Part shown: positions 1 through 64,000 of the stretch, one piece after another
Position numbering within the stretch: position 1 is the stretch's first letter
Layout: the number at the start of each line of letters is the position of its first letter
From: a virus
Lineage: Duplodnaviria > Caudoviricetes
Virus record (IMG/VR): IMGVR_UViG_3300024319_000502
Span: 2,042-66,041 of that record
Direction: 5' to 3' (one strand)
Length of the DNA stretch: 64,000 bases
The notes under the pieces: model-generated
What the model saw: the letters and a program-made list of their open reading frames with translations, nothing else
Told to the model about the DNA's origin: nothing
Databases searched by the model: none
Position numbers and translations under genes: made by a program

Positions 1-1167
1 CATCCTAACGACAAACAAGATTTATTAAACAAAGTGTTTGCTCAGATTGAAATGGGAGATCCTACAAAAAACAAAGAATACAGTCAATGGTTGGCACGTA
101 TGTATTCAAAACAAATTATTCCATTAGAAGACATTAAGAGTAAAATGAGAGATGCACTAGAAAAGTATGCGACTCTCAAGTTAAGAAAGAAACTAAAGCC
201 TGAACACAAAGACATTAATCAAATGAAAAAGCCAGTTGACTTGTTAACAGCAATGGCAGATTACAGTGAAGAAGACTTAGAAGCACCTGTTACAGACAGA
301 GGTAGCAGTCGTGAAATATATCGTGACAGTGAGATTAGAGTTATAGTGCCTAAAGACAAAGCGGCGGCTTGTTATTATGGGCAAGGTACTAAATGGTGTA
401 CTGCGGCACGTAGTAACAATATGTTTGATCAGTATCACAAGATGGGCGATATGTATATCATTATGCCTAATAAACCTAAGTACGAGGGTGAAAAGTATCA
501 GTTCCATTTCCAAAGTGGACAGTTTATGGACGAGCAAGATCGTGAAGTAGATATGTACAAGGTACTAAAAGTGTATCCAACAATACGTAATATTAAAACA
601 ATAACTGATTGGGCTAAACGTAAAATTGTACCAGCACTGATGAGTGATGAAGATTATGCTGAGTGGAAAAAAGAAACCGATGAGCAGATAGTTAGAAATC
701 GTGTAATGTACGGTGATATGTATACTCTAAGTTTAAATCAACCTGGAACTTCATTAGACACCTGGAAGATTAGTCGTAGTACCATTGACATGTTAGTTGA
801 AAAGAGTATGATGAAAGGCAACAGTTGGGCAAATCTAGCAGGTACAGAATACATAGCCTACGGTTGGTTTGACGCAACAAGTGATGATTGTTTAGGTTTA
901 ACATATGCTGAACTAGGTGAAGAACCAGAATCAGCAGTTCTTACAGTTAGTAGTGTTGATTTTGAAAAGGCTGAGGAATTAAGTAATGAGCCTGAAGTTG
1001 AGAAATTAGAAAAATTCTTAAAAGGTATGGTACGAATAGAAGATGAAGCTCAAACGAGTAGTTTAGCTGAAGAACAGTATGAGAAAGCGATTAACCAACT
1101 GTTAGATAGTTATGGTTATCCAATGTCAGTAACAGGATACGTAGGTGGGGAGCCAGAGAGAGCATAA
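1..1167 (+). CDS. PcfJ-like domain protein (CYYGxGTxWCTA motif), 5'-truncated by the window edge
   Basis: Frame is open from base 1 (HPNDKQDLLNKVF...). Contains AACYYGQGTKWCTAARSNNMF. Paralog of 1559..2776. The PcfJ-like label is from motif recall. Confidence 0.6.
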   Translation, partial: HPNDKQDLLNKVFAQIEMGDPTKNKEYSQWLARMYSKQIIPLEDIKSKMRDALEKYATLKLRKKLKPEHKDINQMKKPVDLLTAMADYSEEDLEAPVTDRGSSREIYRDSEIRVIVPKDKAAACYYGQGTKWCTAARSNNMFDQYHKMGDMYIIMPNKPKYEGEKYQFHFQSGQFMDEQDREVDMYKVLKVYPTIRNIKTITDWAKRKIVPALMSDEDYAEWKKETDEQIVRNRVMYGDMYTLSLNQPGTSLDTWKISRSTIDMLVEKSMMKGNSWANLAGTEYIAYGWFDATSDDCLGLTYAELGEEPESAVLTVSSVDFEKAEELSNEPEVEKLEKFLKGMVRIEDEAQTSSLAEEQYEKAINQLLDSYGYPMSVTGYVGGEPERA

Positions 1168-1562
1168 TGAGATTTTATGAAATAATTAGAGAAGGTGAGG
1201 ACGATGCTGGCTGGTATCGTGGCATTAGTAAACAAGAAGCTGATAATATTAGACGAGGTGGATTACCTAAGCCTAGTGCTGTTCCAATACCAATGGACAA
1301 TGAAGTAATGGATCACTTAGGTATTGATGATGAAGAAGCATGGGAACTACAGAAAGAGCTTGAAGGACAAGACGTTATTAATGTTACCAGTGATCAACAA
1401 AACGCAGAAGGCTATGGCGATGAAGTACTATGGTTTGAACGTCATCTAGTAGATTTAGATTTTAAACCCTATGGTGTTATAAGCCTAAGTATGTTAGAAG
1501 GGAACCCAGGTAGTTGGGGACTAGTTACACCTTGGGATGAACAAGTAAAGGAAATAAAATGA
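1167..1562 (+). CDS. Small probable head-packaged protein, possible ADP-ribosyltransferase fold
   Basis: N-terminus MRFYEIIRE. WYRG ... VTSD ... AEGYG pattern resembles the R-S-E ART core. Confidence 0.4.
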   Translation: MRFYEIIREGEDDAGWYRGISKQEADNIRRGGLPKPSAVPIPMDNEVMDHLGIDDEEAWELQKELEGQDVINVTSDQQNAEGYGDEVLWFERHLVDLDFKPYGVISLSMLEGNPGSWGLVTPWDEQVKEIK

Positions 1563-2776
1563 GAGCAAGACATTTTATAATAGAATACGATAGAGCCAAA
1601 ACAGCACAGGCATTTGCCGCCAAGCTAGTTAATACTGCTATGGCTGACAACACTGTTCCAGGCGCTGTTAGAAAAAATATACAGGACAACTTAACTCCTG
1701 TAGAAGCCGCTGAGATGATACTTAAAAATCAAATTGAAGTGGGTGATCCTACTAAACAGAAAAAGTATACACAGACACTTGCTCGTATGTATGCCAATGG
1801 TTTAATCAAATGGGAAGACATAGGTAGTACAATGCGTGACTATTTGGGCAAGTTTCACAAACTAAATCTTAAAAAGATGATTCCAGCACCACGCAACGAT
1901 TTTAATCGCTATAGTGATCTAGCTGACTTCTATAGTGTAGTTGACGAATATCCAGACCCAGATGTTTCAGATCCCAAGTCAAAAGGTGATGCCAAAGAAG
2001 TCTACAAGGATGCTAATGTTCGTGTTATAAGACCTGATGATGAGAATGCCGCTTGTTACTATGGACAAGGCACACGCTGGTGTACTGCCGCAAAAAGCAA
2101 TAACATGTTTACTCGTTATCAGAATGACGGTGATATGTATATCTTAATACCTACCAAAGCCACCCATGACGGTGAGAAATATCAAGTACATCCTGCGTCA
2201 GGACAATACATGGACGAACAGGATCGTGACGTAGAAGCAGACGACTTAATACAACGCTTTGGTGACGACTTTAGAGAGTGGTGGTTAACTGTTGACCCAG
2301 ACCTAGGTGGACGTATAATATTTTTCCCTAATGAAGATGAACTTAGAAAAGCCTGTGAAGAAATTAAACAGATGAGTTTAGAATTCTTAGATGAAGTTAT
2401 GATGGATTGGGAAATGAGTGATGACACATATTATGAGTATCTTCGAGACGAGGGCTATGTTGATGAAGAAGGTGATTATAAAGATGATTATCCTTCATAC
2501 ACAGAATACAATGATTCTGCTAGTGCGTATTATAGCAATGTTTACGGTGCCCTTGATATAACTGTCGATGAAGTGCGTGAGCTAGCTAGAGATATAGAAG
2601 AAGAAGATGGACGTAACCAGTACATAGGCGATTTAGAAAATGTGTTTAGTATTAGTGTAGAAAACGCAATAGATAGACAAGATGGATTACCAACTACAAT
2701 ATACAGACAGATACAGGTAACACTCAAAGACGGTAAAATAACTGTAGAGTACGTTCCAGAACCAGCAAAAGATTAA
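1559..2776 (+). CDS. PcfJ-like domain protein, paralog of the first ORF, with acidic C-terminal domain
   Basis: AACYYGQGTRWCTAAKSNNMF and GEKYQxHxxSGQxMDEQDRxV are shared with ORF 1..1167. N-terminus MRARHFIIE. Confidence 0.6.
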   Translation: MRARHFIIEYDRAKTAQAFAAKLVNTAMADNTVPGAVRKNIQDNLTPVEAAEMILKNQIEVGDPTKQKKYTQTLARMYANGLIKWEDIGSTMRDYLGKFHKLNLKKMIPAPRNDFNRYSDLADFYSVVDEYPDPDVSDPKSKGDAKEVYKDANVRVIRPDDENAACYYGQGTRWCTAAKSNNMFTRYQNDGDMYILIPTKATHDGEKYQVHPASGQYMDEQDRDVEADDLIQRFGDDFREWWLTVDPDLGGRIIFFPNEDELRKACEEIKQMSLEFLDEVMMDWEMSDDTYYEYLRDEGYVDEEGDYKDDYPSYTEYNDSASAYYSNVYGALDITVDEVRELARDIEEEDGRNQYIGDLENVFSISVENAIDRQDGLPTTIYRQIQVTLKDGKITVEYVPEPAKD

Positions 2777-2815
2777 TAAATACTAGTATAATACACTCTA
2801 TAGGAAGTTTTTATT

Positions 2816-3142
2816 ATGGCTGAAGATAAAAAAGTTACAGTCCAAGCAACAGAACACAAGAAAAAAGTTAATTTAGAACTAGAAGTAGATGCTACAGCAA
2901 AAGATCTAGGTGTTAATCCTTATGCAAATTGGGTACACATGGCTAAAGCTGTTGACAGTTGGAGAATCTTTCCAAGACTATTCTTAACTGTCTACATTAT
3001 TTTATTATATAAATGTGTAATATGGTATATGGATTTACCAGCACCTACAATGGAACAGTCAGGTTTAATCAGTATCGTAGTTGGTGCTGGTGCGGCATGG
3101 TTTGGTTTATACACTGGATCCAGCAAAAAGTTTGACAAATAA
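2816..3142 (+). CDS. Small membrane protein with two TM segments
   Basis: Hydrophobic stretches IFPRLFLTVYIILLY and GLISIVVGAGAAWFGLY; AGGA SD upstream. Confidence 0.7.
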   Translation: MAEDKKVTVQATEHKKKVNLELEVDATAKDLGVNPYANWVHMAKAVDSWRIFPRLFLTVYIILLYKCVIWYMDLPAPTMEQSGLISIVVGAGAAWFGLYTGSSKKFDK

Positions 3143-3143
3143 A

Positions 3144-3215
3144 GACACGCTTTAGGACCGTGTTAGGTTTTACCCCTACCTAGAATTACTTCGGAACTAA
3201 TTTAAAAGGGGTCCT
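3144..3215 (+). ncRNA. Candidate structured RNA (three hairpins plus two pseudoknot pairings)
   Basis: Stems GACACG/CGTGTT, TAGGT/ACCTA and AATTA/TAATT (with C-TTCG-G). The 3' AGGGGTCCT is complementary to both loops (ACCCCT and AGGAC). Confidence 0.55.
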
Positions 3216-3223
3216 CACCAAGT

Positions 3224-3231
3224 TATAAATA
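3224..3231 (+). promoter_or_regulatory. T4-type late promoter TATAAATA
   Basis: Exact TATAAATA 5 nt before ATG 3237. Confidence 0.6.
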
Positions 3232-3236
3232 TCGCT

Positions 3237-4022
3237 ATGAGCATCTTATTTGACGCATACAGCGATATTTGTAAATATCCCATCACAAAACATGTACAAC
3301 GTTTAGATCTTGAAATAGATTATAAACGTATTTCTGATGAAATACTTACTCTGCTAGCCGACAACGATTATGGATATGATCCAGTAAGTCTACGGTTACC
3401 CCCTGGAGAAACTGGTTGGACTAATCCTGAAGAAGATTTGATATCTACAGCAGACGGTGTACTAAAGTTTGGCACAAAAAAAGAAACTAATCGTGCTGAC
3501 AATAAGTTATACACTGATTGGCATGAAGGAACAGAATATGTTCAAGAACTCAAAGACAAACTAGAACAACTAAGTGGACTTAATATAGGGCGTGTCAGAT
3601 TAGCCTGGTTACCTGTAGGGTTTGCATATCCTATGCACATTGACTTTGAAGCTATACGCTTTCATGTTCCTATTGTTACTAACGACTATTCCTATTTTAT
3701 AAATGGAAATAATCTAACTACAATGCCTAAAGGTAGTGCATATCACATTATTACAGACGAAATACATACTGCAATGAACTATGGAGGTCTTCCAAGACTG
3801 CATTTAGTATATTCAACATACACAACACCAGAAATAGACCAAGTAATTGATCAAGCAGTTACTGAACTTACTGAAGATCAAACATTTATCAATCATGTTG
3901 ACTTAACAAAAGAACAACTGTTGAAGTTAATTAAAATTAGTTATAAGCAAAATAGAGCAGATAGCGAAACTTTTTTGAAACTAATGAAGATAAATACTTA
4001 CAATGGAAAAACAAGAAATTGA
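3237..4022 (+). CDS. Aspartyl/asparaginyl beta-hydroxylase-like 2OG-Fe(II) oxygenase
   Basis: RVRLAWL..., HID, RFHVPIVTN, IHTAMNYG..RLHLV cupin motifs. Confidence 0.75.
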   Translation: MSILFDAYSDICKYPITKHVQRLDLEIDYKRISDEILTLLADNDYGYDPVSLRLPPGETGWTNPEEDLISTADGVLKFGTKKETNRADNKLYTDWHEGTEYVQELKDKLEQLSGLNIGRVRLAWLPVGFAYPMHIDFEAIRFHVPIVTNDYSYFINGNNLTTMPKGSAYHIITDEIHTAMNYGGLPRLHLVYSTYTTPEIDQVIDQAVTELTEDQTFINHVDLTKEQLLKLIKISYKQNRADSETFLKLMKINTYNGKTRN

Positions 4023-4284
4023 TTTAAAATTTGAAGTTCATTGTGAACAATCACAAGATGATGTTTATAGAACTTACTTAGGTAAACACTTACTGAGTGA
4101 ACGTCATTGGAAATGGGAAACAGACACATACTATCTCTTAGAGATAGCACCAGTAAAATTAAAACCTGGTGAATATGATCTTCGAATTGAAACTGTTAAA
4201 CCTGGCAAAGGCATTTTTAAAATTAAAAATGTACAAGTTAAGGATGCAACGGTACAAAATAAAACAAGGATAGTAGTATCATGA
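4003..4284 (+). CDS. Hypothetical protein
   Basis: ORF in operon context; TAAATA 6 nt upstream of the ATG. Confidence 0.65.
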   Translation: MEKQEIDLKFEVHCEQSQDDVYRTYLGKHLLSERHWKWETDTYYLLEIAPVKLKPGEYDLRIETVKPGKGIFKIKNVQVKDATVQNKTRIVVS

Positions 4285-4691
4285 AAGCAAATGAATTTGT
4301 AAACGAAGAACATTTAGACCATGAAGTTAAAATGGCTAAATCAGAGTTAATGACACTGGCACAAGATTCAGTGCAGTTAGTTAAACTACTTAATAAGTAT
4401 GCTTCAGAAGAACGAGGAATACCAGCTTGGGTAGCTAGTAAAATTACTAAAGCACAAGACTACATTAATTCAGTTCACAAAACATTAACATATGATGCTA
4501 TTGAAGATGGAGAAATATCAGAAGATGCTACAGCCGGTGCAACAGCCGCTGGTAACATTGCTTCAGTTGCTAACCCACACGTAACTAACCCATATCGCAA
4601 AGGCAGTAAGAAACATAAAAAACCTGTCTCTGTAAGTGCATTGGACTCTAAGAACACAAGTATCTTTGGCGGTCCATTAAAGAGACAATAA
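4281..4691 (+). CDS. Probable head-associated protein
   Basis: N-terminus MKANEFVNE (capsid-targeting-like); overlaps the previous stop (ATGA). Confidence 0.55.
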   Translation: MKANEFVNEEHLDHEVKMAKSELMTLAQDSVQLVKLLNKYASEERGIPAWVASKITKAQDYINSVHKTLTYDAIEDGEISEDATAGATAAGNIASVANPHVTNPYRKGSKKHKKPVSVSALDSKNTSIFGGPLKRQ

Positions 4692-4704
4692 AGGAAAAAT
4701 AACA

Positions 4705-6762
4705 ATGATAGTAACAGATCTATTTACAGAATCACGATACGGGGCGGCCGCTGGCGTCGAAACTATTCGACAACTACTTCATGCAGTTAAAGATAGTAAA
4801 GATATAGAGCTTAAAGTTGGTCCAGAACTATTTCCTGTGACATACGGTGATGCTCGTTATTTACTACAATACTTTAAAGCAAACAGAGAAGGTGGTGATG
4901 CTACTGCTGAATATTTTGGTGATGCTAATTGGATTGAAAATATGTTAGCTAAACGTGATTACACTATGAGTCCAGATAGATTAAAAGATATAGACAGCGA
5001 ACGTTTTGCAGAAGGTAAATGTCCTGTTACAGGCGAAGATGAATGTCACTGCAATGATGACAAAGAAATGAACGAAGCTGAGTTTGAAATAACATATAAA
5101 GATCCACAGTTCACTGGCACTAAAACACACACAGTTAAAGCAGTAAATGCCAAAGGGGCAGAACAAAAGTTCCTAAGTTTTGGTAATCCACACAAAGTAT
5201 TAGATGTTAAGAAAAAAGAAAAAGTAGACGAAGCTGACAGGCCTTTACCACAAGACTTTATACCAGAACCTGTAGTAGCACAAACAATAAAAGATCTAGG
5301 ACCAGGATTAGACCCGATGGCTAATGGCTTTTATGACCTAGCATATGGAAAACTACTTAGTAATTATCTAGCACAGAACACTCCTGAAATTAAGAAAAAG
5401 TTTAATGTGAACTGGAATTTAGCGTGGGCAAGTCAAATGAGAGAGCTGTACAGTAGAGAGTACGGTGGCTATATGAAAACACCAGGAAAAGAACCAGTTA
5501 AAGAATATAAACTTGAGCCTAGGGACAAAGAAGACAAACTAGAGAAACTTAAAACTCTAAATGCACTACTAGTTGATCCTAATACATCAAAGGATCCTGA
5601 GCTTAAAAAAGCAATACAAAAGAGAATAACACAACTAAAAGAAGATCCAACTCCTAAACGTAGAATAATGGACTTTGATAGCCATGCACGTTATTGGAGT
5701 GGTAATGGTCAGTACCAAGATGAATATAACCAACTACAAGACAAGCTAGTGCCAGACATGGGTAAAGCGGACACTGTTGAAGGTGAACTATTAAGAGCTG
5801 TAGGTAAAATTATTTACAGACACGGCAATGACGGTGATAACTTTAGTAATAGTTCATATGAGTGGATTGAAAAACATGTAGGTAAGTTTGATCACTTAGA
5901 CGACATGGCAGACAAAGTTATACAATATGTATTAAGTAAGAAAGGTGATTACACCCCAAATAACTTTGATTGGTTAACAGTAGCAGACTACGGCCCAGGT
6001 GAATATGAAAAAGACTGGGAACAAGTAGGTTGTCAAAACTGTGGCGGTACAGGCGAAATAGAATACGAAAACGACGAAGGTGAAGAAGAATACGAAGAGT
6101 GTGATAGCTGTGATGGTAACGGTTGGATTGAACAAACATCAGAAAGCGTTGAGCCAGTTACTGAAGACTATAAAGGTTGGAAGTACGGTGAAGATATAGA
6201 GCAATATGATGATGTTGCTAAAAAGTTTCAATACGCTGAAAAAGATGGCAAAAAAGTAGATATGGATTGGTCACCGTATACAACACCAAGTGATAAAGAA
6301 TTTAAACTATGGGTTGATTTAGGTATGCCAACACGCAAAGCAGTTAACGGTATTGGTCCGTTAGATCATGCAGATTTAGTTGCAATAGCAAAAACTAAAA
6401 AAGGCACTGCTGGGCTATTACAGCAAGAAGCTAAAGAGGAAGAAGACGATCTAGATCAGAAAAAGCTAGATGCTAGAACTAAAATTGCTCTTAAAAAAGC
6501 AGGCTTAAAATACGGTGCACAAACTAAAGGTGATCCGCTAGCAAGTTTAACTACTTTTGTTGCTGATAAGGATTCAGAAAAAACTCAAGATATTGATCGT
6601 TTAGATAAAGAAAACGATGAAGAAGAACGTGATATTGCCGCACAAGCTAAAGTAGACCAAAAGCATAATAAAGAGATTGGCAATAACTCATTGAAAGATC
6701 GTTATCAAGATCAAGAGATTGAAAAGCTCAAGCAAGACTTACAAAAACTACTCAATAGATAA
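4705..6762 (+). CDS. Large modular probable head/internal protein with a DnaJ-type zinc finger
   Basis: N-terminus MIVTDLFTE; CQNCGGTG...CDSCDGNG (two CxxCxGxG); charged coiled-coil C-terminus. Confidence 0.55.
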   Translation: MIVTDLFTESRYGAAAGVETIRQLLHAVKDSKDIELKVGPELFPVTYGDARYLLQYFKANREGGDATAEYFGDANWIENMLAKRDYTMSPDRLKDIDSERFAEGKCPVTGEDECHCNDDKEMNEAEFEITYKDPQFTGTKTHTVKAVNAKGAEQKFLSFGNPHKVLDVKKKEKVDEADRPLPQDFIPEPVVAQTIKDLGPGLDPMANGFYDLAYGKLLSNYLAQNTPEIKKKFNVNWNLAWASQMRELYSREYGGYMKTPGKEPVKEYKLEPRDKEDKLEKLKTLNALLVDPNTSKDPELKKAIQKRITQLKEDPTPKRRIMDFDSHARYWSGNGQYQDEYNQLQDKLVPDMGKADTVEGELLRAVGKIIYRHGNDGDNFSNSSYEWIEKHVGKFDHLDDMADKVIQYVLSKKGDYTPNNFDWLTVADYGPGEYEKDWEQVGCQNCGGTGEIEYENDEGEEEYEECDSCDGNGWIEQTSESVEPVTEDYKGWKYGEDIEQYDDVAKKFQYAEKDGKKVDMDWSPYTTPSDKEFKLWVDLGMPTRKAVNGIGPLDHADLVAIAKTKKGTAGLLQQEAKEEEDDLDQKKLDARTKIALKKAGLKYGAQTKGDPLASLTTFVADKDSEKTQDIDRLDKENDEEERDIAAQAKVDQKHNKEIGNNSLKDRYQDQEIEKLKQDLQKLLNR

Positions 6763-6783
6763 CACAATCCAGTAAATAGCATT

Positions 6784-7668
6784 ATGAAACTAATCTTAAA
6801 AAAAGATAGTTGGAGTAATGCTACGGCATTTTTCCTCGAAGACTTATATCGTAAACACTTTGAATTAAGTACTGATCTAGACGATGAAGGTATTGTATAT
6901 GCACATTGGCAAGATTGGGAGTGGGCAAAAAGTTTAAATAGACCTGCCATCATTGATCACTTATGGGATCCTTGGGGCAATCCAGACATTAAAGATACTG
7001 AATACTTAAAGGTTATACGCAGTGACGGTTGGTTTTGTATTGCTAACGAATGTCTATGGTACCAAGCACTAGGGTACAATCAGTATCAAGCAAAGAATAT
7101 AAACGATCGCACATTTCTTATGTTAATGAATTATCAACGGTTGCATAGAGATCTAATATGGGATAAGATACAGCCGTACTTAGATAATGCACTCTATAGT
7201 TATCAAGATAGAAAAATAACTATTGACGGAGATATTGCTAGAGAAGAAGGTCCGTGGCAAAGATATTTAAATGAGTCATGGTATGACAGAACAGCATTCA
7301 GCCTAGTAGTTGAATCAGATATTGTACCTGGTGTACACAGTGAAAAAGTATTAAAGCCAATGGCTTTCCGACAACCATTTGTAGTATGGGGTCCACAAGG
7401 ATATCTTAAGTGGTTACGTTCCTGGGGATTTGAAACATTCTATGCCGTTGATGAAAGTTATGATGACGAACCTGACAACGAAAAACGATTAGAAATGGTT
7501 ATTAGAGAAGTCAAGCGTTTAATAAAGTTAGGACCTAATCACTTCGATGACGCAAGGACTCAACAAACACTTGACACTAACTATAAAAGATTTTATAATG
7601 TAGAGTGGGCAACTAAACAACTTGAGAAATATTTTGACGAAATCAAACAATATAGCAGTCGTTGGTAA
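6784..7668 (+). CDS. Putative glycosyltransferase-like protein (EKxxKP...GFxTF...DESYD family)
   Basis: SEKVLKPMAFRQPFVVWG...GFETFYAVDESYD is shared with three other ORFs in the window. Confidence 0.55.
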   Translation: MKLILKKDSWSNATAFFLEDLYRKHFELSTDLDDEGIVYAHWQDWEWAKSLNRPAIIDHLWDPWGNPDIKDTEYLKVIRSDGWFCIANECLWYQALGYNQYQAKNINDRTFLMLMNYQRLHRDLIWDKIQPYLDNALYSYQDRKITIDGDIAREEGPWQRYLNESWYDRTAFSLVVESDIVPGVHSEKVLKPMAFRQPFVVWGPQGYLKWLRSWGFETFYAVDESYDDEPDNEKRLEMVIREVKRLIKLGPNHFDDARTQQTLDTNYKRFYNVEWATKQLEKYFDEIKQYSSRW

Positions 7669-8320
7669 TGGCTTAATAGGCAAACGTTTACAAGAGTTTG
7701 TCAATGCCACACACGTATTCAACAGCTTTCAACTGTTTGACTTACCTTTAGAACATTACGACACTGTGTATGTAGCGGCCCCTAGTGGCAATAGAATCTG
7801 GGCAAAAGAAAATCCTCACACAGATCAAGCATCAACAGGTTTGTTAATACGCAACCTATTAGTAACTAAGTGCGATCGTATAGTGTTAATATCAACAGGT
7901 GATACTCAAGCAAGACCCGATACTGGTTACGGAAAGAATAGACTAGAATTAGAAAATGCAGTTCGTGGACGTTTTGAAAATCATTATGTTATACGCTTAC
8001 CTGGACTTATTGGTAATGATATTACTAAAAACATCTTATATGATATCAAACATAAAACAGAATGGGTAGATAAAATCAACGGGGCTATTAAACAACAGTG
8101 GTATCCATTAGATGATCTAAAGCACGATATTCCTAAAATAATCAATGGTGATGAAAGAGTCGTTAATCTAGTCAGCGAGCCTATTCTAAATCAAAACATT
8201 GTTAATCAATTCAGCGACACAACTGATGTCAACTTTGAATCAGCAGTTGATTATAATCTAAAACCATACAAGTATACCAAGGAACAGATCTTTGAGCAAA
8301 TCAGTTTATATATGCGGTGA
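7622..8320 (+). CDS. NAD-dependent epimerase/dehydratase-like protein
   Basis: GNGLIG Rossmann motif, LIST, YGKNR, IRLPGLIG. Confidence 0.75.
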   Translation: MRNILTKSNNIAVVGNGLIGKRLQEFVNATHVFNSFQLFDLPLEHYDTVYVAAPSGNRIWAKENPHTDQASTGLLIRNLLVTKCDRIVLISTGDTQARPDTGYGKNRLELENAVRGRFENHYVIRLPGLIGNDITKNILYDIKHKTEWVDKINGAIKQQWYPLDDLKHDIPKIINGDERVVNLVSEPILNQNIVNQFSDTTDVNFESAVDYNLKPYKYTKEQIFEQISLYMR

Positions 8321-8885
8321 TAGCTTTTACTGTAGTGATCATGACTCAATTATAGTACCTTGGCACGAACAGTTTGAACGTACTAGTTTGGCACAGGTAT
8401 GTGCTAGTAATTTATTAATTAGTCTACAAGTTGAACAAGCTATTGAGAAACAAGCTGACTTTATTATTGTAGGATTTACTAGTAGCCTAAGAAGTGAACT
8501 AATGTTTGAAGATAAGCTAGTTCCATTTAGTTGGCTTAGCTTAGATGAAACAACACCATTTGACCAAACAACCATCAATAATTTAAAACAGCTATTTAAT
8601 AACATTGATCTCGATACAGAAGTTAAAAGAAACAAATTAGTAATAGAAGCTACTCTACAAAAGCTAGTAGATTCAAAAATAGCTTTCTTGTTTGATCAAG
8701 GTGGCTTTGAACACAAAAGCTATGAGGGAGTTGGAGAATATTTTACCAAATACGATCAATATAGGTCACGAGTATGTCTGTGGGATCATGCAGATGTTCG
8801 AACACACAGACCTTACTTTCATATAACTGACCAAACAGTACATACACAGATAAGTGATTATTATACCAAAATAATTGGCCTTTAG
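8292..8885 (+). CDS. SGNH/GDSL-like protein
   Basis: ICGDSF at the N-terminus; C-terminal FH....H. Confidence 0.55.
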   Translation: MSKSVYICGDSFYCSDHDSIIVPWHEQFERTSLAQVCASNLLISLQVEQAIEKQADFIIVGFTSSLRSELMFEDKLVPFSWLSLDETTPFDQTTINNLKQLFNNIDLDTEVKRNKLVIEATLQKLVDSKIAFLFDQGGFEHKSYEGVGEYFTKYDQYRSRVCLWDHADVRTHRPYFHITDQTVHTQISDYYTKIIGL

Positions 8886-8931
8886 TTTACAATCATATAT
8901 AATAGTAGCACATAATAAGGAGAAGTAGACA

Positions 8932-9195
8932 ATGTCAGATTCAATTACATTTAGCGGCGATCAAAAAGCTAAACTAACACAACTAGTTAACGAAGGCATG
9001 CAGGTCATGCGTGAAGTTGAAACGCTCAACGAAGGTCTTAGAGATACTGTCAAAGCTGTGGCAGAAGAGCTACAGATCAAACCTAGTATTTTAAATAAAG
9101 CAATTAAGATTGCACATAAAGCTGACTTTACAAGAGAACAACAAGATCATCAACTACTAGAAGATATTTTATCAACAGTTGGTCATACTCTTTAA
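8932..9195 (+). CDS. Double-stranded DNA-binding protein (T4 DsbA / GapR-like)
   Basis: Short helical protein with LRDTVKAVAEELQIKPSILNKAIKIAHK; strong AGGAG SD. Confidence 0.6.
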   Translation: MSDSITFSGDQKAKLTQLVNEGMQVMREVETLNEGLRDTVKAVAEELQIKPSILNKAIKIAHKADFTREQQDHQLLEDILSTVGHTL

Positions 9196-9477
9196 TTGCA
9201 ACAAGTTAAAGACTTTTGGATCAAAAGCTATCGTTCAGATCCTGTTGCATTTGGATTTGAACTAACTAGTTTTATTTTTACTGTTATAGCTAGCATAATA
9301 CTAGCCGACACAGCAAATGAACCAAACATGCTTATTGTGTATCCTGGATTTTTTGTAGGCAGTATAACAGGAGCATACGCATATTATCGCAGAGGACTAG
9401 CTTGGCCATTAGTGCTAACAAGTTACTTTGCTGTGGTAAATATATTTGGATACGGAGTTGCCAGCTATTGGTGGTAA
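9196..9477 (+). CDS. Small three-TM membrane protein, paralog of 40297..40593
   Basis: Hydrophobic; YRSDPVAFGFELTS aligns with WRSHPVRFVIEVIA. Confidence 0.65.
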   Translation: MQQVKDFWIKSYRSDPVAFGFELTSFIFTVIASIILADTANEPNMLIVYPGFFVGSITGAYAYYRRGLAWPLVLTSYFAVVNIFGYGVASYWW

Positions 9478-9484
9478 CGGTTTC

Positions 9485-9533
9485 GCAGGCCTAACCTGCA
9501 TGTAGAAGGTAGATCAGCCATAAGTGATCGGAG
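9485..9533 (+). promoter_or_regulatory. Two-hairpin leader abutting an SD (possible translational operator)
   Basis: GCAGG-cctaa-CCTGC and GATCA-gccataag-TGATC directly followed by GGAG. Confidence 0.4.
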
Positions 9534-9538
9534 AAAAG

Positions 9539-10168
9539 ATGCACAGAATACATCGATATAGATGGCCAAATCACCCAATGGGTACATGCTTTATACGGCA
9601 GAGTGACCAATTGGTATACATCAACATTCCTAAAAATGCAACAGAATATACTAAACTGTTATTTGATGGCACTCTAACAAACTTCTACGAAAACGCTATA
9701 CCTGAAGACTATAGATATCTAATAGTGTTACGCAACCCAATTGAACGATGGTACAGTGGACTATGCGAATACGTCCAACGTTATACAACAATTAACTCAG
9801 ACAGCGATGTGTTTGATCAATTTGATACATTAAAAATATTAACTACTGCAGGTGCTAACGACGAGCATACTGAATTGCAATTACGCTTTATAGCCGGATT
9901 ACCGAGTAAGAATGCTATATTTTTTAATTTCGATAACAGTTTTACTACTAATCTAACAGATTGGTTTGATCAAAACAACGTAGCATATCCACAATCACTC
10001 AGTGGTAAGAAAAGAAATGTTACAGAACAACAGTGGGTTACCCTTAGAAACAGAATAAAAAAACATGTGGAAGGTAATACTGAATTACTTGAGTCACTGA
10101 ATGAATATTTAAAACTTGACATCAAGTTATATAATAGTGTACAATACTATATTAAAGGAGAAAAATGA
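9539..10168 (+). CDS. Sulfotransferase family protein
   Basis: YINIPKNATE (PAPS 5' loop) and VLRNPIERWYSG (3' PB motif); start chosen after the GGAG SD. Confidence 0.75.
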   Translation: MHRIHRYRWPNHPMGTCFIRQSDQLVYINIPKNATEYTKLLFDGTLTNFYENAIPEDYRYLIVLRNPIERWYSGLCEYVQRYTTINSDSDVFDQFDTLKILTTAGANDEHTELQLRFIAGLPSKNAIFFNFDNSFTTNLTDWFDQNNVAYPQSLSGKKRNVTEQQWVTLRNRIKKHVEGNTELLESLNEYLKLDIKLYNSVQYYIKGEK

Positions 10169-12822
10169 GTTACATAGACGCATATTTTGATAGGCAAGGA
10201 GATAAGATACACGTCGTAGAGCGTAAAAACGGTGAGCGTGTGTTTCAAACGTATCCTGCTGAATTTGTGTTTTACTATGAAGATCCAAAAGGCAAGCAAA
10301 AATCAATTCACGGAGATAAAGTAACTAGGTTTAAAACTCATAACTCAAAAGAGTTTCACAAAGAATTACGTATTAACAGCGATCGTAAACTGTTTGAAAG
10401 TGATATTAATCCTGTATTCCGCTGTTTAGCAAATAATTATATAGGACAAGACGCTCCTGAACTTAATGTAGCATTTTTTGATATTGAGGTAGACTTTGAT
10501 CCTGAGAGAGGATATTCAAGTCCAGCAGATCCATTTAATCCTATAACAGCTATATCAGTATATTGCACTTGGTTAAGCAAAATGGTTACTCTAGTACTAC
10601 CGCCTAAGTCAATGAGCAACGAAGAAGCTGAAGCAACCTGTGCAAAGTTTTCAGATACTTTCTTATTCAATAGTGAAGGGGAAATGCTACAAGCGTTCTT
10701 AGGAATAATAGAAGATGCTGATATATTGTCAGGGTGGAACTCAGAGGGGTATGATATACCATACTGTGTTAATCGCATTACTAGAGTGCTTAGTAAAGAC
10801 GACACACGCCGGTTCTGCTTATTTAAACAGCTACCTAAGAAGCGTACATTTGAACGCTTTGGTGCAGAGAACATTACATTTGATCTTATTGGTCGTGTGC
10901 ATATGGATTATATGCAACTGTACAGAAAGTATACATATGAAGAAAGACATAGTTATTCATTAGATGCTATTGGTGAGCATGAACTACAAGAACGTAAAAC
11001 ACCATATGAAGGTACACTGGATCAACTGTACAACAATGACTTTGAAACGTTTATTGAATACAATAGACAAGATACTTTACTGCTTAAAAAATTAGACGAT
11101 AAACTAAGATTCTTAGATCTAGCAAATGAACTAGCACACGCAAATACAGTGCTACTGCAAACAACAATGGGTGCTGTAGCTGTTACAGAACAAGCTATTA
11201 TTAATGAAGCTCATGAACGTGGCATGGTAGTTCCTAATAGACGAGAAAGACTAACTGATGAAGACACACAGGCCGCAGGTGCTTATGTAGCATTTCCGCA
11301 AAAAGGACTGCATGATTACATTGGATCCGTTGATATTAACTCACTATATCCAAGTGCTATTCGTGCATTAAACATGGGTAACGAAACTATCATTGGACAA
11401 CTACGTCCTATAATGACTGATAGATATATCAAAGAAAAACAAAGCAAAGGGAAATCATTTGCATCAGCATGGGAAGGACTGTTTGGATCATTAGAATATG
11501 AAGCAGTCATGGCAAAAGAAATAGGTACTGAAATAACTATTGATTGGAACACTGGTGAAGAAAGTGTACACTCAGGTGCTGATATATGGAAGATGATATT
11601 TGATAGCAACAGACCCTGGTTGCTGACTGCCAATGGTACAATATTTACTAATGAAGTAGAAGCTGTGGTTCCTGGCTTACTTAAACGATGGTATGCTGAA
11701 CGTAAAGAACTACAAGCAAAACTACGCAATGCAACAGACAAAAAAGAGATAGAGTTTTGGGATAAGCGACAGCTAGTTAAGAAGATTAACTTGAACTCAC
11801 TGTATGGTGCTATTCTTAATCCAGGTTGTAGATTCTTTGATAAACGTATTGGGCAATCAACTACGCTGACAGGTCGTGCTATTGCTAAACATATGGATGC
11901 ACATATCAATGAACTAATCACAGGTGAGTATGATCATACTGGTAAAGCAATTATATATGGCGATACAGATTCATGTTACTTTAGTGCATATCCGACATTG
12001 AAAGATGATATTGAAGCAGGTCGTATGGAATGGTCAAAAGATATTGCTATACAACTATATGATACAATATCAGATTCAGTAAATGACAGTTTTCCAGGCT
12101 TTATGGAAAAAGCATTTCATTGTCCCAAGGAGCAAGGTAGTATTATCAGAGGCGGTCGTGAGATTGTAGCATACAAAGGATTGTTTATTACTAAGAAACG
12201 CTATGCTGTTATGATATATGACAACGAAGGCAAGCGTTTAGATACTGAAGGTAAGCCAGGTAAAATTAAGGCTATGGGCTTAGATTTGAAACGTTCAGAT
12301 ACTCCGCCTGTTATTCAAAACTTTTTAAGTGACGTGTTGCATAATGTACTAACAGGTGCTGGCAAAGAACAAGTAACAGAACAAATCTTGCAATTCAAAC
12401 ATGAATTTAGAGAGCGTCCAGGATGGGAAAAGGGTACTCCTAAGCGTGTTAATAACTTAACAAAGTATACTAAAGAAGAAAAACGTTTAGGTAAAGCTAA
12501 CATGCCAGGGCACGTTAGAGCAGGTATGAATTGGAATACTATGCGTAGAATGAATTCAGACAAGTATAGTTTACAATGTATTGACGGTATGAAAATTATT
12601 GTATGTAAGTTAAAGTCAAATCCACTAGGTTGGACATCAATAGGATATCCTACAGATGAAACACACATACCACAATGGTTTAAGGAGTTACCGTTTGATA
12701 ACGAATTAATGGAAGCCACTATTGTTGACAACAAAGTCGACAACCTATTAGGTGGACTAGACTGGAACTTGGCGGCCGCAACACAGACTGCTAATACTTT
12801 TAATAACTTATTTGAATTTTAA
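10165..12822 (+). CDS. Family B DNA polymerase with 3'-5' exonuclease
   Basis: FFDIEVD (ExoI), GWNSEGYDIPY (ExoII), YNRQD (ExoIII), DINSLYPS, KINLNSLYG, YGDTDS, KKRY. Confidence 0.97.
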   Translation: MSYIDAYFDRQGDKIHVVERKNGERVFQTYPAEFVFYYEDPKGKQKSIHGDKVTRFKTHNSKEFHKELRINSDRKLFESDINPVFRCLANNYIGQDAPELNVAFFDIEVDFDPERGYSSPADPFNPITAISVYCTWLSKMVTLVLPPKSMSNEEAEATCAKFSDTFLFNSEGEMLQAFLGIIEDADILSGWNSEGYDIPYCVNRITRVLSKDDTRRFCLFKQLPKKRTFERFGAENITFDLIGRVHMDYMQLYRKYTYEERHSYSLDAIGEHELQERKTPYEGTLDQLYNNDFETFIEYNRQDTLLLKKLDDKLRFLDLANELAHANTVLLQTTMGAVAVTEQAIINEAHERGMVVPNRRERLTDEDTQAAGAYVAFPQKGLHDYIGSVDINSLYPSAIRALNMGNETIIGQLRPIMTDRYIKEKQSKGKSFASAWEGLFGSLEYEAVMAKEIGTEITIDWNTGEESVHSGADIWKMIFDSNRPWLLTANGTIFTNEVEAVVPGLLKRWYAERKELQAKLRNATDKKEIEFWDKRQLVKKINLNSLYGAILNPGCRFFDKRIGQSTTLTGRAIAKHMDAHINELITGEYDHTGKAIIYGDTDSCYFSAYPTLKDDIEAGRMEWSKDIAIQLYDTISDSVNDSFPGFMEKAFHCPKEQGSIIRGGREIVAYKGLFITKKRYAVMIYDNEGKRLDTEGKPGKIKAMGLDLKRSDTPPVIQNFLSDVLHNVLTGAGKEQVTEQILQFKHEFRERPGWEKGTPKRVNNLTKYTKEEKRLGKANMPGHVRAGMNWNTMRRMNSDKYSLQCIDGMKIIVCKLKSNPLGWTSIGYPTDETHIPQWFKELPFDNELMEATIVDNKVDNLLGGLDWNLAAATQTANTFNNLFEF

Positions 12823-12824
12823 TT

Positions 12825-13751
12825 ATGAAACTTAGTGATTTAGTAGCGTACAGAGACAAACTTAGAAAACACGATATCAATACCTTTACGTCAATGAACG
12901 ATCAAATATTTAATTTGTTACAGGCAGAGATTGAGGATCCAGACTATCTAGCATTGTTTACTGATCATCGTGACGGAATCATGCGTTCGTTAGATAAATT
13001 TAAAAGTGATCATTTAGACTATGATCATTCGCTTACTCAACGCATACACGAACAAGAAAAAGAATATCTACTTGATAGTGAAGCTAGATTCAATGAATGG
13101 TTTCACACAGAAGATATTGACACTAAAATTAATAGAAAACTTGAAATATCAGAGGATACAAGAGAGTATCTCTTGTCAAGAATTAAACGTTACACATTCT
13201 GGGATCAACCTGGACTACAAATATGTCCTAGTCATGGCGACTTAACTGAAGCAATGGTAAGTGCAGATCCTTTATATCTAATAGATTTTTCACAAGAATT
13301 AAACAACATAGCTATTAATAAATTTGGACCTAGGTATACTTCTAGATTAAGATCTTATGTTATGCCTGAGTTTAAAGAAAGTAATTTAATATTTGGACAG
13401 CTACCACAAGAACAACTTGGTGTTATTGTTGCTTATAACTTCTTTGATAACTTGTCAATGAATATGACACAACGCATGTTACGTGAAACATTTAATTTAC
13501 TGAAACCTGGAGGTAAAATGATTTTCACTTTCAATGACTGTGATTTACCTCACAATATTACTTTAGTAGAGCGTAAATTTAAATATTACACTCCTGGTAG
13601 ACTAGTAAAGCATCACTTAGAAAATATTGGATATACAATAATAAAACAGTTTAGAGAAACATATGGAATGGCTTGGTTTGAAGTTGAGAAACCTGGACAA
13701 ATAGAAAGAATCAAAGGATCACAGACATTAGCACAACCAAAAAGAAAATGA
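12825..13751 (+). CDS. Class I SAM-dependent methyltransferase-like protein
   Basis: C-terminal half has FNLLKPGGKMIFTFND; motif I is degenerate. Confidence 0.5.
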   Translation: MKLSDLVAYRDKLRKHDINTFTSMNDQIFNLLQAEIEDPDYLALFTDHRDGIMRSLDKFKSDHLDYDHSLTQRIHEQEKEYLLDSEARFNEWFHTEDIDTKINRKLEISEDTREYLLSRIKRYTFWDQPGLQICPSHGDLTEAMVSADPLYLIDFSQELNNIAINKFGPRYTSRLRSYVMPEFKESNLIFGQLPQEQLGVIVAYNFFDNLSMNMTQRMLRETFNLLKPGGKMIFTFNDCDLPHNITLVERKFKYYTPGRLVKHHLENIGYTIIKQFRETYGMAWFEVEKPGQIERIKGSQTLAQPKRK

Positions 13752-13842
13752 TTCAGTTTGGTAAAATAATTTTAGATAGAGTTGTTATCGATCTAAATAT
13801 CATGTATAATAAAAATATTAATATTAATCACGAGGGAAAACA

Positions 13843-14577
13843 ATGAGAGATCACTTATTAGATTTAGTAGAGCACACGTTTGATCTTGGCTTTATTGAAT
13901 TAGTCAAGGTAACAGGCACAGACAGTGAAACTACTATCGACGGATTAGCAGAGGACCGTTCAGTAGTTGTATCTGCAAAATTTAAACAGCCAGTATCAGA
14001 GTTTGTAGGTACATTTGGTATGCCTAACTTATCAAAGCTTAAAATACTATTAGGTATTCCAGAGTATAAAGAAAATGCACAGATTAGTGTACAACGTCAA
14101 GATAGAAACGGTGAACAGATTCCAACAGGCTTACACTTTGAAAATGCCGCAGGCGACTTTAAAAATGACTATAGATTTATGACTAGTGAGATTATTGCTG
14201 AGAAACTTAAAACAGTTAAGTTTAAAGGTGCTAATTGGAATGTAGATTTTGAACCTACTATTGCTGGCATACAGAGATTAAAGTTTCAAGCACAAGCAAA
14301 CGGTGAAGAAACTGTTATGACTGCTAAAACAGAGAACGGTGATTTAATGTTATACTTTGGTGATCATTCAACACACGCAGGTAACTTTGTATTTCAACCT
14401 TCAGTAGGCGGAACAGGACTTGCAAGAGCTTGGGCATGGCCAGTAAAACAGTTTATTAGTATCTTAGATCTAACAGGTGATAAAACTATTAAAATGAGTG
14501 ATGATGGTGCGGCAGAAATTACTGTTGATTCAGGTATTGCAGTTTACAATTATATATTACCAGCACAGAGCAAATAA
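13843..14577 (+). CDS. Probable DNA polymerase sliding clamp (gp45/PCNA-like)
   Basis: 244 aa, alternating beta/alpha pattern, C-terminal YNYILPA, near the polymerase. Inference from size, pattern and context. Confidence 0.55.
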   Translation: MRDHLLDLVEHTFDLGFIELVKVTGTDSETTIDGLAEDRSVVVSAKFKQPVSEFVGTFGMPNLSKLKILLGIPEYKENAQISVQRQDRNGEQIPTGLHFENAAGDFKNDYRFMTSEIIAEKLKTVKFKGANWNVDFEPTIAGIQRLKFQAQANGEETVMTAKTENGDLMLYFGDHSTHAGNFVFQPSVGGTGLARAWAWPVKQFISILDLTGDKTIKMSDDGAAEITVDSGIAVYNYILPAQSK

Positions 14578-16116
14578 ATGGCAAAGAGAGTAGAACACGA
14601 CGACTTAACAGCAAAACAGAATGACTATGCAGTATTTTTACCAGCATTAAGTTCTTTTTATGCAACATTTATAGGTAAACAAAGAGTAGCTAACGACTAT
14701 GTTGATCCTCTACGTATGCCTAAGAACTTACCAGATATGGAACATTTAAACTGGTTAAACAGTCAGGAAGGTGTGTTTACTTATAAATGGTCGCTATACT
14801 CTGCAGGACATGCTAACTTAGATGTTACTGTAGATGCACCCAAAGAAGATATGGTTAGAAAGAGAGAGCCAGGTGCTTGGGTATTAGGCGATAGTGGTGG
14901 CTTTCAGATTGGTAAAGGTGTATGGGAAGGTGATTGGAAAAATCCTAACTGTCCTAAAGCTAAAAAGAAACGTGAGCAGGTGCTTAAATGGATGGACACT
15001 TACATGGACTATGGTATGATATTAGATATACCAGCCTGGGTATGTCGTTCACCAGAAGGACGTAAAGCTACAAACATTAATAGCTATGAAGAAGCTGTGC
15101 AAGGAACTTATATCAACAATGATTACTTTATTAATAATCGTACAGGTGCATGTAAGTTCTTAAATGTATTACAAGGTGAGAATCACACAGAAGCTGAAGA
15201 TTGGTATCAACGCATGAAGAAATACTGTGACCCAACACAGTATCCAGACAATCATTTCAATGGTTGGTCAATGGGTGGGCAAAACATGTGTGATATACAT
15301 TTAATCTTACATAGACTAGTTACTATCATACATGATGGCTTACTTAAAGAAGGTGTTCAAGATTGGATGCACTTCCTAGGCACATCAAAGCTGGAGTGGG
15401 CTACACTATTAACTGACATACAGCGTAGTATTAGAAAGCATCATAATCCTAAATTTACAATATCATTTGATTGTGCATCACCGTTCCTTGCTACAGCAAA
15501 TGGGCAGATATACACTGATGTTGAAACACCAGACAGAGGCAAATGGACTTATAGAATGCAATCAACTGCTGATGACAAGAAGTATTCAACAGATACTAGA
15601 CAGTTTAGTCAAGGTGTACTAGCAGATGGATTTCATACTACATTTAACGATTCACCAATATCACGCAACTTAGAGATGAAAGATATTTGTATATACAAGC
15701 CAGGTGACCTAAATAAGAATGGTAAAGAAGGTAAAACATCATGGGATAGTTTTAGTTACGCACTTATGATGGGACACAATGTTTGGCAACATCTTAATGC
15801 TGTACAAGAAGCTAATAGGCAGTATGATGCAGGACACTATCCTAAAATGTTAATACAAGAAACATTTGATACAGTAACATTTAGAGATGTATGTGAAGCT
15901 ATATTTTCAGCAGATACTAAAGAAGAATCAATGGCTATTATTGAGCATTATAGTAAGTTTTGGATGTCAATTATTGGCACTAGAGGAGCAACAGGTAAGA
16001 AGACTGTCAACGCAGGTACTATGTTTAATAATTTGTTTGATGTGTCAGAAGAAGAAGTAGTAGAAGATACATTAGACGAAGCAAAGTTAGATAAACTTGA
16101 AATGGAGGAATCATGA
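14578..16116 (+). CDS. TGT-fold transglycosylase, DpdA-like (7-deazaguanine insertion)
   Basis: TGT motifs in order: DSGGFQ, MILDIP, VLQG, SMGG, HFLG, SFDCASP. Confidence 0.85.
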   Translation: MAKRVEHDDLTAKQNDYAVFLPALSSFYATFIGKQRVANDYVDPLRMPKNLPDMEHLNWLNSQEGVFTYKWSLYSAGHANLDVTVDAPKEDMVRKREPGAWVLGDSGGFQIGKGVWEGDWKNPNCPKAKKKREQVLKWMDTYMDYGMILDIPAWVCRSPEGRKATNINSYEEAVQGTYINNDYFINNRTGACKFLNVLQGENHTEAEDWYQRMKKYCDPTQYPDNHFNGWSMGGQNMCDIHLILHRLVTIIHDGLLKEGVQDWMHFLGTSKLEWATLLTDIQRSIRKHHNPKFTISFDCASPFLATANGQIYTDVETPDRGKWTYRMQSTADDKKYSTDTRQFSQGVLADGFHTTFNDSPISRNLEMKDICIYKPGDLNKNGKEGKTSWDSFSYALMMGHNVWQHLNAVQEANRQYDAGHYPKMLIQETFDTVTFRDVCEAIFSADTKEESMAIIEHYSKFWMSIIGTRGATGKKTVNAGTMFNNLFDVSEEEVVEDTLDEAKLDKLEMEES

Positions 16117-16298
16117 GTCAATTTGATCATTTACAAGCATTAAAGGATAAACATCGAGATTTAGATAAACAGTGTAGCTTAGGATACAGTAACTATCTAA
16201 ACGATACTGATTTAAACAAAATGAAAATGGATAAAGCACGGACAAAAGCAGAAATACAAAAGTTAGAGCAAGAGCTTGACATTAAATCTGAAAGCTAG
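16113..16298 (+). CDS. DUF465/YdcH-like small coiled-coil protein
   Basis: HLQALKDKHRDLDKQ...KMKMDKARTKAEI pattern. Confidence 0.6.
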   Translation: MSQFDHLQALKDKHRDLDKQCSLGYSNYLNDTDLNKMKMDKARTKAEIQKLEQELDIKSES

Positions 16299-16304
16299 TA
16301 TAAT
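16276..16304 (+). promoter_or_regulatory. Sigma70-type promoter
   Basis: TTGACA-17-TATAAT, 6 nt before ATG 16311. Confidence 0.8.
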
Positions 16305-16310
16305 ATCATT

Positions 16311-16838
16311 ATGAAAAGAGATTACTCAACAGGCAGTGCAACAGACGTAAAATATTTTGTGGGTGATGAAATAGAGCATACACCAGCATTTAATTTACGC
16401 ACACTGTTTGTTGTTGGAGTTATGGCTCCGGAGCAAATCACCGATATCGCCACAAAACATGAATGCGATCATGTGTACTTCGGAGCCAATCAATCATTTG
16501 ATGGAGAGAACATTGGTGAGTGGGTACGTCAAATTGAACATGTCTTACGTTTAGGTTATAAAGTAACATTGGACTTAGACATTAAGCACGTTCAAAAGAA
16601 GTGTAAATGGTTAGAACAACTCAATGAGTTTGAAGGTTTCATAACACAGATATCAGTTAAACTACCTAACATTGAGCAGTATAACGATAACACTACTATT
16701 AAGATAGATGACGTAGACTTTAATGCAACTAATGACGGTGTGTGGTGTCATTCATTGGACAAATTAAAAAGTTATGATCAAATGACTATATGGTCAGAGT
16801 ATGGAAATGATGAAATTATAAAGGAAGAAACAGTATGA
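16311..16838 (+). CDS. Hypothetical protein in the deazaguanine cluster
   Basis: Clean ORF (FVGDEIEHTPA, HVYFGANQSF, GVWCH); no family recognised. Confidence 0.7.
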   Translation: MKRDYSTGSATDVKYFVGDEIEHTPAFNLRTLFVVGVMAPEQITDIATKHECDHVYFGANQSFDGENIGEWVRQIEHVLRLGYKVTLDLDIKHVQKKCKWLEQLNEFEGFITQISVKLPNIEQYNDNTTIKIDDVDFNATNDGVWCHSLDKLKSYDQMTIWSEYGNDEIIKEETV

Positions 16839-17023
16839 TAGTAGATAATCTAAAAGCAAAGTACGAAAATGAAATCAATATTGCAAAAACTAATATTAAA
16901 ATATTTCTAGCAAGTCCACAAGGTGTTGCAGAGCATATTGATTATTCAGAAACAGTAGAGAAAGAATTAGAAAAAATTGCACATGCACATGACATGTTAG
17001 AGGCATTAGATCACATATCATGA
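16835..17023 (+). CDS. Small hypothetical protein
   Basis: ATGA-coupled to both neighbours. Confidence 0.65.
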   Translation: MIVDNLKAKYENEINIAKTNIKIFLASPQGVAEHIDYSETVEKELEKIAHAHDMLEALDHIS

Positions 17024-17469
17024 GTGTAAATCAGGAGACTAGATCAGTGATAGATCGAAGAATGGAATCAGCTGAAAGACAGATTTGGGTAACTTTTCAA
17101 AGGGAAGGTATACACTGCTACCCTGCCGCAAATACTGATCCTAAGCTAAATACTAGTGATGAATACGATGTTAGTTTTTTAGCTCATCCTCATCGCCATA
17201 TATTTCATTTTAGAGTGGCTATTGATGTTTTTCACAACGATAGAGAAATTGAATTTATTCAATTTAAACGTTGGTTAAACAATTTATATTCTAACAGTAT
17301 ATTAGAGTTAGACTATAAAAGTTGCGAAATGATCGCTGACGATCTCTATCTGCATATTGCAGATAAGTACCCTGATAGAAAAGTTATTATTGAGGTATCG
17401 GAGGATGGAGAGAACGGTTGTGCGATCACGTACAACACTAGTAGACCAAGTCAGTCTGTTATAATCTAA
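17020..17469 (+). CDS. T-fold QueD paralog, DpdL-like (putative CDG decarboxylase)
   Basis: LAHPHRHIF matches LxxxHRHxF; also EFIQFK, SCEMIA, VSEDGENG; second QueD-type gene in the window. Confidence 0.7.
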   Translation: MSVNQETRSVIDRRMESAERQIWVTFQREGIHCYPAANTDPKLNTSDEYDVSFLAHPHRHIFHFRVAIDVFHNDREIEFIQFKRWLNNLYSNSILELDYKSCEMIADDLYLHIADKYPDRKVIIEVSEDGENGCAITYNTSRPSQSVII

Positions 17470-17509
17470 ATTAGATATATTTTATTAAATTTATTAACCA
17501 AGGACGATA

Positions 17510-17728
17510 ATGGCAAAATATCATTCTAGATTAGATATTACAGATATATTTAATGATTTGGAAAAACTAAAACTCTTTTGTAGAGACCATGGCTTTCGTT
17601 TCGACGAAAACGATCTATATAATCCGAAGACCTTTGTTTGGCAACAGTACATGAAGTGGAGTGCTGGTAAAAATTGTAGAAACAACTGGAAGGAATTTAA
17701 GTATAGACAGCATGGGCGACGACGATAA
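17510..17728 (+). CDS. Hypothetical protein
   Basis: ORF with AAGGA SD. Confidence 0.65.
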   Translation: MAKYHSRLDITDIFNDLEKLKLFCRDHGFRFDENDLYNPKTFVWQQYMKWSAGKNCRNNWKEFKYRQHGRRR

Positions 17729-18017
17729 CAGAGACGACTTTTTTGAAAACTTCGACGAGCCGGACTGGCTTAGCGATCACCCCTACGGATACCATCAGAC
17801 CTCACCCAATCACTCAGACGTTGAAACTTGGGTAATTGAAAAATCAATAGATGCACATAACGATCTAGACAAAAGTCGACGCATCGAAGCCAAACGTGAA
17901 CTTTACCTACTAAAATGTAAACTAGATCGTGTATACAATTCTTTACCAAGTCACCCTAAACAAGAACGTGAATGGGATAAGCAAGAAGTCCATCGTATTT
18001 TAAAAGAGGGAAAATGA
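17712..18017 (+). CDS. Hypothetical protein, paralog of 18014..18286
   Basis: KRELYLLK..L..VYNSLP...EREWDKQ aligns with KKELFEFI..L..IYEDLP...EVEWEKQ. Confidence 0.6.
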   Translation: MGDDDNRDDFFENFDEPDWLSDHPYGYHQTSPNHSDVETWVIEKSIDAHNDLDKSRRIEAKRELYLLKCKLDRVYNSLPSHPKQEREWDKQEVHRILKEGK

Positions 18018-18286
18018 GTCTTAGACCAAATTGGCTAAAGAAAATTGATCAACGATATAGCACAGATCATAACAAAGACATACAGCGATGGCTAAATCTA
18101 GTTGTAGCTGAAATTAATAATCCTTATACTTCACAAGACACATGTTTACAAATTAAAAAAGAACTGTTTGAGTTTATATGGCTACTTGGAGACATTTATG
18201 AAGATTTACCTAATTTTGGTGAGGATGAAGTTGAATGGGAAAAACAAAGGCTGTATAATAAGCTAAAAAAGAGGAATAACAAATGA
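18014..18286 (+). CDS. Hypothetical protein, paralog of 17712..18017
   Basis: Shared C-terminal motif with the preceding ORF. Confidence 0.65.
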   Translation: MSLRPNWLKKIDQRYSTDHNKDIQRWLNLVVAEINNPYTSQDTCLQIKKELFEFIWLLGDIYEDLPNFGEDEVEWEKQRLYNKLKKRNNK

Positions 18287-18453
18287 TAAACATGCAACCA
18301 AAAGATACAAGCCCTGGACACTTTTACACTAGTTTAGTTAAAAGTGTTTTGCGTATTATAGCAGGCTGTAGTTTGTTGTATGGTATGATATGGTTAGCAG
18401 GACTATTATTAATACTTGCAGAGATACTAGGAATAGTAGAGGAGATAGTATAA
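18283..18453 (+). CDS. Small membrane protein (56 aa, absent from the ORF track)
   Basis: MINMQPKDTSPGHFYTSLVKSVLRIIAG...LAEILGIVEEIV; GAGG SD; coupled to both neighbours. Confidence 0.7.
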   Translation: MINMQPKDTSPGHFYTSLVKSVLRIIAGCSLLYGMIWLAGLLLILAEILGIVEEIV

Positions 18454-18710
18454 TGGCTACAGATTTAAATACGCTTATTGATAACAAGATAGAACATCTG
18501 CGTAAACTAATGGAAAGTGATACGCATATACATAGACAAGACTACGTGATTGATTACATATACGACACAGAAAAATACTTTTCGTCAATGAACAGTAGAG
18601 ATAGGGAATATCTTGCTATTGCAAGAGCGGCCACTGAAAAAGGTTGGACTTGGAAGACCCAGGATAAAGAACGTGTGGTATTAGATGAAGATGACGGGTA
18701 CGCAGACTAA
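18453..18710 (+). CDS. Hypothetical protein
   Basis: Start reassigned to MATDLN after the GAGGAG SD. Confidence 0.65.
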   Translation: MATDLNTLIDNKIEHLRKLMESDTHIHRQDYVIDYIYDTEKYFSSMNSRDREYLAIARAATEKGWTWKTQDKERVVLDEDDGYAD

Positions 18711-19798
18711 TGGCTAACGTATTTCTAGTAGACTTAGAAGCAGTTGAATCCAGATACACTGGACAATGGAAAACTCACGTACCTAAACTATTAAAAGATG
18801 CTGGACACAATGTCACAGTTATTGAAGGACCTAGTGATATTCCCAATGCCACTACTCCTGGCGCTTTTCTTAACTTTGGTGGTACTAACATATACAAGGC
18901 TAGACAAGTTGAGGAACTCAGTCGCTTGTTCACTAGCGGTAAAATACACAGTGGGGATCACGTTATCTTTACTGACGCTTGGCATCCTGGTATCATTAAC
19001 TTAAAGTATATGAGTGAGTTACTTCAAATAAAAGTAACTATTCACGCACTATGGCACGCTGGATCATATGACCCACAAGACTTCTTAGGTAGACTGATAG
19101 GTGATGCTAATTGGGTAAGACACACTGAACACGCTTTCTTTGAATCAATTGATCATAACTACTTTGCTACAGACTTTCATATTGATATGTTCTGCGAGAA
19201 CTTGTTAGGTATGGATCTTGCTAAAGAAAGAGATGGGCAACTAGCTATATGGAAGTATCGTAAAAAGATTGTACGCACAGGTTGGCCAATGGAGTATATG
19301 AGTGACACGCTTACTCTGTACAAGAATATGGAAAAGAAAGATATTATATTATTTCCTCATAGAATAGCACCTGAGAAACAAGTAGAAATATTTAAAGACC
19401 TGGCAACAGTTATGCCCGAGTATGAATGGATAGTATGTCAGGAACAAGAGCTAACTAAAAATGAATATCACAACTTACTAGGTGAAGCTAAGGTAGTATG
19501 GTCAGCAAACTTACAAGAAACACTAGGCATTAGTTGGTATGAGGGTGCAGTAGTTGATGCTATACCTCTAGTTCCAGATAGACTAAGTTATTCAGAAATG
19601 GGTCTTGAAGAGTTTAAATATCCATCAGAGTGGACTGAATCATTTGACGCATACAAGCAACACAAAGATGAAATCATCAAAAAGATTAAATGGGCAATGA
19701 GCCAACACTCAGCATACCAAACAAGATTGAAAGAGCAAGTTAAGTTTCTTGAAGATAACTTCTTTTCAGCAAGAGGCCTATTAGAGAATATAGAATGA
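18710..19798 (+). CDS. GT-B glycosyltransferase
   Basis: FPHRIAPEKQ and QETLGISWYEG (E-x7-E-like), PDRLSYSE. Confidence 0.8.
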   Translation: MANVFLVDLEAVESRYTGQWKTHVPKLLKDAGHNVTVIEGPSDIPNATTPGAFLNFGGTNIYKARQVEELSRLFTSGKIHSGDHVIFTDAWHPGIINLKYMSELLQIKVTIHALWHAGSYDPQDFLGRLIGDANWVRHTEHAFFESIDHNYFATDFHIDMFCENLLGMDLAKERDGQLAIWKYRKKIVRTGWPMEYMSDTLTLYKNMEKKDIILFPHRIAPEKQVEIFKDLATVMPEYEWIVCQEQELTKNEYHNLLGEAKVVWSANLQETLGISWYEGAVVDAIPLVPDRLSYSEMGLEEFKYPSEWTESFDAYKQHKDEIIKKIKWAMSQHSAYQTRLKEQVKFLEDNFFSARGLLENIE

Positions 19799-20631
19799 TA
19801 GACTGGACTGATATTAGTCCATTCTTTGATAGTGAATTTAATATTAATTTAAATCATGTTAATACTCTACCCAACACTCCCCAATTATACATCAACGGAG
19901 CCAGTGAACATTATGGTGACGGCATACTCGAAGACCTAGCTAAACTAGTTCCTAATCACACAGTACTGAGTCATTATCACAGCGAACATACCCAGTTTTA
20001 TCCTCATTGGTATTATTGGAGTTTGAATAATTTTGAAAACTGTTTTAAACAGAACACAGACAATAACAGTAAAAAATACACTGTAGGTTGTCTAAACAGA
20101 GCGTCAAGAACACACCGTATACTAAATTACATTTGGTTCAATCCAACAGATGATATGTTTTTTACAATGACAACAGCAGAGTCTAATAGAGACTGGTTAG
20201 AGTTACCTAAAGAAGTTGAACAAGAATGGAACCAGATTAAACCTACTCTTAAGCAAGATTATATAACACCGAATCACTGCTTAGGCCCTGCCTGTCAAGA
20301 TTCATACGTACACTTAGTAACTGAAAGCACAGTAGAGCCAAAACTTTTTATTACAGAAAAAACTTGGAAACCTATTGCTAGTGGACAACTATTTTTAATA
20401 CTAGGTAATCCAGGTATTATCAAACATCTAAGAGATCAAGGTATAGACTGCTTTGATGACGTAATAGATCACAGTTACGATCTGGAAGAAGATGCCTTTA
20501 AGCGTATAAAAAAGATACATACAAGTATACGTTCTTTATTAAAAGAAGATTTATTACAAATTAATATAGCGACTAAACAACGCAGGATAAAAAATGCAGA
20601 GTTGTTTTGGTCTAACAATGTTTATGATTAA
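19795..20631 (+). CDS. Putative glycosyltransferase-like protein (EKxxKP family)
   Basis: TEKTWKPIASGQLFLILG...GIDCFDDVIDHSYD. Confidence 0.55.
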   Translation: MIDWTDISPFFDSEFNINLNHVNTLPNTPQLYINGASEHYGDGILEDLAKLVPNHTVLSHYHSEHTQFYPHWYYWSLNNFENCFKQNTDNNSKKYTVGCLNRASRTHRILNYIWFNPTDDMFFTMTTAESNRDWLELPKEVEQEWNQIKPTLKQDYITPNHCLGPACQDSYVHLVTESTVEPKLFITEKTWKPIASGQLFLILGNPGIIKHLRDQGIDCFDDVIDHSYDLEEDAFKRIKKIHTSIRSLLKEDLLQINIATKQRRIKNAELFWSNNVYD

Positions 20632-21244
20632 TATAGCCTGTGTTTACAAAGATCAGAAGTACTCTGAAGATTGGGTAGATCGATTATATCGTGGAGTTGA
20701 ACGCAATATCAATATTGACTTTAACTTTTACTGTATTAGTAATAGACAAACAAAATATAATACCATTCCGTTACAGCTTGACAGTGACGGATATTGGAAC
20801 AAAGTTGAATTGTTTAGGAAAGATCTTTTTAATGGTCCTGTACTTTATTTTGATTTAGATGTAGTGATATGTAATGATATTACTCCAATGATTAAATCTT
20901 GTACTGACAGCAAACTATACATGGCTGAAGAACCTTATCGATCAATACACAACAGCAGTGTTATGTTATGGAATCAAGACTACAGTAATCTCTATGATGA
21001 CTATGTTAGCAATCAAGCAGATGTAGTTCGAGAATATCAAGATATTACAAGGCAAGGAGCACTTGGAGATCAAGCTTATATCAGTGAAAACATTGAACAC
21101 AATGTTATTGATCACAAGTATATTTCATGGGAGCATCACAAAATAAAAACTAATTATGCTGACCCAACTGTGTTAATTTTTACTGGTAGCAAAAAGCCTA
21201 ATCTAAATCAACACTTAGATATTGTTAAGGATAACTGGATATGA
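20624..21244 (+). CDS. GT-A (GT8-like) glycosyltransferase
   Basis: WNKVELF, YFDLDVVI, HNSSVM, GDQAYI, FTGSKKP. Confidence 0.8.
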   Translation: MINIACVYKDQKYSEDWVDRLYRGVERNINIDFNFYCISNRQTKYNTIPLQLDSDGYWNKVELFRKDLFNGPVLYFDLDVVICNDITPMIKSCTDSKLYMAEEPYRSIHNSSVMLWNQDYSNLYDDYVSNQADVVREYQDITRQGALGDQAYISENIEHNVIDHKYISWEHHKIKTNYADPTVLIFTGSKKPNLNQHLDIVKDNWI

Positions 21245-21888
21245 GTAAAATACTAGCACTAGGAGATAGCTTTACCTGGGGCGAAGAGTTAGAAGATAGA
21301 CGTGATTGCTGGGCACAGCGAGTTGCTGATCACTTTAATCTTGAGTTGGACAATCAAGGTATTCCGGGCGGAAGTAACCAACGTGCTATGAGAATGTTAA
21401 TGATGCATACATTAAAAGATGTTAAACTAGTATGTATTGGGTGGAGTCACTTTGATAGATTTGAAGCCAGTGATGAACTAGGTACTTGGGATATATGGCC
21501 AGGTGGACAACGTAGTAAATATGTTAAAGAAGCAAGTTGGCGTAAGACATTAACAGATTATGTGTCAAGACATCATAATGATGACAATCTATACATGCAC
21601 TATCTAACTTATATTGTTCTTGTACAAAGTTATTTAAAACAAAAACAAGTTCCTTTTATTATGATGGATGCGTTTGGTAACAATGAGGATACAAGAAGAA
21701 CTGATAGTAAATTTAAAGTATTATTAGATCAAGTCAACTCAGATACATTTGTTGGGTGGCCTGACTCTACTATGATGGATTGGGCAAAAGACACTCCGCA
21801 TGGTCCAGGTAATCATTTTTTAGAACAAGGACACGAAATAGTAGCCGATAGAGTTATTAAACAAGTAAATAAAATATATGAACTATAA
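21241..21888 (+). CDS. SGNH/GDSL-like protein
   Basis: LGDSFTWG, GGSN, C-terminal HFLEQGH. Confidence 0.65.
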   Translation: MSKILALGDSFTWGEELEDRRDCWAQRVADHFNLELDNQGIPGGSNQRAMRMLMMHTLKDVKLVCIGWSHFDRFEASDELGTWDIWPGGQRSKYVKEASWRKTLTDYVSRHHNDDNLYMHYLTYIVLVQSYLKQKQVPFIMMDAFGNNEDTRRTDSKFKVLLDQVNSDTFVGWPDSTMMDWAKDTPHGPGNHFLEQGHEIVADRVIKQVNKIYEL

Positions 21889-22906
21889 TGAAGCAGAACT
21901 AGTACATTGGATGCAAAACAAGGACACTATGTCTTTGTTGCCTGCACAGGTTGACATTGACCTTACTAATGTCTGTAATCAAGACTGTTATTATTGTAAC
22001 TCAGTAGATTTTCGCAAGGACGAGCCTGTACAAAAGAAATATCACAAATACATTGAGCTGTTAGATAAGTTAGCAACCTGGAGAGCTCATACACCAAAAA
22101 GTTACGGAACAACACACACAATAACATACCCAGGTGGTGGCGAGCCAACTATACTAACAGGCTTTGAAAAGGTAATAGAACATACTGTAGATCAAGGCTT
22201 TCTTGGATCCATTACTACAAACGGTAGCTACTTAGACAAACTGTTTGATATGCCTGTAGAAAAACTTAAGAAATTAGCTTGGATAGGTATAGACATTGAT
22301 GCTGGCACTGAAGACTTGTATGAAAAGATAAGACGTAGTTTAGTTAAAGAGAATCTATTTGAACGTATGCAGTCTAATGCTCGAGAGTTAATTAAGAGAG
22401 GGGCTAACGTAGACTTTAAAGTATTACTATGTCCAGACAATGACACACCAGAAGCACTTGAAAACATATTCACATTTGTTAAAGGTCTAGGAGGTCGTAA
22501 AATATTCTTCCGTCCTGTTATTGTTAACGATAAGGCACATGACATTACATATCAAACACAGTCAACTATAGAACAATTAGGTCGCAAGTATAGCCAACCT
22601 TTTTGGATTAACAATAATAAAACACTGCCACGCAACTATAAACGCTGTCATCAAATGTATCACTTTCCTGTATTCTGTGCAAATGGTAAAATATATGTAT
22701 GCTGTGAAGGTAAGGGTAATCCACAGTTTGAACTAGGACAATGGGATGAAGGTGACTTTAGAGATATATGGATGAGTGAACGTCATCACGATATATACAA
22801 TAAAACAAACACTGGCCTATGTCAACCTTGTAGACCAAATAAGACTAATATTAATATACAGAACATGATAGATACACCACAACAGATAGAAGGATTATAT
22901 AAGTGA
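21878..22906 (+). CDS. Radical SAM enzyme with SPASM/twitch domain
   Basis: CNQDCYYC, GGGEP, TNG; C-terminal C...VCC...CQPC. Confidence 0.9.
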   Translation: MNYNEAELVHWMQNKDTMSLLPAQVDIDLTNVCNQDCYYCNSVDFRKDEPVQKKYHKYIELLDKLATWRAHTPKSYGTTHTITYPGGGEPTILTGFEKVIEHTVDQGFLGSITTNGSYLDKLFDMPVEKLKKLAWIGIDIDAGTEDLYEKIRRSLVKENLFERMQSNARELIKRGANVDFKVLLCPDNDTPEALENIFTFVKGLGGRKIFFRPVIVNDKAHDITYQTQSTIEQLGRKYSQPFWINNNKTLPRNYKRCHQMYHFPVFCANGKIYVCCEGKGNPQFELGQWDEGDFRDIWMSERHHDIYNKTNTGLCQPCRPNKTNINIQNMIDTPQQIEGLYK

Positions 22907-23262
22907 GTTTCTTCCCAAACATTGAATTATTTGATAGACTAGCTATTGCAGAAGTTAAACTAGCAAGAATTGGAGACAACCAAGAAGAAGTTGTGTGGTA
23001 CAGGCAACGGATAAACGAAAAAGAATTTAATCAAGTATATACTCACTTCCAAGAGCTTAAAGAAATACACGATACTATTTGGGACTTAGAAGGATTACTT
23101 AAATCAGGTCGAGAACAAGAACTAGGTTTAGAAGAAATTGGTCGACGTGCTATTGAGATACGTGACTGGAATAACAAGCGTGTTGCATTAAAAAATAAAA
23201 TAGCTGATATACTAGCAACGGATAACGTCAGAGAAATTAAAAAAGATCATTTAAGTGAATAA
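22903..23262 (+). CDS. Hypothetical helical protein
   Basis: ORF coupled to neighbours (ELFDRLAIAEVK...NNKRVALKNKI). Confidence 0.65.
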   Translation: MSFFPNIELFDRLAIAEVKLARIGDNQEEVVWYRQRINEKEFNQVYTHFQELKEIHDTIWDLEGLLKSGREQELGLEEIGRRAIEIRDWNNKRVALKNKIADILATDNVREIKKDHLSE

Positions 23263-23851
23263 TCCATTTGACTACATAACAGAGTTTGAAGAAGCACTGG
23301 CAAGTTATACAGGTGCTAGGTACTCTGTAATGACTGATTGTTGCACACACGCACTCGAACTATCGTTCTTAGCAACAGGTTTCAAACGAACACAGTTTAC
23401 TCCTTACACTTATATTTCAATACCAATGATGTTACATAAAATTGGTGTTAAGTTTGAGTATAATGATCAAGATAATTGGTTGGGAGAATACTACTTTTGG
23501 AACACTAACATCTGGGATTCAGCAAGAAAGCTAGCAGAAGGAATGTATAAACCAGGACAGATACAGTGTCTAAGTTTTGGTCACGATAAACCATTAACTA
23601 TTGGTCGTGGTGGTGCTATCCTACTAGATGATTATGAATTGTATAAGAAGCTTAAATTAATGTGCTATGATGGTAGAGACTTATCAATACAACCTTGGTC
23701 AAGTCAAGAACAATTTGAACTAGGTTATCACTATAAGCCTGTGCCTGAAGAAGCAGAACGTGCATTAACATTATTAGGCAGTCATGATCAAATGCCTAAA
23801 TACAAACAGTATCCTAACTTAAAAAATATTAAAATTAAATTGGATACATGA
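23255..23851 (+). CDS. Short DegT/DnrJ-type PLP aminotransferase
   Basis: DCCTHAL, WDSA, SFGHDKPLTIGRGGAIL (PLP lysine). Confidence 0.8.
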   Translation: MNNPFDYITEFEEALASYTGARYSVMTDCCTHALELSFLATGFKRTQFTPYTYISIPMMLHKIGVKFEYNDQDNWLGEYYFWNTNIWDSARKLAEGMYKPGQIQCLSFGHDKPLTIGRGGAILLDDYELYKKLKLMCYDGRDLSIQPWSSQEQFELGYHYKPVPEEAERALTLLGSHDQMPKYKQYPNLKNIKIKLDT

Positions 23852-23866
23852 TTTGGTAAAATACTA

Positions 23867-23895
23867 TTGCAAACTTGATAAAACTTTGCTATACT
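23867..23895 (+). promoter_or_regulatory. Sigma70-type promoter of folE
   Basis: TTGCAA-17-TATACT. Confidence 0.6.
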
Positions 23896-23907
23896 TATTT
23901 TAAGTAA

Positions 23908-23936
23908 ACGACATCCTCGTCGTCAATAACTCGGAG
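23908..23936 (+). promoter_or_regulatory. Compact hairpin/pseudoknot leader of folE
   Basis: ACGAC-atcctc-GTCGT, A-rich linker, then GGAG SD able to pair with loop TCC. Confidence 0.4.
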
Positions 23937-23943
23937 AAAAAAC

Positions 23944-24684
23944 ATGTCAATAGAAAATCACATTGATTGGAATGAAAAGCAAGACCCAGAAAAAGCATCA
24001 GTCAGTAAAGAAGTAAAACGTAGACTTGAAGCAAATGGAATACGTTATTGGGCTAATGATAACATCAGTGAAGTGCTGTTACCAGGTGACAAAGAAGCAC
24101 TTATCGAAGAAGCAGTTCCTGCTTTTGAAGAAGTATTACAAAAACTTTTAATAGATACAAAAACAGATCCAAATTCAATGGATACTGCAAGACGTATGGC
24201 TAAGATGTATATCAATGAGATAATGGCTGGACGTTATGAAGCAATGCCTAATCCTAGTGCGTTTCCAAACTATGTTGGCGAAGGTGGTTACGAAGGTATG
24301 TTGGTTGTACGTAGTGAGCTAACAAGTTTGTGTTCTCATCATCATCAGACAGTAAAAGGTGTAGCATACATTGGTATCATTGCAGGACCTAAACTATTAG
24401 GTTTAAGTAAGTACACTCGTATCGCTCAGTGGTGTGCTACAAGAGGTACACTACAAGAAGAACTTAATGTTATGATTGCTGATGCAATTCAAAAAGAAAC
24501 AGGTAGTGAACACGTTGGTGTGTATGTACAAGCAACACACGGGTGTTGTGAAAATAGAGGTATTAAAGCACATTCAAGTCTAACACAAACTACAGTATTA
24601 CGTGGTGCGTTTAGAAATGATCCAGCTACTAAGAAAGAGTTCATAGACAATGTTAAACTACAACAAGAGTTTGCCCAAAAGTAG
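23944..24684 (+). CDS. folE: GTP cyclohydrolase I
   Basis: TARRMAKMY, SLCSHH, GLSKYTRI, LQEE, HGCCENRG. Confidence 0.95.
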   Translation: MSIENHIDWNEKQDPEKASVSKEVKRRLEANGIRYWANDNISEVLLPGDKEALIEEAVPAFEEVLQKLLIDTKTDPNSMDTARRMAKMYINEIMAGRYEAMPNPSAFPNYVGEGGYEGMLVVRSELTSLCSHHHQTVKGVAYIGIIAGPKLLGLSKYTRIAQWCATRGTLQEELNVMIADAIQKETGSEHVGVYVQATHGCCENRGIKAHSSLTQTTVLRGAFRNDPATKKEFIDNVKLQQEFAQK

Positions 24685-24685
24685 G

Positions 24686-24714
24686 TTGACCAAAAAATCC
24701 GAATTTAGTATAAT
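24686..24714 (+). promoter_or_regulatory. Strong sigma70-type (early) promoter, TTGACC class
   Basis: TTGACC-aaaaaatccgaatttag-TATAAT (17 nt spacer). Confidence 0.8.
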
Positions 24715-24745
24715 ACTAACAAGGCTTAAAATTTAAGGAGAAGTT

Positions 24746-27685
24746 ATGTTGTTCTTAAGATCGATCTTAGTTGTAGTTATGTTGTTTGTGTCAACCTCTG
24801 TATATGCAGGTCGATGGACGGTATTAGATACCTGGTCAACTACAGACACTCCATATGTACATACTAGTGACGCAACCTACGAATATGTCGTTGATTCTGT
24901 TACAGATTCTTACATAGATACGGACGGAAATACTATTGAACGTATATCAAACGTAAGATATCGAGTCGAAACAAGAACCATAACTACTTCCATTACACAT
25001 AGAGACAGAGTACGTGAACAAAATGCTATGGGTAGAGTACGAGAGCGTGGACTAGACGTATACGCTACAGTAACTACTGAAACAGATGTTCAACGCAATC
25101 ATATGGGAACTTCTGTAGTATCTGAAACTATTACTGCTGTTTCTCCTAGTGTAGAAGAAGCACGTCTAGCAGAAGAGGCTCGTTTAGCAGAAGAAGCCAG
25201 ACTTGCTGAAGTTGCAAGATTAGAAGAAGTAGCAAGGTTAGAAGCATTAGAAGTTGCTAGGTTAGCTGAAGAAGCTCGACTCGCTGAAATTGCAAGATTA
25301 GAAGCACTTGAGGCAGAAAGGCTAGCAGAAGAAGCACGCCTTGCAGAGGTAGCCAGATTAGCAGAAGAAGCACGCCTTGCGGAAGAGGCTCGTTTAGCTG
25401 AAGAGGCTAGACTGTTAGCCATTGCTGAGGAAGAAGCAAGGTTAGCCGAGGTAGCTAGATTAGAAGCATTAGCAGAAGAAGAAAGGCTAGCAGAAGAAGC
25501 CAGGTTGTTAGCTATTGCAGAAGAAGAAGCTAGAGTTGCTGAAGAAGAAAGATTGGCCGCATTAGCAGAGGAAGAAAGATTAGCTGAAGAGGCACGTTTA
25601 TTAGCGGTAGCTGAAGAAGAAGCCAGGTTAGCTGAGGAGGCACGTTTAGCAGAAGAAGCCAGACTTGCTGAAGAGTCCGAAACAGTTGCAACATTAGACT
25701 TTGGTGCTAATAGTATATACTTAGGTACTCCAACTGAAATGCCTAGTTCGGATCCAACATACTATCAAGGACTTGATAACTTTAAAAACTTTAACTCAGC
25801 CGTAGGACAAGACTGGGCATTGTCAAGAGGATGGACAGGTAAAGGATCTACAATTGGTATATTAGATAGTGGTATTGATCTTGATCATCCAGAGCTTGCA
25901 GGTAAAGTTACATTTCAATGGGAACCAGGTTATGACAATGGCATTGAAGACTCAGTAGGTCATGGTAGTCATGTAGCATCAATTGCGGCAGGTAACATGG
26001 GTGGCGAAGTGTTAGGTATAGCACCTGATGCTAATCTAGCTATTGTTAAAATTACTGATTCATGGTCAGCTTCAATGAGCTTTGCTCGTCAGGGTATTGT
26101 GCAACTTAAAAACAATACTGACGCAGTAGTAGCTAACTTATCAGCAAACACTAGTTATCATAACTCATATAAAAGCACAGTAACAGATAGAGGCAATGGT
26201 GTGTTTACCAGCAACCATGAATACTATGGTGGAACTAATTATTATAATATGGAAACACCAGATGCTTGGGGCAGTGCTATGTCAGGTAGTGAAATAGTAT
26301 TAACTATATCAGCAGGTAATCAATCAAATGGTTATGTACAAAATCCTGCGACATTTGCGGTAGCAACAGACAGTTCAGGTAACTTGGTTATGGACGGTCG
26401 TGCTATTGTAGTAGGTGCTTGGAATACTGCTACCGAAACTATTGATGGTGCTAAGTCAGGGCACATGTGTAAAAACTACAGTGGCAGTGAATGTTTAGAC
26501 ACTTATAGAACTTCAGACTTTTATATATTGGCACCAGGTAATAATATAGTAGGTGCTGATAAAGACGGCGGTTATAGATCAATGTCGGGTACATCACAAG
26601 CGGCTCCTGTGGTTGCTGGTGCAGTAGCAGTTATACATCAAATGTGGCCATACATGAAAGGCGAGAACATTGTTCAAGTGTTGTTAGATACTGCTGATAA
26701 AACTATAACAGGATACAATGTTAATACACACGGACAAGGACTGTTAGATCTTAAACGTGCTACAGAACCAATTGGTGATTTAGGTATATCAATGACAGGT
26801 AGAACAGGAACTACTACTCCTCTATCGGGTGGTATTGCAGTTGCTGGTATTAGTTCTGTTACAGAGTTGTCAAGCGTTAAAGTAGTAGATGAAATAGGTC
26901 GTGACTATACAGTTGATTTAAGTTCTGCAACTATTGATCTTAAAGGTAGCACTAATAATTTAATTCCAGTATATCAATTAGATCACTCAGTAGGCAGTGC
27001 ATGGTCAAGTAAATTTGTTGGAGGAGAAGGTGCAAACTATCGAGGTTGGTATCTTAACAGTTACGAACAAGAAGTAGGCAACATAAATCAAGAAACATTT
27101 AGTGCAATGTCATTTGGATTTGATAGTTCAGCACTAGCTGTAAGAGATATATACACTGGAGAAATTAAGGATCCAAGTGACTGGACAGAAAGATTTACTT
27201 ACACAAGAAGTTACGGTTCACCTTTTATGAGCTTTAGTGGTATGTGGGGACAAGTTAACTCAACAGACACATTTGAGTATTCAACAATGTATAAGCCAAA
27301 CAATTGGTATGGACAAGTAGGTGTTATGTATTCTATAACAGACTTTGATAGCGGACTAGTTGAGGACGTTGATAACATTACATCAATGTATGGTGTTGCT
27401 GGTTGGGCTAACGATAATGTAAACTTATATGTAGGTGTTAAGCCTACTGTGATCGATGGTGAGTTAGATTTAAGAGTACCCACATCAGTTAGTAGTACAG
27501 GAGTTATGTCGTATACTAATGCTAAAGCAGATATGACAGGTGACCCAGTAACGTATGTAGGTGCACAATATAACTTAACTAATTCAGAAGATCAATTTGG
27601 TAATGTACATAACTTAAGAGTTAACGGTGCAGTTGATCAATATGGTGACGCACTAGTTGGTGCATTTTATGAGTTTACATTCTAA
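24746..27685 (+). CDS. Secreted S8 subtilase with EEARLA repeat stalk and probable C-terminal beta-barrel
   Basis: Signal peptide; triad ILDSG, GHGSHVA, SGTSQAAP; beta-rich C-terminus ending FYEFTF. Confidence 0.85.
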   Translation: MLFLRSILVVVMLFVSTSVYAGRWTVLDTWSTTDTPYVHTSDATYEYVVDSVTDSYIDTDGNTIERISNVRYRVETRTITTSITHRDRVREQNAMGRVRERGLDVYATVTTETDVQRNHMGTSVVSETITAVSPSVEEARLAEEARLAEEARLAEVARLEEVARLEALEVARLAEEARLAEIARLEALEAERLAEEARLAEVARLAEEARLAEEARLAEEARLLAIAEEEARLAEVARLEALAEEERLAEEARLLAIAEEEARVAEEERLAALAEEERLAEEARLLAVAEEEARLAEEARLAEEARLAEESETVATLDFGANSIYLGTPTEMPSSDPTYYQGLDNFKNFNSAVGQDWALSRGWTGKGSTIGILDSGIDLDHPELAGKVTFQWEPGYDNGIEDSVGHGSHVASIAAGNMGGEVLGIAPDANLAIVKITDSWSASMSFARQGIVQLKNNTDAVVANLSANTSYHNSYKSTVTDRGNGVFTSNHEYYGGTNYYNMETPDAWGSAMSGSEIVLTISAGNQSNGYVQNPATFAVATDSSGNLVMDGRAIVVGAWNTATETIDGAKSGHMCKNYSGSECLDTYRTSDFYILAPGNNIVGADKDGGYRSMSGTSQAAPVVAGAVAVIHQMWPYMKGENIVQVLLDTADKTITGYNVNTHGQGLLDLKRATEPIGDLGISMTGRTGTTTPLSGGIAVAGISSVTELSSVKVVDEIGRDYTVDLSSATIDLKGSTNNLIPVYQLDHSVGSAWSSKFVGGEGANYRGWYLNSYEQEVGNINQETFSAMSFGFDSSALAVRDIYTGEIKDPSDWTERFTYTRSYGSPFMSFSGMWGQVNSTDTFEYSTMYKPNNWYGQVGVMYSITDFDSGLVEDVDNITSMYGVAGWANDNVNLYVGVKPTVIDGELDLRVPTSVSSTGVMSYTNAKADMTGDPVTYVGAQYNLTNSEDQFGNVHNLRVNGAVDQYGDALVGAFYEFTF
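25150..25675 (+). repeat. Degenerate coding tandem repeat (EEARLA / EVARLE units)
   Basis: Long run of roughly 6-residue units with varied synonymous codons. Confidence 0.9.
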
Positions 27686-28140
27686 TGATATTTGATAAAG
27701 TAAAACAACTTAAAGACCAAGGGTTAAGAATAGGAATAACATTCTCAACCTTTGACCTATTACACGCAGGGCATGTTGCTATGTTAAGTGAGTGCAAGAA
27801 TCATTGTGATTATCTGATAGCTGGCTTACAAACAGATCCTACACTAGACAGAGCAAACAAAAACAGTCCTATACAGTCAATAGTAGAAAGACAGATACAG
27901 ATAGGCTGTAATCGTTTCGTTGATGAAATTGTGGTATACCAAACGGAAAAAGATTTAGAAGATATCTTGCTTTCAATGCCAATAGATGTTAGAATATTAG
28001 GTGTAGAGTATGAGAACAAGGACTTTACTGGTAAAGATATTTGTAACAAAAGAGGAATTGAATTAGTATACAATGGCAGAGACCATTCATTTAGTTCAAG
28101 TTCATTACGTAAACGAGTAGCAGAAGCGGAGAAAAAATAA
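27685..28140 (+). CDS. Cytidylyltransferase (TagD-like)
   Basis: TFDLLHAGH, LIAGLQTDP, R...SSSSLR. Confidence 0.9.
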   Translation: MIFDKVKQLKDQGLRIGITFSTFDLLHAGHVAMLSECKNHCDYLIAGLQTDPTLDRANKNSPIQSIVERQIQIGCNRFVDEIVVYQTEKDLEDILLSMPIDVRILGVEYENKDFTGKDICNKRGIELVYNGRDHSFSSSSLRKRVAEAEKK

Positions 28141-28301
28141 TGGCATATGATGCAAAAGCAGTAAAGATACCAACAGAATTAAAAGTAATGGCGGCAAGTT
28201 TTCCTACTAAAGCAGAAGGCAAGGCTTTTATTAAAAGATTTGTTGCAATTAAAGAAGGTGAGTATAATAATTACCAAGCAAAGAAAAGAAGTGGTAAGTA
28301 A
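28140..28301 (+). CDS. Small basic hypothetical protein (53 aa, absent from the ORF track)
   Basis: MAYDAKAVKIPTELK...KKRSGK; TAATG coupling; GGAG SD. Confidence 0.65.
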   Translation: MAYDAKAVKIPTELKVMAASFPTKAEGKAFIKRFVAIKEGEYNNYQAKKRSGK

Positions 28302-28310
28302 TATACTCAA

Positions 28311-28374
28311 AGACGCCTTAAGACAGTCATCCGTCTCAAAATATTCTGCCTGTCATCAAACTTACTCACAGGAG
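28311..28374 (+). promoter_or_regulatory. Riboswitch-like leader of queD
   Basis: Stem AGACG/CGTCT; loop GACAG can pair with CTGTC, which overlaps CCTGT that alternatively pairs with ACAGG of the SD. Confidence 0.5.
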
Positions 28375-28381
28375 ACAAGAG

Positions 28382-28831
28382 ATGGCAACATACTACTCAA
28401 CTAAAACATACGGTCACAACATTGGCCTTTCAGCCTGCTTTAGGCAACCTAACGCTGATCATTCACATTGTCATTTACTACATGGCTACAGTTTACAATT
28501 TAAATTTACGTTTGCATGTAGTGAACTAGATAATAAAAACTGGGCAGTAGACTTTGGTGGACTTAAACAAGTTAAGAAATGGTTAGAAGATCACTTTGAT
28601 CATAAAACAGCTATTGACAAAGATGATCCACACCTAGATAAGTTTAAAGAACTTGAAGAAATGGATCTAGCAGAAATTGTAGTCATGGATGGTGTTGGTG
28701 CAGAAAAGTTTGCTGAACACGCATTTATGTTTGCAGACAAATTAATTAGAGAACAAACAAACGATCGTTGTTGGGTGCATTCAGTAGAGTGTGCGGAACA
28801 CGGTGCTAACTCAGCAATCTACGAGGGGTAA
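28382..28831 (+). CDS. queD: 6-carboxy-5,6,7,8-tetrahydropterin synthase
   Basis: CHLLHGY, VDFGGLK, FDHK, GAEKFAE, E..ANSAIY. Confidence 0.92.
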   Translation: MATYYSTKTYGHNIGLSACFRQPNADHSHCHLLHGYSLQFKFTFACSELDNKNWAVDFGGLKQVKKWLEDHFDHKTAIDKDDPHLDKFKELEEMDLAEIVVMDGVGAEKFAEHAFMFADKLIREQTNDRCWVHSVECAEHGANSAIYEG

Positions 28832-28833
28832 TA

Positions 28834-28923
28834 ATGGAAACAGAAGCAATAATTGGATTAATAATTATGGTAGCGATAGTGGCTATTGCAACTGCGGTAT
28901 CATTAAAGGATAAAGATGACTAA
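28834..28923 (+). CDS. Tiny single-TM peptide (29 aa)
   Basis: METEAIIGLIIMVAIVAIATAVSLKDKDD; GAGG SD. Confidence 0.55.
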   Translation: METEAIIGLIIMVAIVAIATAVSLKDKDD

Positions 28924-29377
28924 GAAAGCATATTATACATGGTCGCAAGTTGAAGAAATGACACAGGACATTATTAGACAACTGCACGTGGATCAACAGA
29001 ATATTGACTGTGTAGTTGGGCTCACAAGGGGCGGTTTAACGCCCGCTGTGCTGGTTTCACAGTATCTAGACATACCAATGCACGCCGTAAAGGTAAGCTT
29101 ACGTGATCACGTAGGAGCAGAGGATCTTGAAAAGATCAAAGAAGATATTGGTATCGATAAAGGCAAACGAGTGTTAGTGATAGATGATATCAATGATACT
29201 GGTGCTACTATATCAGCTATTAAAGATGTATGGGGGACTGACACAGTGACTTATGCAGTATTAATTAACAATGAAGCTAGTACAGAAGATGTTGATTACT
29301 CAAGCATGGACATTAACAAACACGAAGAAAATGTTTGGCAAGTGTTTCCTTGGGAGGACTGGTGGCAATGGAGTTAG
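28916..29377 (+). CDS. Type I phosphoribosyltransferase (xanthine/guanine PRT-like)
   Basis: GLTRGGL, VLVIDDINDTGAT (PRPP loop), WQVFPWE. Confidence 0.9.
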   Translation: MTKKAYYTWSQVEEMTQDIIRQLHVDQQNIDCVVGLTRGGLTPAVLVSQYLDIPMHAVKVSLRDHVGAEDLEKIKEDIGIDKGKRVLVIDDINDTGATISAIKDVWGTDTVTYAVLINNEASTEDVDYSSMDINKHEENVWQVFPWEDWWQWS

Positions 29378-30246
29378 ATGCATCAGCCCTGACAGGGACA
29401 ACTGTTGATATATCTGTTCTACTACCTACTAGAGGTAGAGGCAAACTAGCAGAACGTTCATTGTTATCCTTAATTGATCGAGCTAAGGACAATACTAGAA
29501 TTGAATATCGTATAGCTCTCGACAATGATGATAAAGAATCAGTTGATTACTTTGATAAAACTGTAATGCCTGCATTTAAAGAAAGAGATCTTAACTTTGT
29601 AATAGTAACAACACCACCAATTGGGTATCAAAGACTAAATGAATATGTTAACTATTTAGGAAAATATGCACAAGGTCGTTGGTTAATGTTTTGGAATGAT
29701 GATGCTATTATGGAAACAGATCATTGGGATGAAATAGTAGCAACACACACAGATAAGTTTCGTGTGTTACGTATGCAAGAACAAAGCAAACATCCTTATG
29801 CTATATTTCCTATTGTTCCTAAGGAATGGTATTACTTGTTAGGCACATTAAGCACACACCAAATGAGTGATGCACAAATTAGTCAGATTGGTTACATGTG
29901 CAATATTGTAGAAAACATTGATGTACACTGTACACATGATCGTTTTGATCTAACAGGCAATAACAATGATGAAACATATAATAATAGACCACAACTAGAA
30001 GGCAATCCTGAAAATCCTAAAGATCTAAATAGTCCACAAACTGCTCAAAGTAGATTTGAACAAGCTATTAGAATTATGTGGTATCTTAATAAGATAGGCG
30101 ACGGTAATGATCATTTACAAAACTCATTACAACATGGCGAAGATTTGTGGAAACATTTAAAAGCCAATGATCCTAACGGACATACTTCAAGATACAGTGT
30201 TGACAAAGAGACTGGTAAACAAGTAAAGTCTAACGAAGATGAGTAA
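29368..30246 (+). CDS. GT2-family glycosyltransferase
   Basis: ISVLLPTRGR, LDNDD, FWNDDA. Confidence 0.8.
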   Translation: MELDASALTGTTVDISVLLPTRGRGKLAERSLLSLIDRAKDNTRIEYRIALDNDDKESVDYFDKTVMPAFKERDLNFVIVTTPPIGYQRLNEYVNYLGKYAQGRWLMFWNDDAIMETDHWDEIVATHTDKFRVLRMQEQSKHPYAIFPIVPKEWYYLLGTLSTHQMSDAQISQIGYMCNIVENIDVHCTHDRFDLTGNNNDETYNNRPQLEGNPENPKDLNSPQTAQSRFEQAIRIMWYLNKIGDGNDHLQNSLQHGEDLWKHLKANDPNGHTSRYSVDKETGKQVKSNEDE

Positions 30247-31018
30247 TCTAGAACAAGAAATAAAAGATTATTGGAACAATCAACCTTGTAATGTTAAACA
30301 CGGAACTAGCGAAGTTGGTACTCGAGAGTTCTTCAATGAAGTTACTGCTAAACGTTTTCGAGCAGAACCGCACAACTTAGACTTTCCGCAGTTTCATCAA
30401 TACAGAGGTAAGCGTGTGTTAGAAATTGGCTGTGGTATAGGAACTGATGCACAACAATTTGCACAAAACGGTGCTCACTATGTAGGCATTGATCTAAGTG
30501 ATGAAAGCTTAACACTAGCCAAACAACGTTTTGAAGTATTTGACCTTAAAGGTGACTTTTATAATATTGATATGACTAACTTAAATGAACTTAAAAAATT
30601 AGGTACATTTGATTTAGTTTACTCATACGGAGTTATACACCACTTTCCCAACATAGAAAAAATTATAACAAACGTTCACACTGTTCTAAATACCGGTGGA
30701 GAATTTAAGTTTATGGTCTATGCCAAAAACTCTTGGAAGTATGCTATGATTAGAAAAGGATTAGATCAGTTTGAAGCACAGAGTAATTGTCCTTATGCTG
30801 AAGCATATACCAGTGAAGAAATTGAACAACTTTTAGGTAAAAAATTTACCATAGAAAGGTTGCGTCAAGCACACTGTTTCATGTATAATATAGACAAGTA
30901 TAAAGAAGGTAAGTTTGAATTAGAACCATGGTTTGAAGCAATGCCAGAACTTATGCGTGAAGCAGTTAAAGAATACTTAGGATGGCATTTACTAGTTAAA
31001 GCGAGGAAAACATTATGA
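30239..31018 (+). CDS. Class I SAM-dependent methyltransferase
   Basis: VLEIGCGIG, GIDLS, FDLVYSYGVIHH. Confidence 0.9.
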   Translation: MSNLEQEIKDYWNNQPCNVKHGTSEVGTREFFNEVTAKRFRAEPHNLDFPQFHQYRGKRVLEIGCGIGTDAQQFAQNGAHYVGIDLSDESLTLAKQRFEVFDLKGDFYNIDMTNLNELKKLGTFDLVYSYGVIHHFPNIEKIITNVHTVLNTGGEFKFMVYAKNSWKYAMIRKGLDQFEAQSNCPYAEAYTSEEIEQLLGKKFTIERLRQAHCFMYNIDKYKEGKFELEPWFEAMPELMREAVKEYLGWHLLVKARKTL

Positions 31019-31224
31019 GTACAGGACTATTAGTTTTTGGTTTATGGATATTATTTTGTGCAGTAGTGGTAGGCGGCGTTCTTTGGGTACTTAGTCTTAT
31101 GACTGAGGCTGAGGATGAAGAATGTCCATTAGGGAAAGACTGTAAATTTAAAGACAAAGTTATAGAAAATAACGACGAGTATGAACATACTAAAGAATAC
31201 TACGATACAGAAAGGAACAAGTAA
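31015..31224 (+). CDS. Small membrane protein
   Basis: N-terminal TM helix, charged tail. Confidence 0.6.
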   Translation: MSTGLLVFGLWILFCAVVVGGVLWVLSLMTEAEDEECPLGKDCKFKDKVIENNDEYEHTKEYYDTERNK

Positions 31225-32091
31225 TTGAAAAAACTTAAAGTAGCAGAGATATTTTACAGTTTACAAGGTGAAGGTAAATGGGCTGGTGTTCCTAGTGTAT
31301 TCTTAAGAACGTTTGGCTGTAACTTTCAATGTAGAGGGTTTGGTTTACCTAGAGGTGAGCAAACTACACAACCTGAGGAAATAGCCGAAGCAGTTGCAGA
31401 GTTTAAAACATATGAAGAACTTCCGTTGGCAAATACTGGTTGTGATAGTTATGCGTCATGGCATCCAAAGTTTAAGCATTTATCTCCAGTATTAGAAACT
31501 GGTGCAGTTCGAGAGCGTATGGAAGATCTTATTCCTCACAATACTTGGACACAAGACAACTATGAAGATGTACACTTAGTCATTACAGGTGGCGAACCGT
31601 TATTAGGTTGGCAACGTAGCTATCCTGAACTAATTGCATCATGTATGGATAACGGCTTACAAAACGTTACGTTTGAAACTAATGGTACACAACCATTGCA
31701 TGAAGATTTTAAAACATTCTTTAAAACAGTATGGCACGAAGAACGTGGATATCAAAAGTTAACGTTTTCAGTGAGTGCTAAACTACCTGATTCAGGTGAG
31801 AAGTGGGAAGAAGCTATACTTCCAAATGTGGTCACAGAATACGAAAATTACGGATATACATACTTAAAGTTTGTAGTAGCAACTGAAGAGGATGTTAAGG
31901 ATGTTGATCGTGCAGTAAAAGAATATAGATCAGCAGGATTCAAAGGACCAATATACTTGATGCCTATCGGTGGACTACCTGAAGACTATCATTTAAATAC
32001 AGCACAAGTTGCTGAGTTAGCTATGGCAAGAGGTTATAGATATTCACCTAGACTGCAAGTTGACATATGGAGAAACGCTTGGGGAACTTAA
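31225..32091 (+). CDS. queE: 7-carboxy-7-deazaguanine synthase (radical SAM)
   Basis: EIFYSLQGEG, FLRTFGCNFQC...CDS, TGGEP, ETNG, SPRLQ. Confidence 0.92.
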   Translation: MKKLKVAEIFYSLQGEGKWAGVPSVFLRTFGCNFQCRGFGLPRGEQTTQPEEIAEAVAEFKTYEELPLANTGCDSYASWHPKFKHLSPVLETGAVRERMEDLIPHNTWTQDNYEDVHLVITGGEPLLGWQRSYPELIASCMDNGLQNVTFETNGTQPLHEDFKTFFKTVWHEERGYQKLTFSVSAKLPDSGEKWEEAILPNVVTEYENYGYTYLKFVVATEEDVKDVDRAVKEYRSAGFKGPIYLMPIGGLPEDYHLNTAQVAELAMARGYRYSPRLQVDIWRNAWGT

Positions 32092-32831
32092 TATCTAATT
32101 TGCTTGACGATCCAGGGAAAGTTAGTTGGCAGTGGGCAGTTAGTATTATATCAATTGTATGTTTAATTCTAGGTAAATTTGCCTGGATTGACTTGTTATG
32201 GATTCTTATAGCACATTACGTTATATATCTAGTAGGCTTAGAAATTGGATACCATAAACTACTAGCTCATAAGGCATTTAAAACTAATAGTTGGATTAAA
32301 AACATATTAGCATTTATAGGTAATATAACATGCCATCCACCTGTCCTACAATGGGTAACTATACACAGATTGCATCATGCAACCAGTGACGGGTTAGGTG
32401 ATCCACATTCTCCCTGGGTTCCAAAAAGAGGTCTGCTATCATATCTATTTTTTACCAGATGGGAACCTATGGTTAGAGAGTACGAGTTTAAAAATGATAA
32501 ATTTTTAATATGGTTAACTAATCATCAAGGACTATGCTTATGGTTTACAACAGCTATATTATTATCGTTTTTTGATCTAACAACTGTGTTAGTTTGGTTT
32601 GCTATCCCAAGTATAATATCACCTTACTGTTTAGGACTAGCTAACTATGTTACACACCAAGGAAAACATAACGGATACGATCATGCACAGAATTGGTATT
32701 GGATAGAACCTATAGCACCAGGTATGGGCTTTCATGGTAATCATCACGATAAACCAGGTACTTGGACTTTAGCAAAAAAATATTGGTGGATTGACTTATC
32801 AAGCATTATTGTAAAATTAATAAAAAGGTAG
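32067..32831 (+). CDS. Membrane fatty-acid desaturase (delta-9-like)
   Basis: His boxes HKLLAH, HRLHH, HGNHH; DPHSP. Confidence 0.9.
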   Translation: MEKRLGNLISNLLDDPGKVSWQWAVSIISIVCLILGKFAWIDLLWILIAHYVIYLVGLEIGYHKLLAHKAFKTNSWIKNILAFIGNITCHPPVLQWVTIHRLHHATSDGLGDPHSPWVPKRGLLSYLFFTRWEPMVREYEFKNDKFLIWLTNHQGLCLWFTTAILLSFFDLTTVLVWFAIPSIISPYCLGLANYVTHQGKHNGYDHAQNWYWIEPIAPGMGFHGNHHDKPGTWTLAKKYWWIDLSSIIVKLIKR

Positions 32832-32837
32832 TATACT

Positions 32838-32957
32838 ATGTTTAAATGGTTAACAGAGTTTTGGGAAGATTATATACTAATGAAAGATATAGAACTGTTA
32901 GACGAAGCGTATATGGAACTTAAGATAGACGAAAAGATGCATCATGGAGAATTTTAA
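32838..32957 (+). CDS. Tiny hypothetical protein (39 aa)
   Basis: MFKWLTEFWEDY...HHGEF fills the gap; TAATG coupling to the next gene. Confidence 0.5.
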   Translation: MFKWLTEFWEDYILMKDIELLDEAYMELKIDEKMHHGEF

Positions 32958-33316
32958 TGTTTGATAAAATTAAAAAAGTATTTAAAAAAGAACCAGTTAA
33001 AAAGACAAAAGGCAAAAAGAAAACTGATATGGATATTGCCACAGAAAAAGGTGAGCCATATGTTAATGTGATTAGCATGGATATTAATCCAGAACAAATT
33101 AACGACGGTGCCTTTGAACTAGAGTTTAATGACTTGTTTCTTGCTAAGTTAATTAAGGCAGGATATCAAGAAAAGAAAGATGAAACTGATATACAAATAG
33201 TTGATCGTTGGTTCCAAACTATTTGTCGTAATGTTGCTCAAGAAACATACGAGCAGTATCAAGCAGATCCAGACAACAGGAAAGACTTAGGCGGCGGTTA
33301 TACGGAGGTTAAATAA
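32957..33316 (+). CDS. Hypothetical protein
   Basis: ORF with GGAG SD. Confidence 0.7.
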   Translation: MFDKIKKVFKKEPVKKTKGKKKTDMDIATEKGEPYVNVISMDINPEQINDGAFELEFNDLFLAKLIKAGYQEKKDETDIQIVDRWFQTICRNVAQETYEQYQADPDNRKDLGGGYTEVK

Positions 33317-33438
33317 TGGACTTATCATTTATTACAGCAGATTTATTAAACAACATATCATGGTGGGACGGTATCATTTATATATTAATGGCACTTGTGG
33401 TATACGCACTCATTAGATGGATTAACAAAAAAATATGA
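33316..33438 (+). CDS. Tiny membrane peptide (40 aa)
   Basis: MDLSFITADLLNNISWWDGIIYILMALVVYALIRWINKKI; GGAGG SD. Confidence 0.6.
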   Translation: MDLSFITADLLNNISWWDGIIYILMALVVYALIRWINKKI

Positions 33439-33782
33439 AACTAGAAGACACTCCTTGGTTTGAATCAACACCAATAATGGATCACCCATTATTTTTAGTA
33501 TTTGAAGACAAGTATCCTGTAACCAAAGGACACTTATTGTTTGTTCCTAAAGTAGACGACCCGATGCACAGAAAAGCCTGCTACGAAGAAGCATATGATT
33601 GGGGATTAGATCTATACCAAAAAGGTTACTGCTCTGGTTTTAATATAGGACAAAACGTAGGCGAGTCAGCAGGACAAACAGTAATGTATCCTCATGTACA
33701 TATGATTCCACGCACAGACGGCGATTGTGCAGATCCTAGAGGCGGTGTACGTGGTGTTATTGCAGACAAGCAAAAGTACTAG
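33435..33782 (+). CDS. HIT family nucleotide hydrolase
   Basis: DKYPVTKGHLLFVP, AGQTVMYPHVHMIPR (first His of the triad is Y). Confidence 0.9.
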   Translation: MKLEDTPWFESTPIMDHPLFLVFEDKYPVTKGHLLFVPKVDDPMHRKACYEEAYDWGLDLYQKGYCSGFNIGQNVGESAGQTVMYPHVHMIPRTDGDCADPRGGVRGVIADKQKY

Positions 33783-34484
33783 ATGATACTTGTAGTCAAT
33801 GGCGATAGTCACACTGCTGGTGCTGAAATTGTAAATACTTACGCATTCGCAGAAGATGATCCTAAGTATGTTTATCAAGGACGCAAACCACACCCAGATA
33901 ATATTCCTTTAAGTTGGGGAGCGTTATTAGCAAAACCATTAAATGCAAAGTTTCACTGTCTAGCAGAATCTGCATCAGGCAATGAACGTATTATAAGAAC
34001 TACTAAAGAATACTTAAAACAATACGACGGCAAAGAAGAACTGTTAATAGTTATTGGTTGGTCAACTTGGGAAAGACAAGAATGGTTAATCGACGGAACG
34101 TACTTTCAAGTTAATGCTAGTGGTATAGATGATGTTCCAGACAGTCACAAAACCAAATACAAACAATTTATTGCTGATATAGATTGGTTAAAATGTACAC
34201 AACAAGCACACAAAGATATTTGGCAATTCCACGAAGAACTCAAACAACAAAATATTAATCATTTATTTTTTAATTGCAACAGTCACTTTGGTGATATTAA
34301 AGAACAAAAAGATTGGGGTCTCAACTATATTGCACCATATGACTATAATGAAACTTTTGATAAATGGTTAACTGATAATGGTTGTGATAAAGTAGCTCAA
34401 AATAGTTATCATTATGGTAGTGATGCTCATAGTCTATGGAAAACCAAAATACTTCGTTATATCATTGACAATAAACTCGTTTGA
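33783..34484 (+). CDS. SGNH/GDSL-like protein
   Basis: NGDSHTAG, SGN, HYGSDAH. Confidence 0.65.
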   Translation: MILVVNGDSHTAGAEIVNTYAFAEDDPKYVYQGRKPHPDNIPLSWGALLAKPLNAKFHCLAESASGNERIIRTTKEYLKQYDGKEELLIVIGWSTWERQEWLIDGTYFQVNASGIDDVPDSHKTKYKQFIADIDWLKCTQQAHKDIWQFHEELKQQNINHLFFNCNSHFGDIKEQKDWGLNYIAPYDYNETFDKWLTDNGCDKVAQNSYHYGSDAHSLWKTKILRYIIDNKLV

Positions 34485-34493
34485 TCATATAAT
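34465..34493 (+). promoter_or_regulatory. Sigma70-type promoter
   Basis: TTGACA-17-TATAAT, 6 nt before ATG 34500. Confidence 0.8.
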
Positions 34494-34499
34494 AATAAA

Positions 34500-35501
34500 A
34501 TGAAATACTTATTAATAGACACAGCAAATACATTTTTTAGAGCTAGGCATTCAGCGTATAGAGCTAGTGACCTTGAAGAAAAGGTCAGCTTTGCAATACA
34601 TGTTACCCTGGCAAGTATCAATAAAGCATTCCGTGATCAGAAAGCAGATCATGTGATATTCTGTTTAGAAGGACGTTCATGGCGTAAAGACTTTTATGAG
34701 CCATATAAGAAAAATAGATCAGTGGCTAGACAAGCACAGACAGAAAGTGAACAAAGAGAAGACGAAGCATTTTGGGGTGCATTTGATGACTTAACATCTT
34801 TTATTAAAGATAAAACTAACTGCACTACACTGCAACATGCTAATCTAGAAGCAGATGATTTAATAGCAGGTTGGATACAGAGTCATCCTAATGATCAACA
34901 TACTATTGTAAGTTCAGACACAGACTTTTATCAACTACTAGCAGACAACGTAAAACAGTATAATGGTATATCAGATGAACTACACACGCTTGAAGGTATA
35001 TTTGATAAAAAAGGCAATCGTGTTATTGATAAGAAAACTAAAGAACCAAAAGAAATACCTAATCCTGAATGGATTCTATTTGAAAAATGTATGCGAGGTG
35101 ATGCAACAGACAATGTGTTTAGTGCTTATCCTGGTGTACGTAAAAAAGGTACACGTAACAAAGTAGGCTTGTTAGAAGCATTTGACGATAGAGATAGCAA
35201 AGGTTATAATTGGAATAACTTAATGCTACAGCGTTGGGTTGATCATAATGAACAAGAACATCGTGTGTTAGATGATTATGAACGTAATAGAATACTAGTA
35301 GACTTGACAATGCAACCAGATGATATTAAAGTTAAAATTGCTGAAACAATAGCAGATGGTCAGCAGGCAAAAACAGTACAACAGATAGGAACAAAGTTCT
35401 TAAAATTTTGTGGTAAGTACGATTTAGTAAAATTAAGCGATAATGCAACAACAATAGCGGAGTGGATGAACGTAGGTTATCCAGAAAAAGATTATGGTTG
35501 A
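34500..35501 (+). CDS. rnh: T4 RNase H-like 5'-3' exonuclease / flap endonuclease
   Basis: LLID, WRKDFY..YKKNR, EADD, SSDTDFYQL, GDATDNV. Confidence 0.9.
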   Translation: MKYLLIDTANTFFRARHSAYRASDLEEKVSFAIHVTLASINKAFRDQKADHVIFCLEGRSWRKDFYEPYKKNRSVARQAQTESEQREDEAFWGAFDDLTSFIKDKTNCTTLQHANLEADDLIAGWIQSHPNDQHTIVSSDTDFYQLLADNVKQYNGISDELHTLEGIFDKKGNRVIDKKTKEPKEIPNPEWILFEKCMRGDATDNVFSAYPGVRKKGTRNKVGLLEAFDDRDSKGYNWNNLMLQRWVDHNEQEHRVLDDYERNRILVDLTMQPDDIKVKIAETIADGQQAKTVQQIGTKFLKFCGKYDLVKLSDNATTIAEWMNVGYPEKDYG

Positions 35502-35982
35502 AACTAACGAAAAAAACTTAACAGATATTAAAGTAACTATACATGCAAAGCCTATTGTGAAAGATCAGTTTTGGGTCTTAACAGCAGGTGACAAACGCAT
35601 AGGTGAAATTAATAAAGCAAGCAAAGGATATAAACTTAAAATTGGAGACTCAGTCTTTACCTATAAAAATGTAGGCAGGATTAAAGCCAATGTTAACATT
35701 ATGTTTGACAGACAAATTACTGCTAAACAGAGAGATGAAAATCAAGTTCATCAATATCCTACAGATGATAAACCATTTAATGGTGTTTGGTCATTACAAC
35801 AAAAAGCACCCATCTTTACTAAAGAAGAAAACTCAAAATCCTGGTTCGCCGCTGGGTGGTATCTAGTAAAACAAAATAAGATATGGCGTCAAGACTTTTG
35901 TCCTAAACTAATTACCTTACAAAGGTATCAGCATCATGGACCATATAAATCACAAAAAGAACTATTAAAAGTAAAAGCATGA
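35494..35982 (+). CDS. Hypothetical protein
   Basis: Clean ORF in operon. Confidence 0.7.
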   Translation: MVETNEKNLTDIKVTIHAKPIVKDQFWVLTAGDKRIGEINKASKGYKLKIGDSVFTYKNVGRIKANVNIMFDRQITAKQRDENQVHQYPTDDKPFNGVWSLQQKAPIFTKEENSKSWFAAGWYLVKQNKIWRQDFCPKLITLQRYQHHGPYKSQKELLKVKA

Positions 35983-36176
35983 TACACATACAAAGATTCT
36001 TAGATAGAATAAAGTTTTTACAACAGCAAAATTCAAAAGAATATACTGTGTCAATGCACGAAGCACGAAATCTACACATGGACATTACCAAATTACTGTT
36101 AGAATTAAAAAAATATCAAGATGGTACGAGCAGTGATGAAGCAATTAGTGTAGAAGTAAAAGGCGAAGACTTTTAA
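35979..36176 (+). CDS. Small hypothetical protein
   Basis: ATGA-coupled ORF. Confidence 0.65.
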   Translation: MIHIQRFLDRIKFLQQQNSKEYTVSMHEARNLHMDITKLLLELKKYQDGTSSDEAISVEVKGEDF

Positions 36177-36248
36177 CCCCACGTAATCATTAACTACCTA
36201 GTTAATTTGATAAATAATAGTACAATATTATTCAGGTAAATTAACATA

Positions 36249-36566
36249 ATGAGTAGACCTAAACCAACGGTACTGGTTGAGATAACCGATAAAGAAACAT
36301 ATAAAACTGAGCAAGTACTTGCATCAGATGGTATATGGGCAATCTATTATCAAGACCGACCGATAAACTTAAAAACAAGTAACTATCTTGTTCAATATCC
36401 AGGACCTAAATATAAGAAAGTATCATTTAGTAATCCAGGGCACGCTATTAATCTAGCAAAAAAGCTCAATGAGCAATTCAAAACAGACGAGTTCTCAGTA
36501 GTACTTCTAAACAAAGGTGAGACTGTCTTTCCAGCAGATGCAAAAAAGTCGACAAAGTCTAACTAA
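36249..36566 (+). CDS. Hypothetical protein
   Basis: ORF with TAAATA upstream; GPKYKKVSFSNPGHA. Confidence 0.7.
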   Translation: MSRPKPTVLVEITDKETYKTEQVLASDGIWAIYYQDRPINLKTSNYLVQYPGPKYKKVSFSNPGHAINLAKKLNEQFKTDEFSVVLLNKGETVFPADAKKSTKSN

Positions 36567-36909
36567 AAGGCTTTGTCAATTAACCAAAAACCCAACCGAA
36601 TATGAAACTGCGTTAAAAACATGGTGGTGGTCAAAGTATTCTAACGGAGGCCTCAGACTTACTGTTGACGGCTTACTATGTTTTACTAATGATATCAACA
36701 TACAATCATATTCATGGAAGTTGCCCGAGCCATTGAGAGTAACACCTGGTATATTACTAAAGTTAGATCGTAAGTTAGATAATCCTTACTATGTTAGATT
36801 TGGAGGCAAGAAAGAAATGTTTGTAAATGAACTAATCTTGTTTGCTGAAAAAGATGCTACATTTCTTGCTTTGATAGGTAGCTTGGATAAGTTCTTAGAA
36901 AACTTATAG
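36538..36909 (+). CDS. Hypothetical protein
   Basis: ORF; ATG start chosen. Confidence 0.6.
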   Translation: MQKSRQSLTKRLCQLTKNPTEYETALKTWWWSKYSNGGLRLTVDGLLCFTNDINIQSYSWKLPEPLRVTPGILLKLDRKLDNPYYVRFGGKKEMFVNELILFAEKDATFLALIGSLDKFLENL

Positions 36910-37641
36910 CCAGCGAGCTAACTTAAAAGTAACCAATAGCTGACAGTACCAATACCCTATATCAAATTCAAACCAACGCACTGCAAAGTTTCTGCGTGAT
37001 GCATCATTGTGATGATTAGTATGAAGTTCTTCTCCGCCTAATAGAACTGCAACAGGAAATACTATCTTACTTTGATCTTTGCCGGTACTTGCATAATTAA
37101 AACCAATTTTATGTATGACCCACTTACCGACAAATGTAATAAACATATTGTGAAATAAAGCATATACTACAGCAACAGCAAAACCAGTGACTCCAAATAA
37201 CAATGTTTGAATAACTATGTGTATCCATAATCCTAAATTAGGAAACTTCCAAAAGACATGTTCTAATGTATCATTGTGTATAGCAACATTACCTGCATAC
37301 TTTTCATATTCTTCTTTACTAATATAATGATCGCTTTCAGGTAACATATGTGTATTAGCATCTGACAGTTCTTTAAATGTTTGATGTACTGGACTATGTG
37401 GGTCGTTTTTTAAATCTGAATATCTATGGTGTTTTCTATGATGTGTAGCATAGTGTTTTGCCCAACCTGGCCAGTTAAATGCTACTGTTGCCCATAACCA
37501 AAATCTAAATAATCCTTCAACTACAGGATTAAATTTTATATAAGAATGTGCGATTGCTCTATGTACATATATACTCTGAATAGCTACTGTAATATGCCAT
37601 ACAACAATAAAATCAATAATAAAAAGGGTTAAGTTGAACAT
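36904..37641 (-). CDS. Membrane fatty-acid desaturase (second copy)
   Basis: HRAIAH, HRKHH, DPHSP, GEELHTNHH, WFEFDIG; start moved to MFNLTLF. Confidence 0.9.
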   Translation of the reverse strand: MFNLTLFIIDFIVVWHITVAIQSIYVHRAIAHSYIKFNPVVEGLFRFWLWATVAFNWPGWAKHYATHHRKHHRYSDLKNDPHSPVHQTFKELSDANTHMLPESDHYISKEEYEKYAGNVAIHNDTLEHVFWKFPNLGLWIHIVIQTLLFGVTGFAVAVVYALFHNMFITFVGKWVIHKIGFNYASTGKDQSKIVFPVAVLLGGEELHTNHHNDASRRNFAVRWFEFDIGYWYCQLLVTFKLARWL

Positions 37642-37646
37642 GATAA

Positions 37647-37679
37647 TATTTATGCCCACAGATACCTGGTGTATAAATA
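37647..37679. promoter_or_regulatory. Back-to-back divergent late promoters
   Basis: TAAATA on - (37652-37647) and TATAAATA on + (37672-37679), each 5 nt from an ATG. Confidence 0.65.
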
Positions 37680-37684
37680 CTGGC

Positions 37685-38344
37685 ATGAAACAATTCACCT
37701 CTTGGAATCCGGACTGGCGCTATACTAAATTCAACATAGATTGTCTGAAGGAAATTCAACAAGAATTTTTAAATGTTCGTAAACTAATTTGGCATAAACA
37801 TAGTGATCAAAACTTAGAGGATCCAGATCCATCCTGGTGGGACTTTTCAATGATGCCAAGACAAGAACTTGAGCCGTTGGTTCCTACATTAGCTAATTGG
37901 TTTAAAAGTAAAGGTATATTAGATAAGTGGTCATCAACAGCTTTTGCTGTAGTTAATAAATCTAGTAATCCAATGGATATTCATGTAGACAGCACTGTTA
38001 TTGATGTTAGAAGATATAGTTTAAATATGCCTTTTATAAACTGCGACAATACCTGGACTGTATGGTACGATGCAGATGTAGATCAAACACGACTGCCAAC
38101 TGACATACCTCCTGAAGTATTACACTCGAGATTTAAATATGATCCAACGTTGAGATTTGGGCTATGGTATCAAGAACAAACTGCAACAGAAATAGATCGT
38201 GCTGAAATGGATTCGCCAGTAATAATAAACATCACTGTGCCACATAGACCCGTTAGTGGACACGAAGATACACGTATTTTACTATGTCATAGATTTACTC
38301 CTGAACTTACAACCGAAGAGGTATTAACTATATGCAACCAATAA
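37685..38344 (+). CDS. Cupin / 2OG-Fe(II) oxygenase-like protein
   Basis: IHVD, SLNMP, VPHRP...R motifs. Confidence 0.6.
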   Translation: MKQFTSWNPDWRYTKFNIDCLKEIQQEFLNVRKLIWHKHSDQNLEDPDPSWWDFSMMPRQELEPLVPTLANWFKSKGILDKWSSTAFAVVNKSSNPMDIHVDSTVIDVRRYSLNMPFINCDNTWTVWYDADVDQTRLPTDIPPEVLHSRFKYDPTLRFGLWYQEQTATEIDRAEMDSPVIINITVPHRPVSGHEDTRILLCHRFTPELTTEEVLTICNQ

Positions 38345-39537
38345 GTATCACTGGACTAGGTATTGTCAACAGCTTAGGCGTTGGTGTTGAACAAACGTGG
38401 CAAAAGATGCTAAACAACGAAACAGGAATCAAACCTATAAGTTGGGCAGACAAAGATGATAAAGACTTTTACTTTCGAGAGTATCTTAGTAAATGTCCTG
38501 TTCCTATAGGTGCACCATTAACTGAATTACCTGAATGTCCTATCTCAGAATTTAGTAAAGACTGGAGACACTTAGATCCAAGTATTCGTATTGCACTACA
38601 TGCAACATGGCAAGCAGTCAATGACTCTAAACTTACTAGTAAACGTGTGGCAGTTATATACGGTTCAATAGGGTCAAGTCATACACGCTCTGAAGGTAAC
38701 AATGCAATGTATAAAGGTCGGGTAAAATTTCCCCCACGCAAAACCTTAAACTTTGAACTAGGACACATGACTGCTATCATAAGTCGTGTATTTGGTTTTG
38801 AAGGACCCAGTCTTATGGTACACAATGCTTGTTCAACAGGATTAACAGCAATTGACTACGCACAACGTATGCTCGAAACTGATCCAGAACTAGATGCAGT
38901 TGTTGTCGGTGGAGGTGATTTGCCTCTAGAAGCTACATCAGCATTTTATTTTAGTAACTTGCAAGCGTTAACGTCAACAGAATGTAAACCATTTGATCAA
39001 CAACGAAGTGGTTTTGTATTAGGCGAAGGTAGTGGAGCAATGGTACTAGAACGTAAAAGTGATAAACAGTCATACAGTGACGTTCTAGCTGTAGGTGCTG
39101 TTACTGTAGGCGAACATGAAACTTCACCCGATCATGCAGGCAAGGCCGCAACTCAAGCAGTACTCAAAGCTGTTAACAGTGCCAGTGCTAATCTAGATGA
39201 CATTGGTTATATTAATGCACATGCTACTGGAACAGAAGTAGGAGATATTATTGAATATACAGCTATGCACTCAATACTACCTGGCAGAACTATGACGGCC
39301 AACAAAGGTCAAATTGGACATACTATATGTTCAAGTGGTATTATTGAAACTGCATATACTGCTCTGGCTCTTAGAGATCAAGTTACTCCTCCTATACACG
39401 GACTAACTAATCCTGTTGGTCTAGACATGATTTTACCTCAAGAATTACACTATCCTATATCTACGCAACTAGCCATCAAAAATAACTATGCTTTTGGTGG
39501 TAGATCAATGAGCGTATTATTATCTAAATCTGCTTGA
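38332..39537 (+). CDS. fabF: Beta-ketoacyl-ACP synthase (FabF/FabB-type)
   Basis: ITGLGIV, NACSTG (Cys), PFD..RSGFVLGEG, NAHATGT (His), GHT (His), AFGG. Confidence 0.88.
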   Translation: MQPISITGLGIVNSLGVGVEQTWQKMLNNETGIKPISWADKDDKDFYFREYLSKCPVPIGAPLTELPECPISEFSKDWRHLDPSIRIALHATWQAVNDSKLTSKRVAVIYGSIGSSHTRSEGNNAMYKGRVKFPPRKTLNFELGHMTAIISRVFGFEGPSLMVHNACSTGLTAIDYAQRMLETDPELDAVVVGGGDLPLEATSAFYFSNLQALTSTECKPFDQQRSGFVLGEGSGAMVLERKSDKQSYSDVLAVGAVTVGEHETSPDHAGKAATQAVLKAVNSASANLDDIGYINAHATGTEVGDIIEYTAMHSILPGRTMTANKGQIGHTICSSGIIETAYTALALRDQVTPPIHGLTNPVGLDMILPQELHYPISTQLAIKNNYAFGGRSMSVLLSKSA

Positions 39538-39562
39538 CTTTTAAATAACCTGGTGTTATACT
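39534..39562 (+). promoter_or_regulatory. Sigma70-type promoter with an embedded TAAATA
   Basis: TTGACT-17-TATACT. Confidence 0.65.
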
Positions 39563-39589
39563 AGCGTTATCATTTAAATGGAGATCGCA

Positions 39590-39916
39590 ATGAGTAGAGC
39601 ATTTATCGTAACCGAAGCAATGAAAGAAAAAATTCCTAATATATATGAATTAAATTTAGTAGCCGCGGCAAGAGCACACGCTATTGAAAGAGGAAGTACT
39701 CCTAGAATCACCGAAGAAGAATGTGGTGAACATAAACCAACTGTGATTGCACTCAAAGAAATAGAAGCTGGGTTGATTGATTTAGAATACTATCATAACC
39801 AAAAAGCTATTGAACAAAGATGGAAAGCTGAAAGAGAGCAAGACGGGAAGGAAGAGGTTGAGCAAGATGACCAAAATTTTTTTCCAAGATCAAGCAAGGA
39901 TATGATACAAGAATAA
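39590..39916 (+). CDS. rpoZ: RNA polymerase omega subunit homolog
   Basis: KIPNIYELNLVAAARA...KPTVIALKEIEAGLI parallels the omega pattern KIGNRFDLVLVAARRA...KTTVIALREIEEGLI. Confidence 0.85.
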   Translation: MSRAFIVTEAMKEKIPNIYELNLVAAARAHAIERGSTPRITEEECGEHKPTVIALKEIEAGLIDLEYYHNQKAIEQRWKAEREQDGKEEVEQDDQNFFPRSSKDMIQE

Positions 39917-39926
39917 TTTAATAAAT

Positions 39927-40034
39927 ATGAGTTCACTATTACTAAAAGCGATTGTGTATGGAACAACGGCCTGGGCATTATATTTGTTAGCCTGGGTAGT
40001 AAACAATCCTTGGTTACAAGAAATTATTTTTTAA
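39927..40034 (+). CDS. Tiny membrane peptide (35 aa)
   Basis: MSSLLLKAIVYGTTAWALYLLAWVVNNPWLQEIIF fills the gap; no clear SD. Confidence 0.45.
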   Translation: MSSLLLKAIVYGTTAWALYLLAWVVNNPWLQEIIF

Positions 40035-40043
40035 GGATAAAAA

Positions 40044-40307
40044 ATGTTAGATAATGATGACGACTTTCAATGGAGTAATGAGTCTGAAGAAGATATGGGA
40101 CAACTTCATGCTATTCACAATAACATGAATCATATTGCTGAAGTTAATCGTAAATTACAAGAACAAGCAAAAAGACCCAGTGCAACAGAGTGTGAAGAGT
40201 GCGGTGATACCATTCCTGAAGCTAGACGTCTAGCAGTTAAAGGTGTACAATTATGTGCTCCTTGTCAAGAGGCATTAGAACAAGTAAAAAGAGTCTATGG
40301 TTCGTAA
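40044..40307 (+). CDS. DksA/TraR (YbiI-like) C4 zinc-finger protein
   Basis: CEECGDTIPEARRLAVKGVQLCAPCQ. Confidence 0.9.
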   Translation: MLDNDDDFQWSNESEEDMGQLHAIHNNMNHIAEVNRKLQEQAKRPSATECEECGDTIPEARRLAVKGVQLCAPCQEALEQVKRVYGS

Positions 40308-40593
40308 TTGTCCCCTATTAGGTAGGGTAGCACAATTTGTCGCTAAAGACTGGCGCAGTCATCCTGTGAGGTTTGTAATTGAAGTTATAGCATGGGCGTT
40401 GAGTATATCAGCTTCAGTTATCATGGCGTTAACTGTACCTAATCCTCCACTGTTACTCATATACATATTTTGGGTGATTGGCTGTTCACTTTATTCTTGG
40501 GCCGCAATCACTAGAGGAAGTTTTGGAATGCTCGCTAACTATTTGCTACTCACAGCAATTGATACGTACGGTTTAATTCAGCTTATTGGTTGA
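40297..40593 (+). CDS. Small three-TM membrane protein, paralog of 9196..9477
   Basis: Hydrophobic; shared RS.P..F..E motif and P....Y..W/F..G. Confidence 0.65.
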   Translation: MVRNCPLLGRVAQFVAKDWRSHPVRFVIEVIAWALSISASVIMALTVPNPPLLLIYIFWVIGCSLYSWAAITRGSFGMLANYLLLTAIDTYGLIQLIG

Positions 40594-40618
40594 CCATAAA
40601 ATCCATTTTTGCTATAAT
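40590..40618 (+). promoter_or_regulatory. Strong sigma70-type (early) promoter, TTGACC class
   Basis: TTGACC-ataaaatccatttttgc-TATAAT. Confidence 0.8.
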
Positions 40619-40710
40619 AGTTTTAAGAAATAAGGAAGTTGCGTGACAACTTTACGGTCCCAGTTTACTGTCCCTAACTTAAACCGGGCAACTAATTTTT
40701 AGGAGACGAT

Positions 40711-40848
40711 ATGTTTGAATTCTTTATTGGTGTAGTAGCTGGTATGTTAATAATGGATCTATTATGGGCTTGGAAGATTGGTCTAGTTGAAAAGGTTATA
40801 CAATACGTTAGTATGAAATGGAAACTTTTTCAAGCTAGGTCACTGTAA
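40711..40848 (+). CDS. Small membrane protein (45 aa, absent from the ORF track)
   Basis: MFEFFIGVVAGMLIMDLLWAWK...; AGGAG SD. Confidence 0.7.
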   Translation: MFEFFIGVVAGMLIMDLLWAWKIGLVEKVIQYVSMKWKLFQARSL

Positions 40849-41057
40849 TGAGTGATAACTTCCATCAAGAAGAGATTAAATTTAGTTTTGGTGAAACAAC
40901 CGACAGTGCATTTAGATTATGGATCAATGAGAAATGGTTTGAATACAGAGAAGAATGTCTAGCATGGGAAGGTAAAATGCCAAAAGGTAGTCCGCAAGAT
41001 TACTTCAATAAGTATAAATGGTTTTTAAAAGCAAAGTATAAACAGGAGAATCAATGA
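40848..41057 (+). CDS. Hypothetical protein
   Basis: TAATG-coupled ORF. Confidence 0.65.
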   Translation: MSDNFHQEEIKFSFGETTDSAFRLWINEKWFEYREECLAWEGKMPKGSPQDYFNKYKWFLKAKYKQENQ

Positions 41058-41308
41058 TGAATGAAGCAGTAGTAACTTTAATGTTAATAACAGCATCAGG
41101 TTTTCAACCTGGTCCATCATACGATACATTTGAAGAATGCGAAGCGATCAGTGGTGAGATTAAGCAATTTGAAACTTTTTGTCACTATCAAAAACCTATT
41201 GATATCGAAAAAATAACACAACAACTCAGTCAATTTATGAATGAGATGAAGAAGCAGTTAGATGAAACTAAAGAAGAAAATAACAAACAAGCAGTACCTA
41301 CAATATAA
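41054..41308 (+). CDS. Hypothetical protein
   Basis: AGGAG SD; hydrophobic N-terminus. Confidence 0.6.
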   Translation: MMNEAVVTLMLITASGFQPGPSYDTFEECEAISGEIKQFETFCHYQKPIDIEKITQQLSQFMNEMKKQLDETKEENNKQAVPTI

Positions 41309-41639
41309 ATTATGGGCTTATGCAGTCATTGGTGCACTTACTTTGATAAGTGCATATTGTGATTATCAGCACTGGCTCAATCCGTTAGACCTCAAACTAG
41401 AACACGATCCAAAACAACACGACGGCAGTCAAGAGTTTCAAAGACCTATAGATTTTGAAAGTACAATACAACCTGCACCCGATGAAGATGGAACTACTAG
41501 ATACTTAGGACCTAATGAACTCGAAGCACTTGACGGATTGACTACAGATGGTAATGTTATATCCCCCAAAGATCAAGAAGTATTTAACGAACTTAAAAAT
41601 AAACCTGAATATCCACACGAAATACCGGTTGACCAATAA
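41262..41639 (+). CDS. Hypothetical single-TM protein
   Basis: LWAYAVIGALTLISAY TM segment. Confidence 0.6.
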   Translation: MKLKKKITNKQYLQYKLWAYAVIGALTLISAYCDYQHWLNPLDLKLEHDPKQHDGSQEFQRPIDFESTIQPAPDEDGTTRYLGPNELEALDGLTTDGNVISPKDQEVFNELKNKPEYPHEIPVDQ

Positions 41640-41657
41640 ATCACAATTTAGTATAAT
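41629..41657 (+). promoter_or_regulatory. Strong sigma70-type (early) promoter, TTGACC class
   Basis: TTGACC-aataaatcacaatttag-TATAAT. Confidence 0.8.
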
Positions 41658-41692
41658 TACTAAGTCAGGAAAACAACTATAAAGGGTATAAT

Positions 41693-42790
41693 ATGTCAGA
41701 CGTAAGAACAATAACATCAGAAGAAGCAAGAAACAGTTTATTAAAATGCTTTAACAAACAACGCCCAATATTTTTATGGGGGCCTCCAGGGATTGGTAAA
41801 TCAGAACTAGTTGCATCTGTTGCTGAGGAACTAGATGGACTAATGTATGATCTACGTTTAGGTCAAATGGATCCAACAGATATCAGAGGTATTCCTTTTT
41901 ATAATAAAGATAACGGCACAATGGATTGGGCACCTCCAATTGATTTACCTGATGTTGACACTGCAAGTAAGTATCCAGTGGTTGTATTATTTTTAGATGA
42001 AATGAACTCAGCGGCTCCTGCTGTACAGGCCGCGGCATATCAACTAATATTAAACAGACGTGTTGGTAAGTATCAACTTCCAGACAACGTTGTTATGGTA
42101 GCCGCAGGTAACAGAGAATCAGATAAAGGTGTTACTTATAGAATGCCTACTCCGCTAGCAAACAGATTTATTCATCAAGAAATGAGAGTAGACTTTGATT
42201 CATGGGAACACTGGGCAGTTAAAAATAAAGTGCATAAAGATGTAGTTGGTTACCTTGCATCAAGTAAACAAGACTTATATGACTTTGATCCAAAAGGTGC
42301 TAGTCGTTCATTTGCTACACCTCGTTCATGGACATTTGTTAGTGACTTGTTAGAAGATGATACTACTGATAAGCCAACATTAACTAACTTAATTGCTGGT
42401 GCAATTGGCGAAGGACTTGCTGTTAAATTTATGGCACATAGAAAAGTTGCTAGTGAAATGCCTAACCCAACAGACATCTTAGAAGGCAAAGAAAAAGATC
42501 TTAAGGTTAAAGATATATCAGCTATGTATGCCTTAGTTGTTTCGATGTGTTATGAGCTTAAAGAGCGTCAAGATAAAGATACTGCAGAAGCAGAGTTTAA
42601 TAGATATGTTGACAACTTCTTTGAGTATATGATGAAAAACTTTGAGACTGAAATTACCGTTATGGGTGCTCGTACTGCTCTTACTACATATGATTTAAAA
42701 TTTAGTCCAACTAAACTTAAATCGTTTGATAAGTTTCATGAGAAGTATGGTAAGTATATTCTTAAAGGCTCAGTTGGACATGAGCGATAG
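41693..42790 (+). CDS. MoxR-type AAA+ ATPase
   Basis: GPPGIGKS, LFLDEMN, AAGNR, PLANRF, TPRSW. Confidence 0.9.
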   Translation: MSDVRTITSEEARNSLLKCFNKQRPIFLWGPPGIGKSELVASVAEELDGLMYDLRLGQMDPTDIRGIPFYNKDNGTMDWAPPIDLPDVDTASKYPVVVLFLDEMNSAAPAVQAAAYQLILNRRVGKYQLPDNVVMVAAGNRESDKGVTYRMPTPLANRFIHQEMRVDFDSWEHWAVKNKVHKDVVGYLASSKQDLYDFDPKGASRSFATPRSWTFVSDLLEDDTTDKPTLTNLIAGAIGEGLAVKFMAHRKVASEMPNPTDILEGKEKDLKVKDISAMYALVVSMCYELKERQDKDTAEAEFNRYVDNFFEYMMKNFETEITVMGARTALTTYDLKFSPTKLKSFDKFHEKYGKYILKGSVGHER

Positions 42791-43094
42791 ACTAAAAAGT
42801 ATAAAGGTGAAACGCACTAACCAGCAATGGAAGGCGTTTCCCTCTTTTAAGCATTGTGTAGAATTCTCAAGACAGTATAACTATGAAAACTATTGGGAAT
42901 ATTATAATGCACAACAATGGTGCTGGGATAATATGGGACCTAGCATCAATTTAGATATACTACAAGAACTGTCTAGGACAAATCATTCTATGGATCAAGT
43001 CTGGGCATATCAACCAAAAACTAACATGTATCCTTGTAGAATATATCTTAAAAGTGACAAAGAGTTAGAATTGTTTTTACTGAAATGGGGGTAA
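42780..43094 (+). CDS. Small protein of the C-terminal FxLK[WF] family
   Basis: Ends IYLKSDKELELFLLKWG. Confidence 0.6.
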   Translation: MSDRLKSIKVKRTNQQWKAFPSFKHCVEFSRQYNYENYWEYYNAQQWCWDNMGPSINLDILQELSRTNHSMDQVWAYQPKTNMYPCRIYLKSDKELELFLLKWG

Positions 43095-43717
43095 GAACAT
43101 TACTGATAGGTTGCGATAATGCTTATTATGAACAATGGGCAGTACCGTTACTGAAGTCGTTAAATTACTTTGTTCCGTGGTTAGAGCTTCATGCTCACAT
43201 AGTCAATCCTGACAATTATACCCAACTTGACTATGTCAAGTATACTACGGAGCATCGTAATTTTCCTACACAAGATAGTATGACAGCATATCTTCAGGCA
43301 GTTAGATTTAAAGTTGCTTACGAAGAATATATCAATCAACCAATAATGATAGTTGACTCTGATTCAATTTGTACACAGGCTTTCTTTCCTGAAGAATACG
43401 ATCAAGTAGTTCAAGGTCAGACTATACTACATCACCCTAAAGCTGATCGTTGGTTAGCGGGCTTCTTTGCTACTAACAATCCAGACTTCCTTAGTGATTA
43501 TTACAATTTACTAATTAGCGAACCTTTTAATCTTTGGCAGTATGGCAGAGATCAGGATGTGCTTAGAGATCTAAGCGTCAAATACAACTACACTCCAGCA
43601 AGTCTACGTTGGATGAAAATAGGCAAGCCTAATAAAGAAAGCGTGTTCCTAACTTTAAAAGGTGATCAAAAAACTTCCAATAAATACTTACATCATTATA
43701 ATCAATTTATAAAGTAA
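43085..43717 (+). CDS. Putative GT-A glycosyltransferase
   Basis: IVDSDSI (DxD), LAGFF, WQYGRDQDVL. Confidence 0.6.
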   Translation: MGVRTLLIGCDNAYYEQWAVPLLKSLNYFVPWLELHAHIVNPDNYTQLDYVKYTTEHRNFPTQDSMTAYLQAVRFKVAYEEYINQPIMIVDSDSICTQAFFPEEYDQVVQGQTILHHPKADRWLAGFFATNNPDFLSDYYNLLISEPFNLWQYGRDQDVLRDLSVKYNYTPASLRWMKIGKPNKESVFLTLKGDQKTSNKYLHHYNQFIK

Positions 43718-43722
43718 GTTTT

Positions 43723-44277
43723 ATGCTTGAAGAACATCTAGGCGGTCACTTAGGTCGTACTCATTTAGATCACGGCGCATTAGATTGGCTCATTGCAAAA
43801 TTTAATGCAAAATCATATCTAGACATCGGGTGTGGTCCTGGTGGCATGGTTGAACTAGCTGAGCAAAAAGGATTGCAAGTTCAAGGTATAGATGGTGATC
43901 ATACTATAGAGAGATATAATCCTGACTGTTTTCTAATACATGACTTTACCCAAGGTCCGGTTAACCTTGAGCAACAATATGACATAGGTTGGTCATGTGA
44001 ATTTGTAGAACATGTCTATGAAGAATACATACCAAACTTTGTATCAGCATTCAAACACTGTAAGATTCTTATGATAACGTATGCTCCTCCGGGGTGGCCA
44101 GGGCATCATCATGTTAACTGTCAACCAGAAGACTACTGGATTAATCAATTAAAGAAGTATGGTTTTAAATATAACAGTGACTTTACTCGAGAACTTCGAG
44201 CACAAAGTACTATGAACAAAAACAAAAAGAAAAAAGCCTTTGTACGCAATAGAGGATTGGTATTTACTAATGAATAA
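43723..44277 (+). CDS. Class I SAM-dependent methyltransferase
   Basis: LDIGCGPG, GIDG, EFVEH. Confidence 0.88.
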   Translation: MLEEHLGGHLGRTHLDHGALDWLIAKFNAKSYLDIGCGPGGMVELAEQKGLQVQGIDGDHTIERYNPDCFLIHDFTQGPVNLEQQYDIGWSCEFVEHVYEEYIPNFVSAFKHCKILMITYAPPGWPGHHHVNCQPEDYWINQLKKYGFKYNSDFTRELRAQSTMNKNKKKKAFVRNRGLVFTNE

Positions 44278-45208
44278 AGACTTACTAGTTGTTGGTATTG
44301 AAGGATCAATGCGTACACACCCACTACCTGATTTAGACAACTTTGTGTTAGTACCCTGGAGCGATCAACGCACTATCAGGTCTGCAGACTGCTTTATACA
44401 AGCTAATATCAAAGAAAATAAGCACAAAGACCTAAGAGCTCAATACCAATATATAATTGATTCAGGTAAGCCGTACATAGTTACCGAAAGTGCTGTGTTT
44501 CGACAAGGTATGAATGAGGAAAAGTTATATCATAGATGGGCGTGGAATCATTACTTTCAAGACCAAGCTGATTACTGTAATATCAATTCTCCAGAAGATA
44601 GATGGTTACAGATAAAACAAGATCAAGACTTACAAGTTAAACCCTGGCAACATAACAAACAAGGTTATATTTTGTTGTGTTTACAGCGTCCAGGTGATTC
44701 AAGTTTACATAGAATAGTTAAAAAGAAAAAGACAGAATATCGAGATTGGATATGGTCTTGCGTTGAAGAAATTAGACAGTATACTGAAAGGACAATACGT
44801 ATTCGTATACATCCGTTAAAGCAAGAAGTTACCCTAGCATACCTTGAAGGAATACAAGACAAGTTTGAAAACATTGAAATATCTAGCAACTGTGATGGCG
44901 GAACTTTAGAAAATGGATCAAACGGTGGAGATGGATTTAAACGTGATCTTGACAAGGCGTATGTAGTTGTTGGATTAAATTCAAATGCTCTCACAGAATC
45001 AGTTATGGCTGGCATACCTACATTTAGTTTATGTTCTGGCTCTATGGCATATCCAGTAAGCAATCATAATTTAAGTCAAATTGAAAATCCTAAATTAGAG
45101 TTTGATCGAACACAATGGCTTAACGATTTAGGTTATTGTCAATGGCGAGAAGATGAAATTAAACAAGGTCTACCTTGGTACCACTTAGTGAAAAAGCTCA
45201 ATGTTTAG
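44270..45208 (+). CDS. Capsule-biosynthesis-type (KpsC/KpsS-like) glycosyltransferase
   Basis: LQRPGD, RIHP, NSNALTESVMAGIPTF. Confidence 0.65.
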   Translation: MNKDLLVVGIEGSMRTHPLPDLDNFVLVPWSDQRTIRSADCFIQANIKENKHKDLRAQYQYIIDSGKPYIVTESAVFRQGMNEEKLYHRWAWNHYFQDQADYCNINSPEDRWLQIKQDQDLQVKPWQHNKQGYILLCLQRPGDSSLHRIVKKKKTEYRDWIWSCVEEIRQYTERTIRIRIHPLKQEVTLAYLEGIQDKFENIEISSNCDGGTLENGSNGGDGFKRDLDKAYVVVGLNSNALTESVMAGIPTFSLCSGSMAYPVSNHNLSQIENPKLEFDRTQWLNDLGYCQWREDEIKQGLPWYHLVKKLNV

Positions 45209-45797
45209 TGCTGATCAAAAGATTGGAGGTGCAATAAATGTATATCGTAATACCTGGGTATACCCAAAAGGTACTATAGATATAATAGAGCAAACTGCTA
45301 ATGATCCAGCACGTGACTTATGTAATTGGCAAGAAGCACCTTTTGTTGGCTCAGCTAAAAGGCATTGTGATAGTATTAATTTAACCTGGCTTAAAAAGAA
45401 TTCACCTAATCCGTTACTGCACGTTATATTTGATGAACTACATCAAACCATATTAAACTACACTAAAAACTATTACAAGGACTATGGTATAAATGAAAAC
45501 TGTTATACCAACGAATGTTATAGTATTGTTCGTTATAAACAAGGTGATCATTATCCAGCCCACTATGATGGTAATACTAGTTTAGGTCGACACATAAGTT
45601 GTTTATTATATCTCAATGACGACTTTGAAGGTGGAGAGTTGCACTTTACAAATCAGAATATTACTATTAAACCAGAACCAGGAATGTTAGTATTATTTCC
45701 TAGTAACTTTGCTTTTAGACACGAAGCTCGACCAGTTACTAAAGGAACCAAATATGCTTTTGTTACCTGGTTACACGATAGAAAGAATCATAAGTAA
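45201..45797 (+). CDS. Prolyl-4-hydroxylase-like 2OG-Fe(II) oxygenase
   Basis: HYD, YLNDDFEGGEL, FPS...HEARPVTKGTKY. Confidence 0.9.
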   Translation: MFSADQKIGGAINVYRNTWVYPKGTIDIIEQTANDPARDLCNWQEAPFVGSAKRHCDSINLTWLKKNSPNPLLHVIFDELHQTILNYTKNYYKDYGINENCYTNECYSIVRYKQGDHYPAHYDGNTSLGRHISCLLYLNDDFEGGELHFTNQNITIKPEPGMLVLFPSNFAFRHEARPVTKGTKYAFVTWLHDRKNHK

Positions 45798-46024
45798 TGA
45801 TTAAAGTTCCTGCAGAACCAATCTGGGAAAATGTAAAAAAGCATTTTATGTCGCACCGTAATGAATGGATTATGGAAAGTGAAAATCTTAATAACGAATT
45901 AGCATTATGGTTAACAAATGAATATCGTTGTATGATAAGAGGACGCAAAACATTATATTTTCTATTTGAAAATGAGTATGATGCTGAAATGTTTGTGATG
46001 AAGTTTAGTGCAAAAAAAGATTAA
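45797..46024 (+). CDS. Small protein of the FxLK[WF] family
   Basis: FENEYDAEMFVMKFS. Confidence 0.6.
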   Translation: MIKVPAEPIWENVKKHFMSHRNEWIMESENLNNELALWLTNEYRCMIRGRKTLYFLFENEYDAEMFVMKFSAKKD

Positions 46025-46304
46025 AATACCAATGCACCCTTATTGGTTTGCTAGCCAAAAGTATTTCTTTACTGAAGTAGTTGAAAGAGATAGTCTAACT
46101 CAAGATATGATATTGAGTTGGTGGGCAAATGAAAGTTTCTTTGAAATTTATAAAGAATGGTTATATGAAGAATATCAAGCAACACCTGGAACAATGTATA
46201 CGTTTAAGTATGATAACTCAGATATTAAAGATAATTTAGAAGAATGGATTGAGTTCAAAGATAGTAGACAAGCAGAATTATTTGTGTTAAAGTTTAGCAA
46301 ATGA
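46008..46304 (+). CDS. Small protein of the FxLK[WF] family
   Basis: FKDSRQAELFVLKFS. Confidence 0.6.
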   Translation: MQKKIKIPMHPYWFASQKYFFTEVVERDSLTQDMILSWWANESFFEIYKEWLYEEYQATPGTMYTFKYDNSDIKDNLEEWIEFKDSRQAELFVLKFSK

Positions 46305-46519
46305 ATGAAATAGTAATGCACAAAGTTAGAATGTATTGGCGTACACGTGACGAAGTAGAAATGTGGAACGAACGCATGGCTTGGGTAGTTGAAAACTTTG
46401 GAGTACCTGGTGCTCGTTGGGTAAGTCATGCTAAAGAAGATTGGATTGATATACATTTTTATAACGAGCAAGATGCAGTACTGTTTAAATTAAAATTTGG
46501 ACCATACTGCAAAGAATAG
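46301..46519 (+). CDS. Small protein of the FxLK[WF] family
   Basis: FYNEQDAVLFKLKFG. Confidence 0.6.
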   Translation: MNEIVMHKVRMYWRTRDEVEMWNERMAWVVENFGVPGARWVSHAKEDWIDIHFYNEQDAVLFKLKFGPYCKE

Positions 46520-46534
46520 ATAACTAATTATATT

Positions 46535-46610
46535 GCTGGCATAGCTCAGTTGGTAGAGCAACGCACTTGTAATGCGTAGGTCCTCAGTTCGAATCCGAGT
46601 GCCAGCACCA
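46535..46610 (+). tRNA. tRNA-Thr(UGU)
   Basis: 76 nt cloverleaf: acceptor GCTGGCA/TGCCAGC, anticodon arm ACGCA-CTTGTAA-TGCGT, TTCGAAT loop, encoded CCA. Confidence 0.95.
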
Positions 46611-46627
46611 ATTTATAGGATACTAAA

Positions 46628-47356
46628 TTGATATTTTTAGGAAGTAACTCAGCAATGAGTATTTGGGTAGAAGTTTGTAAACGTGCAAACATTCCTATTC
46701 AAGGTATTATAGATTCAGACTACTACGGCAACACAGATTCAATATGTGGCATTCCTGTCATTGACAAAGAAGAAAACTTAGAAAACTATAAAAGAACACT
46801 AGGCACGTCTAGCAGTAAGATATGGACTAACAGTTTCTTTGTCGCTACCAATTGGGATCCAAGTAGACGTGATGATGTTACTCAACGCAACAATGAAAAA
46901 CGTGAACGACTAAAAGCCTTACTAGAACAGTTCCCAGATATACCTTTAAAAAACATTATTGATCCATTAGCAGTAGTACCTAAAGATGTAGAACTAGGTG
47001 GTGGTAACTATATAGGTGCAGGTGCTGTTATTGAACCTGGAGTTAAGATTGGTAAACATACACAGATATGGTATCAAACTATTGTAGGACACGAAACAGA
47101 AATAGGAGAAGATTGCACTCTACAGAGACGCTCAGGTATTTGGGGTGGTAATATGGGCAATCATGTTTATCTCTCTATTGGTGCTATCTACGGTGGCAAC
47201 TATAAAGATAGTTATATAGGTGACAATGCCTTTATACATCCTGGACTAGCAGTAGCAGGACGTCCAATCAAAGAAGGTGAAACTGTTACTATACGTGAAC
47301 AATTACGTCAACGTAGAACACAAACAGTAGGTGCAGTAGACGGAGAAAATTTATAA
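46628..47356 (+). CDS. Hexapeptide-repeat sugar acyltransferase (NeuD/PglD-like)
   Basis: N-terminal Rossmann-like part, IIDP.A.V, repeated IG hexapeptides, VGHE. Confidence 0.8.
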   Translation: MIFLGSNSAMSIWVEVCKRANIPIQGIIDSDYYGNTDSICGIPVIDKEENLENYKRTLGTSSSKIWTNSFFVATNWDPSRRDDVTQRNNEKRERLKALLEQFPDIPLKNIIDPLAVVPKDVELGGGNYIGAGAVIEPGVKIGKHTQIWYQTIVGHETEIGEDCTLQRRSGIWGGNMGNHVYLSIGAIYGGNYKDSYIGDNAFIHPGLAVAGRPIKEGETVTIREQLRQRRTQTVGAVDGENL

Positions 47357-47673
47357 TGGGAGAATTTTTAAGTGAATATTGGTTAGTAATAATACTTGGA
47401 TTTTTATTCCTGGTTGTAGCCTACAATAATCTTAAAAATTATGTTGGAGCAGTCGTGTTGCTTACTCCTTTAATTGCATTATTTTTCTATGCTGTACTTG
47501 ATTTTACTGTAGTGGGTTCATTGATTGCTGGACTTATTTGTTCAATATTCTGTAACAGTGCTAGTGGTAGTAGTTCTAGCAATATTAGACTAGAATCAAC
47601 TGATTGGTTTAGTTATAAAATTGGCAATATCAAAAAGAACTTTACTGATTATAAGTTTACTAAGAAAAAATAG
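47356..47673 (+). CDS. Small membrane protein
   Basis: Three hydrophobic segments. Confidence 0.65.
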   Translation: MGEFLSEYWLVIILGFLFLVVAYNNLKNYVGAVVLLTPLIALFFYAVLDFTVVGSLIAGLICSIFCNSASGSSSSNIRLESTDWFSYKIGNIKKNFTDYKFTKKK

Positions 47674-47674
47674 C

Positions 47675-47703
47675 TTGACCATAAATTCGTAATTCGCTAT
47701 AAT
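47675..47703 (+). promoter_or_regulatory. Strong sigma70-type (early) promoter, TTGACC class
   Basis: TTGACC-ataaattcgtaattcgc-TATAAT. Confidence 0.8.
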
Positions 47704-47727
47704 GTATTTAAGAATAAAGGAGCGGAC

Positions 47728-49032
47728 ATGGCAACTACTACAACATCAAACACAAAAGATTTAGAAGACAAGTTCAAAGACATACTAGGTCCTACAGATA
47801 AAGCTGTTGACAGAGAAGCAAGAGAACGTCTAATTACTGCTCGAGTAGGTCTACTACTTAAACAACCATTCTTTGGTAACCTAGCAACAAGACTAACACT
47901 TACTAATGCAGACGAATGGTGTCCTACAGCCGCAACAGACGGTCGTAAATTTTACTATAATTCACGCTTTATCATGATGTTAGAAGATGAAAACGAGTGT
48001 GAATTCTTGTTTGGTCATGAAGTTCTTCATGCTGTCTATGAGCATATTGGTAGACGTGTTGACAACGAACACGAAGCTCAACTTTCAAATATTGCCGCTG
48101 ACTATTGTGTTAATGGCGATCTAGTTCAACAAAAGGTAGGTCGTATGATTACTACTGTTCCTTGTTTACATGAAACAAAATACTATGGTTGGTCATATGA
48201 ACAAGTGTACAAAGATCTATATGATAATGCTGAAAAGATTGATATCAGCAGTCTAGTAGATCAAATGTTAGATGAACATTTAGACAACGAACAATCAACT
48301 AATGAATCAGAAGGTAATGGTCAAGGTTCAGATGAAAAAGAATCTAAAAGCAAACGTCCTACACTAAGTGAACAAGACCTTAAAGAAATTAAAGATGAGA
48401 TGAAAGAAGCTCTTGTTAATGCGGCCAAACAAACTAGTAATGCAGGACAGTTACCTAGTGGTGTTAAACGTATACTTTCAGATATCACAGAACCTAAAAT
48501 GAATTGGCGTGACCTACTTCGTCAACAGTTAGAGTCAACTATTAAAAGTGACTTTACGTTTGCTCGTCCTAGTCGTAGAGGTTGGCATATGGATGCTATA
48601 CTTCCGGGTATGAAAAACGATCAAATGATTGATATTGCACTTGCTATTGATAGTTCAGGTTCAATGGATGATAAAATGTTAACAGACATCAAGAGTGAAG
48701 TTAAAGGTATCACAGAAGAATTTTCAAACTTTAAAATACATATGTTTAGCTTTGATACAGCCGTACACAATCCAGAAGAATATACTAGTGATAACTTAGA
48801 TGACATCACAGAGTATGAAATACAAGGTGGTGGCGGTACTGATTTTGGTTGTATGTTTGATTACCTTAAGAAAGAAATGATTGAACCAAAAAGACTAGTA
48901 GTATTTACAGATGGTTATCCATGGGATACCTGGGGTGATCCTAACTACTGCGAAACTGTTTGGATCATACATTCAAACGATAATCCTACTCCGCCCTTTG
49001 GTACTTGGGCAAAATACGAAGAAGAACAATAA
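47728..49032 (+). CDS. Metallopeptidase-like plus VWA domain protein (DUF2201-type MoxR partner)
   Basis: TAATDG, HEVLH, DSSGS MIDAS, GGGGTDF, FTDGY. Confidence 0.88.
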   Translation: MATTTTSNTKDLEDKFKDILGPTDKAVDREARERLITARVGLLLKQPFFGNLATRLTLTNADEWCPTAATDGRKFYYNSRFIMMLEDENECEFLFGHEVLHAVYEHIGRRVDNEHEAQLSNIAADYCVNGDLVQQKVGRMITTVPCLHETKYYGWSYEQVYKDLYDNAEKIDISSLVDQMLDEHLDNEQSTNESEGNGQGSDEKESKSKRPTLSEQDLKEIKDEMKEALVNAAKQTSNAGQLPSGVKRILSDITEPKMNWRDLLRQQLESTIKSDFTFARPSRRGWHMDAILPGMKNDQMIDIALAIDSSGSMDDKMLTDIKSEVKGITEEFSNFKIHMFSFDTAVHNPEEYTSDNLDDITEYEIQGGGGTDFGCMFDYLKKEMIEPKRLVVFTDGYPWDTWGDPNYCETVWIIHSNDNPTPPFGTWAKYEEEQ

Positions 49033-49120
49033 TATTTTGGTAAAAAATTTACCACCTGATGTTGCGACCTGTTAAATATCAGTGTAATATTACATACTTA
49101 TAAGTTAAAGGAAGAAACAA

Positions 49121-49432
49121 ATGGCTGACAAGAAGAAAAAAGTTGAAGAAGCTAAAGTAGATGAAGCTTCAACAGTTGATAAATCGACACAGGCAGTAAT
49201 CGATGAAGGTAATAAACAACTAGAACAACTAACAGTTAATGACTTAATTGTTATTAAAAACGTGTTTGATGCTTGCTCACAACGAGGTGCTTTTAAAGCA
49301 GAAGAGTTTCAAACAGTAGGTGCAGTATATACAAAGTTATCAAACTTTTTGACTACTATTATGCCACCACAACAACCTGAAGGGGAGTCTGCAGAAGAGC
49401 CTAAAGGTGAAGAATCAAAAGGAGAATCATAA
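49121..49432 (+). CDS. Hypothetical protein
   Basis: ORF with AAGGA SD. Confidence 0.7.
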   Translation: MADKKKKVEEAKVDEASTVDKSTQAVIDEGNKQLEQLTVNDLIVIKNVFDACSQRGAFKAEEFQTVGAVYTKLSNFLTTIMPPQQPEGESAEEPKGEESKGES

Positions 49433-49434
49433 TT

Positions 49435-50097
49435 ATGATGAAACATATAGGTAAGCACAACAACAAAAAAGTTGTAGTCGTGTTTAGAAAAATACCTGGA
49501 GATGATCACTTAGCTCTAGTAGTGTACGGTGATAATATTCCAAGTCAAATACATGATGATATCATGAAAGTAGTAGAAGGACCAGTTGGACAGCAAGAGC
49601 ATGAATTTGCTAGTGCTTTACATCGTTCGGTATTAACTGATGGTAGAAATGCTCTTTCAGCATTGCACTCAGAAGGATATTTGAAAAAGGTTCCTACTAA
49701 CCAAGTTATCATGACACCAAACTCAACATCATCAGTACGTTTAGATGAACTGAATAATATTGTTGATAAACTTAATACTGGTGAAGAAGCTAAAGCAGAA
49801 CTAGCGGCCAATGACGCGGCAAGAGGTATTGTTGACCCTACAGCTAGTCAGAAAGCAAGAGCTAAAGCACAAGCACCAGCAGACGGTGCATTGCAAGATG
49901 ACGATATTGCTAACAACATGCTTGCTCAAGCTGAGCAAATGGAAACTGAAGCTAAATCATTAATGGCAGAAGCTAAACGCATGGTTAAAGAAGCAAAGGA
50001 TATGCTACCAAAGCCTAAGAAAAGTAACAGCAGTAAGAAAGCAGTACAGGCAAAGGTTAGTACAGCCAAAAAAAGAGCAACGAAAGCGACGGCCTAA
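49435..50097 (+). CDS. Hypothetical protein with basic tail
   Basis: AGGAG SD; coiled-coil and Lys/Ala-rich C-terminus. Confidence 0.7.
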   Translation: MMKHIGKHNNKKVVVVFRKIPGDDHLALVVYGDNIPSQIHDDIMKVVEGPVGQQEHEFASALHRSVLTDGRNALSALHSEGYLKKVPTNQVIMTPNSTSSVRLDELNNIVDKLNTGEEAKAELAANDAARGIVDPTASQKARAKAQAPADGALQDDDIANNMLAQAEQMETEAKSLMAEAKRMVKEAKDMLPKPKKSNSSKKAVQAKVSTAKKRATKATA

Positions 50098-50100
50098 TAG

Positions 50101-50409
50101 ATGGCTACCGGACTCAGCCAAGAGTTTCTTGAAAAATGGGAAGACCTTGTTGAAGGGGTTGAAAAGAAAGATATTCCTATAGAGTGTATTAAAAGAGTGG
50201 TCATTCGATTAAAGAATGGCCGCAGACGTTATTTTAATATGTCAACTCTGAGAAAGCAAGGTCTTAACATTCATGAACTCGAATTTGCATTAAATGAAAA
50301 ACTGAAACGCTATGACGCAAACATTGACGGTATTGATTTCTTTGTTGATGTTGAGTCAGTTGCTGAACTAATCCAACCCGAAACAGACGAACTGCTTAGG
50401 AAGTTATAA
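50101..50409 (+). CDS. Hypothetical protein
   Basis: ORF coupled to DHFR. Confidence 0.7.
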   Translation: MATGLSQEFLEKWEDLVEGVEKKDIPIECIKRVVIRLKNGRRRYFNMSTLRKQGLNIHELEFALNEKLKRYDANIDGIDFFVDVESVAELIQPETDELLRKL

Positions 50410-50864
50410 TGAAAGCCATACTGGCCTGTGATCCAAAAGGCGGTATTGGTAAGGACAATAAACTACCGTGGGATCGTTTAGACGGTGACCTCAAACGTTT
50501 TAAACAATTAACTGACGGAGAAAGAATTGTCATGGGTAGGAATACCTGGGACAGTTTACCAGTTAAACCACTTCCTAATAGACATCATTGGGTAATGACA
50601 ACACACGGTGAAGATCTTAAAGGCTACAAACATGTTACACAACTATTAAATGATGTTTTCCTTACAGATGACGTTTGGTTAATAGGTGGTGCTACATTGT
50701 TCAAACAACAGTACAATAAAATCAACACACTACATCTATCAGTAACATATTCAGTCTACGATTGTGATACATACATTGACTTAGATAAAATTTATCAAGA
50801 CTTTGAACTACAATCAAGAACAGAACATTCTGATCACGCATATGAGATATTGACAAGAAAATGA
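50409..50864 (+). CDS. folA: Dihydrofolate reductase
   Basis: IGKDNKLPW, DLKRFK, VMGRNTWDS, PLPNR, LIGG, CDTY. Confidence 0.95.
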   Translation: MKAILACDPKGGIGKDNKLPWDRLDGDLKRFKQLTDGERIVMGRNTWDSLPVKPLPNRHHWVMTTHGEDLKGYKHVTQLLNDVFLTDDVWLIGGATLFKQQYNKINTLHLSVTYSVYDCDTYIDLDKIYQDFELQSRTEHSDHAYEILTRK

Positions 50865-51682
50865 AACAATACTTAGAGAGCTTACAGCATATACTAGATA
50901 ACGGTAAAATCAAAGATGATCGTACCGGAGTAGGCACACAGTCAGTGTTCGGGCATCAGATGCGTTTTGATTTATCTAAAGGTTTTCCTGCTGTTACTAC
51001 AAAAAAACTTGCGTTCAAGGCTTGCTTGAGTGAACTATTATGGTTTATAGAAGGTTCAACAGACGAACGTCGACTAGCAGAAATACTGCACGGCACTAGA
51101 GATAGTGAAAAGAAAACTATATGGACTGCTAATGCTCAAGCACACGGCAGTAATGACCTAGGTCCAGTATATGGTAAGCAATGGAGAGAGTGGGAAACTG
51201 ATCGCTTAGTTATAGACCAACTACAAGATCTAATAGACACAATTAAAACTGATCCTACCAGTCGTAGACTTATACTCACAGCATGGAATCCAGGGCAAGT
51301 AGAAGATATGGCTTTACCACCTTGTCATTGTTTTGTACAATTCTTTGTACAAGATAATAAGCTGAGCTGTCAACTGTATCAACGTTCATGTGATATGTTT
51401 TTGGGTGTACCATTCAACATTGCTAGTTACTCAATACTAACACACATGATAGCACAGGTATGTGGACTAGGTGTAGGAGAGTTTGTATGGACAGGAGGAG
51501 ACTGTCATATCTATCTAAATCATATAGAACAGGTTAAAGAACAACTTACTAGACAACCAAAAGAACTGCCAACATTATGGCTAAATCCAGACATAAAAAG
51601 CATTGACAAGTTCACCATGAGTGATGTTATAATACAGGATTACAATCCAATGGATTCAATTAAAGCGGAGATGGCAGTATGA
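50861..51682 (+). CDS. thyA: Thymidylate synthase
   Basis: DRTGVGT, ELLWF, GPVYGKQWR, MALPPCH, YQRSCDMFLGVPFN, HIYLNH. Confidence 0.97.
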   Translation: MKQYLESLQHILDNGKIKDDRTGVGTQSVFGHQMRFDLSKGFPAVTTKKLAFKACLSELLWFIEGSTDERRLAEILHGTRDSEKKTIWTANAQAHGSNDLGPVYGKQWREWETDRLVIDQLQDLIDTIKTDPTSRRLILTAWNPGQVEDMALPPCHCFVQFFVQDNKLSCQLYQRSCDMFLGVPFNIASYSILTHMIAQVCGLGVGEFVWTGGDCHIYLNHIEQVKEQLTRQPKELPTLWLNPDIKSIDKFTMSDVIIQDYNPMDSIKAEMAV

Positions 51683-51960
51683 CAACACTAGAAAAACATA
51701 GAGTAAGATTATTAGTACATGACGAAAAGACAAGCTTAGATAAAGATGAACTATTTTGGAAAGTAGCGGATATGCTACAACCTAAAGAAGAGTTTAAATG
51801 GGCTCAATCAAATAACATTGAATTACATTACGAAGTGCATGACGATACCAAATGGCATGGTATAGGAAGTCAGGTACTAGTCTACGCTGATCTAAACAGT
51901 AGTCAGTATTCAGATTATATACTAAACTTTTACGAGTTTGAAAGTGAAGACTGGAAATAA
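51679..51960 (+). CDS. Hypothetical protein
   Basis: ATGA-coupled ORF. Confidence 0.6.
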   Translation: MTTLEKHRVRLLVHDEKTSLDKDELFWKVADMLQPKEEFKWAQSNNIELHYEVHDDTKWHGIGSQVLVYADLNSSQYSDYILNFYEFESEDWK

Positions 51961-51962
51961 AT

Positions 51963-52916
51963 TTGAACATACTAGTTAGTGGTGGATTAGGTTTCATAGG
52001 ACACGAAGTTGTCCGTTTGCTAGGTGATCATAATGTTATAGTCATTGACAGCATGACTAACTATGACTTTATTCCTCTAGATCAAATGATGAAACTGTTT
52101 CAACTACGTCAAGGTGACTTACGTAATCAGGTTCCTAACAAGCGTGTTGATATAAGAGACAAGGCACAGGTCGACTCTGTGTTTGAAAACTTTAAGCCAG
52201 ACGTAGTCATACACCTAGCTAGTTACCCAAGACAGAAAGTAGTGTTAGAAAATCCTGGGGTAGCTTCAGAAGTTATGTCAACAGGACTAATCAACTTATT
52301 AGAAGCTAGTAAGAAAACAGTTTCAAAATTTGTTTATGTATCGAGCTCAATGGTATATGGAGACTTCGACGATCATGTTGAAGAAACACAACCATGTGAT
52401 CCTCGTGGGCAGTATGCTATAATGAAGTATATGGGAGAGAAGTTAGTTGAAGATTACAGTAAACACTTTGACTATACTATCATACGTCCAAGTGCAGTAT
52501 ATGGTCCTAGAGATGTTGAAGATAGAGTATTAAGTAAATTTGTGTTAGGTGCTCTTAACAATGATACACTAAAAGTAAGAGGCGTTGATGAGATACTAGA
52601 CTTTACATATGTCACTGACACAGCACAAGGTATTGCACTTGCATCAACTAAAGACTGCAAGTATGCGATATACAACATTACTAGATGTGAGGACACACCT
52701 GTTACCTTAGCCCAGGCGGCTACTACTGTAGTAAAACTTACCGGACAAGGTAGTTGGTTAGAATATGCAAAGGATCCAAACTTTCCAAGTAGAGGTAGAC
52801 TAAGTATTGATAGAGCTAGATCAGATCTAGGATATAATCCCCAAGTAGATTTTGAACAAGGCTGTCAACAATATATTAATTGGATGAAGGCCAATGATTC
52901 CATTTATAAATCTTAA
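51963..52916 (+). CDS. NDP-sugar epimerase/dehydratase
   Basis: GGLGFIG, HLAS, SSSMVYG, YAIMK, VYGP, DFTYV. Confidence 0.92.
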   Translation: MNILVSGGLGFIGHEVVRLLGDHNVIVIDSMTNYDFIPLDQMMKLFQLRQGDLRNQVPNKRVDIRDKAQVDSVFENFKPDVVIHLASYPRQKVVLENPGVASEVMSTGLINLLEASKKTVSKFVYVSSSMVYGDFDDHVEETQPCDPRGQYAIMKYMGEKLVEDYSKHFDYTIIRPSAVYGPRDVEDRVLSKFVLGALNNDTLKVRGVDEILDFTYVTDTAQGIALASTKDCKYAIYNITRCEDTPVTLAQAATTVVKLTGQGSWLEYAKDPNFPSRGRLSIDRARSDLGYNPQVDFEQGCQQYINWMKANDSIYKS

Positions 52917-54015
52917 ACTACAATACAACAACATTCGTAAAGAAATACTAGATGCTACCGACGAAGTACTGTCTAGTGGTGTTCTCATGAATGGACCCAA
53001 TACAGAGTTACTAGAGTTTCAACTGGCTAGACGTATGGAAGTTCCTCATGTTGTTTGTGTGGGATCAGGTACAGAAGCATTAGAAATAATAGCTAGATTC
53101 CACAAAGAAAGTTTTTACGGTGTCACTAAAACAAAGCCACGTGTAATTGTTCCTGCATTAACTTATCCTGCTACTATTAATGCTTTCATTAGTACTGGGT
53201 GGGACGTTATTATAGGAGAAGTCAACGCTGAAACAGGAATATTAGATTTAGAAAAAATAACAATAGACGACTTTGATGCTGTTTGTATAGTTGGATTATA
53301 CGGGCAACCTGTGTTTGCTGATTGGTACCTGCGTAGGAAAGAAGGACACAATAAACTAGATGGAAAAATAATTATTGAAGATGCCGCTCAACATTGGCTT
53401 GCCAGTGACTATAGTGGTGCTCCTATAATGAAAGCTATATCATTTGACCCTACTAAGAACTTACCTAACTATGGTAGTGGTGGTGCTATTGCATGTTGGG
53501 ACGAGTATGCAATGAATTGGTTTAGGATGTATAGAGACAACGGTAAGCCACATAAAAATAGTTACGGTACTAACTCACGCATCTCAGAAGTAGATGCCGC
53601 ACAGATGTTAGTTAAATTAAAATATCTAGATGGTTGGCAAGAACGTAGATTAGCTATTGCTGAATACTATTGTGAACGTTTTGAACAAGAAGCACCGCAT
53701 GTCAGAGTGCTTATGAGTAAGATGATAAACAAAGCAATGCACGGATTACAGAAGTTTGTTATTGAAATAGATCATAGAGACCGTGTTAAAGATTTATTAC
53801 TGACAGATGGTATTGAATGTAAAGTACACTATGAACAACCGTTACATGAAATGGAACCTTATGGTAACTTTCCAGGTCCAAATATTATTAGTGCGGCCAG
53901 TGCGTTAGCAAGACGTGTGTTAAGTTTACCTTTCTATCCTGAACTAACTGACAAAGAAATAAAACTAATTGCCGATCGTGTTATTCATCATGTAGAGAGT
54001 GATACCTCTCAGTAA
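52894..54015 (+). CDS. DegT/DnrJ/EryC1 sugar aminotransferase
   Basis: SGTEAL, EDAAQ, SFDPTKNL, GTNSR, LSLP. Confidence 0.92.
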   Translation: MIPFINLKLQYNNIRKEILDATDEVLSSGVLMNGPNTELLEFQLARRMEVPHVVCVGSGTEALEIIARFHKESFYGVTKTKPRVIVPALTYPATINAFISTGWDVIIGEVNAETGILDLEKITIDDFDAVCIVGLYGQPVFADWYLRRKEGHNKLDGKIIIEDAAQHWLASDYSGAPIMKAISFDPTKNLPNYGSGGAIACWDEYAMNWFRMYRDNGKPHKNSYGTNSRISEVDAAQMLVKLKYLDGWQERRLAIAEYYCERFEQEAPHVRVLMSKMINKAMHGLQKFVIEIDHRDRVKDLLLTDGIECKVHYEQPLHEMEPYGNFPGPNIISAASALARRVLSLPFYPELTDKEIKLIADRVIHHVESDTSQ

Positions 54016-55777
54016 GCCACTGCCAATCGTAACTAAGTTTTAGTAGATCAAAGTCACCGTTGACTTCTTCGTAGTAATCAACAGCATCCTTAGAACCCAT
54101 CATTGACCATTTACCTTTAGTACCTTGACCTTTATTCAACCAAGCACGTAATCTATATTCAGTTTCTACATCACTGTCTTGAGATAGACTGTGTTTAAGT
54201 TTTACAACTTCACGGAATGCTGAACGCCACGCCATGAATTCATCATCAGCATAGTTAGCTTGACCTGATAATATAGGAACTACTTCGTGTTGTTGATCAA
54301 GTGTAAAGTCTAATCCAGGTGCAGTGTTTTCTAACACTAGTTTTTTGTTGTATGCTATCATGGCCATGTGTCCGTACTCTAATCCATTTATAGGATTACG
54401 TGCATGAAATATATAATGTTTTGGTTGCTGTAGACAGTCTGGTTGCCATGCCCAATCAAAGTTGTCATCAACTTTTAACTTGGCAAACACAGCAAAAAAC
54501 CACGGGGTACTACTGACCTTAGCCGCGGCCTGATAAGCGGCTACACGACCCTTAACGTTGCTTACACGGTGTATTGTGTTAGTGTTTACTGTGTTAGTTA
54601 AGTGTTGAAAGTTTTCTTCTCTATTAACTTCACCGTTATCAATGAACACTATGTCCAATGGTTTGTCCCGAACAGTCTGATGTGTTTTATCTATAAATTC
54701 ATAATCCCATAACTGTTCTTTAACTTCTACTATAGCCTGTCTTGGTACTATAACTGTTGTACCTCTCGTAGTTAACGGTGTAACTGTTTTAGTTTTTGCT
54801 CTCCATAATGGCACTGCTGGAAGACTACCTTGATAATCATCATTCTGAAAAACTATCAATGGATCTACTAACTTACATTGTTTAACTTGTTCAACATGAC
54901 TGTCCTCTGTGTGTCTAATCCAAGGTATAGGTAATCTAGGAACTGATATGTTAAGAAAGTTTAAATCATACCAATCTAATAATTCAACACTGTCTATACG
55001 TTGTTTAAAACTTGGTACGTGCATAAAGAATGTGTCTCCAAACTTCTCTCCGTCTGATTGAAAAACATGTAACATTCCTTGTTGCCAAGTTTCAGGATGC
55101 CAAGTAAAATCAAAGTCTGTATAGTCACATAAGCTACTTAGGATCCAAACAAACTCTACGTCATCTGGCAATGAATTAGATACTCTTTTTAAAGTGTCTA
55201 AGTAATTGTCAAAATATCTACTCTTTTTAATAACATCTATGTCAGGTGTTACTGTGTTTTCATTGTTATGATTAATTATAACAGCTTGATCCGCAACTTT
55301 GGTACCTCGAGCATGTACCTGTGTTACATATTTTACATCTCGTGCATCTGGAACATGATAAACTGGGCCTCCAGTCTTTTGATGCTGTGTGCCAAACTGA
55401 TATTGATACGGAGGATCTGTTGGATCAGGATGCCAACTAGTGTCAAAGTCGTTAACAGTGTCAGGTATTTCCCAACTGTCTAGGGTTGGTAATCTTGTTA
55501 TTGTTGTATCATTATGATAGTTAGTTTCTTGATAATCTTGTTTAGGAACTAGATACGTCCCGCTATCTTTTTGCCACTGACTAGGCCAAGCATGTCGCTG
55601 ATGTTTTTCCCAAGGTGCAGGTTCCCAAAAGAAGTCCCACCCTGTGTAATCACTATAAGTATTTACAATCCAGCAGTAACGAGTACGTGACTGTTGCTGT
55701 GCATGTTCAATGGAACTTGCCTCTTTTTCAAAAGGAACAACGTTTGGTTTTTTACCTATATAAAATATATCAAACAT
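53981..55777 (-). CDS. Multi-domain glycosyltransferase-like protein
   Basis: Repeated modules (FDxxWxP three times); C-terminal DIVFI...GRVAAYQAAA...AWRSAFREVVKL; start MFDIFYIG. Confidence 0.5.
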   Translation of the reverse strand: MFDIFYIGKKPNVVPFEKEASSIEHAQQQSRTRYCWIVNTYSDYTGWDFFWEPAPWEKHQRHAWPSQWQKDSGTYLVPKQDYQETNYHNDTTITRLPTLDSWEIPDTVNDFDTSWHPDPTDPPYQYQFGTQHQKTGGPVYHVPDARDVKYVTQVHARGTKVADQAVIINHNNENTVTPDIDVIKKSRYFDNYLDTLKRVSNSLPDDVEFVWILSSLCDYTDFDFTWHPETWQQGMLHVFQSDGEKFGDTFFMHVPSFKQRIDSVELLDWYDLNFLNISVPRLPIPWIRHTEDSHVEQVKQCKLVDPLIVFQNDDYQGSLPAVPLWRAKTKTVTPLTTRGTTVIVPRQAIVEVKEQLWDYEFIDKTHQTVRDKPLDIVFIDNGEVNREENFQHLTNTVNTNTIHRVSNVKGRVAAYQAAAKVSSTPWFFAVFAKLKVDDNFDWAWQPDCLQQPKHYIFHARNPINGLEYGHMAMIAYNKKLVLENTAPGLDFTLDQQHEVVPILSGQANYADDEFMAWRSAFREVVKLKHSLSQDSDVETEYRLRAWLNKGQGTKGKWSMMGSKDAVDYYEEVNGDFDLLKLSYDWQWLTERYHSLHDE

Positions 55778-55784
55778 ATTAACT

Positions 55785-56903
55785 ATGATTAGAATTGATG
55801 AAATATATGATAACACATTTTGGCCGTATATTGCAAAGAATATACCCGATACAGCAATGTTTTATCATGACCCATTTGGCTGTAGTGATCCAGACAGTGT
55901 CTACGTTACTCCTAAGTCAAACGCTGAACGACTACAAAATTATATATACCTTTTTGACCAGGAGCCTGTAACTTTTGAAAGGCAAAAGCCAACTTGGGAC
56001 AGTGTAAGAGAAAGAAGTAATTTTGATACTATAAACGAGCAACGTTGTGTATTAATAACCAGTGAAAAGAATAGTGAAGAAGTAGAACGAGTTACAGACT
56101 ATCTTATTGGCAAAAGCTTCTATTATTTCTTTCATGGATGGGCGGCATTAGATTGGTATCGAGGTTATGACCGTACATTTCTTATTACTCCCCCTCGAGA
56201 TAGAACAATAACAAAGACATTTATATCACCTAATCGTATAGTAGGTGGCGAACGCTTACATCGTGTTGCTATGCTATACCATTTTGAGAAACTTGGTTTG
56301 TTTGATAATCATATATCTGCTCCACTAATATGTCCAGTTGAAAATGAACACATAGCTAAAATATCTAGACAATTAAGAAATCAATATCCTGACATAGAAC
56401 AAACATTTACTAATTCAACTAACTTTCCTAAACTGTTTAAAGGGGAACAAACTCAGCAGATGCACAGTTGTTGGCTTAGTCTGTTTGATGAAAGTGCAGA
56501 AAGTTTGTTATACCATGTTTCGGAAACTGTTTGCTTTGGTAGGAAAAATCATCTGACTGAAAAAACATTTAAACCAATAGCAATGGGTATGCCTTTTGTA
56601 ATTACAGGTACTCAGGGCTCGCTGGCATACTTGCGTGAATATGGATTTAAAACATTCGGTGACATATGGGACGAAAGTTATGATCTTGAACAAGATGACT
56701 TTAAGCGTTTAGAAAAGATAGCGATGCTGTTAAAAGAACTTGACAGTAAAACTGAAAGCGAAAAACAAAAAATATTTGAGCAGTGCATACCTATAATAGA
56801 ACATAACTGGAATCATTTTTATCGCGGTGAGTTTGCTGACGTACTATGGAAAGAGCTTATGTCAATGATGGAGGATATTCGTGATCACCTTAGCGATAGA
56901 TAA
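55785..56903 (+). CDS. Putative glycosyltransferase-like protein (EKxxKP family)
   Basis: TEKTFKPIAMGMPF...GFKTFGDIWDESYD. Confidence 0.55.
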   Translation: MIRIDEIYDNTFWPYIAKNIPDTAMFYHDPFGCSDPDSVYVTPKSNAERLQNYIYLFDQEPVTFERQKPTWDSVRERSNFDTINEQRCVLITSEKNSEEVERVTDYLIGKSFYYFFHGWAALDWYRGYDRTFLITPPRDRTITKTFISPNRIVGGERLHRVAMLYHFEKLGLFDNHISAPLICPVENEHIAKISRQLRNQYPDIEQTFTNSTNFPKLFKGEQTQQMHSCWLSLFDESAESLLYHVSETVCFGRKNHLTEKTFKPIAMGMPFVITGTQGSLAYLREYGFKTFGDIWDESYDLEQDDFKRLEKIAMLLKELDSKTESEKQKIFEQCIPIIEHNWNHFYRGEFADVLWKELMSMMEDIRDHLSDR

Positions 56904-58044
56904 TTTTACTGATCGAGGTAGGCCTTTGCCTAACGGTCTACGACCAGAGCAGTGTGTCAGTGATGACTTTACTATGAAGTCACCTTTCTTAGACTACCCA
57001 AGAATATTTTATTATCTTAAAGAATCAAATATCGATATGGAAATTAAATATACCAACGAAGCACCACAAGGTGCCTGGTATCCTGTCACAGTAAGTTGGT
57101 TTGATCATACCGTAGACTATTTTGAACTATTAAATCCTTTAGTATTTAAAAACAATCTTAAGATAGTATTCTTTTATCAAGAAGCAGATAATCCACAATA
57201 CATAGACAAACGTATTCAAGAACTGTGCGACAAACACAACTATTATAATGTAGCATTTGTATCGGGTAATTCGTCAGCAGATCAGTATGAATATACCTGG
57301 TATTGGCCTGAAGTAGAGTACATGTTTCAGCGGTCGGTTGACTTTAGTAAGGCGTCAATAACGCATTTTAAGCGTCGTAGTAAGCATTTTATGGCTTTAT
57401 GTAGGATAGACAAGCTAGAAAGAAGAATATTTATGAGCAATTTATGGAAAAATGGGCTAGATAAGCATGGTTATTTTAGTTATTGTCAAGAGCAGTTAAA
57501 TCAACACAATGATTATGCCGGTATTGACTTGTATGATGAGTTCTTAGCTGAACAAGAGCAGTTAGGACAAGAGTTTATCAAAGCAGGTCCTTTTTATGTA
57601 GATAGTTTAACCAGTGAACAGCGTAACGATTATTCAGTATTAACAGATGATATGTATCAAGACAGTTACTTTAATTTTGTGTTAGAAAGTTTTATTTGTA
57701 TCGACGGTAGTGACGGACAGAGTATAACTGAAAAAACTTGGAAACCTATTCTACATTGTCAACCATTTATCTGTTTAGCTGAACATCATCACTTACGTCA
57801 TCTGCATGAGCTAGGATATCATACCTTTGATAATATAATAGACGAAAGCTATGACGATATAGAAAACACTCAAGAACGATTTGAAGCTGTTGTAGCGTTA
57901 GCTCAAGACTTGGCTAGTATAGACTTAGACACTGCACACGAAATGTATAAGAAGTGTAGTGACAAGTTATTTGAAAATAGAGTACTGTTAGAAAATGTCA
58001 ACGGTAGTAGACTTAGGACTTTGATCGAGAACCTCTCAAAGTAA
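56881..58044 (+). CDS. Putative glycosyltransferase-like protein (EKxxKP family)
   Basis: TEKTWKPILHCQPF...GYHTFDNIIDESYD. Confidence 0.55.
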   Translation: MITLAIDNFTDRGRPLPNGLRPEQCVSDDFTMKSPFLDYPRIFYYLKESNIDMEIKYTNEAPQGAWYPVTVSWFDHTVDYFELLNPLVFKNNLKIVFFYQEADNPQYIDKRIQELCDKHNYYNVAFVSGNSSADQYEYTWYWPEVEYMFQRSVDFSKASITHFKRRSKHFMALCRIDKLERRIFMSNLWKNGLDKHGYFSYCQEQLNQHNDYAGIDLYDEFLAEQEQLGQEFIKAGPFYVDSLTSEQRNDYSVLTDDMYQDSYFNFVLESFICIDGSDGQSITEKTWKPILHCQPFICLAEHHHLRHLHELGYHTFDNIIDESYDDIENTQERFEAVVALAQDLASIDLDTAHEMYKKCSDKLFENRVLLENVNGSRLRTLIENLSK

Positions 58045-58756
58045 TATAAGTGTATACCTGATCAAAGAATCTTTTTCTCTTAGGTCCTTTAAAATCAACA
58101 AACACTGCCTTGGTATCAAACGCCGGACCACTTTTACTAACTCCAGTTATTCCGTTAGTGTTGTAATCAAATAACTTTATTCGTAAACCGTTCCACTCGT
58201 ATATTCTATCTTTATTTTTTATTTCAGGTAGTATGCCTTCTTCCTCAAGTAAGCGTTGTATAGCATACTGGTCGCCGCCCCATCGTTTCATCTTAGAACT
58301 TAGCTGTTCAAACACTTTTACTCTTGCATTAAAGAACTCGTCAATAAATCGATGATTGTGTAAATCACTGTCAACCAGTACTACTGTGTTATTAACTTTT
58401 TCTTTGACTAACATTATACCGAGATCAAATGTACCGTCAAACATTTCATCAAGATCACCATTTATTAAATGATCGCATCCACACATTACATAACGTCCTG
58501 GATTTTTCCATACGGCATGAGCATTTGCTACACAAACATTTTCCATTAATGAATTATTAGGTAAGTCTATTACTAGATACTGATCAAACTTTTCTTCAAA
58601 AGATGCAGTATCGTATTCTGTAATTAATGTAAAGCTATCACTGTTAAACTGTTTATATGTTTTATGAAGTTGTAGTACAGCACTACGATAATCAAATCCT
58701 TCAATTTGAGAAATTTTATCTTTGACGTCTTGATAAAAACAGATTACGTCAGCCAT
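58013..58756 (-). CDS. Putative GT-A glycosyltransferase
   Basis: GCDHLI, VNNTVV, WGGDQ, FKGPKRK. Confidence 0.55.
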   Translation of the reverse strand: MADVICFYQDVKDKISQIEGFDYRSAVLQLHKTYKQFNSDSFTLITEYDTASFEEKFDQYLVIDLPNNSLMENVCVANAHAVWKNPGRYVMCGCDHLINGDLDEMFDGTFDLGIMLVKEKVNNTVVLVDSDLHNHRFIDEFFNARVKVFEQLSSKMKRWGGDQYAIQRLLEEEGILPEIKNKDRIYEWNGLRIKLFDYNTNGITGVSKSGPAFDTKAVFVDFKGPKRKRFFDQVYTYITLRGSRSKS

Positions 58757-60228
58757 TAGCTACATACCTTAACACCATAAAGTTTTTCAAAACGATCAGC
58801 GTCGCTTCGATCATTGACCATTGGCTCGCCTCTGATATTTAAACTTGTATTAACTAACATAGGACAGCCAGTCATAACCATCCATTTTTCTAATAGCTGT
58901 CTTATACCACTTACTGAATCTTTAGGTACTGTCTGTACACGACTAGTTCCGTCTTTGTGTATAATTGCAGGAAAGTCTTTAGGGTGCTTACAACGAGCAA
59001 CTGTTTGCATATATGGTGATGTTGGAAATCCTGTAGGCATTTCAAAATACTCATTGACGTATTCTTCTAATATAACAGGCGCAAACGGTCTAAACTTTTG
59101 TCTACGTTTAATTTCGTTCACTTGATCTTTTATTTCTGCACCTCTTGGATCAGCTAGTAATGATCTATTACCTAAAGCACGAGGACCAAACTCAGCACGC
59201 CCACTTGCTACACCAACTATCTTCTTATTCATTAGTTCATCTAATAGTGCATTAACAGGATACTCACCTTCGATGTTTGTACCTAAGTAAGGATGTTGCC
59301 AGTTAACTTGTTTTCCGTATGCTAGAGACGCGGCACCTAATGCTGACCCACAATCACCCGGGTTAGGCATAATCCAAATATTGTCAAAGTATGCACCTAG
59401 ATGTTCATTGGCTAAACAGTTAAGAGCAACTCCACCCATGTAAACTAAATTATTGCTACGTCCTATTTGTTTTGCACGAGCCATTACTTCATGTAATAAT
59501 GTTTCTAAAGCGTTCTGTGCTGATGCCGCAATTTCAAAATCTGTCATTGAAGGCCTGTAATCATCACAGCCAAGATGTAGATTATTTTTAAATGTAAGTT
59601 CTGCTTTGTCTGATACAAAGTCATCTATCATCTTAAACTTGGGCATTGCATATGCGGCCATTCCCATTAAAATATATTCTTCATCTAACGGTCTTAGTCC
59701 TGCACGTTTAGTCATTGCTGAATAAAACAATCCTATTGAATGCGGGTAACGCTTACTCCATAATTTTTTATATTTGGCATAACCTCGGCTATCATACTCA
59801 GCATGCCATATAGTAACTGTTTCAAATTCTCCAATAGCGTCTATAACTACTACTGTTGCATCTTGATATGGTGATGTTTGGAAGCCTGCGGCCGCATGTG
59901 ACTTATGATGATTGTTTGTTTGTATTGGTGCATGTATAGGCAAGTCAGGTAACTGTTGCTTTAATATATTTTTAACTGTGAGTTTGTCCCACTCAATACC
60001 TTGCCCAGTTCTTAACTGTCTTAACTGTTTTAACCAAGGACGTTCATAATAGCTTATACTGTCAATGTTATTATAATCAAATTCTTTAAATTGATCTATA
60101 TGAAGTAGGCTGTCATTCTTATTTTTAGAATAACGCTCACTGTGACTAGCTAATACTATATCACCTTTATTATCAATAACAGCAATTCCAGCATCGTGGA
60201 ATCCTGAACTAATCCCCAAATAACTCAT
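58756..60228 (-). CDS. O-carbamoyltransferase (NodU/CmcH/TobZ family)
   Basis: HDAG, HHKSHAA, DAIGE, GGVALN, PGDCG, EFGPRALGNRS, RPFAP, NTSLN. Confidence 0.95.
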   Translation of the reverse strand: MSYLGISSGFHDAGIAVIDNKGDIVLASHSERYSKNKNDSLLHIDQFKEFDYNNIDSISYYERPWLKQLRQLRTGQGIEWDKLTVKNILKQQLPDLPIHAPIQTNNHHKSHAAAGFQTSPYQDATVVVIDAIGEFETVTIWHAEYDSRGYAKYKKLWSKRYPHSIGLFYSAMTKRAGLRPLDEEYILMGMAAYAMPKFKMIDDFVSDKAELTFKNNLHLGCDDYRPSMTDFEIAASAQNALETLLHEVMARAKQIGRSNNLVYMGGVALNCLANEHLGAYFDNIWIMPNPGDCGSALGAASLAYGKQVNWQHPYLGTNIEGEYPVNALLDELMNKKIVGVASGRAEFGPRALGNRSLLADPRGAEIKDQVNEIKRRQKFRPFAPVILEEYVNEYFEMPTGFPTSPYMQTVARCKHPKDFPAIIHKDGTSRVQTVPKDSVSGIRQLLEKWMVMTGCPMLVNTSLNIRGEPMVNDRSDADRFEKLYGVKVCS

Positions 60229-60388
60229 CGGCTCTCTTATCTAGTTCTTCTATTAATTTAACTTTATCATTGTCAGACATAGTTTCCCATTCTGCAATTT
60301 CTTCTGGTGTGCGTTGGCATCCATGACATTGTTTTGTTTCAGGATTTTGACTGCACACTCCTATACACGGATTTAAGTCTTGACTCAT
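60209..60388 (-). CDS. DUF1289-like small Cys-rich protein (59 aa, absent from the ORF track)
   Basis: PCIGVC...CHGCQRTPEEIAEW. Confidence 0.8.
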   Translation of the reverse strand: MSQDLNPCIGVCSQNPETKQCHGCQRTPEEIAEWETMSDNDKVKLIEELDKRADELFGD

Positions 60389-60486
60389 TTGTATATAAAA
60401 GGATCCTTTTTCCTTAGTGCTTTTAATTTTTTACGATAACGTATTTCTAGTTTAATCTTGTTTATTAAGTTTCTTAGCCATTTCAT
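60385..60486 (-). CDS. Tiny basic peptide (33 aa)
   Basis: MKWLRNLINKIKLEIRYRKKLKALRKKDPFIYK; ATGA-coupled to the next gene. Confidence 0.6.
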   Translation of the reverse strand: MKWLRNLINKIKLEIRYRKKLKALRKKDPFIYK

Positions 60487-61618
60487 TTTGATAATCGTAT
60501 CCTGGTTTTAATTTATTAATTTGCTGTTGTTTATGATCTTCATCCGACCAACAATAATCATATACTGCTTTTATGTCATCTATTTCAATACTGTATATAT
60601 CTAAGTAATTACTCATGATGTTCCAAATCTTAAACATGTCAGTAGTACCAAAGCTACGCTCAAAGTTTATTTGTCCTAACGGTAAGTAGCCTAAACTAAG
60701 TTTAGGATCTTTAGGATCTAAACCGTTTTTAAGTAACCAATTTTCAAACTCAAGTTGTTCTTCATCATGCCATGGACAGTCTTTATTTCTCATAACGTCT
60801 CTTGCCCACTCAACGTCAAACTCTCCTGAGTAGTATTGTAAGTGTGTTATTGCCTCACATGTTGCTTCATCTAACTCCGGTGCACCTTCATCACGGAAAA
60901 CTTCAAATAATGTTTTACCTATCTGTGTCCAGTGCATATAAACATGTCCAAACTGTCTATCGTACCCATTTGTTAAGAAGCCTTGTCTATGTTCGTCTGT
61001 TAACTCTTTACGGTTAACTCCAAAGTAAGTAGTTATTTGACTTGGGCGTGTCCATTCTGGTTCTATATAATCTTTACGCTGACTTAATATTAAACTTTCT
61101 ATCTCGTGACATAAATTGTTTAATTGTCTAATAGCGTACTTTGTTTCGTAATCAGCTAACTGATAGTAAGGACTTGGATTCTCTACTGTATTTTGTAATC
61201 GTTCAAAATGATTATGTAATACATTCATAGTATGATCTTTTATTCCTAAACCTACCCCATCGTTGGGATTTTGTTTAGTAGCTACACCGTATTCTTTTGG
61301 CCATCTAACTTGGTCTGGTGTATAATGATCAAATATAATATAAGGTTCTAGACCATGTTCTTGCCACGTGTCAGTATAGTTAAACATGTTGATAGTCTTA
61401 ACATGTGTATTAAGTTCCTCGCACAAGTATTCAAGTGTTCTTTGTGTTTTAGGGAATCCTAAGAAGCAATAGTTTTTTTCTAAGTGAAGATTAGTTTTAA
61501 GTATTTCTTTAAGACTAGTGTACCAGTCTTGGCCAATTTGTGTATTATTGACCTCAATATAATATGCAATCTTATCTTTTTTATCTAACGGATTTTGTAA
61601 TGTAACTTTAACTTCCAA
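60452..61618 (-). CDS. Hypothetical protein in the radical SAM / carbamoyltransferase operon
   Basis: Long clean ORF (LHNHFE, LNNLCHEIE); start uncertain (TTG at 61618 chosen). Confidence 0.7.
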   Translation of the reverse strand: MEVKVTLQNPLDKKDKIAYYIEVNNTQIGQDWYTSLKEILKTNLHLEKNYCFLGFPKTQRTLEYLCEELNTHVKTINMFNYTDTWQEHGLEPYIIFDHYTPDQVRWPKEYGVATKQNPNDGVGLGIKDHTMNVLHNHFERLQNTVENPSPYYQLADYETKYAIRQLNNLCHEIESLILSQRKDYIEPEWTRPSQITTYFGVNRKELTDEHRQGFLTNGYDRQFGHVYMHWTQIGKTLFEVFRDEGAPELDEATCEAITHLQYYSGEFDVEWARDVMRNKDCPWHDEEQLEFENWLLKNGLDPKDPKLSLGYLPLGQINFERSFGTTDMFKIWNIMSNYLDIYSIEIDDIKAVYDYCWSDEDHKQQQINKLKPGYDYQNEMAKKLNKQD

Positions 61619-62924
61619 TTGATTCCCACCATTCAAGTACTGATTGTCTATTAGATAATATATCACGCAGAGTTAATTTGTCGTTACGTATTTGCTCTAG
61701 CTGTAATATCCGTTGTTTGCCCTTAATAAGACCTTGTTCATACTGATCAGGCCATTGCTCTGCAAATGTAGGTCTATTTTTTAATTGTAGCATTACATCA
61801 CGCATAGCACCATTGGGCAGTGTATTTACAATTTCATCTACCCATGGGTCTAATAATTCTCTTGGAAGTGCTAGCGGACTTAGAATAATGTCTGGCGTAA
61901 AACTGAATATTACTTTTGCGAGGACGTCGGTCCCTTTTTGGTCGGCGAAGTCTTGGATGTTTTTGACTTCGAAGAGCCCTGGTAGTGTCGCAGTAAAGTC
62001 GACACGAACTTGGCGGCTCGTATTTGCTGTCTCAACTGCTTGATCATAATTTTTAACCCATTGATCATATTTGAGACCTGTTCTAATGTATTCTCCAATC
62101 TCTTTAGTTCCATCAATTGATGCACATATTTGCCAATCACGTAGATTAGGTAAAATATCACGGAAGAGGCTAGTGCCACGATGAACCACTCGACTGAGGT
62201 TAGTGTTGTATCTTGCATATACATTTGCTCCGTCACCTAGTTGGATAATTCGATTCATGTATGTCCAGTGTTGCTCATACATTAAAGGTTCACCACCTAC
62301 CCAGTAGACTTCTTCTATTCTATGTTCTTCTACTGCTTGAGCAAACTCTTGCTCAATTTGTGTGCTTTGAAACTTCTCGATATCCTTCTTGACTTCTGGC
62401 TTCATCCAATTGTTCTTAGGATTATGCCAGTTAATCATGTTATGCTGTCTTTGTTCTGACTCCCAAGCACTGGACAACATATCTCCACATGTACGGCACT
62501 TGAAATTGCAAAGGTTACTAAAGCGGTAATCCCACGACACAGGCTCCATTGTAGTGTAGCCATCTGCATCTGTAGTCTCCCATATCTTTGCATAGTATTT
62601 ACTGGAGAACAGGTGATCAAAATAACTACGGTAAACATCTGTGTTCAGTAACTTATCGTTACATACGGCACATTCCTTTAATGTTTCTCCATCCATCATG
62701 CGTTTACGCACTGATTTCATATGGTCTGAATTCCAATGTTTTTCTAAGGTAATTGGCTGATATTCACCGGTGCCTTCTTTGGTATCTATATACTGTTCAA
62801 ATGATTGTGCATCCTCACGACTAGCACAGCACATTCTACGTTCAGTCTGTGGTGATAGGTAAGTATGAGTCCACGGAGCCATACATAGCGTTTCTGGTCT
62901 GTTCTTAGGTTGCTTCATAACCAA
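61608..62924 (-). CDS. Radical SAM enzyme with N-terminal twitch/SPASM module
   Basis: CMAPW...CC...WNS...CAVC; CNFKCRTC; GGEPL; NTN; SIDG. Confidence 0.9.
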   Translation of the reverse strand: MVMKQPKNRPETLCMAPWTHTYLSPQTERRMCCASREDAQSFEQYIDTKEGTGEYQPITLEKHWNSDHMKSVRKRMMDGETLKECAVCNDKLLNTDVYRSYFDHLFSSKYYAKIWETTDADGYTTMEPVSWDYRFSNLCNFKCRTCGDMLSSAWESEQRQHNMINWHNPKNNWMKPEVKKDIEKFQSTQIEQEFAQAVEEHRIEEVYWVGGEPLMYEQHWTYMNRIIQLGDGANVYARYNTNLSRVVHRGTSLFRDILPNLRDWQICASIDGTKEIGEYIRTGLKYDQWVKNYDQAVETANTSRQVRVDFTATLPGLFEVKNIQDFADQKGTDVLAKVIFSFTPDIILSPLALPRELLDPWVDEIVNTLPNGAMRDVMLQLKNRPTFAEQWPDQYEQGLIKGKQRILQLEQIRNDKLTLRDILSNRQSVLEWWESIGS

Positions 62925-63999
62925 TTGCCTCAGCTAATTCAGGATGATGATCTGATAATACTTCAGCTCGTATGTTGTCAAACTTTTTAATGTTAGCTAA
63001 CAGTTCTCTTGAAGATTGATTACTATTACCTTGTTTGATAAATGTTATTACTCTGTCAAACTCTTTTTTATGTTTGTTTGTGTCAGGTATTTGTTCAAGT
63101 GTTTCAACAGCAAGAGTTTTTAGTTTATCACTGACATTAGCTACACAGTTATATTCTATTTCGTGTAACATATTCCAATAAACAAAATCAAAGTCTTGTT
63201 CGTCAATCCAATGACTTAACTTCTCAAGATACAATACATTAAACACATTAACAGTTGAACAACATTGCAGAACAATATTTCCTAGCTCCTGTTTAAGCTC
63301 CTTAAACTTACTAATGTTAGCATTGACTTCACTCCATTGAGCATTCTTACGTTGATATTCAAAACGTTCATCGACATCATCTATACTAAATGCAATTTCA
63401 ACTAACTTGAAGTGACTCCATATCTCCTTAGCATCTGGAAACTTTGTACCGTTGGTGTTGTAGTGTATTTCAATATTACCTGCTACACCTTTTTCTACTA
63501 GGGTTTCTAAGAACTGAAAGTGTTCTTTAATCATAAAGGGTTCGCCACCAGTAAACTCTAAGTAGCGTATGTTGTCTACATTGTCACTCATCTCTTCCCA
63601 GAATGATTGTTGTTCTCTTGGCCAGCGACCTTGTTCAATCATCTTGTAGGGGAAACTAGATTTACGTCGTGCTGTAGGAAACTGTTGAACTTCTTCTGTT
63701 GCGTATGAGCTTGAACTCCAACTACCGCATATACGACATTTTAAATTACATATGTTGCCTAGTTTAAAGTCAACAAACATTAACGGCTTTGCGTCACGAG
63801 TCCACTCGTCACTTATGCCCATATGCTCTAATCTATCTAAGGTATATTCTCTTTTTGATTTACCACCTGAGTCTTCTACTGCCCAACACTTCTTACAAGT
63901 GTCTGGCCTTTTGCCATCTAAAAACTCTTGGCGTAGATGTTTCATCTGCTCACTGTCTCTAGCTTGTTCAATTGGTGTTCCGCCTATCTTAAACTTGTT
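62905..63999 (-). CDS. Radical SAM enzyme with N-terminal twitch module, 5'-truncated by the window edge
   Basis: CKKCW; CNLKCRIC; GGEPF; NTNG; SIDD; frame is open to the window end. Confidence 0.9.
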   Translation of the reverse strand, partial: NKFKIGGTPIEQARDSEQMKHLRQEFLDGKRPDTCKKCWAVEDSGGKSKREYTLDRLEHMGISDEWTRDAKPLMFVDFKLGNICNLKCRICGSWSSSSYATEEVQQFPTARRKSSFPYKMIEQGRWPREQQSFWEEMSDNVDNIRYLEFTGGEPFMIKEHFQFLETLVEKGVAGNIEIHYNTNGTKFPDAKEIWSHFKLVEIAFSIDDVDERFEYQRKNAQWSEVNANISKFKELKQELGNIVLQCCSTVNVFNVLYLEKLSHWIDEQDFDFVYWNMLHEIEYNCVANVSDKLKTLAVETLEQIPDTNKHKKEFDRVITFIKQGNSNQSSRELLANIKKFDNIRAEVLSDHHPELAEAIGYEAT

Positions 64000-64000
64000 G

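Follow-up and report, generated by a model that had tools for sequence, protein, structure and literature searches.

A pseudoknotted RNA element, candidate for a new family, at a gene boundary of an uncultured marine phage

Between two + strand genes of the phage studied here lies a short spacer (3143-3236) running from just past the stop codon of a small gene (3140-3142) to the ATG of the next (3237). Within the 64,000 nucleotides analysed (hereafter the window), this spacer holds a predicted structured RNA, and promoter-like motifs precede both genes (Table 1). The downstream product matches PF05118 at E 0.0049, which is below the cut-off, with a conserved H-x-D...H pattern in which H134, D136 and H177 are invariant. 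Neither flank is constant among the relatives: the upstream position in L091, L096, L098 and L090 is occupied by a gene of 108-111 aa for which BLASTP gives no alignment to the 108-aa ORF of the window, and L090 has an extra 344-aa gene inserted precisely at the ATG, with the element and the tail that follows it remaining in place. In all variants, P1 begins 0-2 nt past a stop codon.

Table 1. Features of the locus, in window coordinates
Feature	Position	Strand	Description
AATAAATA promoter-like motif	2775..2782	+	33 nt before upstream gene's ATG, with AGGAAG Shine-Dalgarno
Upstream ORF, 108 aa	2816..3142	+	small protein, function not assigned, phrog_10198; stop 3140-3142
P1 hairpin	3144..3164	+	stem 3145-3149 / 3159-3163 plus G3144-T3164 wobble; 9-nt loop
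P2 (pseudoknot stem 1)	3164..3182	+	TAGGT 3164-3168 / ACCTA 3178-3182
Pseudoknot helix, 5' strand ACCCCT	3172..3177	+	adjoins P2 3' strand, no spacer
P3 hairpin	3183..3203	+	AATTA 3184-3188 / TAATT 3198-3202 plus G3183-T3203 wobble
Pseudoknot helix, 3' strand AGGGGT	3207..3212	+	after A-rich linker 3203-3206
G-poor tail	3213..3236	+	conserved ACC 3217-3219; TATAAATA 3224-3231
Start-codon hairpin (putative)	3227..3270	+	AAATATCGCT 3227-3236 / AGCGATATTT 3261-3270; ATG 3237-3239 in loop
Downstream ORF, 261 aa	3237..4022	+	weak match to Asp/Asn beta-hydroxylase (cupin)

Of the 26 window ORFs scanned against PHROGs, 15 are without any match. No T4-like protein was recognised among these 26, which leaves a T4-like identity of the phage unsupported by the scan. 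The RNA polymerase subunit domains PF00562 and PF00623 were not found in the 66-kb record, a result of little weight in a record that is 19% complete. Stop-codon read-through of the upstream ORF was ruled out, the next stop coming after 7 codons. An sRNA gene with its own promoter was also rejected, TTGACA at 3132-3137 having no -10 partner and being missing from the L091 type.

Read from the window and its relatives together, the element is a + strand RNA module of about 70 nt in which the P1 hairpin is followed by a classical H-type pseudoknot carrying P3 and an A-rich linker in its third loop. P2 is 4-5 bp long, and its loop carries the 5' strand of the second helix, which is G/C-rich and 6 bp long (hereafter the pseudoknot helix). 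Three nucleotides (3169-3171) lie between the 5' strand of P2 and ACCCCT, loop 1 being 2-3 nt across variants, and T3164 is claimed by P1 and P2 alike. The P1 loop includes TTAGGAC (3152-3158; UUAGGAC in RNA) and the P3 loop, CTTCGGAAC (3189-3197), includes GGAAC (3193-3197); the sequence past the last helix reads CCTCACCAAG. Most of this architecture had been drawn in a sequence-only reading of the window, which proposed P1 as GACACG (3144-3149) with CGTGTT (3159-3164), P2, P3, a 3' strand AGGGGTCCT at 3207-3215 and the loop strands ACCCCT and AGGAC; the three hairpins and the 3' strand are present where it placed them, and the loop strands are at 3172-3177 (ACCCCT) and 3154-3158 (AGGAC). The element is also GC-richer than its surroundings, as that reading held (GC 0.44 in 3144-3214 vs 0.36 in the whole window).

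Searching with model R1 gave 13 matches at E <= 0.01, all of them syntenic and on the + strand, in 13 of 57 sources; these 13 syntenic copies have four distinct core sequences. The element is single-copy in both the 66-kb record and a 39.5-kb record. It was not found beside homologues of the upstream gene only, either by the R1 search (0 of 42 loci, a subset of 80) or by eye in the 150 nt after the homologue (0 of all 80), nor at any of five loci reached through the 405-aa gene. There was no real match in 28 viral loci gathered with a gapped motif pattern and none in 20 genome loci gathered with that pattern, and the exact P3 pattern was absent from genome contigs; its three exact matches in viral contigs all fall within an unrelated coding region. 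Comparing 2700-4100 with the phage collection by blastn yielded no match. The L153/L154 spacer resembles the element by eye (a P1-like hairpin, a TAGGACCG loop, and TAGG...CCTAG); it goes undetected by R1 and R2 at E up to 10, and blastn finds a 9-mer only (E 1.7). Two of the variants are mosaics, L098 combining an L091-type 5' part with an L096-type tail, and L089 a window-type flanking gene with an L096-type P1 and a core of its own.

The window sequence alone shows no unusual fold stability, its minimum-energy fold being no better than those of dinucleotide shuffles (z +0.19 for 3144-3215 and +0.55 for 3140-3240). The folds of the relatives are moderately stable, with z between -1.3 and -3.5 vs mononucleotide shuffles. 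Comparison among the variants supports the fold. We built a structural alignment (A6) of six rows, representing four distinct core sequences and comprising 22 pairs and 80 pair cells. Standard pairs fill 97.5% of these cells, and both sides have changed at 10 of the 22 pairs, one of the 10 (in P1) being an alignment artefact. None of 500 shuffles attains the observed values, and when partners are slid out of register only 27-53% of cells are paired. Three cells are U-G or G-U wobbles and none is A-C, which points to pairing in + strand RNA and not in double-stranded DNA or the - strand.

Each helix contributes to this result. The P1 stem reads ACACG/CGTGT in the window and the L091 type, whereas L089 and the L096 type have ACAA...TTGT there, extended inward by TCCTA/TAGGA. 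In P2, 90% of cells pair and two of the five pairs have changed on both sides (G-C to C-G in L089, and U-A to A-U), with U-G wobbles in L096 and L089; model R1 did not contain P2, which covaries nonetheless. The pseudoknot helix is paired in 100% of cells and perfect in all four cores, with compensatory changes at four of its six pairs: its 3' strand is AGGGTC (L091 type), GGGGTC (L096 type) or AAGGGC (L089), and every version is fully complementary to its own 5' strand. P3 is likewise 100% paired; its stem and loop measure 5 bp and 9 nt in the window, and 7 bp (AATTATT/AATAATT) and 7 nt in L089. The strands of P2 (alignment columns 21-25 with 35-39) and of the pseudoknot helix (29-34 with 66-71) interleave, and both helices are supported by comparison on four distinct sequences, as is expected of an H-type pseudoknot. 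All helices hold between the cores of the window and L089, which share 64.5% identity, less than the neighbouring gene shows at its third codon positions (70%). By these comparisons the RNA structure is real and, whatever it does, the element is a candidate for a new RNA family in which every helix is backed by covariation.

Two details of the sequence-only reading did not survive the comparison. It had proposed two nested pseudoknots, the second formed by AGGAC of the P1 loop with GTCCT; this pairing is found in the window only, the GTCCT position reading GTCAC or GGCAC in other variants and so making at most three pairs with AGGAC, and even in the window the GT of GTCCT is already taken by the first pseudoknot. 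As the second pairing is not conserved, the element has one pseudoknot and not two. The C(UUCG)G tetraloop assigned to P3 is not kept either, giving way to CCTCGG (L096 type) or CTGG (L089).

No Rfam family accounts for the element. The sole Rfam 15 match at gathering score in the whole window is a tRNA (46535-46607). At E up to 10, nothing in 3000-3400 was reported on the + strand within 3144-3215, the one overlapping row being Lig_thermometer on the - strand (3198-3277; 21.4 bits vs a cut-off of 51.5, E 0.77). No match was obtained at the element in L089, L090, L091 or L096 at E up to 5. ARAGORN finds no tRNA gene in 3000-3400, and the tRNA-clan covariance models are also without a match. 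A terminator consensus scan of 1-12000 detects no terminator-like site in 3140-3240, and since no helix is followed by a U-tract, the element is not a canonical intrinsic terminator. Candidate structured RNAs of viruses have been catalogued elsewhere, to the number of 10,006 (PMC10690425). The earlier proposal of an unclassified functional RNA is upheld by the Rfam search, by the invariant TTAGGAC and GGAAC, and by the collected syntenic homologues, in which the pairings are kept with compensatory changes.

A close architectural likeness is to the preQ1-II riboswitch (RF01054) of Lactobacillales, in which an upstream accessory hairpin precedes an H-type pseudoknot with an extra hairpin in the third loop, the purine-rich 3' strand of the pseudoknot contains the Shine-Dalgarno sequence, and a queuosine-precursor transporter gene lies beside it. 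The element shares the accessory hairpin, the H-type pseudoknot, the third-loop hairpin, the purine-rich 3' strand and a size of about 70-80 nt, but it has no covariance-model match at E up to 10, its 3' strand is not a Shine-Dalgarno sequence and ends 24 nt before the ATG, and it stands in marine phages before a cupin/oxygenase-like gene, itself a weak Asp/Asn beta-hydroxylase match. The leader of T4 gene 32, a single-strand-binding protein gene, contains a pseudoknot that nucleates the binding of that protein in translational autoregulation. Here too a phage mRNA would carry an H-type pseudoknot and then an unstructured A/U-rich stretch up to a start codon, but the following gene is unrelated and is replaced in L090, and the element has two more hairpins with conserved loops. 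T4-type promoter-stem-loop cassettes are mobile and repeated and mediate gene shuffling. The element resembles them in joining an intergenic RNA structure to a phage promoter at a gene-replacement boundary (L090, and the differing upstream genes), but differs in being single-copy in the 66-kb and 39.5-kb records and in having its structure upstream of a promoter of the ATAAATA kind.

Promoter-like motifs of that kind recur at this locus and elsewhere in the window. All seven + strand ATAAATA occurrences precede the start of a + strand gene by 5-116 nt, three of them at 5-6 nt without a Shine-Dalgarno sequence and three at 32-36 nt. The motif before the small upstream gene is kept in the window, L089, L091, L002 and L098. 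The occurrence at the 3' side of the element ends 5 nt before ATG 3237, also without a Shine-Dalgarno sequence, and the promoter-like region to which it belongs overlaps the 3' part of the element, its -35-like TTTAAA (3201-3206) being 17 nt upstream of TATAAA. The exact 8-mer TATAAATA, a T4-type late promoter motif, occurs just twice in the 64 kb. Relatives have TTGACA-17-TATAAT 5-7 nt ahead of an ATG, so leaderless designs are common in this phage group. The sequence-only reading had set the element between a stop codon and a late promoter; the stop codon is there, and the promoter is a reasonable assignment given the recurrence of ATAAATA before + strand genes.

The hairpin enclosing the start codon probably lies outside the element proper and is weakly supported by comparison: its 6-bp core is present in all six rows, 83% of cells are paired and a single pair is compensatory. 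Its left arm is upstream of the proposed start which, with the compensatory pair, is a hint of transcripts that include the tail.

RNA libraries provide a further view of this boundary, in the form of assembled contigs and not reads, which carry no strand and no true ends. One contig from run X16 covers 2804-3211 and one from X15 covers 2907-3208, both with no differences and no loose end, and the next contigs begin at 3260 (X16) and 3262 (X15), leaving 3212-3259 uncovered. Depth upstream vs downstream is 15.1 vs 3.4 in X15 and 7.3 vs 4.4 in X16. X15 and X16 possibly stem from a single campaign, and where depth is low there are gaps at other places in the gene too. As the data are contigs, the gap is only a weak hint; that the contig ends are RNA ends, and how these arose, is something we infer. 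In X17, a contig of an L089-like strain continues 45 nt upstream of the ATG, over the tail and into the 3' strand of the pseudoknot helix, at a depth like that of the gene body. Read-through RNA, or contaminating DNA, therefore exists there.

Our leading reading, which we put forward tentatively, is a role of the element in forming or protecting the upstream transcript's 3' end. Transcription of the small gene would start at the ATAAATA-type promoter near 2776-2782, and the element would be the 3'-terminal domain of the resulting RNA. The folded pseudoknot would halt transcription or, more likely, block 3'-to-5' exonucleases following a cut in the G-poor, A/U-rich tail. The upstream message would thereby gain a defined, stable end, insulated from the next transcription unit, which would start at or beside ATG 3237; its promoter would be the second ATAAATA motif, where the -35-like region and the 3' part of the element overlap. 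Like the REP-type stem-loops and intrinsic terminators of bacteria and phages, the element directly follows a stop codon, with contigs stopping at its 3' border and greater depth on the upstream side; unlike them, it is pseudoknotted with invariant loops, not a stable G/C hairpin, and of modest predicted stability. The 3'-protective role already suggested by the sequence-only reading finds weak support in the contig ends at 3208 and 3211 in the two runs. Against a 3'-end role, the invariant loops and the pseudoknot exceed the needs of a simple exonuclease block, fold stability is unremarkable in the window and only moderate in the relatives, there is no U-tract, the X17 contig spans the tail, the start-codon hairpin hints at transcripts with the tail included, and the comparison covers no more than four distinct cores.

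A lesser possibility is that the element is a cis-regulatory leader on read-through transcripts, in which a pseudoknot aptamer for a small ligand or a protein sets translation of, or read-through into, the next gene. The 5' strand of P2 might then swap its internal partner for the ACC(U) of the tail, or the start-codon hairpin might be the means. Covarying stems combined with invariant loops and linkers and a pseudoknot are a riboswitch-like signature, the element precedes whichever gene follows (the 261-aa gene, or the 344-aa gene in L090), and in five of six variants the minimum-energy fold joins the tail ACC(U) to the P2 5' strand, to which the start-codon hairpin core with its compensatory pair and the X17 contig crossing the tail and the ATG may be added. 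That alternative pairing is, however, uncompensated in L089, whereas P2 itself is compensated. No known riboswitch model matches, and 24 nt from the ATG the purine-rich 3' strand is too distant for a Shine-Dalgarno role. The ATAAATA spacing suggests that transcripts begin at the ATG, in which case the main mRNA of the gene would not include the element, and the X15 and X16 contigs do break between the two.

It is unlikely, in our estimate, that the element is a novel class of pseudoknotted RNA signal with a biochemical activity of its own. Such a class may be a U-tract-free termination or 3'-end signal, read by the polymerase that uses ATAAATA promoters; or it may be a sensing switch, responding to a ligand or protein, that sets read-through of the upstream late transcript into a following gene that is otherwise leaderless. 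Recognition would take place at the invariant UUAGGAC and GGAAC loops.

Distinctly unlikely is a protein- or ribosome-binding RNA, possibly an sRNA released from the 3' UTR. CsrA/Rsm sponges and operators display GGA sites in hairpin loops, and by analogy the element could titrate or recruit a dimeric binder of that type, in the manner of a sponge or operator. The stems vary, yet every variant has TTAGGAC and GGAAC unchanged, the two loops are alike in their purine motifs, CUUUAGGAC and CUUCGGAAC, which both contain GGA and are about 39 nt apart, and in the RNA libraries a short, abundant transcript carries the element at its 3' end. The P1 and P3 loops of the window and the L091 type each contain GGA, but in the L096 type and L089 that of P1 is paired within the extended stem. 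The 66-kb record (19% complete) yielded no CsrA gene, and binding of this kind leaves the pseudoknot without a role.

It is very unlikely that the element acts as DNA, whether the adjacent promoter uses it as operator or activator site or gene shuffling uses it as a recombination hot-spot cassette. The overlap of its 3' part with the -35-like region of the downstream promoter, the mosaic variants (L098, L089) and the gene insertion in L090 exactly at the module edge would suit such a role. A dimeric DNA binder would not tolerate the changing stem lengths and spacings (P3 of the window vs L089), the wobble pairs fit the + strand only, and four differing, always perfectly complementary pseudoknot helices fit RNA pairing and not a fixed protein site.

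Least likely, and in our view highly improbable, is a new class of self-cleaving ribozyme, as the sequence-only reading had suggested, cutting near the 3' edge of the pseudoknot to make the 3' end of the upstream RNA: small ribozymes are often present in phage genomes, and the element is like pistol, twister, hammerhead, HDV-like and hatchet ribozymes in its size, compact pseudoknotted fold, invariant unpaired nucleotides and phage setting, with contigs ending at 3208 and 3211 in two runs, but no Rfam model matches at E up to 10 (those for hammerhead, twister, twister-sister, pistol, hatchet and HDV included), the order of strands and helices is unlike that of pistol and HDV, and a 5'-OH product from about 3213 should be covered, when the contigs in fact restart at 3260-3262, which fits a new start near 3237 better.

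To our knowledge, the signals that control gene expression in large uncultured marine phages have hardly been described. The locus offers a compact, testable example of how a transcription-unit boundary is marked in such a phage, with a pseudoknotted RNA after the stop codon and a promoter-like motif abutting an ATG that has no Shine-Dalgarno sequence. If 3' ends are formed or protected here without a U-tract, the element would be a new kind of 3'-end element and a possible transcript-stabilising part; if it senses a ligand or a protein, it would represent a new regulatory RNA class.

The 94-nt spacer (3143-3236) between the stop codon of the 108-aa ORF and the ATG of the 261-aa ORF, all on the + strand, contains every string named in the sequence-only reading, each at its proper coordinate; T3164 is claimed by both P1 and P2. 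As that reading also had it, the element is richer in GC than its surroundings (0.44 against 0.36 for the window). It is not especially stable by predicted folding: dinucleotide shuffles fold as well as 3144-3215 (minimum-energy z +0.19) and 3140-3240 (z +0.55), and the - strand likewise folds no better than shuffles (z -0.06). The covariance-model scan proposed as a check was run with Rfam 15, and no family was found at the element, neither at gathering score nor at E up to 10. The sole Rfam match in the window is a tRNA gene at 46535-46607 (72.4 bits).

Features of the element and its neighbourhood (positions in the window), with sequence variants and RNA-library contigs
Feature	Position	Strand	Sequence or remark
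Small upstream gene (108-aa ORF)	2816-3142	+	
P1	3144-49 / 3159-64	+	GACACG / CGTGTT
P2	3164-68 / 3178-82	+	TAGGT / ACCTA
Loop-2 strand	3172-77	+	ACCCCT
P3	3184-88 / 3198-3202	+	AATTA / TAATT, loop CTTCGGAAC
3' strand	3207-15	+	AGGGGTCCT
Downstream gene (261-aa ORF)	3237-4022	+	ATG at 3237
ATAAATA	2776, 3225, 3990, 36210, 37673, 39921, 43680	+	
Second helix, four versions			ACCCCT/AGGGGT; GACCCT/AGGGTC; GACCCC/GGGGTC; GCCCTT/AAGGGC
L091-type core			also L093, L094, L098, L100, L090; partial in L001, L095
L096-type core			also L097, L002
RNA run X16	2804-3211; next contig 3260-3686		first contig 0 differences; depth upstream/downstream 7.3 / 4.4
RNA run X15	2907-3208; next contig 3262-3613		first contig 0 differences; depth upstream/downstream 15.1 / 3.4

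A DNA-level search of the phage collection found nothing similar. With the 261-aa gene as query, homologues were recovered in 2 viral contigs and 12 metagenome contigs, two of the latter beginning within the gene and the other ten being informative for the element. All ten carry it, in nine cases directly upstream of the 261-aa gene; the L095 copy is cut by the contig end, and in L094, which begins 1 nt before the element, our covariance model matches it in full. There are four distinct cores (window, L089, L091 type and L096 type), with two further versions provided by the tails. The variants are mosaic, L098 having a 5' part of the L091 type and a tail of the L096 type, and L089 combining a flanking gene of the window type with an L096-type P1 and a core of its own.

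The covariance model, based on the L091 type, encoded P1, P3 and the loop-2/3'-strand helix but not P2, and was used to align all variants (six rows); pairs were then counted for the pseudoknotted structure including P2. In this alignment, which was fitted to three helices out of four and contains only four distinct sequences, 97.5% of 80 pair cells are standard pairs and both sides have changed in 10 of the 22 pairs, the sole double change in P1 being an artefact of how the model aligns the L089 and L096 types. None of 500 shuffles reached the observed pairing values, and sliding the partners by 1-3 columns left only 27-53% paired. The loop-2/3'-strand helix is perfect in all four cores, with compensatory changes at four of its six pairs, and both it and P3 were recovered independently by RNAalifold. 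P2 retains 4-5 pairs across variants; G-C has become C-G in L089, the outer pair has gone from U-A to A-U, and L096 and L089 contain U-G wobbles. In most variants the P3 stem AATTA/TAATT closes a 9-nt loop; in L089, AATTATT/AATAATT closes a 7-nt loop. The P1 stem has two forms: ACACG/CGTGT, shared by the window and the L091 type, and ACAA...TTGT, seen in L089 and the L096 type, where an insertion, TCCTA, pairs with TAGGA. Every helix nonetheless holds between the window and L089, whose cores are only 64.5% identical, compared with 70% for third codon positions in the gene next to them. The alignment shows the geometry of a classical H-type pseudoknot: 2-3 nt in loop 1, P3 and an A-rich linker in the third loop, and 0 nt separating the second helix's 5' strand from the 3' strand of P2. 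Two details of the sequence-only reading did not carry over to the relatives: its second pseudoknot, AGGAC/GTCCT, can form in the window only (the 3' strand elsewhere reads GTCAC or GGCAC), and its UUCG tetraloop is replaced by CCTCGG or CTGG. Its broader proposal of an unclassified functional RNA is borne out, as the pairings covary in relatives and Rfam holds no match. By comparative sequence analysis the element is thus a real, conserved, unclassified pseudoknotted RNA of narrow distribution.

This narrowness is seen in several searches. The model matches 13 of 57 sources at E <= 0.01, always on the + strand and in synteny, and the 66-kb and 39.5-kb records each hold a single copy. The small-gene family is very common among marine viral contigs (399 loci, 80 fetched), and none of the 80 shows a copy within 150 nt 3' of the gene, where the next gene abuts or another spacer lies; the model, run at E up to 10, gave 0 matches in the 42 of them searched. 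Of 29 loci returned from viral contigs by a gapped motif search, one was the known contig and 28 had no real match, and in the cellular genome collection there were no exact P3 matches and no element at any of 20 pattern loci. The element is also absent from loci reached via the 405-aa gene further upstream, the closest of which (L153 and L154, 85% identical) contain neither the 261-aa gene nor the small gene. After the 405-aa gene, the spacer at L153:3718-3803 (the same in L154) has a hairpin with TAGGACCG in its loop followed by TAGG...CCTAG, resembling P1/P2 by eye; neither of our RNA models detects the element there, and blastn was not significant. Because the small gene differs in some loci (in L091, L096, L098 and L090 it is a 108-111 aa ORF that BLASTP did not align to that of the window) and a 344-aa ORF is inserted in L090, the element holds its position although both neighbours can change. 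The insertion (L090:449-1483), in a contig otherwise 96-98% identical to L091, sits precisely at the ATG that follows the element and its tail, and leads into the 261-aa gene via a TAAATG overlap. The 261-aa protein matches Asp/Asn beta-hydroxylase below threshold and has an H-x-D...H pattern that is invariant, so it is probably a cupin-type 2-oxoglutarate oxygenase. A 685-aa protein (4705-6762) matches a DnaJ-type zinc finger weakly.

Closest in architecture is the preQ1-II riboswitch, in which a hairpin likewise sits inside an H-type pseudoknot and a further, accessory hairpin is present; the element departs from it in model match, Shine-Dalgarno position and gene context, and so is not a member. 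Partial likenesses exist to the T4 gene 32 leader pseudoknot, to 3' stabiliser hairpins and to the promoter-stem-loop cassettes of T4-type phages, with none of which we class the element. Literature searches turned up no published description of it, although it may already be listed in a 10,006-entry catalogue of candidate structured RNAs from viruses (PMC10690425).

We tentatively favour the element being a 3'-end module of the small gene's transcript. The pseudoknot domain would terminate this transcript or, once the A/U-rich, G-poor tail has been cut, shield its end from 3'-to-5' exonucleases, and would also set it apart from the following unit. The absence of a U-tract means that the element is no canonical terminator. 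The loops are invariant (TTAGGAC in P1, GGAAC in P3), which suggests recognition by a protein or polymerase. At least half of the sampled words were found in 16 of the listed sequencing runs, with six runs recorded as RNA, and four RNA runs, all as assembled contigs, were compared with the window. Two of them, X15 and X16, which may come from one campaign, show no loose end at the break between contigs, and in both 3212-3259 is without any contig; the X16 contig begins about 15-20 nt past the small gene's ATAAATA and stops within the second helix's 3' strand. These contigs, which carry neither strand nor true ends and whose low depth leaves further gaps in the gene, fit a discrete small-gene transcript whose end lies at the pseudoknot or a little beyond it, with transcription starting anew near 3237.

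The main rival to a 3'-end module, a cis-regulatory leader acting on read-through RNA, is possible although less likely. A contig of a third run, X17, from an L089-like strain, extends 45 nt upstream of the gene, crossing the tail and reaching the 3' strand of the pseudoknot; its depth is 11, compared with 17-21 in the gene body, and this gene-body-like depth indicates that read-through RNA or DNA is present there, which counts against a 3'-end module. For a leader speak the tail's ACC(U), whose possible pairing with the 5' strand of P2 is seen in five of six variants but is not compensated in L089, and a 10-bp inverted repeat (3227-3236 / 3261-3270) that encloses the 261-aa gene's start codon in a loop, its 6-bp core kept in all six rows with one compensatory pair (G-C to C-G, leader versus codon 9). 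Contigs from the RNA libraries pick up again at 3260-3262, right at this hairpin's 3' arm. A protein-binding or sponge RNA presenting two GGA loops is unlikely, CsrA not having been found in the 66-kb record, of which the window is most and whose estimated completeness is 19%. A role as DNA is slightly less probable again; wobble pairs on the + strand occupy 3 cells and A-C none, which points to + strand RNA. That the element is a ribozyme is very improbable.

The 'late promoter' of the sequence-only reading is a fair description of what follows the element, but 64 kb contain the exact TATAAATA just twice, and T4-like proteins were not recognised among 26 ORFs scanned against PHROGs. A -35-like TTTAAA or TTGAAC lies 15-17 nt upstream of TATAAA, overlapping the linker between P3 and the second helix. 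ATAAATA, likely a phage promoter motif, has seven copies on the + strand and two on the - strand of the window. All seven + strand copies precede a + strand gene start, at 5, 5, 6, 32, 33, 36 and 116 nt; the genes at 5-6 nt have no Shine-Dalgarno sequence and are probably leaderless, and at 32-36 nt a leader is present. The copy upstream of the small gene is kept in all variants, about 33 nt before a Shine-Dalgarno-bearing ATG. Shine-Dalgarno motifs occur at about 30 of 70 ORF starts, and the 261-aa gene has none. Promoters of phiKZ-related giant phages are described as AT-rich, with transcription starting 6 nt downstream of the consensus (PMC5312081); no RNA polymerase domains were found in our 19%-complete record.

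A simpler 'structure then promoter' layout is seen at 36176-36216, where a 6-bp A/T hairpin (ATTAAC/GTTAAT) follows a stop codon directly before another ATAAATA. A perfect TTGACA-17-TATAAT lies at 7571-7599, within the 3' end of ORF 6784-7668. In another group of loci (L023, L027, L033, L034, L036, L037, L045) a different conserved spacer of about 70 nt follows the small-gene homologue, with a hairpin AAGGAT...ATCCTT bearing an AAGGAGG Shine-Dalgarno in its loop, upstream of a DnaJ-like gene.

Two of the short-distance motifs face each other over a 43-nt divergent spacer (37641-37685), each ORF having TAAATA 5 nt before its ATG, and this spacer has room only for leaderless transcripts or for promoters within the opposite gene. 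TTGACA-17-TATAAT promoters occur just after the small-gene homologue in L015, L020, L043, L047, L066, L069, L070 and other loci, and in relatives this consensus ends 5-7 nt before the ATG of a DnaJ-like gene, suggesting that these early genes are leaderless. Together with the ATAAATA spacings, these promoters make start-codon-abutting promoters, with probably leaderless transcripts, a trait of this phage group.

Follow-up and report, generated by a model that had tools for sequence, protein, structure and literature searches.

The leader studied here lies in a 64-kb window, the whole stretch of DNA from an uncultured giant phage that was analysed (64,000 nt), directly upstream of a queD-like gene (28382-28831) that it is proposed to regulate; all features described below are on the + strand. 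The 149-aa product of this gene is a T-fold enzyme of the PTPS/QueD family, matching Pfam PTPS (1.9e-15) and phrog_2389 (4.1e-42), and scores 38.6 bits against the NCBIfam QueD equivalog, under its cut-off of 89. Most of the neighbouring genes overlap or abut, and an 80-nt gap separates the end of a 53-aa ORF (28301) from the queD start (28382). A first-pass annotation of this DNA had pointed in and around the gap to a helix P1, a pseudoknot, an alternative CCTGT/ACAGG pairing, an AGGAG Shine-Dalgarno (SD) sequence and a TAAGTA box, and each of these was found exactly where it had been placed. The gap adjoins a promoter-like stretch (28295-28307) containing TAAGTA (28295-28300) and two overlapping -10-like boxes, TAATAT (28299-28304) and TATACT (28302-28307), with the stop codon of the upstream ORF (28299-28301) lying within it. 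No terminator was found in the leader. An overlapping 54-aa ORF with a TTG start (28240-28404) is unlikely to be coding, because the aptamers described below differ in length among relatives, by numbers of nucleotides that are not multiples of three, and their base pairs covary.

Architecture and covariation of the leader pseudoknot

Covariation among relatives shows the predicted fold of nucleotides 28311-28355 to be an H-type pseudoknot, with a P1 of 5 bp and a P2 of 5 + 2 bp around an invariant U.C mismatch. The 5' strand of P1, AGACG (28311-28315), pairs with CGTCT (28332-28336); four of the five pairs covary (AU/UA, GC/CG, GC/AU) and the top pair, G28315-C28332, is G-C in all of the 89 distinct aptamers compared (89/89). 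Loop L1 (28316-28321) differs in length among relatives, and its second and third positions are nearly invariant, C28317 being C and U28318 being U each in 88/89. The P2 5' strand (28322-28329) consists of GACAG (28322-28326), an unpaired invariant U28327, C28328 and A28329; its partner, the P2 3' strand (28347-28354), consists of U28347, G28348, an unpaired invariant C28349 and CTGTC (28350-28354), the paired segments being 28322-28326 with 28350-28354 and 28328-28329 with 28347-28348. All five variable pairs of P2 covary; A28329-U28347 is AU in 64/89, GC in 25/89 and unpaired in none. Loop L2 (28330-28331) is made up of U28330, a position occupied by A in 43, U in 34 and C in 12 aptamers, and C28331, which is C in 89/89 and lies directly 5' of the P1 3' strand. 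Loop L3, CAAAATATTC (28337-28346), starts A-rich, with AAA in 82/89 (in the other seven L3 is shorter by 4 nt), and continues with the invariant A28343, U28345 and C28346 (each 89/89). Whole aptamers measure 38-51 nt, and ten invariant nucleotides, mostly unpaired, cluster at the P1-P2 junction. Downstream of P2, the linker element CAAACTTACTC (28357-28367) appears as CAAACTT(A/G)CT in a subset of leaders; no pairing partner was found for it.

Folded on its own, the window leader does not go beyond chance (MFE -15.7 kcal/mol, z = -1.57; 14 of 200 shuffles fold as well), so that the structural case comes from its relatives. P1 and P2 covary in three sets of 34, 89 and 67 distinct leaders, in which 92-95% of the cells are paired compared to 32-59% in slid controls. 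The set of 34 was reached via QueD homology alone and aligned with MAFFT without imposing any structure; here 92.4% of the cells are paired (36-54% when slid), 10 of 12 pairs show changes on both sides and the covariation score is 0.469 vs 0.149. RNAalifold predicted P2 unaided. Among the 89 distinct aptamers 95.3% of the cells are paired and 240 are changed on both sides, and 39 G-U cells are compatible only with the sense strand of queD. A replicate on metagenome contigs (67 distinct leaders, 55 of them new) again gave 95.3% paired cells, with a score of 0.525 vs 0.148. The observed score was reached by none of 500 shuffles in each of the three sets, a figure that overstates independence since the leaders are related by descent. 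The unremarkable single-sequence fold (z = -1.57) would suit chance complementarities in an ordinary promoter-bearing spacer, an explanation that is refuted by the covariation in all three sets and whose probability we regard as negligible. The pattern scans that supplied leaders for comparison fix part of the 'invariant' positions by construction; the QueD-derived set is free of such bias and displays the same ten invariant positions. Both helices of the first-pass annotation, AGACG/CGTCT and the pseudoknot GACAG/CTGTC, covary strongly.

Gene association and transcript context

The motif was found directly 5' of queD in 53 of 80 QueD loci, and always at that position (53/53). It is missing from the other 27, at least two of which (L047 and L080) have less than 40 nt of upstream sequence, L047 showing the 3' half of the motif. 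A gene-blind DNA pattern scan of viral contigs gave 79 matches, 78 of which precede a QueD homolog (34-85% identity) while the 79th is cut off, and on metagenome contigs 71 of 74 matches precede QueD, two being cut off and one a degenerate duplicate. In 596 Gb of prokaryote genomes the pattern scan returned 76 matches in total, compared to about 84 expected by chance according to hand arithmetic; five were strong (47.9-53.7 bits), all five stand before QueD and all are on MAG contigs. Two Streptomyces matches (28.0 and 26.4 bits) were rejected as chance, as inspection showed no P1 in them and the ORF that they precede (~410 aa) is unrelated. Bar one, all matches with a readable downstream gene precede a QueD-type gene, and of the four matches that remain, three are truncated at a contig end. 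At the thresholds used, the motif model did not match 1 of 80 viral and 7 of 80 metagenome pattern loci. In the data sets searched, the motif is confined to uncultured phage or MAG contigs: blastn with the leader gave no real match in cultured phages, the model found nothing above 7.7 bits in any of the four cultured phages examined, and the QueD homologs of GenBank phages (99 records) are all less than 60% identical.

The genes flanking queD vary between motif loci, and there is one motif copy per genome in the window and in each of five long phage records (up to 381,886 bp). An RNA-regulated system common to folE and queD, as had been put forward for this phage, finds no support in this distribution: the folE leader is without a motif copy, and the only match in the 64-kb window (55.8 bits) is followed at a distance by one of 11.2 bits at 22481-22516. 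The inferred purpose of tuning precursors for DNA modification likewise finds no backing, there being no match to Pfam QueC, TGT or DpdA in the 66-kb record. A TGT-like ORF has been proposed by language-model resemblance only, and a 512-aa ORF has no PHROG, NCBIfam or PDB sequence match. The five long phage records contain FolE and QueE and no recognisable QueC or TGT.

By covariation and gene association, compensating base changes keep a small pseudoknot RNA, matching no catalogued RNA family, in the queD leaders of many uncultured phages. The leader is in its predicted structure an aptamer upstream of a functionally coherent gene set, as the definition of a riboswitch requires, and that it is a functional cis-regulatory RNA of queD we consider nearly certain.

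With regard to transcription, the TAAGTA box noted earlier as late-promoter-like just 5' of the RNA is enriched across phages, being present in the 40 nt upstream of the motif in 23 of 86 distinct stretches vs 2.6 when shuffled; over the window as a whole TAAGTA is not enriched (62 matches vs 82 expected). In the nearest relatives, a TAAATA box occupies the aligned position of the window TAAGTA. In the same 86 stretches (3 of the 89 leaders were left out, having less than 40 nt upstream or being duplicates) the counts were 32 for TATAAT and 26 for TAAATA, with shuffled means of 6.1 and 7.7, and 30/86 (2.3 shuffled) have a perfect TATAAT whose end lies 3-16 nt upstream of P1. A simple sigma-70 scan found no two-hexamer promoter at the promoter-like stretch of the window. 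From the sequence, the motif is predicted to lie at or near the 5' end of the transcript. Contigs from four metatranscriptome runs bridge the leader (X16, 28154-28642; X17, 28030-28563; X18, 27946-28486; X2, via two overlapping contigs); these RNA-library contigs span the upstream gene through the leader with no sign of a start at P1, and such contigs show neither start nor strand and may stem from read-through transcription or DNA carry-over. A predicted position at the 5' end, together with the fact that small pseudoknots can protect 5' ends, would fit an element that senses no metabolite and instead stabilises the 5' end of the mRNA, enhances translation constitutively or changes its fold with temperature or ions. 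As such an element leaves the exclusive linkage to QueD across unrelated neighbourhoods, the single copy per genome and the invariant loop nucleotides unexplained, we hold it for very improbable.

Expression platform

The SD and AUG are located 11-39 nt downstream of P2, and wherever the start could be read (88/88 leaders) the SD follows P2 and is never within it; one leader (L156), whose contig ends before the start codon, was left out of the SD and start-pairing and openness tests. In the window, ACAGG (28368-28372) overlaps the SD AGGAG (28370-28374), and the MFE fold uses a helix of CCTGT (28349-28353) with ACAGG, which had been noted before as occluding the SD. The window has this helix (duplex -4.6 kcal/mol), but leaders beyond its own clade do not conserve it. 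SD sequestration was also rejected as a general conserved mechanism: own partners gave -2.42 kcal/mol and mismatched ones -2.10 kcal/mol, and natural aptamers close the SD alone no better than shuffled ones (0.37 vs 0.33, p = 0.76). Pairing of the SD with the P1 5' strand or with the tail did not differ from that of permuted combinations (335/500 and 87/500 permutations, respectively, reach the own value).

The alternative helix with the wider conservation is one over the start codon. Hereby UGUCAUC (28351-28357), an anti-start strand that overlaps the P2 3' strand by 4 nt, is complementary in the window to the start region GAUGGCA (28381-28387; start codon 28382-28384) over 7 bp with one G-U. 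An uninterrupted run of six or more pairs that takes in two or more nt of the start codon is present in 31 of 65 distinct leaders vs 16.7 after permutation (0/1000 permutations reach this number), the anti-start helix being short or absent in the other 34. Analysed in a fixed register, 59.6% of the cells pair vs 30-49% in slid controls, and pairs changed on both sides show no excess (4 vs 4.9 shuffled; 500/500 reach). The bases before AUG covary with those after CAU (CATC/GATG, CATTG/CAATG, CATTA/TAATG and CATAA/TTATG), and some of the CAU/AUG complementarity may be coincidence, each of the two being conserved on other grounds. For 84 leaders, openness was predicted for SD and AUG and the lower value of the two taken: this was 0.07 with the natural aptamer, 0.33 when the aptamer was locked away and 0.18 when it was shuffled (natural vs shuffled, Wilcoxon p = 1.6e-10, a value that again overstates independence); the same prediction for the window leader gave 0.01, 0.19 and 0.17, respectively.

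These comparisons support in part a wiring as a translational ON switch. The mutually exclusive ON-switch pairing proposed at first sight fits in so far as the P2 3' strand is shared between both structures, whereas its more widely kept partner is the region of the start codon and not the SD. In the unbound RNA, the P2 3' strand together with the AUC next to it (28351-28357) would pair with GAUGGCA (28381-28387) and so cover the start codon, and in the window CCUGU (28349-28353) might alternatively cover the SD. A ligand-stabilised P2 would withdraw the shared strand, free the ribosome binding site and turn translation ON. The add adenine riboswitch is a translational ON switch of this type, in which an aptamer 3' strand common to the start-site-covering helix covers the ribosome binding site without ligand and is withdrawn when the ligand is bound; the present motif would share this logic but is a pseudoknot rather than a three-way junction, and no purine riboswitch was matched in the Rfam scans.

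On a biosynthetic gene, an ON switch is less usual than an OFF switch. As queD is biosynthetic, a riboswitch of opposite sign might be envisaged, in which the pseudoknot, when bound, obstructs the 30S subunit from its place 11-39 nt before the AUG, or docks the SD, and provides end-product feedback as in preQ1 riboswitches. In 53 of 88 leaders no more than 21 nt separate the end of the aptamer from the AUG, and by the title of PMC10018353 a preQ1-I riboswitch separated from its ribosome binding site still regulates. Moreover, all known preQ1 classes are OFF switches according to PMC11625349. Nevertheless, P2 includes the SD in none of the leaders, the predicted ensembles have a more open ribosome binding site once the aptamer is locked, and the P2 3' strand complements the start region more than permuted partners do, which leaves an OFF switch quite improbable. 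Provided that a small molecule is bound, there is a good probability that the leader acts as an ON rather than an OFF switch.

Relation to known riboswitches and possible ligand

The first-pass annotation had considered the leader to match none of the preQ1 classes, which the Rfam searches bear out: with 4227 Rfam 15 models at E <= 10 (and at gathering thresholds), scans of the window, its leader stretch, L001 and another 14 loci placed neither a preQ1 class nor any other family at the motif, matches elsewhere being chance ones. A direct search of the 66-kb record with the class I preQ1 model RF00522 at E <= 10 gave no match at the locus and a sole match of 9.4 bits at 42337-42361 of G000; the Rfam gathering threshold for this family (39 bits) is not reached by the motif. 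No description of the motif was found in the literature. The main texts of PMC5737381 and PMC2864571 contain no queD or pyruvoyl term, and that of PMC2864571 no preQ1, deazaguanine or pterin term either; the supplementary motif lists of both papers could bear on novelty.

In architecture, the closest resemblance is to the class I preQ1 riboswitch (preQ1-I), which is likewise a small pseudoknot of the H type and leads a gene of the queuosine/7-deazaguanine pathway. Both have crossing P1 and P2 helices (here by covariation; coaxial in preQ1-I), an A-rich L3 (here AAA and the invariant A28343) and, immediately before the P1 3' strand, a conserved cytosine. Both also have a 5-bp P1 closed by an invariant G-C, in this case G28315-C28332; in preQ1-I this closing pair is the floor of the pocket, as described in PMC11625349. 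The conserved preQ1-I cytosine is preceded by U (type I) or A (types II and III) in the same source, and C28331 is by analogy a candidate specificity base, matching the preQ1-I specificity cytosine of that source in position. Conversely, L3 of the motif ends in the invariant U28345 and C28346 and not in A, the last adenine of preQ1-I (A30) reading the ligand. P1 of the motif is followed by ACU and not by U or UU: the position corresponding to the ligand-reading U6 of preQ1-I is mostly A (82 of 89 aptamers, against 6 with U and 1 with C; C in the window), with the near-invariant CU next. P2 of the motif comprises seven pairs around the invariant U.C mismatch instead of three to four, and its SD lies outside P2, whereas preQ1-I holds the SD or a terminator strand within P2 and is OFF, the wiring of the motif suggesting ON.

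Among other compact pseudoknot aptamers adjoining a ribosome binding site, SAM-II, SAM-V, fluoride, guanidine-III, preQ1-II and preQ1-III are comparable in form, but they differ in gene association and none was matched in Rfam. Some H-type pseudoknot riboswitches are common in marine sequence. As phage-borne candidate riboswitches, the manA and wcaG motifs are likewise comparable, differing in genes and structures; as set out by Weinberg et al. 2010 (PMC2864571), they are structured RNAs that lead auxiliary metabolic genes and are nearly confined to phages and marine metagenomes.

Since covariation, gene association and position fit any cis-regulatory RNA, the pseudoknot could also be the binding site of a protein, either QueD itself or a phage translational regulator, which regulates queD or nucleates its repression without any small molecule. 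An RNA tied strictly to a single protein family would be in keeping with autoregulation by that protein, and phage leader pseudoknots serving protein autoregulation are known (T4 gene 32). However, ten invariant, mostly unpaired nucleotides at the helical junction of a 38-51-nt RNA, and a mutually exclusive helix on the start codon, are typical of small-molecule aptamers, and the downstream QueD diverges to 34% identity while the RNA core stays invariant. QueD-family enzymes are not known to bind RNA. We therefore judge a protein site improbable, and binding of a small molecule by the leader RNA likely. That the leader is, as a whole, a metabolite-sensing cis-acting riboswitch controlling the translation of the queD-like gene is the reading we prefer, and it is probable.

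If a small molecule is bound, it is somewhat probable that it is of the guanine, deazaguanine or pterin type. A guanine-like heterocycle might pair with C28331 on top of G28315-C28332, as in class I preQ1 riboswitches, and candidate ligands would be the 7-deazaguanines CDG, preQ0 and preQ1 or a pterin such as the QueD substrate. Going further, one could imagine a riboswitch class restricted to phages that senses a 7-deazaguanine or pterin intermediate sensed by no known riboswitch (CDG or H2NTP, the FolE product) and turns queD ON, whereby giant phages would time a deazapurine pathway that lacks QueC, the aptamer being either a far-diverged offshoot of preQ1-I or a convergent pocket. This fuller picture is speculative and, taken in all its parts, rather unlikely.

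If ligand binding is confirmed, the motif would represent an additional class of riboswitch, known to date from uncultured phage sequences alone, with an ON logic opposite to that of every known preQ1 class. Its aptamer of less than 50 nt is easy to study and close enough to preQ1-I to ask how the pocket is re-tuned, and as a compact natural ON switch the motif could serve as a tool. Confirmed binding would moreover give a handle on the way giant aquatic phages regulate 7-deazapurine synthesis, and the ligand could reveal which intermediate matters during infection.

The queD leader and its pseudoknot

The 149-aa gene at 28382-28831 (+), whose start codon occupies 28382-28384, belongs to the QueD/PTPS family of T-fold enzymes (Pfam PTPS, 1.9e-15; phrog_2389, 4.1e-42), and against the NCBIfam QueD equivalog model it scored 38.6 bits, under the model cut-off. 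As the first-pass annotation had described, it follows an 80-nt gap in a stretch of mostly overlapping genes. These genes are on the plus strand, and the gap opens at the end of a 53-aa ORF (28301). Near queD lie folE (23944-24684), a gene for a Gpt-like phosphoribosyltransferase (PRTase; 28916-29377) and a QueE-like radical SAM gene (31225-32091; phrog_2076, 2.9e-56), and around it an S8 protease, a cytidylyltransferase-like gene, a GT2 and a methyltransferase, on a viral contig of 66,041 bp with a completeness of 19% according to CheckV. A second gap of 84 nt (28832-28915) separates queD from the PRTase gene and contains neither a match to the motif model nor a terminator-like site. The sole Rfam match at gathering threshold within the window is a tRNA gene at 46535-46607 (+; 72.4 bits).

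Sequence read-out located both helices of the proposed H-type pseudoknot (28311-28355) where they had been drawn, with P1 formed by AGACG (28311-28315) and CGTCT (28332-28336) and P2 by GACAG (28322-28326) and CTGTC (28350-28354). The window leader alone does not fold better than its shuffles (z = -1.57). Among 167 QueD relatives found in IMG/VR, the best 80 (80-95% identity) were used, and a common leader was visible in their upstream 100 nt. By covariance model, the motif is present in 53 of these best 80 loci, its end always 15-40 nt before queD, and no second copy was found within 3 kb on either side of the 53 motifs; in the remaining 27, queD overlaps the upstream gene, is preceded by another spacer or has too little upstream sequence.

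MAFFT was used to align, from P1 to P2 and without imposed structure, the 34 distinct leaders reached through QueD. In this alignment 92.4% of the cells of the 12-pair pseudoknot are paired, compared to 36-54% with slid partners, 10 of the 12 pairs show changes on both sides, and the covariation score of 0.469 (0.149 shuffled) was reached by none of 500 shuffles, so that both P1 and the pseudoknot, as had been asked of relatives, covary. The 12 pairs include a two-pair extension of P2 absent from the earlier drawing, C28328-G28348 and A28329-U28347, beyond an invariant U28327.C28349 mismatch; RNAalifold, which is blind to pseudoknots, picked P2 with this extension unaided, and A28329-U28347 becomes G-C in 25 of 89 distinct sequences and is unpaired in none. 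A metagenome replicate (67 distinct sequences, 55 of them new) gave 95.3% paired cells and a score of 0.525 compared to 0.148, and in the pooled set of 89 distinct aptamers 95.3% of cells are paired and 240 are changed on both sides, with a score of 0.573 (0.161 shuffled; reached by 0/500 shuffles). The RNA is assigned to the queD sense strand since 39 G-U cells in the 89 aptamers would become A.C mismatches on the opposite strand. Aptamer length ranges from 38 to 51 nt with differences that are not multiples of three, which argues against coding by an overlapping 54-aa ORF.

Ten positions (G28315, U28327, C28328, C28331, C28332, A28343, U28345, C28346, G28348 and C28349) are invariant, both in the QueD-derived set alone and in all 89 aptamers, while C28317 and U28318 are each conserved in 88/89. 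The conserved positions ring the P1-P2 junction, comprising the G-C pair at the top of P1, the C left unpaired just before the P1 3' strand, the end of loop L3, and the U.C mismatch together with the two lowest pairs of P2.

Distribution, gene association and promoter-like boxes

A gene-blind pattern derived from the conserved core matched at least 120 stretches of viral contigs, of which 80 loci were analysed. Among the matches listed, 79 of the 80 also matched R1, the covariance model of the motif, at 32.6-64.7 bits; 78 of these 79 have a QueD homolog (34-85% identity to the window QueD) within about 40 nt downstream, and in the 79th the contig ends 62 nt past the motif. On metagenome contigs, 73 of the 80 loci found with the same pattern also matched the model, 74 times in all; 71 of these matches stand before a QueD-like ORF, two are cut off by the contig end and one is a duplicate. 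This duplicate, on the metagenome contig L318 (2112-2156, minus strand), repeats promoter and aptamer of the copy 1.1 kb downstream at 949-993 (minus strand), so that both lie within 1.2 kb; the downstream copy precedes QueD. On manual inspection no more than three of the five variable pairs in the P2 of the duplicate are possible, and the duplicate is followed by two signal-peptide ORFs (154 and 177 aa) without Pfam match. The window and each of five long phage records carry one copy. The genes around queD vary widely by locus (UvdE, a DAHP-synthase-family gene, PMM, ClpX, unknowns) and thus the RNA goes with queD and not with an operon.

Prokaryote genomes (596 Gb) contained 76 matches to the pattern, by our own estimate about the number expected by chance. 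Only five of these matches were strong (47.9-53.7 bits); each of the five is on a MAG contig (4-32 kb), with a TATAAT-like box upstream and a QueD homolog downstream. The pattern also hits two Streptomyces chromosomes, at L240 3363-3405 (+) and L244 4722-4764 (-), where the model scores 28.0 and 26.4 bits and the ORF that follows, of about 410 aa, is orthologous in the two; as no P1 can be drawn, these matches are probably due to chance plus orthology. In GenBank phages the motif was not found at the sensitivity of the searches run.

Of 86 distinct upstream stretches, 30 have an exact TATAAT whose last base lies 3-16 nt before P1 (2.3 in shuffles), and TAAATA and TAAGTA occur in 26/86 and 23/86 (7.7 and 2.6 in shuffles). 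The TAAGTA box of the window, previously called late-promoter-like, aligns with TAAATA of the nearest relatives (L013, L016 and L017) and resembles the T4 late-promoter box. A two-hexamer sigma-70 scan found no promoter at the leader site, and no terminator-like site was found at the leader. The leader is present, variant-free, in contigs of four seawater metatranscriptome runs that bridge from the upstream gene; such contigs document presence of the leader, not its start, strand or transcription as such.

Relation to preQ1-I and direction of the proposed switch

Class I preQ1 riboswitches are described in PMC11625349 as H-type pseudoknots whose ligand pairs with a cytosine that immediately precedes the 3' strand of P1 and itself follows U or A. 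The floor of the pocket is a conserved G-C pair, the minor groove of P1 is lined by an A-rich L3, and the other edge of the ligand is read by a uridine of L1 (U6) and an adenine of L3 (A30). Measured against that description, the queD leader shares the C immediately before the P1 3' strand, the G-C pair and the A-rich L3 (28337-28346). It differs in having no U6 equivalent (the position is A in 82/89), in an L3 that ends in an invariant UC instead of adenine, and in a P2 of twice the preQ1-I length with the Shine-Dalgarno sequence (SD) outside it. The Rfam preQ1-I model (RF00522) does not match the queD leader, nor does any other Rfam 15 family match the motif, and no description of it was found in full-text literature searches or in the main texts of motif-discovery papers. 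Judged from sequence, the leader would work like a preQ1-I aptamer in outline and, by the tests run, is not a member of that family.

The first-pass annotation had proposed a translational ON switch in which CCTGT (28349-28353) pairs with ACAGG (28368-28372), overlapping the SD AGGAG (28370-28374). This complementarity is present and, at -4.6 kcal/mol, part of the minimum free energy structure of the window, but it is not kept in relatives, close ones having TTTAGG or CATAGG at the place of ACAGG. Over all leaders, pairing of the P2 3' strand with the SD region is weak (-2.42 kcal/mol for own compared to -2.10 for mismatched partners), and the natural aptamer closes the SD alone no more than a shuffled one (0.37 versus 0.33, p = 0.76).

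The helix that recurs joins the P2 3' strand and its next 2-4 nt to the start codon region, in the window as UGUCAUC (28351-28357) with GAUGGCA (28381-28387) and in other leaders as, among others, AAGUCAUC/GAUGACUU, UGCCAUC/GAUGGCA, UGUCAUUG/CAAUGGCA and CCCAUAA/UUAUGGG, with non-coding bases before AUG co-varying with bases after CAU. Runs of six or more contiguous pairs that take in two or more nt of the start codon occur in 31 of 65 distinct leader types; permuting the partners gives 16.7, and none of 1000 permutations attains 31 (mean run 5.45 versus 4.76). For 36 distinct P2 3' strands, the calculated duplex energy averages -5.1 kcal/mol with the own ribosome binding site and -4.3 with those of other leaders (p = 0.023). 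Support in a fixed register (MAFFT) is moderate: 59.6% of cells are paired versus 30-49% with slid partners and the score of 0.184 (0.133 shuffled) is reached by 0/500 shuffles, yet pairs changed on both sides are no more numerous than in shuffles. In predicted ensembles without pseudoknot, whichever of SD and AUG is less accessible has an openness of 0.07 in natural leaders, 0.33 with the aptamer locked and 0.18 with the aptamer shuffled, and this value lies below 0.1 in 63/84 natural leaders versus 20/84 locked ones.

Since the start-covering strand is the 3' strand of P2, a ligand that stabilises P2 should draw this strand off the start site and would thereby turn translation on. This predicted wiring agrees with the proposed ON logic, although through the start codon and not through the SD helix first drawn. 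Short-linker clades instead place GGAG opposite a pyrimidine run (CUCC or CUCU) at the L3-P2 junction; both sides of this candidate pairing are invariant, which leaves covariation silent on it. The linker CAAACTTACTC (28357-28367) is kept as CAAACTT(A/G)CT in a subset of leaders and is similar to ATGACTTAC, with which the coding sequence starts in another clade; no pairing partner was found for it.

Context of a possible deazapurine pathway

FolE, QueD and QueE together make CDG, and tubercidin is made by a route that includes a CDG phosphoribosyltransferase. The five long phage records, to which L002, L126, L100, L119 and L111 led, encode FolE (5/5), QueE (5/5) and a Gpt-like PRTase (4/5), with Pfam TGT in 0/5 and QueC above cut-off in 0/5, which looks like a QueC-less deazapurine pathway. 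One is a 381,886-bp genome rated 100% complete, in which about 50 kb separate queD from folE and queE. The record of the window has no QueC, TGT or DpdA match. Its 512-aa ORF at 14578-16116 (+) was matched neither by Pfam TGT or DpdA nor by PHROG, NCBIfam or PDB sequences and shows only language-model resemblance to viral clusters in ESM-Atlas, one with PF01702 in 17% of its members (score 0.94), and to a DpdA cluster (score 0.89); four of the five long records carry a homolog, no more than about 6-7 kb from folE and queE. As a lead only, the ORF may encode a DNA transglycosylase that has diverged far. The folE-queD-queE region is flanked by a radical SAM/SPASM enzyme (21878-22906), a DegT-type aminotransferase fragment (23255-23851) and a desaturase-like protein (32067-32831), which suggests further chemistry on sugar or base.

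Altogether, the queD-leader element is a well-supported, real riboswitch candidate with a putative ligand-binding role, representing a new H-type pseudoknot variant that is closest in outline to preQ1-I and that is probably an ON switch for queD.

Follow-up and report, generated by a model that had tools for sequence, protein, structure and literature searches.

An omega homolog paired with a TraR-type factor in an uncultured marine jumbo phage: a candidate module for uncoupling host RNA polymerase from ppGpp

Phages redirect host RNA polymerase (RNAP) by means of accessory proteins and sigma-like factors. The T4 and T7 factors are phage proteins that remodel host RNAP, and TraR-type factors encoded by phages have already been characterised. 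TraR contacts the rim helices and beta'Si3 through R48 and R49. It mimics the combination of DksA and ppGpp and is active without ppGpp; its phage homologs also bind RNAP and work without ppGpp, and homologs that lack the full DxxDxA motif have weaker activity in vitro (PMC9239242). In E. coli RNAP, site 1 for ppGpp (omega) and site 2 (the rim of the secondary channel) are approximately 60 Å apart, the effects of site 1 on initiation are only about 2-fold, and both omega and DksA can dissociate from RNAP (PMC9304144). Ala2 and Arg3 of omega make most of the contacts to the 5'-diphosphate of ppGpp at site 1 (PMC13192712), and MAR is the ppGpp-binding motif of omega (PMC6416229). Omega is also already known as a regulatory surface, being bound by GafA, the activator of a gene transfer agent (GTA) (PMC9638019).

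We analyzed 64,000 nucleotides (the window) of the IMG/VR record IMGVR_UViG_3300024319_000502, a virus record estimated to be 19% complete. A sequence-only reading of this DNA had described a phage omega gene (rpoZ) near a gene for a DksA/TraR-type factor, and had proposed that the two form a module that rewires or desensitises the stringent response of the host at RNAP. The assignment to a phage held: the DNA polymerase of the contig is closest to those of jumbo myoviruses of 350-490 kb, and by this comparison its nearest cultured relatives belong with the T4-related jumbo phages and not with the PhiKZ-like ones. The contig represents part of the genome of an uncultured marine (seawater) jumbo phage, a relative of the Atu_ph07/GAP32-like myoviruses, and the host is probably proteobacterial. 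Ten large open reading frames at the left end of the window had almost no matches in PHROGs.

The omega gene lies at 39590..39916 on the + strand and encodes 108 amino acids from an MSR start, with GGAG located 6 nt upstream. An alternative start, the ATG at 39578, lies further upstream and is without conservation in the relative L050. The protein is a clear homolog of rpoZ products, as had been claimed. It matched the Pfam family RNA_pol_Rpb6 (PF01192; E = 1.1e-14, 54.6 bits against a cut-off of 26) and the NCBIfam rpoZ equivalog TIGR00690 (46.2 bits against a cut-off of 23.6), and searches of PDB sequences recovered RNAP omega chains, with 9gdo_E at the top (E = 2.5e-8). In the AF2 model (pLDDT 76.8), the core helices span residues 9-85, and the best 50 Foldseek matches in the PDB were all RNAP omega chains (TMt 0.60-0.82, probability 0.99-1.00). 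A search of the Atlas with omega gave generic omega clusters only, with scores of at most 0.90.

Compared with bacterial RpoZ (PF01192, TIGR00690; E. coli and Vibrio cholerae), the phage protein thus belongs to the same family and has the same predicted fold, but it is encoded by a phage. The motifs N..L..A.RA and K.TV.AL.EI.AG are retained, and RAR-Q is replaced by RAH-A/D. Among the 11 proteobacterial omegas sampled, 22 core columns are conserved in at least 10 sequences, and of these columns 14 are retained in at least 26 of the 32 phage omegas aligned. The substitution of RAH for RAR is specific to the family and is found in 31 of the 32. Over the core, the phage protein is 37-44% identical to gammaproteobacterial omegas, and it is 47-49% identical to the two betaproteobacterial omegas among the matches listed. 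The shared substitutions, taken by themselves, suggest common ancestry of the phage omegas; the alignment, with about 60 alignable columns and 11 bacterial sequences, is too small to resolve their origin by phylogeny.

These comparisons bear on whether omega might be a passenger, either a host rpoZ captured without any function in takeover or host DNA misjoined to a viral contig. Omega is a small cellular gene, and among 50,697 phage records we found no real omega, the one match that was checked, in a public phage collection, being bacterial DNA. There was no phage omega in PHROGs and none in four cultured relatives. In the window, however, the gene is embedded in a phage gene order of uniform 36% GC with all genes on a single strand, and the bacterial omegas among the matches listed are at most about 50% identical to it. 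A search across the phylum gave the same limit (approximately 50% identity), with matches in 253 of 401 genomes, a tally that takes in one unpublished genome (G391) on which no claim is based. Metagenomic relatives of the window omega fall into 27 protein clusters (66-91% identity), and the gene also recurs at 46 metagenome loci. The phage omegas share the conserved core and, in 31 of 32, the RAH substitution. Both DNA runs (14 study codes) and RNA runs (6 study codes) contain the window stretch itself; they may all stem from a single campaign, and among the DNA samples are 6 that may be the source of the stretch. We consider a passenger improbable.

The genes around the phage omega differ from those around rpoZ in E. 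coli. There, the neighbours are gmk and spoT, a context that is absent here; the phage order is ketoacyl synthase, omega, peptide gene and TraR. The tiny open reading frame noted earlier between omega and the zinc-finger gene (39927..40034, + strand) encodes a hydrophobic peptide of 35 amino acids without a match in Pfam or PHROGs. It is probably a real gene, because it recurs with an NNPWL motif at the same position in the relatives L049, L057 and L059. It is missing where omega and TraR overlap (L002, L003, L025 and L026); the overlap in L002 is 8 nt. Downstream, a predicted membrane protein of 98 amino acids (40297..40593, + strand) overlaps the TraR stop by 11 nt and had no family match in Pfam, PHROGs or NCBIfam. 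Its counterparts in L002, L003 and L026 share 75-82% identity with it and lie downstream of TraR in L026 but inverted, upstream of omega, in L002 and L003. Its linkage to the pair is therefore not constant, and in the window it probably closes the unit.

Conservation of the adjacency in phages, a check proposed with the sequence-only reading, was found on a broad scale. Omega was followed by TraR on the same strand in all five viral contigs with omega, which came from an alignment-based scan (a scan with the single omega protein gave none), and in 37 of the 46 metagenome loci; six of the other nine loci were cut short and three carry other omega types. The 46 loci represent 27 omega clusters at 95% identity, with linkage in 23. 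The linkage persists although the window has an insertion of 2.6 kb upstream, the 98-amino-acid gene can be inverted, either ClpP or that gene may lie downstream, and one or two genes may separate the pair. The pairing is far beyond chance. All of the contigs that bear it belong to one syntenic phage group, and the conserved order may in part reflect shared ancestry rather than functional coupling. The association is asymmetric: only 2 of 19 viral contigs found via TraR carry omega and 17 do not, whereas no omega of the window type with enough flanking sequence was found without TraR. On these counts, omega has the look of an addition to a TraR-based system. Relatives of TraR are found on contigs as long as 334,676 bp.

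Judged from the positions of the open reading frames, omega and TraR are a conserved, often translationally coupled gene pair. In 22 of the 37 linked loci the TraR domain starts between -28 and +11 nt from the end of the omega reading frame. Overlap and coupling of this kind, seen in many of the relatives, are frequent for stoichiometric partners and would fit a direct complex of omega and TraR, on or off RNAP, that acts as one factor. Such a complex is very improbable, given the distance between the two sites in E. coli RNAP (PMC9304144), the presence of one or two genes between the pair in 13 of the 37 loci (in some relatives encoding proteins of 195-241 amino acids without a Pfam match), and how common TraR is without omega. 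Structure prediction for omega together with the TraR-like protein gave an ipSAE of 0.00 in two runs, made without control pairs, and counts on neither side of the question of binding.

The TraR-like gene (40044..40307, + strand) encodes a C4 zinc-finger protein of 87 amino acids, with AGGA located 6 nt upstream of its ATG. Its earlier description as a YbiI/TraR-like zinc finger with a SEEDMG tip was accurate. It matched Pfam zf-dskA_traR (PF01258; 43.3 bits, cut-off 24.9) and phrog_54 (E = 5e-16), and the top PDB sequence matches were YbiI (2kgo, 1.6e-8) and TraR (6n57_M, 2.9e-6). It falls below the cut-offs of the curated TraR or YbiI models of NCBIfam (TIGR02419, 47.2 versus 59.7 bits; NF008243, 54.5 versus 96; NF010268, 34.4 versus 108). 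The AF2 model has one long N-terminal helix (residues 13-43), a zinc globule and a C-terminal helix (72-85), with a further short helix at 59-64, and is without a DksA-type coiled coil; residues 1-12 are disordered and acidic. The best structural matches of this model were 6n57_M (TraR bound to RNAP) and 5w1s_M (TMt 0.74-0.75), as compared to about 0.3 for DksA.

The protein shares with F-plasmid TraR and lambda Orf73 (PMC9239242; 6n57, 5w1s) its small size, four cysteines, EARR motif and helix-ribbon-helix layout, and like Orf73 it is encoded by a phage. The zinc-ribbon cysteines (C50, C53, C71 and C74) are invariant in 22 sequences of the family. EARR aligns with the EARR of TraR (the equivalents of R48/R49); R61 is invariant, and the next position is mostly arginine, with glutamine in five of the 22. 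The tip differs from the DxxDxA of TraR and Orf73. In the window it reads E13-S-E-E-D-M-G19, with the SEEDMG at residues 14-19 (D17 and G19 included), and the consensus in the 22 sequences is [S/E/A]-E-x-[D/E]-x-[G/A], or more narrowly [S/E]ExD/ExG. The acidic character and the spacing of DxxDxA are kept, but the exact motif is not. The phage protein also has 12 additional N-terminal residues, acidic and aromatic, with a conserved DD-aromatic-x-aromatic motif; it is below the cut-offs of TIGR02419 and NF008243; and its linkage to an omega gene is not described for TraR homologs in the available parts of that study (PMC9239242).

At the N-terminus of omega, the phage proteins depart from the site-1 motif. 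The sequence-only reading had stated that the phage protein begins with MSR instead of MAR. The window protein does start with MSR, but this near-MAR motif is not conserved in the family. All 32 phage omegas have an N-terminal extension of 2-7 residues relative to bacterial RpoZ, and at the column equivalent to Arg3 none has arginine (tyrosine in 21, phenylalanine in 7, isoleucine in 2 and histidine in 2); the MAR motif is absent. In contrast, all 11 sampled proteobacterial omegas start with MAR. Because the extension is present in 32/32 and Arg3 in 0/32, the site-1 motif is rebuilt, not retained. Arginine or lysine is present 1-3 residues N-terminal of the Ala2-equivalent column in 17 of the 32, the MSRA of the window among them, and a nearby basic residue may thus provide a shifted contact to phosphate.

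The charged C-terminal extension reported earlier for omega is real and conserved (...EVEKEDDSFFPRSSNEVI). It is acidic, contains aromatic residues, and is predicted to be disordered from about residue 87 in the AF2 model. Bacterial RpoZ differs in this respect from the phage omega, with its conserved acidic tail and FFP motif. A reading of the FFP motif as a sliding-clamp (PIP-like) motif was rejected, as its spacing does not match the consensus and the window has no identified clamp gene.

The tail is one argument for an alternative in which omega is an adaptor or chaperone unrelated to ppGpp. The phage protein would mainly stabilise or assemble host RNAP, or would mark a phage-owned pool of RNAP with a tail that recruits a phage factor or biases the choice of sigma, and TraR would act separately on initiation. 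The motif ...EVEKEDDSFFPRSSNEVI is kept nearly perfectly in the long-tailed omega clade, a similar DFWP motif is present in the tail of the L025 omega, and a disordered tail of this type resembles a short linear binding motif. A GTA regulator docks on omega (PMC9638019), and loss of omega alters sigma usage in E. coli and cyanobacteria (PMC3147163, PMC3985657). Omega is also the fastest-diverging gene of the block (38-51% identity versus 75-85% for its neighbours), which fits an interface under adaptation. However, the motif is absent from the short-tailed omegas of L002, L003 and L026, all of which are still linked to TraR, and the adaptor reading leaves unexplained both the rebuilding of MAR in 32/32 and the constant adjacency to a factor that mimics ppGpp. 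We regard it as unlikely.

Sites resembling sigma70-type promoters flank the unit. One (39534..39562, + strand; TTGACT-17 nt-TATACT, 10/12 plus a TG before the -10) is near-consensus and lies directly upstream of omega, within the 52 nt that separate it from the ketoacyl synthase gene. Another (40590..40618, + strand; TTGACC-17-TATAAT) lies in a repeat family, D4, with four copies (24684, 40588, 41627 and 47673), and likely marks the end of the omega-TraR unit. The pattern TTGACY-N17-TATAMT occurs five times in the window, always on the + strand, compared to 0.16 expected; none of 100 shuffles reached five. By the coordinates of the open reading frames, all five copies sit in gaps immediately before the start of a gene.

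The omega-TraR pair was covered by contigs from four metatranscriptome runs at 99-100% identity, and one 824-nt contig from an RNA library spans omega, the peptide gene, TraR and the 98-amino-acid gene. Such contigs can contain DNA, and the RNA cover was compared with no silent control stretch. Runs X15 and X16 yielded contigs that stop at 39534/39535, and a contig of X15 begins at 39562, a weak hint of a transcript boundary; loose ends at 40586 and 40637 are consistent with the repeated element. Runs X21-X23 (share 0.00) and stretches of the window without cover by RNA contigs were left out of the evidence.

We also considered whether omega could be a subunit of a multisubunit RNAP encoded by the phage itself, and not of the host enzyme. 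Some jumbo phages, the PhiKZ-like group, encode such an enzyme (PMC9123017), and the viral records that were searched are fragments, 3-45% complete, so that a phage RNAP may sit elsewhere in the genome. There was no Pfam match to beta or beta' in 265 kb of these related records (G000, G001, G002, G003 and G006). Moreover, the nearest cultured relatives by DNA polymerase are of the T4-related type, omega is most like beta- and gammaproteobacterial omegas among the matches listed, and TraR, with which it is paired, is a cellular-RNAP factor. A phage RNAP therefore seems extremely improbable.

The best explanation, to which we give roughly even chances, is that the omega-TraR pair serves an uncultured marine jumbo myovirus as an early module for host takeover, its two proteins acting on host RNAP to free the enzyme from control by ppGpp. 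The phage would use the RNAP of its host and express the module early from the sigma70-type promoter. Both proteins would dock on the RNAP core of the probably proteobacterial host. The TraR-like protein would reach into the secondary channel with its N-terminal helix and serve as a ppGpp-independent stand-in for DksA plus ppGpp, at the place where site 2 forms. Phage omega, which retains the beta'-binding core, would occupy the place of omega on beta'. Because its N-terminus would no longer offer free Ala2/Arg3 to ppGpp at site 1, RNAP with phage omega would respond differently to ppGpp there, loss of the response being the most likely outcome. Transcription in the infected cell would then obey the phage and not the (p)ppGpp level of the host. 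What we infer is that the two proteins bind host RNAP, that phage omega exchanges with the host's, and which way any change in the ppGpp response would go.

This explanation draws on the clear family membership of both proteins, their linkage and its asymmetry, the kept core and rebuilt N-terminus of omega, and the TraR features. It also draws on the lack of beta and beta' in the records searched, the upstream sigma70-type site, the presence in RNA libraries, and the dissociability of omega and DksA. Several observations weigh against it. With effects of about 2-fold at site 1 (PMC9304144), the benefit of altering that site may be small. A basic residue lies near the Ala2 column in 17/32, the TraR tip is non-canonical, and the scores for TraR and YbiI models are below cut-off. 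The pair comes from one syntenic phage group, the RNA libraries possibly hold DNA, and the records are fragmentary. The proposal of a module that rewires or desensitises the stringent response is thus partly supported, and the connection drawn to the two ppGpp sites is reasonable in light of the literature (PMC13192712, PMC9239242). Such a module may be of benefit in starved hosts.

A bolder version is possible but doubtful. Phage omega would swap for host omega, its rebuilt N-terminus would block site 1 or fill it as a built-in mimic of ppGpp, and TraR would act likewise at site 2, giving a fully protein-encoded, nucleotide-independent 'stringent-like' polymerase. If true, the swap would be the first case of a virus exchanging a core subunit of its host's RNAP, and phage omega would be a natural tool for separating site 1 from site 2. 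More generally, entry of phage omega into host RNAP would show that the subunit can be exchanged in vivo and is put to use as a regulatory switch. The phage protein would also offer a naturally occurring variant with which to study the still debated role of site 1, and would give a hint as to how giant phages keep transcribing in starved marine hosts with high ppGpp.

In the E. coli model, ppGpp acts at the omega/beta' interface (site 1) and together with DksA at site 2 (PMC9304144, PMC13192712). The phage pair would be counterparts of the protein partners at both sites. Unlike that model, no nucleotide cofactor is implied for the phage pair, which would substitute for its host counterparts or work around them. 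We found no report in the literature of a phage-borne omega tied to TraR, nor any in the main text of two comparative papers on jumbo phages. The T4 and T7 factors and the GTA activator GafA (PMC9638019) have the same aim as that proposed here, the redirection of host RNAP to the programme of a mobile element. Those proteins, however, are unrelated accessory binders of RNAP, whereas the phage described here encodes a core-subunit homolog of its own.

ORF calling placed four closely packed genes on the + strand at window positions 39534-40593. They encode an omega homolog of 108 aa (39590-39916, with an alternative ATG at 39578), a hydrophobic peptide of 35 aa (39927-40034; its motif GW.[IV]NNPWL is found in loci L049, L057 and L059), a TraR-type C4 zinc-finger protein of 87 aa (40044-40307) and a predicted multi-pass membrane protein of 98 aa that has no family match (40297-40593). 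The sequence-only reading had described an omega gene followed, after one tiny ORF, by a TraR-like neighbor, and every element of that description was correct as judged by ORFs, family matches and fold matches. The start of the 98-aa gene overlaps the stop of the TraR-like gene by 11 nt in the window. The coupling of this membrane protein gene to TraR is translational in the window and in viral contig L026; the protein is 75-82% identical in relatives, and the orientation of its gene is inverted in viral contigs L002 and L003.

The 108-aa protein belongs to the RNAP omega family. It matched Pfam PF01192 at 54.6 bits (cut-off 26) and the NCBIfam rpoZ equivalog TIGR00690 at 46.2 bits (cut-off 23.6), and it matched 20 distinct omega sequences from the PDB (phmmer, best E 2.5e-8). 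An AF2 model (pLDDT 76.8) has helices within residues 9-85 and a disordered tail, and all of its best 50 Foldseek matches were omega chains of RNAP structures. The 87-aa protein matched Pfam PF01258 at 43.3 bits (cut-off 24.9) and the PHROGs family phrog_54, 'DksA-like zinc-finger protein' (E 5e-16), and its best PDB sequence matches were E. coli YbiI and F-plasmid TraR. In its model, a disordered acidic N-terminus precedes a helix (residues 13-43), a Zn ribbon and another helix (72-85); the model was nearest to RNAP-bound TraR (6n57_M, TMt 0.75) and matched DksA weakly. Residues C50, C53, C71, C74, E15, Q20, L21 and R61 were invariant in 22 members of the family. Because it did not reach the curated cut-offs of the NCBIfam models for TraR and YbiI, we regard the protein as a divergent member of the DksA/TraR superfamily, with a predicted TraR architecture.

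The pairing of the two genes is real and robustly conserved. An IMG/VR search with the TraR-like protein returned 19 contigs, two of which (L002 and L003) have an omega homolog directly upstream of TraR; L002 has an 8-nt overlap between the omega stop and the TraR start. Searching for omega with an alignment added L025 and L026, both with TraR directly downstream. Conservation of the adjacency in phages, proposed earlier as a check, was found in all five viral contigs carrying omega (the window included), with omega first and TraR after it. A metagenome search gave 46 omega loci, whose ORFs were searched with HMMs built from our own alignments, and a TraR domain was detected downstream of omega on the same strand in 37. 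The offset from the end of the omega ORF to the start of the TraR domain was -28 to +11 nt in 22 of these loci, 47 nt in 2, 138-180 nt in 5 (the arrangement of the window, with the small peptide gene) and 609-816 nt in 8, which have one or two extra genes between. Six loci (L053, L054, L058, L060, L082 and L071) stop short of the place that TraR occupies in close relatives. Loci L080, L087 and L088, which have other kinds of omega, had no TraR in the 0.7-2.5 kb downstream. The omega-like gene of L080 (560-829) keeps the MAR start and lies among short ORFs at 40% GC; that of L087 (2333-2740, 44% GC) has a long N-terminal extension. Clustering the 46 loci at 95% identity of omega gave 27 groups (23 linked, 2 truncated only and 2 of other types). 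The metagenome and IMG/VR sets are non-independent, as some contigs are probably present in both (L090 and L026, for example, each come from a 9,464-b contig).

The block is syntenic at ~80% identity, with a 5'-3' exonuclease gene and small genes to its left and a MoxR-type ATPase to its right, and the omega-TraR order therefore partly reflects common descent. The linkage does not run the other way: omega was within 4 kb in only 2 of the 19 contigs found through TraR, it was not found in the 158-kb relative G003, which has TraR and ClpP, and the TraR-like gene of cultured Vibrio phage 2.275.O has no omega neighbor. Although partly inherited, the order of the pair has withstood several local changes: the window has an insertion of 2.6 kb that brings in a reverse-strand ORF, a 236-aa ORF and a ketoacyl synthase gene, the 98-aa gene has been inverted, another gene has taken the downstream place (ClpP in many relatives), and genes have been inserted between the pair.

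The ClpP-family protease gene lies right after TraR in these relatives (L051 3813-4370, L057 3833-4402, L025 3090-3662, L004 4252-4872), at the place of the 98-aa membrane gene in the window; the L051 copy matched PF00574 at 102.7 bits. In one subclade, a gene for an acidic protein of 216-241 aa (MAT[IV]EQKQEIVDTLK...) lies between omega and TraR (L051 2817-3542, L055 2817-3467, L057 2823-3479, L062 2817-3467, L071 2686-3336). It begins 1 nt past the omega stop in L051, L055, L057 and L062, and two other genes precede it in L071. The L051 and L057 copies had no Pfam match. This protein could be a third component of the module.

Omega appears to be a rare phage gene and one undescribed so far, judging from the records and literature searched. 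A tblastn search of 50,697 phage records gave six matches that share one 43.8% alignment over residues 1-64, and two of these are Salmonella whole-genome records annotated as omega. The omega of 'UNVERIFIED Campylobacter phage A11a' was rejected as bacterial DNA, as 5,186 b of that record (GenBank MG065691.1, 116731-121916; locus L047) are 100% identical to the ligB-gmk-rpoZ-spoT-trmH region of the E. coli chromosome; MG065686.1 (A18a) has the same omega match. There was no significant family for omega in PHROGs (best E 0.037) and no PF01192 match in four cultured relatives. A metagenomic protein collection held 27 omega clusters (66-91% identity, all 105-112 aa) and 98 clusters of the TraR-like protein, the latter on contigs as long as 334,676 b. 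The literature searched gave no account of an omega encoded by a phage, and omega, DksA and TraR are unmentioned in the main text of the jumbo-phage comparative papers searched, whose supplements might list such genes. TraR, the other half of the pair, belongs as a divergent member to a strategy already known in phages.

We aligned 32 phage omegas (the window, the 27 clusters and 4 viral-contig variants) with 11 proteobacterial omegas, which are the best-scoring bacterial matches and so a non-random sample. The core is kept: 14 of 22 columns, each conserved in at least 10 of the 11 bacteria, are retained in at least 26 phage omegas, and two further core columns have conservative changes. The N-terminus, M-A-R-[VI]-T in all 11 bacteria, is extended by 2-7 residues in all 32 phage proteins, which leaves the Ala2 equivalent internal in each. 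The Arg3 column holds F in 7, Y in 21, I in 2 and H in 2, and Arg in none; the Thr5 of bacterial omegas is likewise missing from all 32. The MSR start of the window, noted earlier as standing in place of MAR, resembles that motif but is two residues out of register and common to only 3 of the 32. According to passages of a 2026 preprint (PMC13192712), omega Ala2 and Arg3 together with beta' Arg417 make most contacts to the ppGpp 5'-diphosphate at site 1, and MAR is named a conserved (p)ppGpp-binding motif in a 2019 paper (PMC6416229, citing Hauryliuk 2015). Phage omega thus differs, in a specific and testable way, at the positions through which bacterial omega contacts ppGpp at site 1. A displaced basic contact may exist, since an Arg or Lys lies at most three residues upstream in 17 of the 32 and the AF2 model makes this segment a coil with modest confidence.

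Other changes lie further along the protein. Bacterial RARQ is RAH-A/D (His in 31 of 32), and the residue before the conserved Lys of K-P-T-V, read off the alignment, is His in all 32 phage omegas vs D/N/E in the 11 bacterial ones. The C-terminal tail is acidic, and a long-tailed clade ends with a nearly invariant FFPRSS. Omega diverges much faster than its neighbors (38-51% identity vs 57-78% for TraR and 75-85% for flanking genes).

The source record (66,041 b) is 19% complete by CheckV, and the genome is therefore roughly 350 kb. GC is even along the window (34-39%), with the + strand carrying most ORFs of the first 53 kb. The family-B DNA polymerase shares 43-48% identity with the enzymes of cultured myoviruses of 350-490 kb (Atu_ph07, Phosso, Vibrio phage 2.275.O and the GAP32/CBB group). 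The stretch was near-complete (0.96-0.98 of sampled words) in 14 DNA runs from seawater, including six that may be its source, and partly present in 6 seawater metatranscriptome runs. TraR homologs occur mainly in Proteobacteria owing to their use of the lineage-specific insertions betaSi1 and beta'Si3, as passages of PMC9239242 state; because of this, and of the beta-/gammaproteobacterial affinity of omega, the host is probably a proteobacterium. No Pfam beta/beta' domain was detected in the source record and four related viral records (~265 kb in total, all fragments).

The gap in front of omega is occupied by a sigma70-type site close to consensus (TTGACT-17-TATACT with TG). The window has five copies of the pattern TTGACY-N17-TATAMT vs 0.16 expected, a number reached in 0 of 100 shuffles, and all five copies are on the + strand, each just upstream of a gene in the ORF list. 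Four of them form the near-consensus repeat family D4 (GGTTGACCAwAAAATCC...TATAAT), whose copies at 24684-24714, 40588-40618, 41627-41657 and 47673-47703 lie in the gaps before a subtilase, a 45-aa ORF, the MoxR ATPase and a VWA protein, respectively. D4 is probably a phage early-promoter class, and we infer that the promoter-like sites resemble such a class read by unmodified host RNAP. The pair was covered at 99-100% identity by contigs of four seawater metatranscriptome runs, which have four study codes and are maybe from one campaign. Contigs of 824 nt (39627-40450) and 723 nt (39893-40615) bridge it. Upstream contigs end at 39534/39535 in two runs, one contig begins at 39562, and loose ends at 40586 and 40637 are as expected for a repeated element. 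RNA libraries may contain DNA, and contigs tell neither transcript ends nor levels; the cover is compatible with expression of the pair and is no proof of it.

Several other genes of the window were noted. Directly upstream of omega is a FabF-like beta-ketoacyl-ACP synthase (38332-39537, +), an unusual metabolic gene for a phage, which matched PF00109 and PF02801 and scored 218.6 bits with TIGR03150 fabF, below the cut-off of 493.75. The synthase likewise precedes omega in L049, L051 and L055, with a radical-SAM protein instead in L057 and L062. The subtilase domain (PF00082) belongs to a 979-aa protein (24746-27685, +) whose N-terminal part has ~10 copies of an 18-nt periodic repeat (25135-25700), read as Glu/Ala/Arg/Leu-rich units. 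The MoxR-type AAA ATPase (41693-42790, +), which alone in the window resembles cultured jumbo phages (PA5oct-like, Bacillus phage G) at the nucleotide level, and the DUF2201 metallopeptidase/VWA protein (47728-49032, +) have tRNA-Thr (46535-46610) between them. A sugar/small-molecule modification cluster (51963-63945, both strands) includes an NAD-dependent epimerase/dehydratase, a DegT aminotransferase, a carbamoyltransferase and two radical-SAM proteins. At 21878-22906 lies a third of these, a radical-SAM/SPASM protein.

The best-supported explanation, which we hold with about even confidence, has both proteins acting on the core of host RNAP at an early stage of infection; the homology, the altered N-terminus and the TraR linkage are its observed part, and further steps are inferred. 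Since omega, like DksA, is described as dissociable from RNAP (passages of PMC9304144), a phage omega that has kept its core and is strongly expressed could occupy the omega site of host RNAP. Because its N-terminus is without the site-1 contacts, ppGpp would cease acting there; alternatively, the N-terminal extension with its aromatic residue could occupy the site-1 pocket. TraR would sit where DksA and ppGpp site 2 would form, leaving the polymerase uncoupled from host (p)ppGpp at both sites. Known TraR-type factors, as described in parts of PMC9239242, bind the secondary channel and turn off the promoters of rRNA and ribosomal-protein genes; they need no ppGpp for this, and RNAP becomes available to the mobile element. 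Of the rival readings, an adaptor or chaperone omega whose tail recruits a partner is less likely, and a passenger gene, a direct omega-TraR complex and a subunit of an unseen phage RNAP are all improbable.

The phage protein differs from F-plasmid TraR in 12 added N-terminal residues with a conserved DD-aromatic-x-aromatic-x-N-E, which have no TraR counterpart. Its tip, [S/E/A]-E-x-[D/E]-x-[G/A], has the charge pattern and spacing of the DxxDxA of TraR in different letters; homologs with an incomplete DxxDxA motif are described as having lower activity (PMC9239242, in part). Its EARR segment aligns with the EARR of TraR (the R48/R49 positions), residues tied in the same source to the rim helices and beta'Si3. 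In bacteria, rpoZ adjoins the ppGpp enzyme gene spoT, as in the E. coli region, a linkage also given in passages of PMC6416229. The place of spoT beside omega would be taken in the phage by a ppGpp-mimicking factor, a suggestive parallel.
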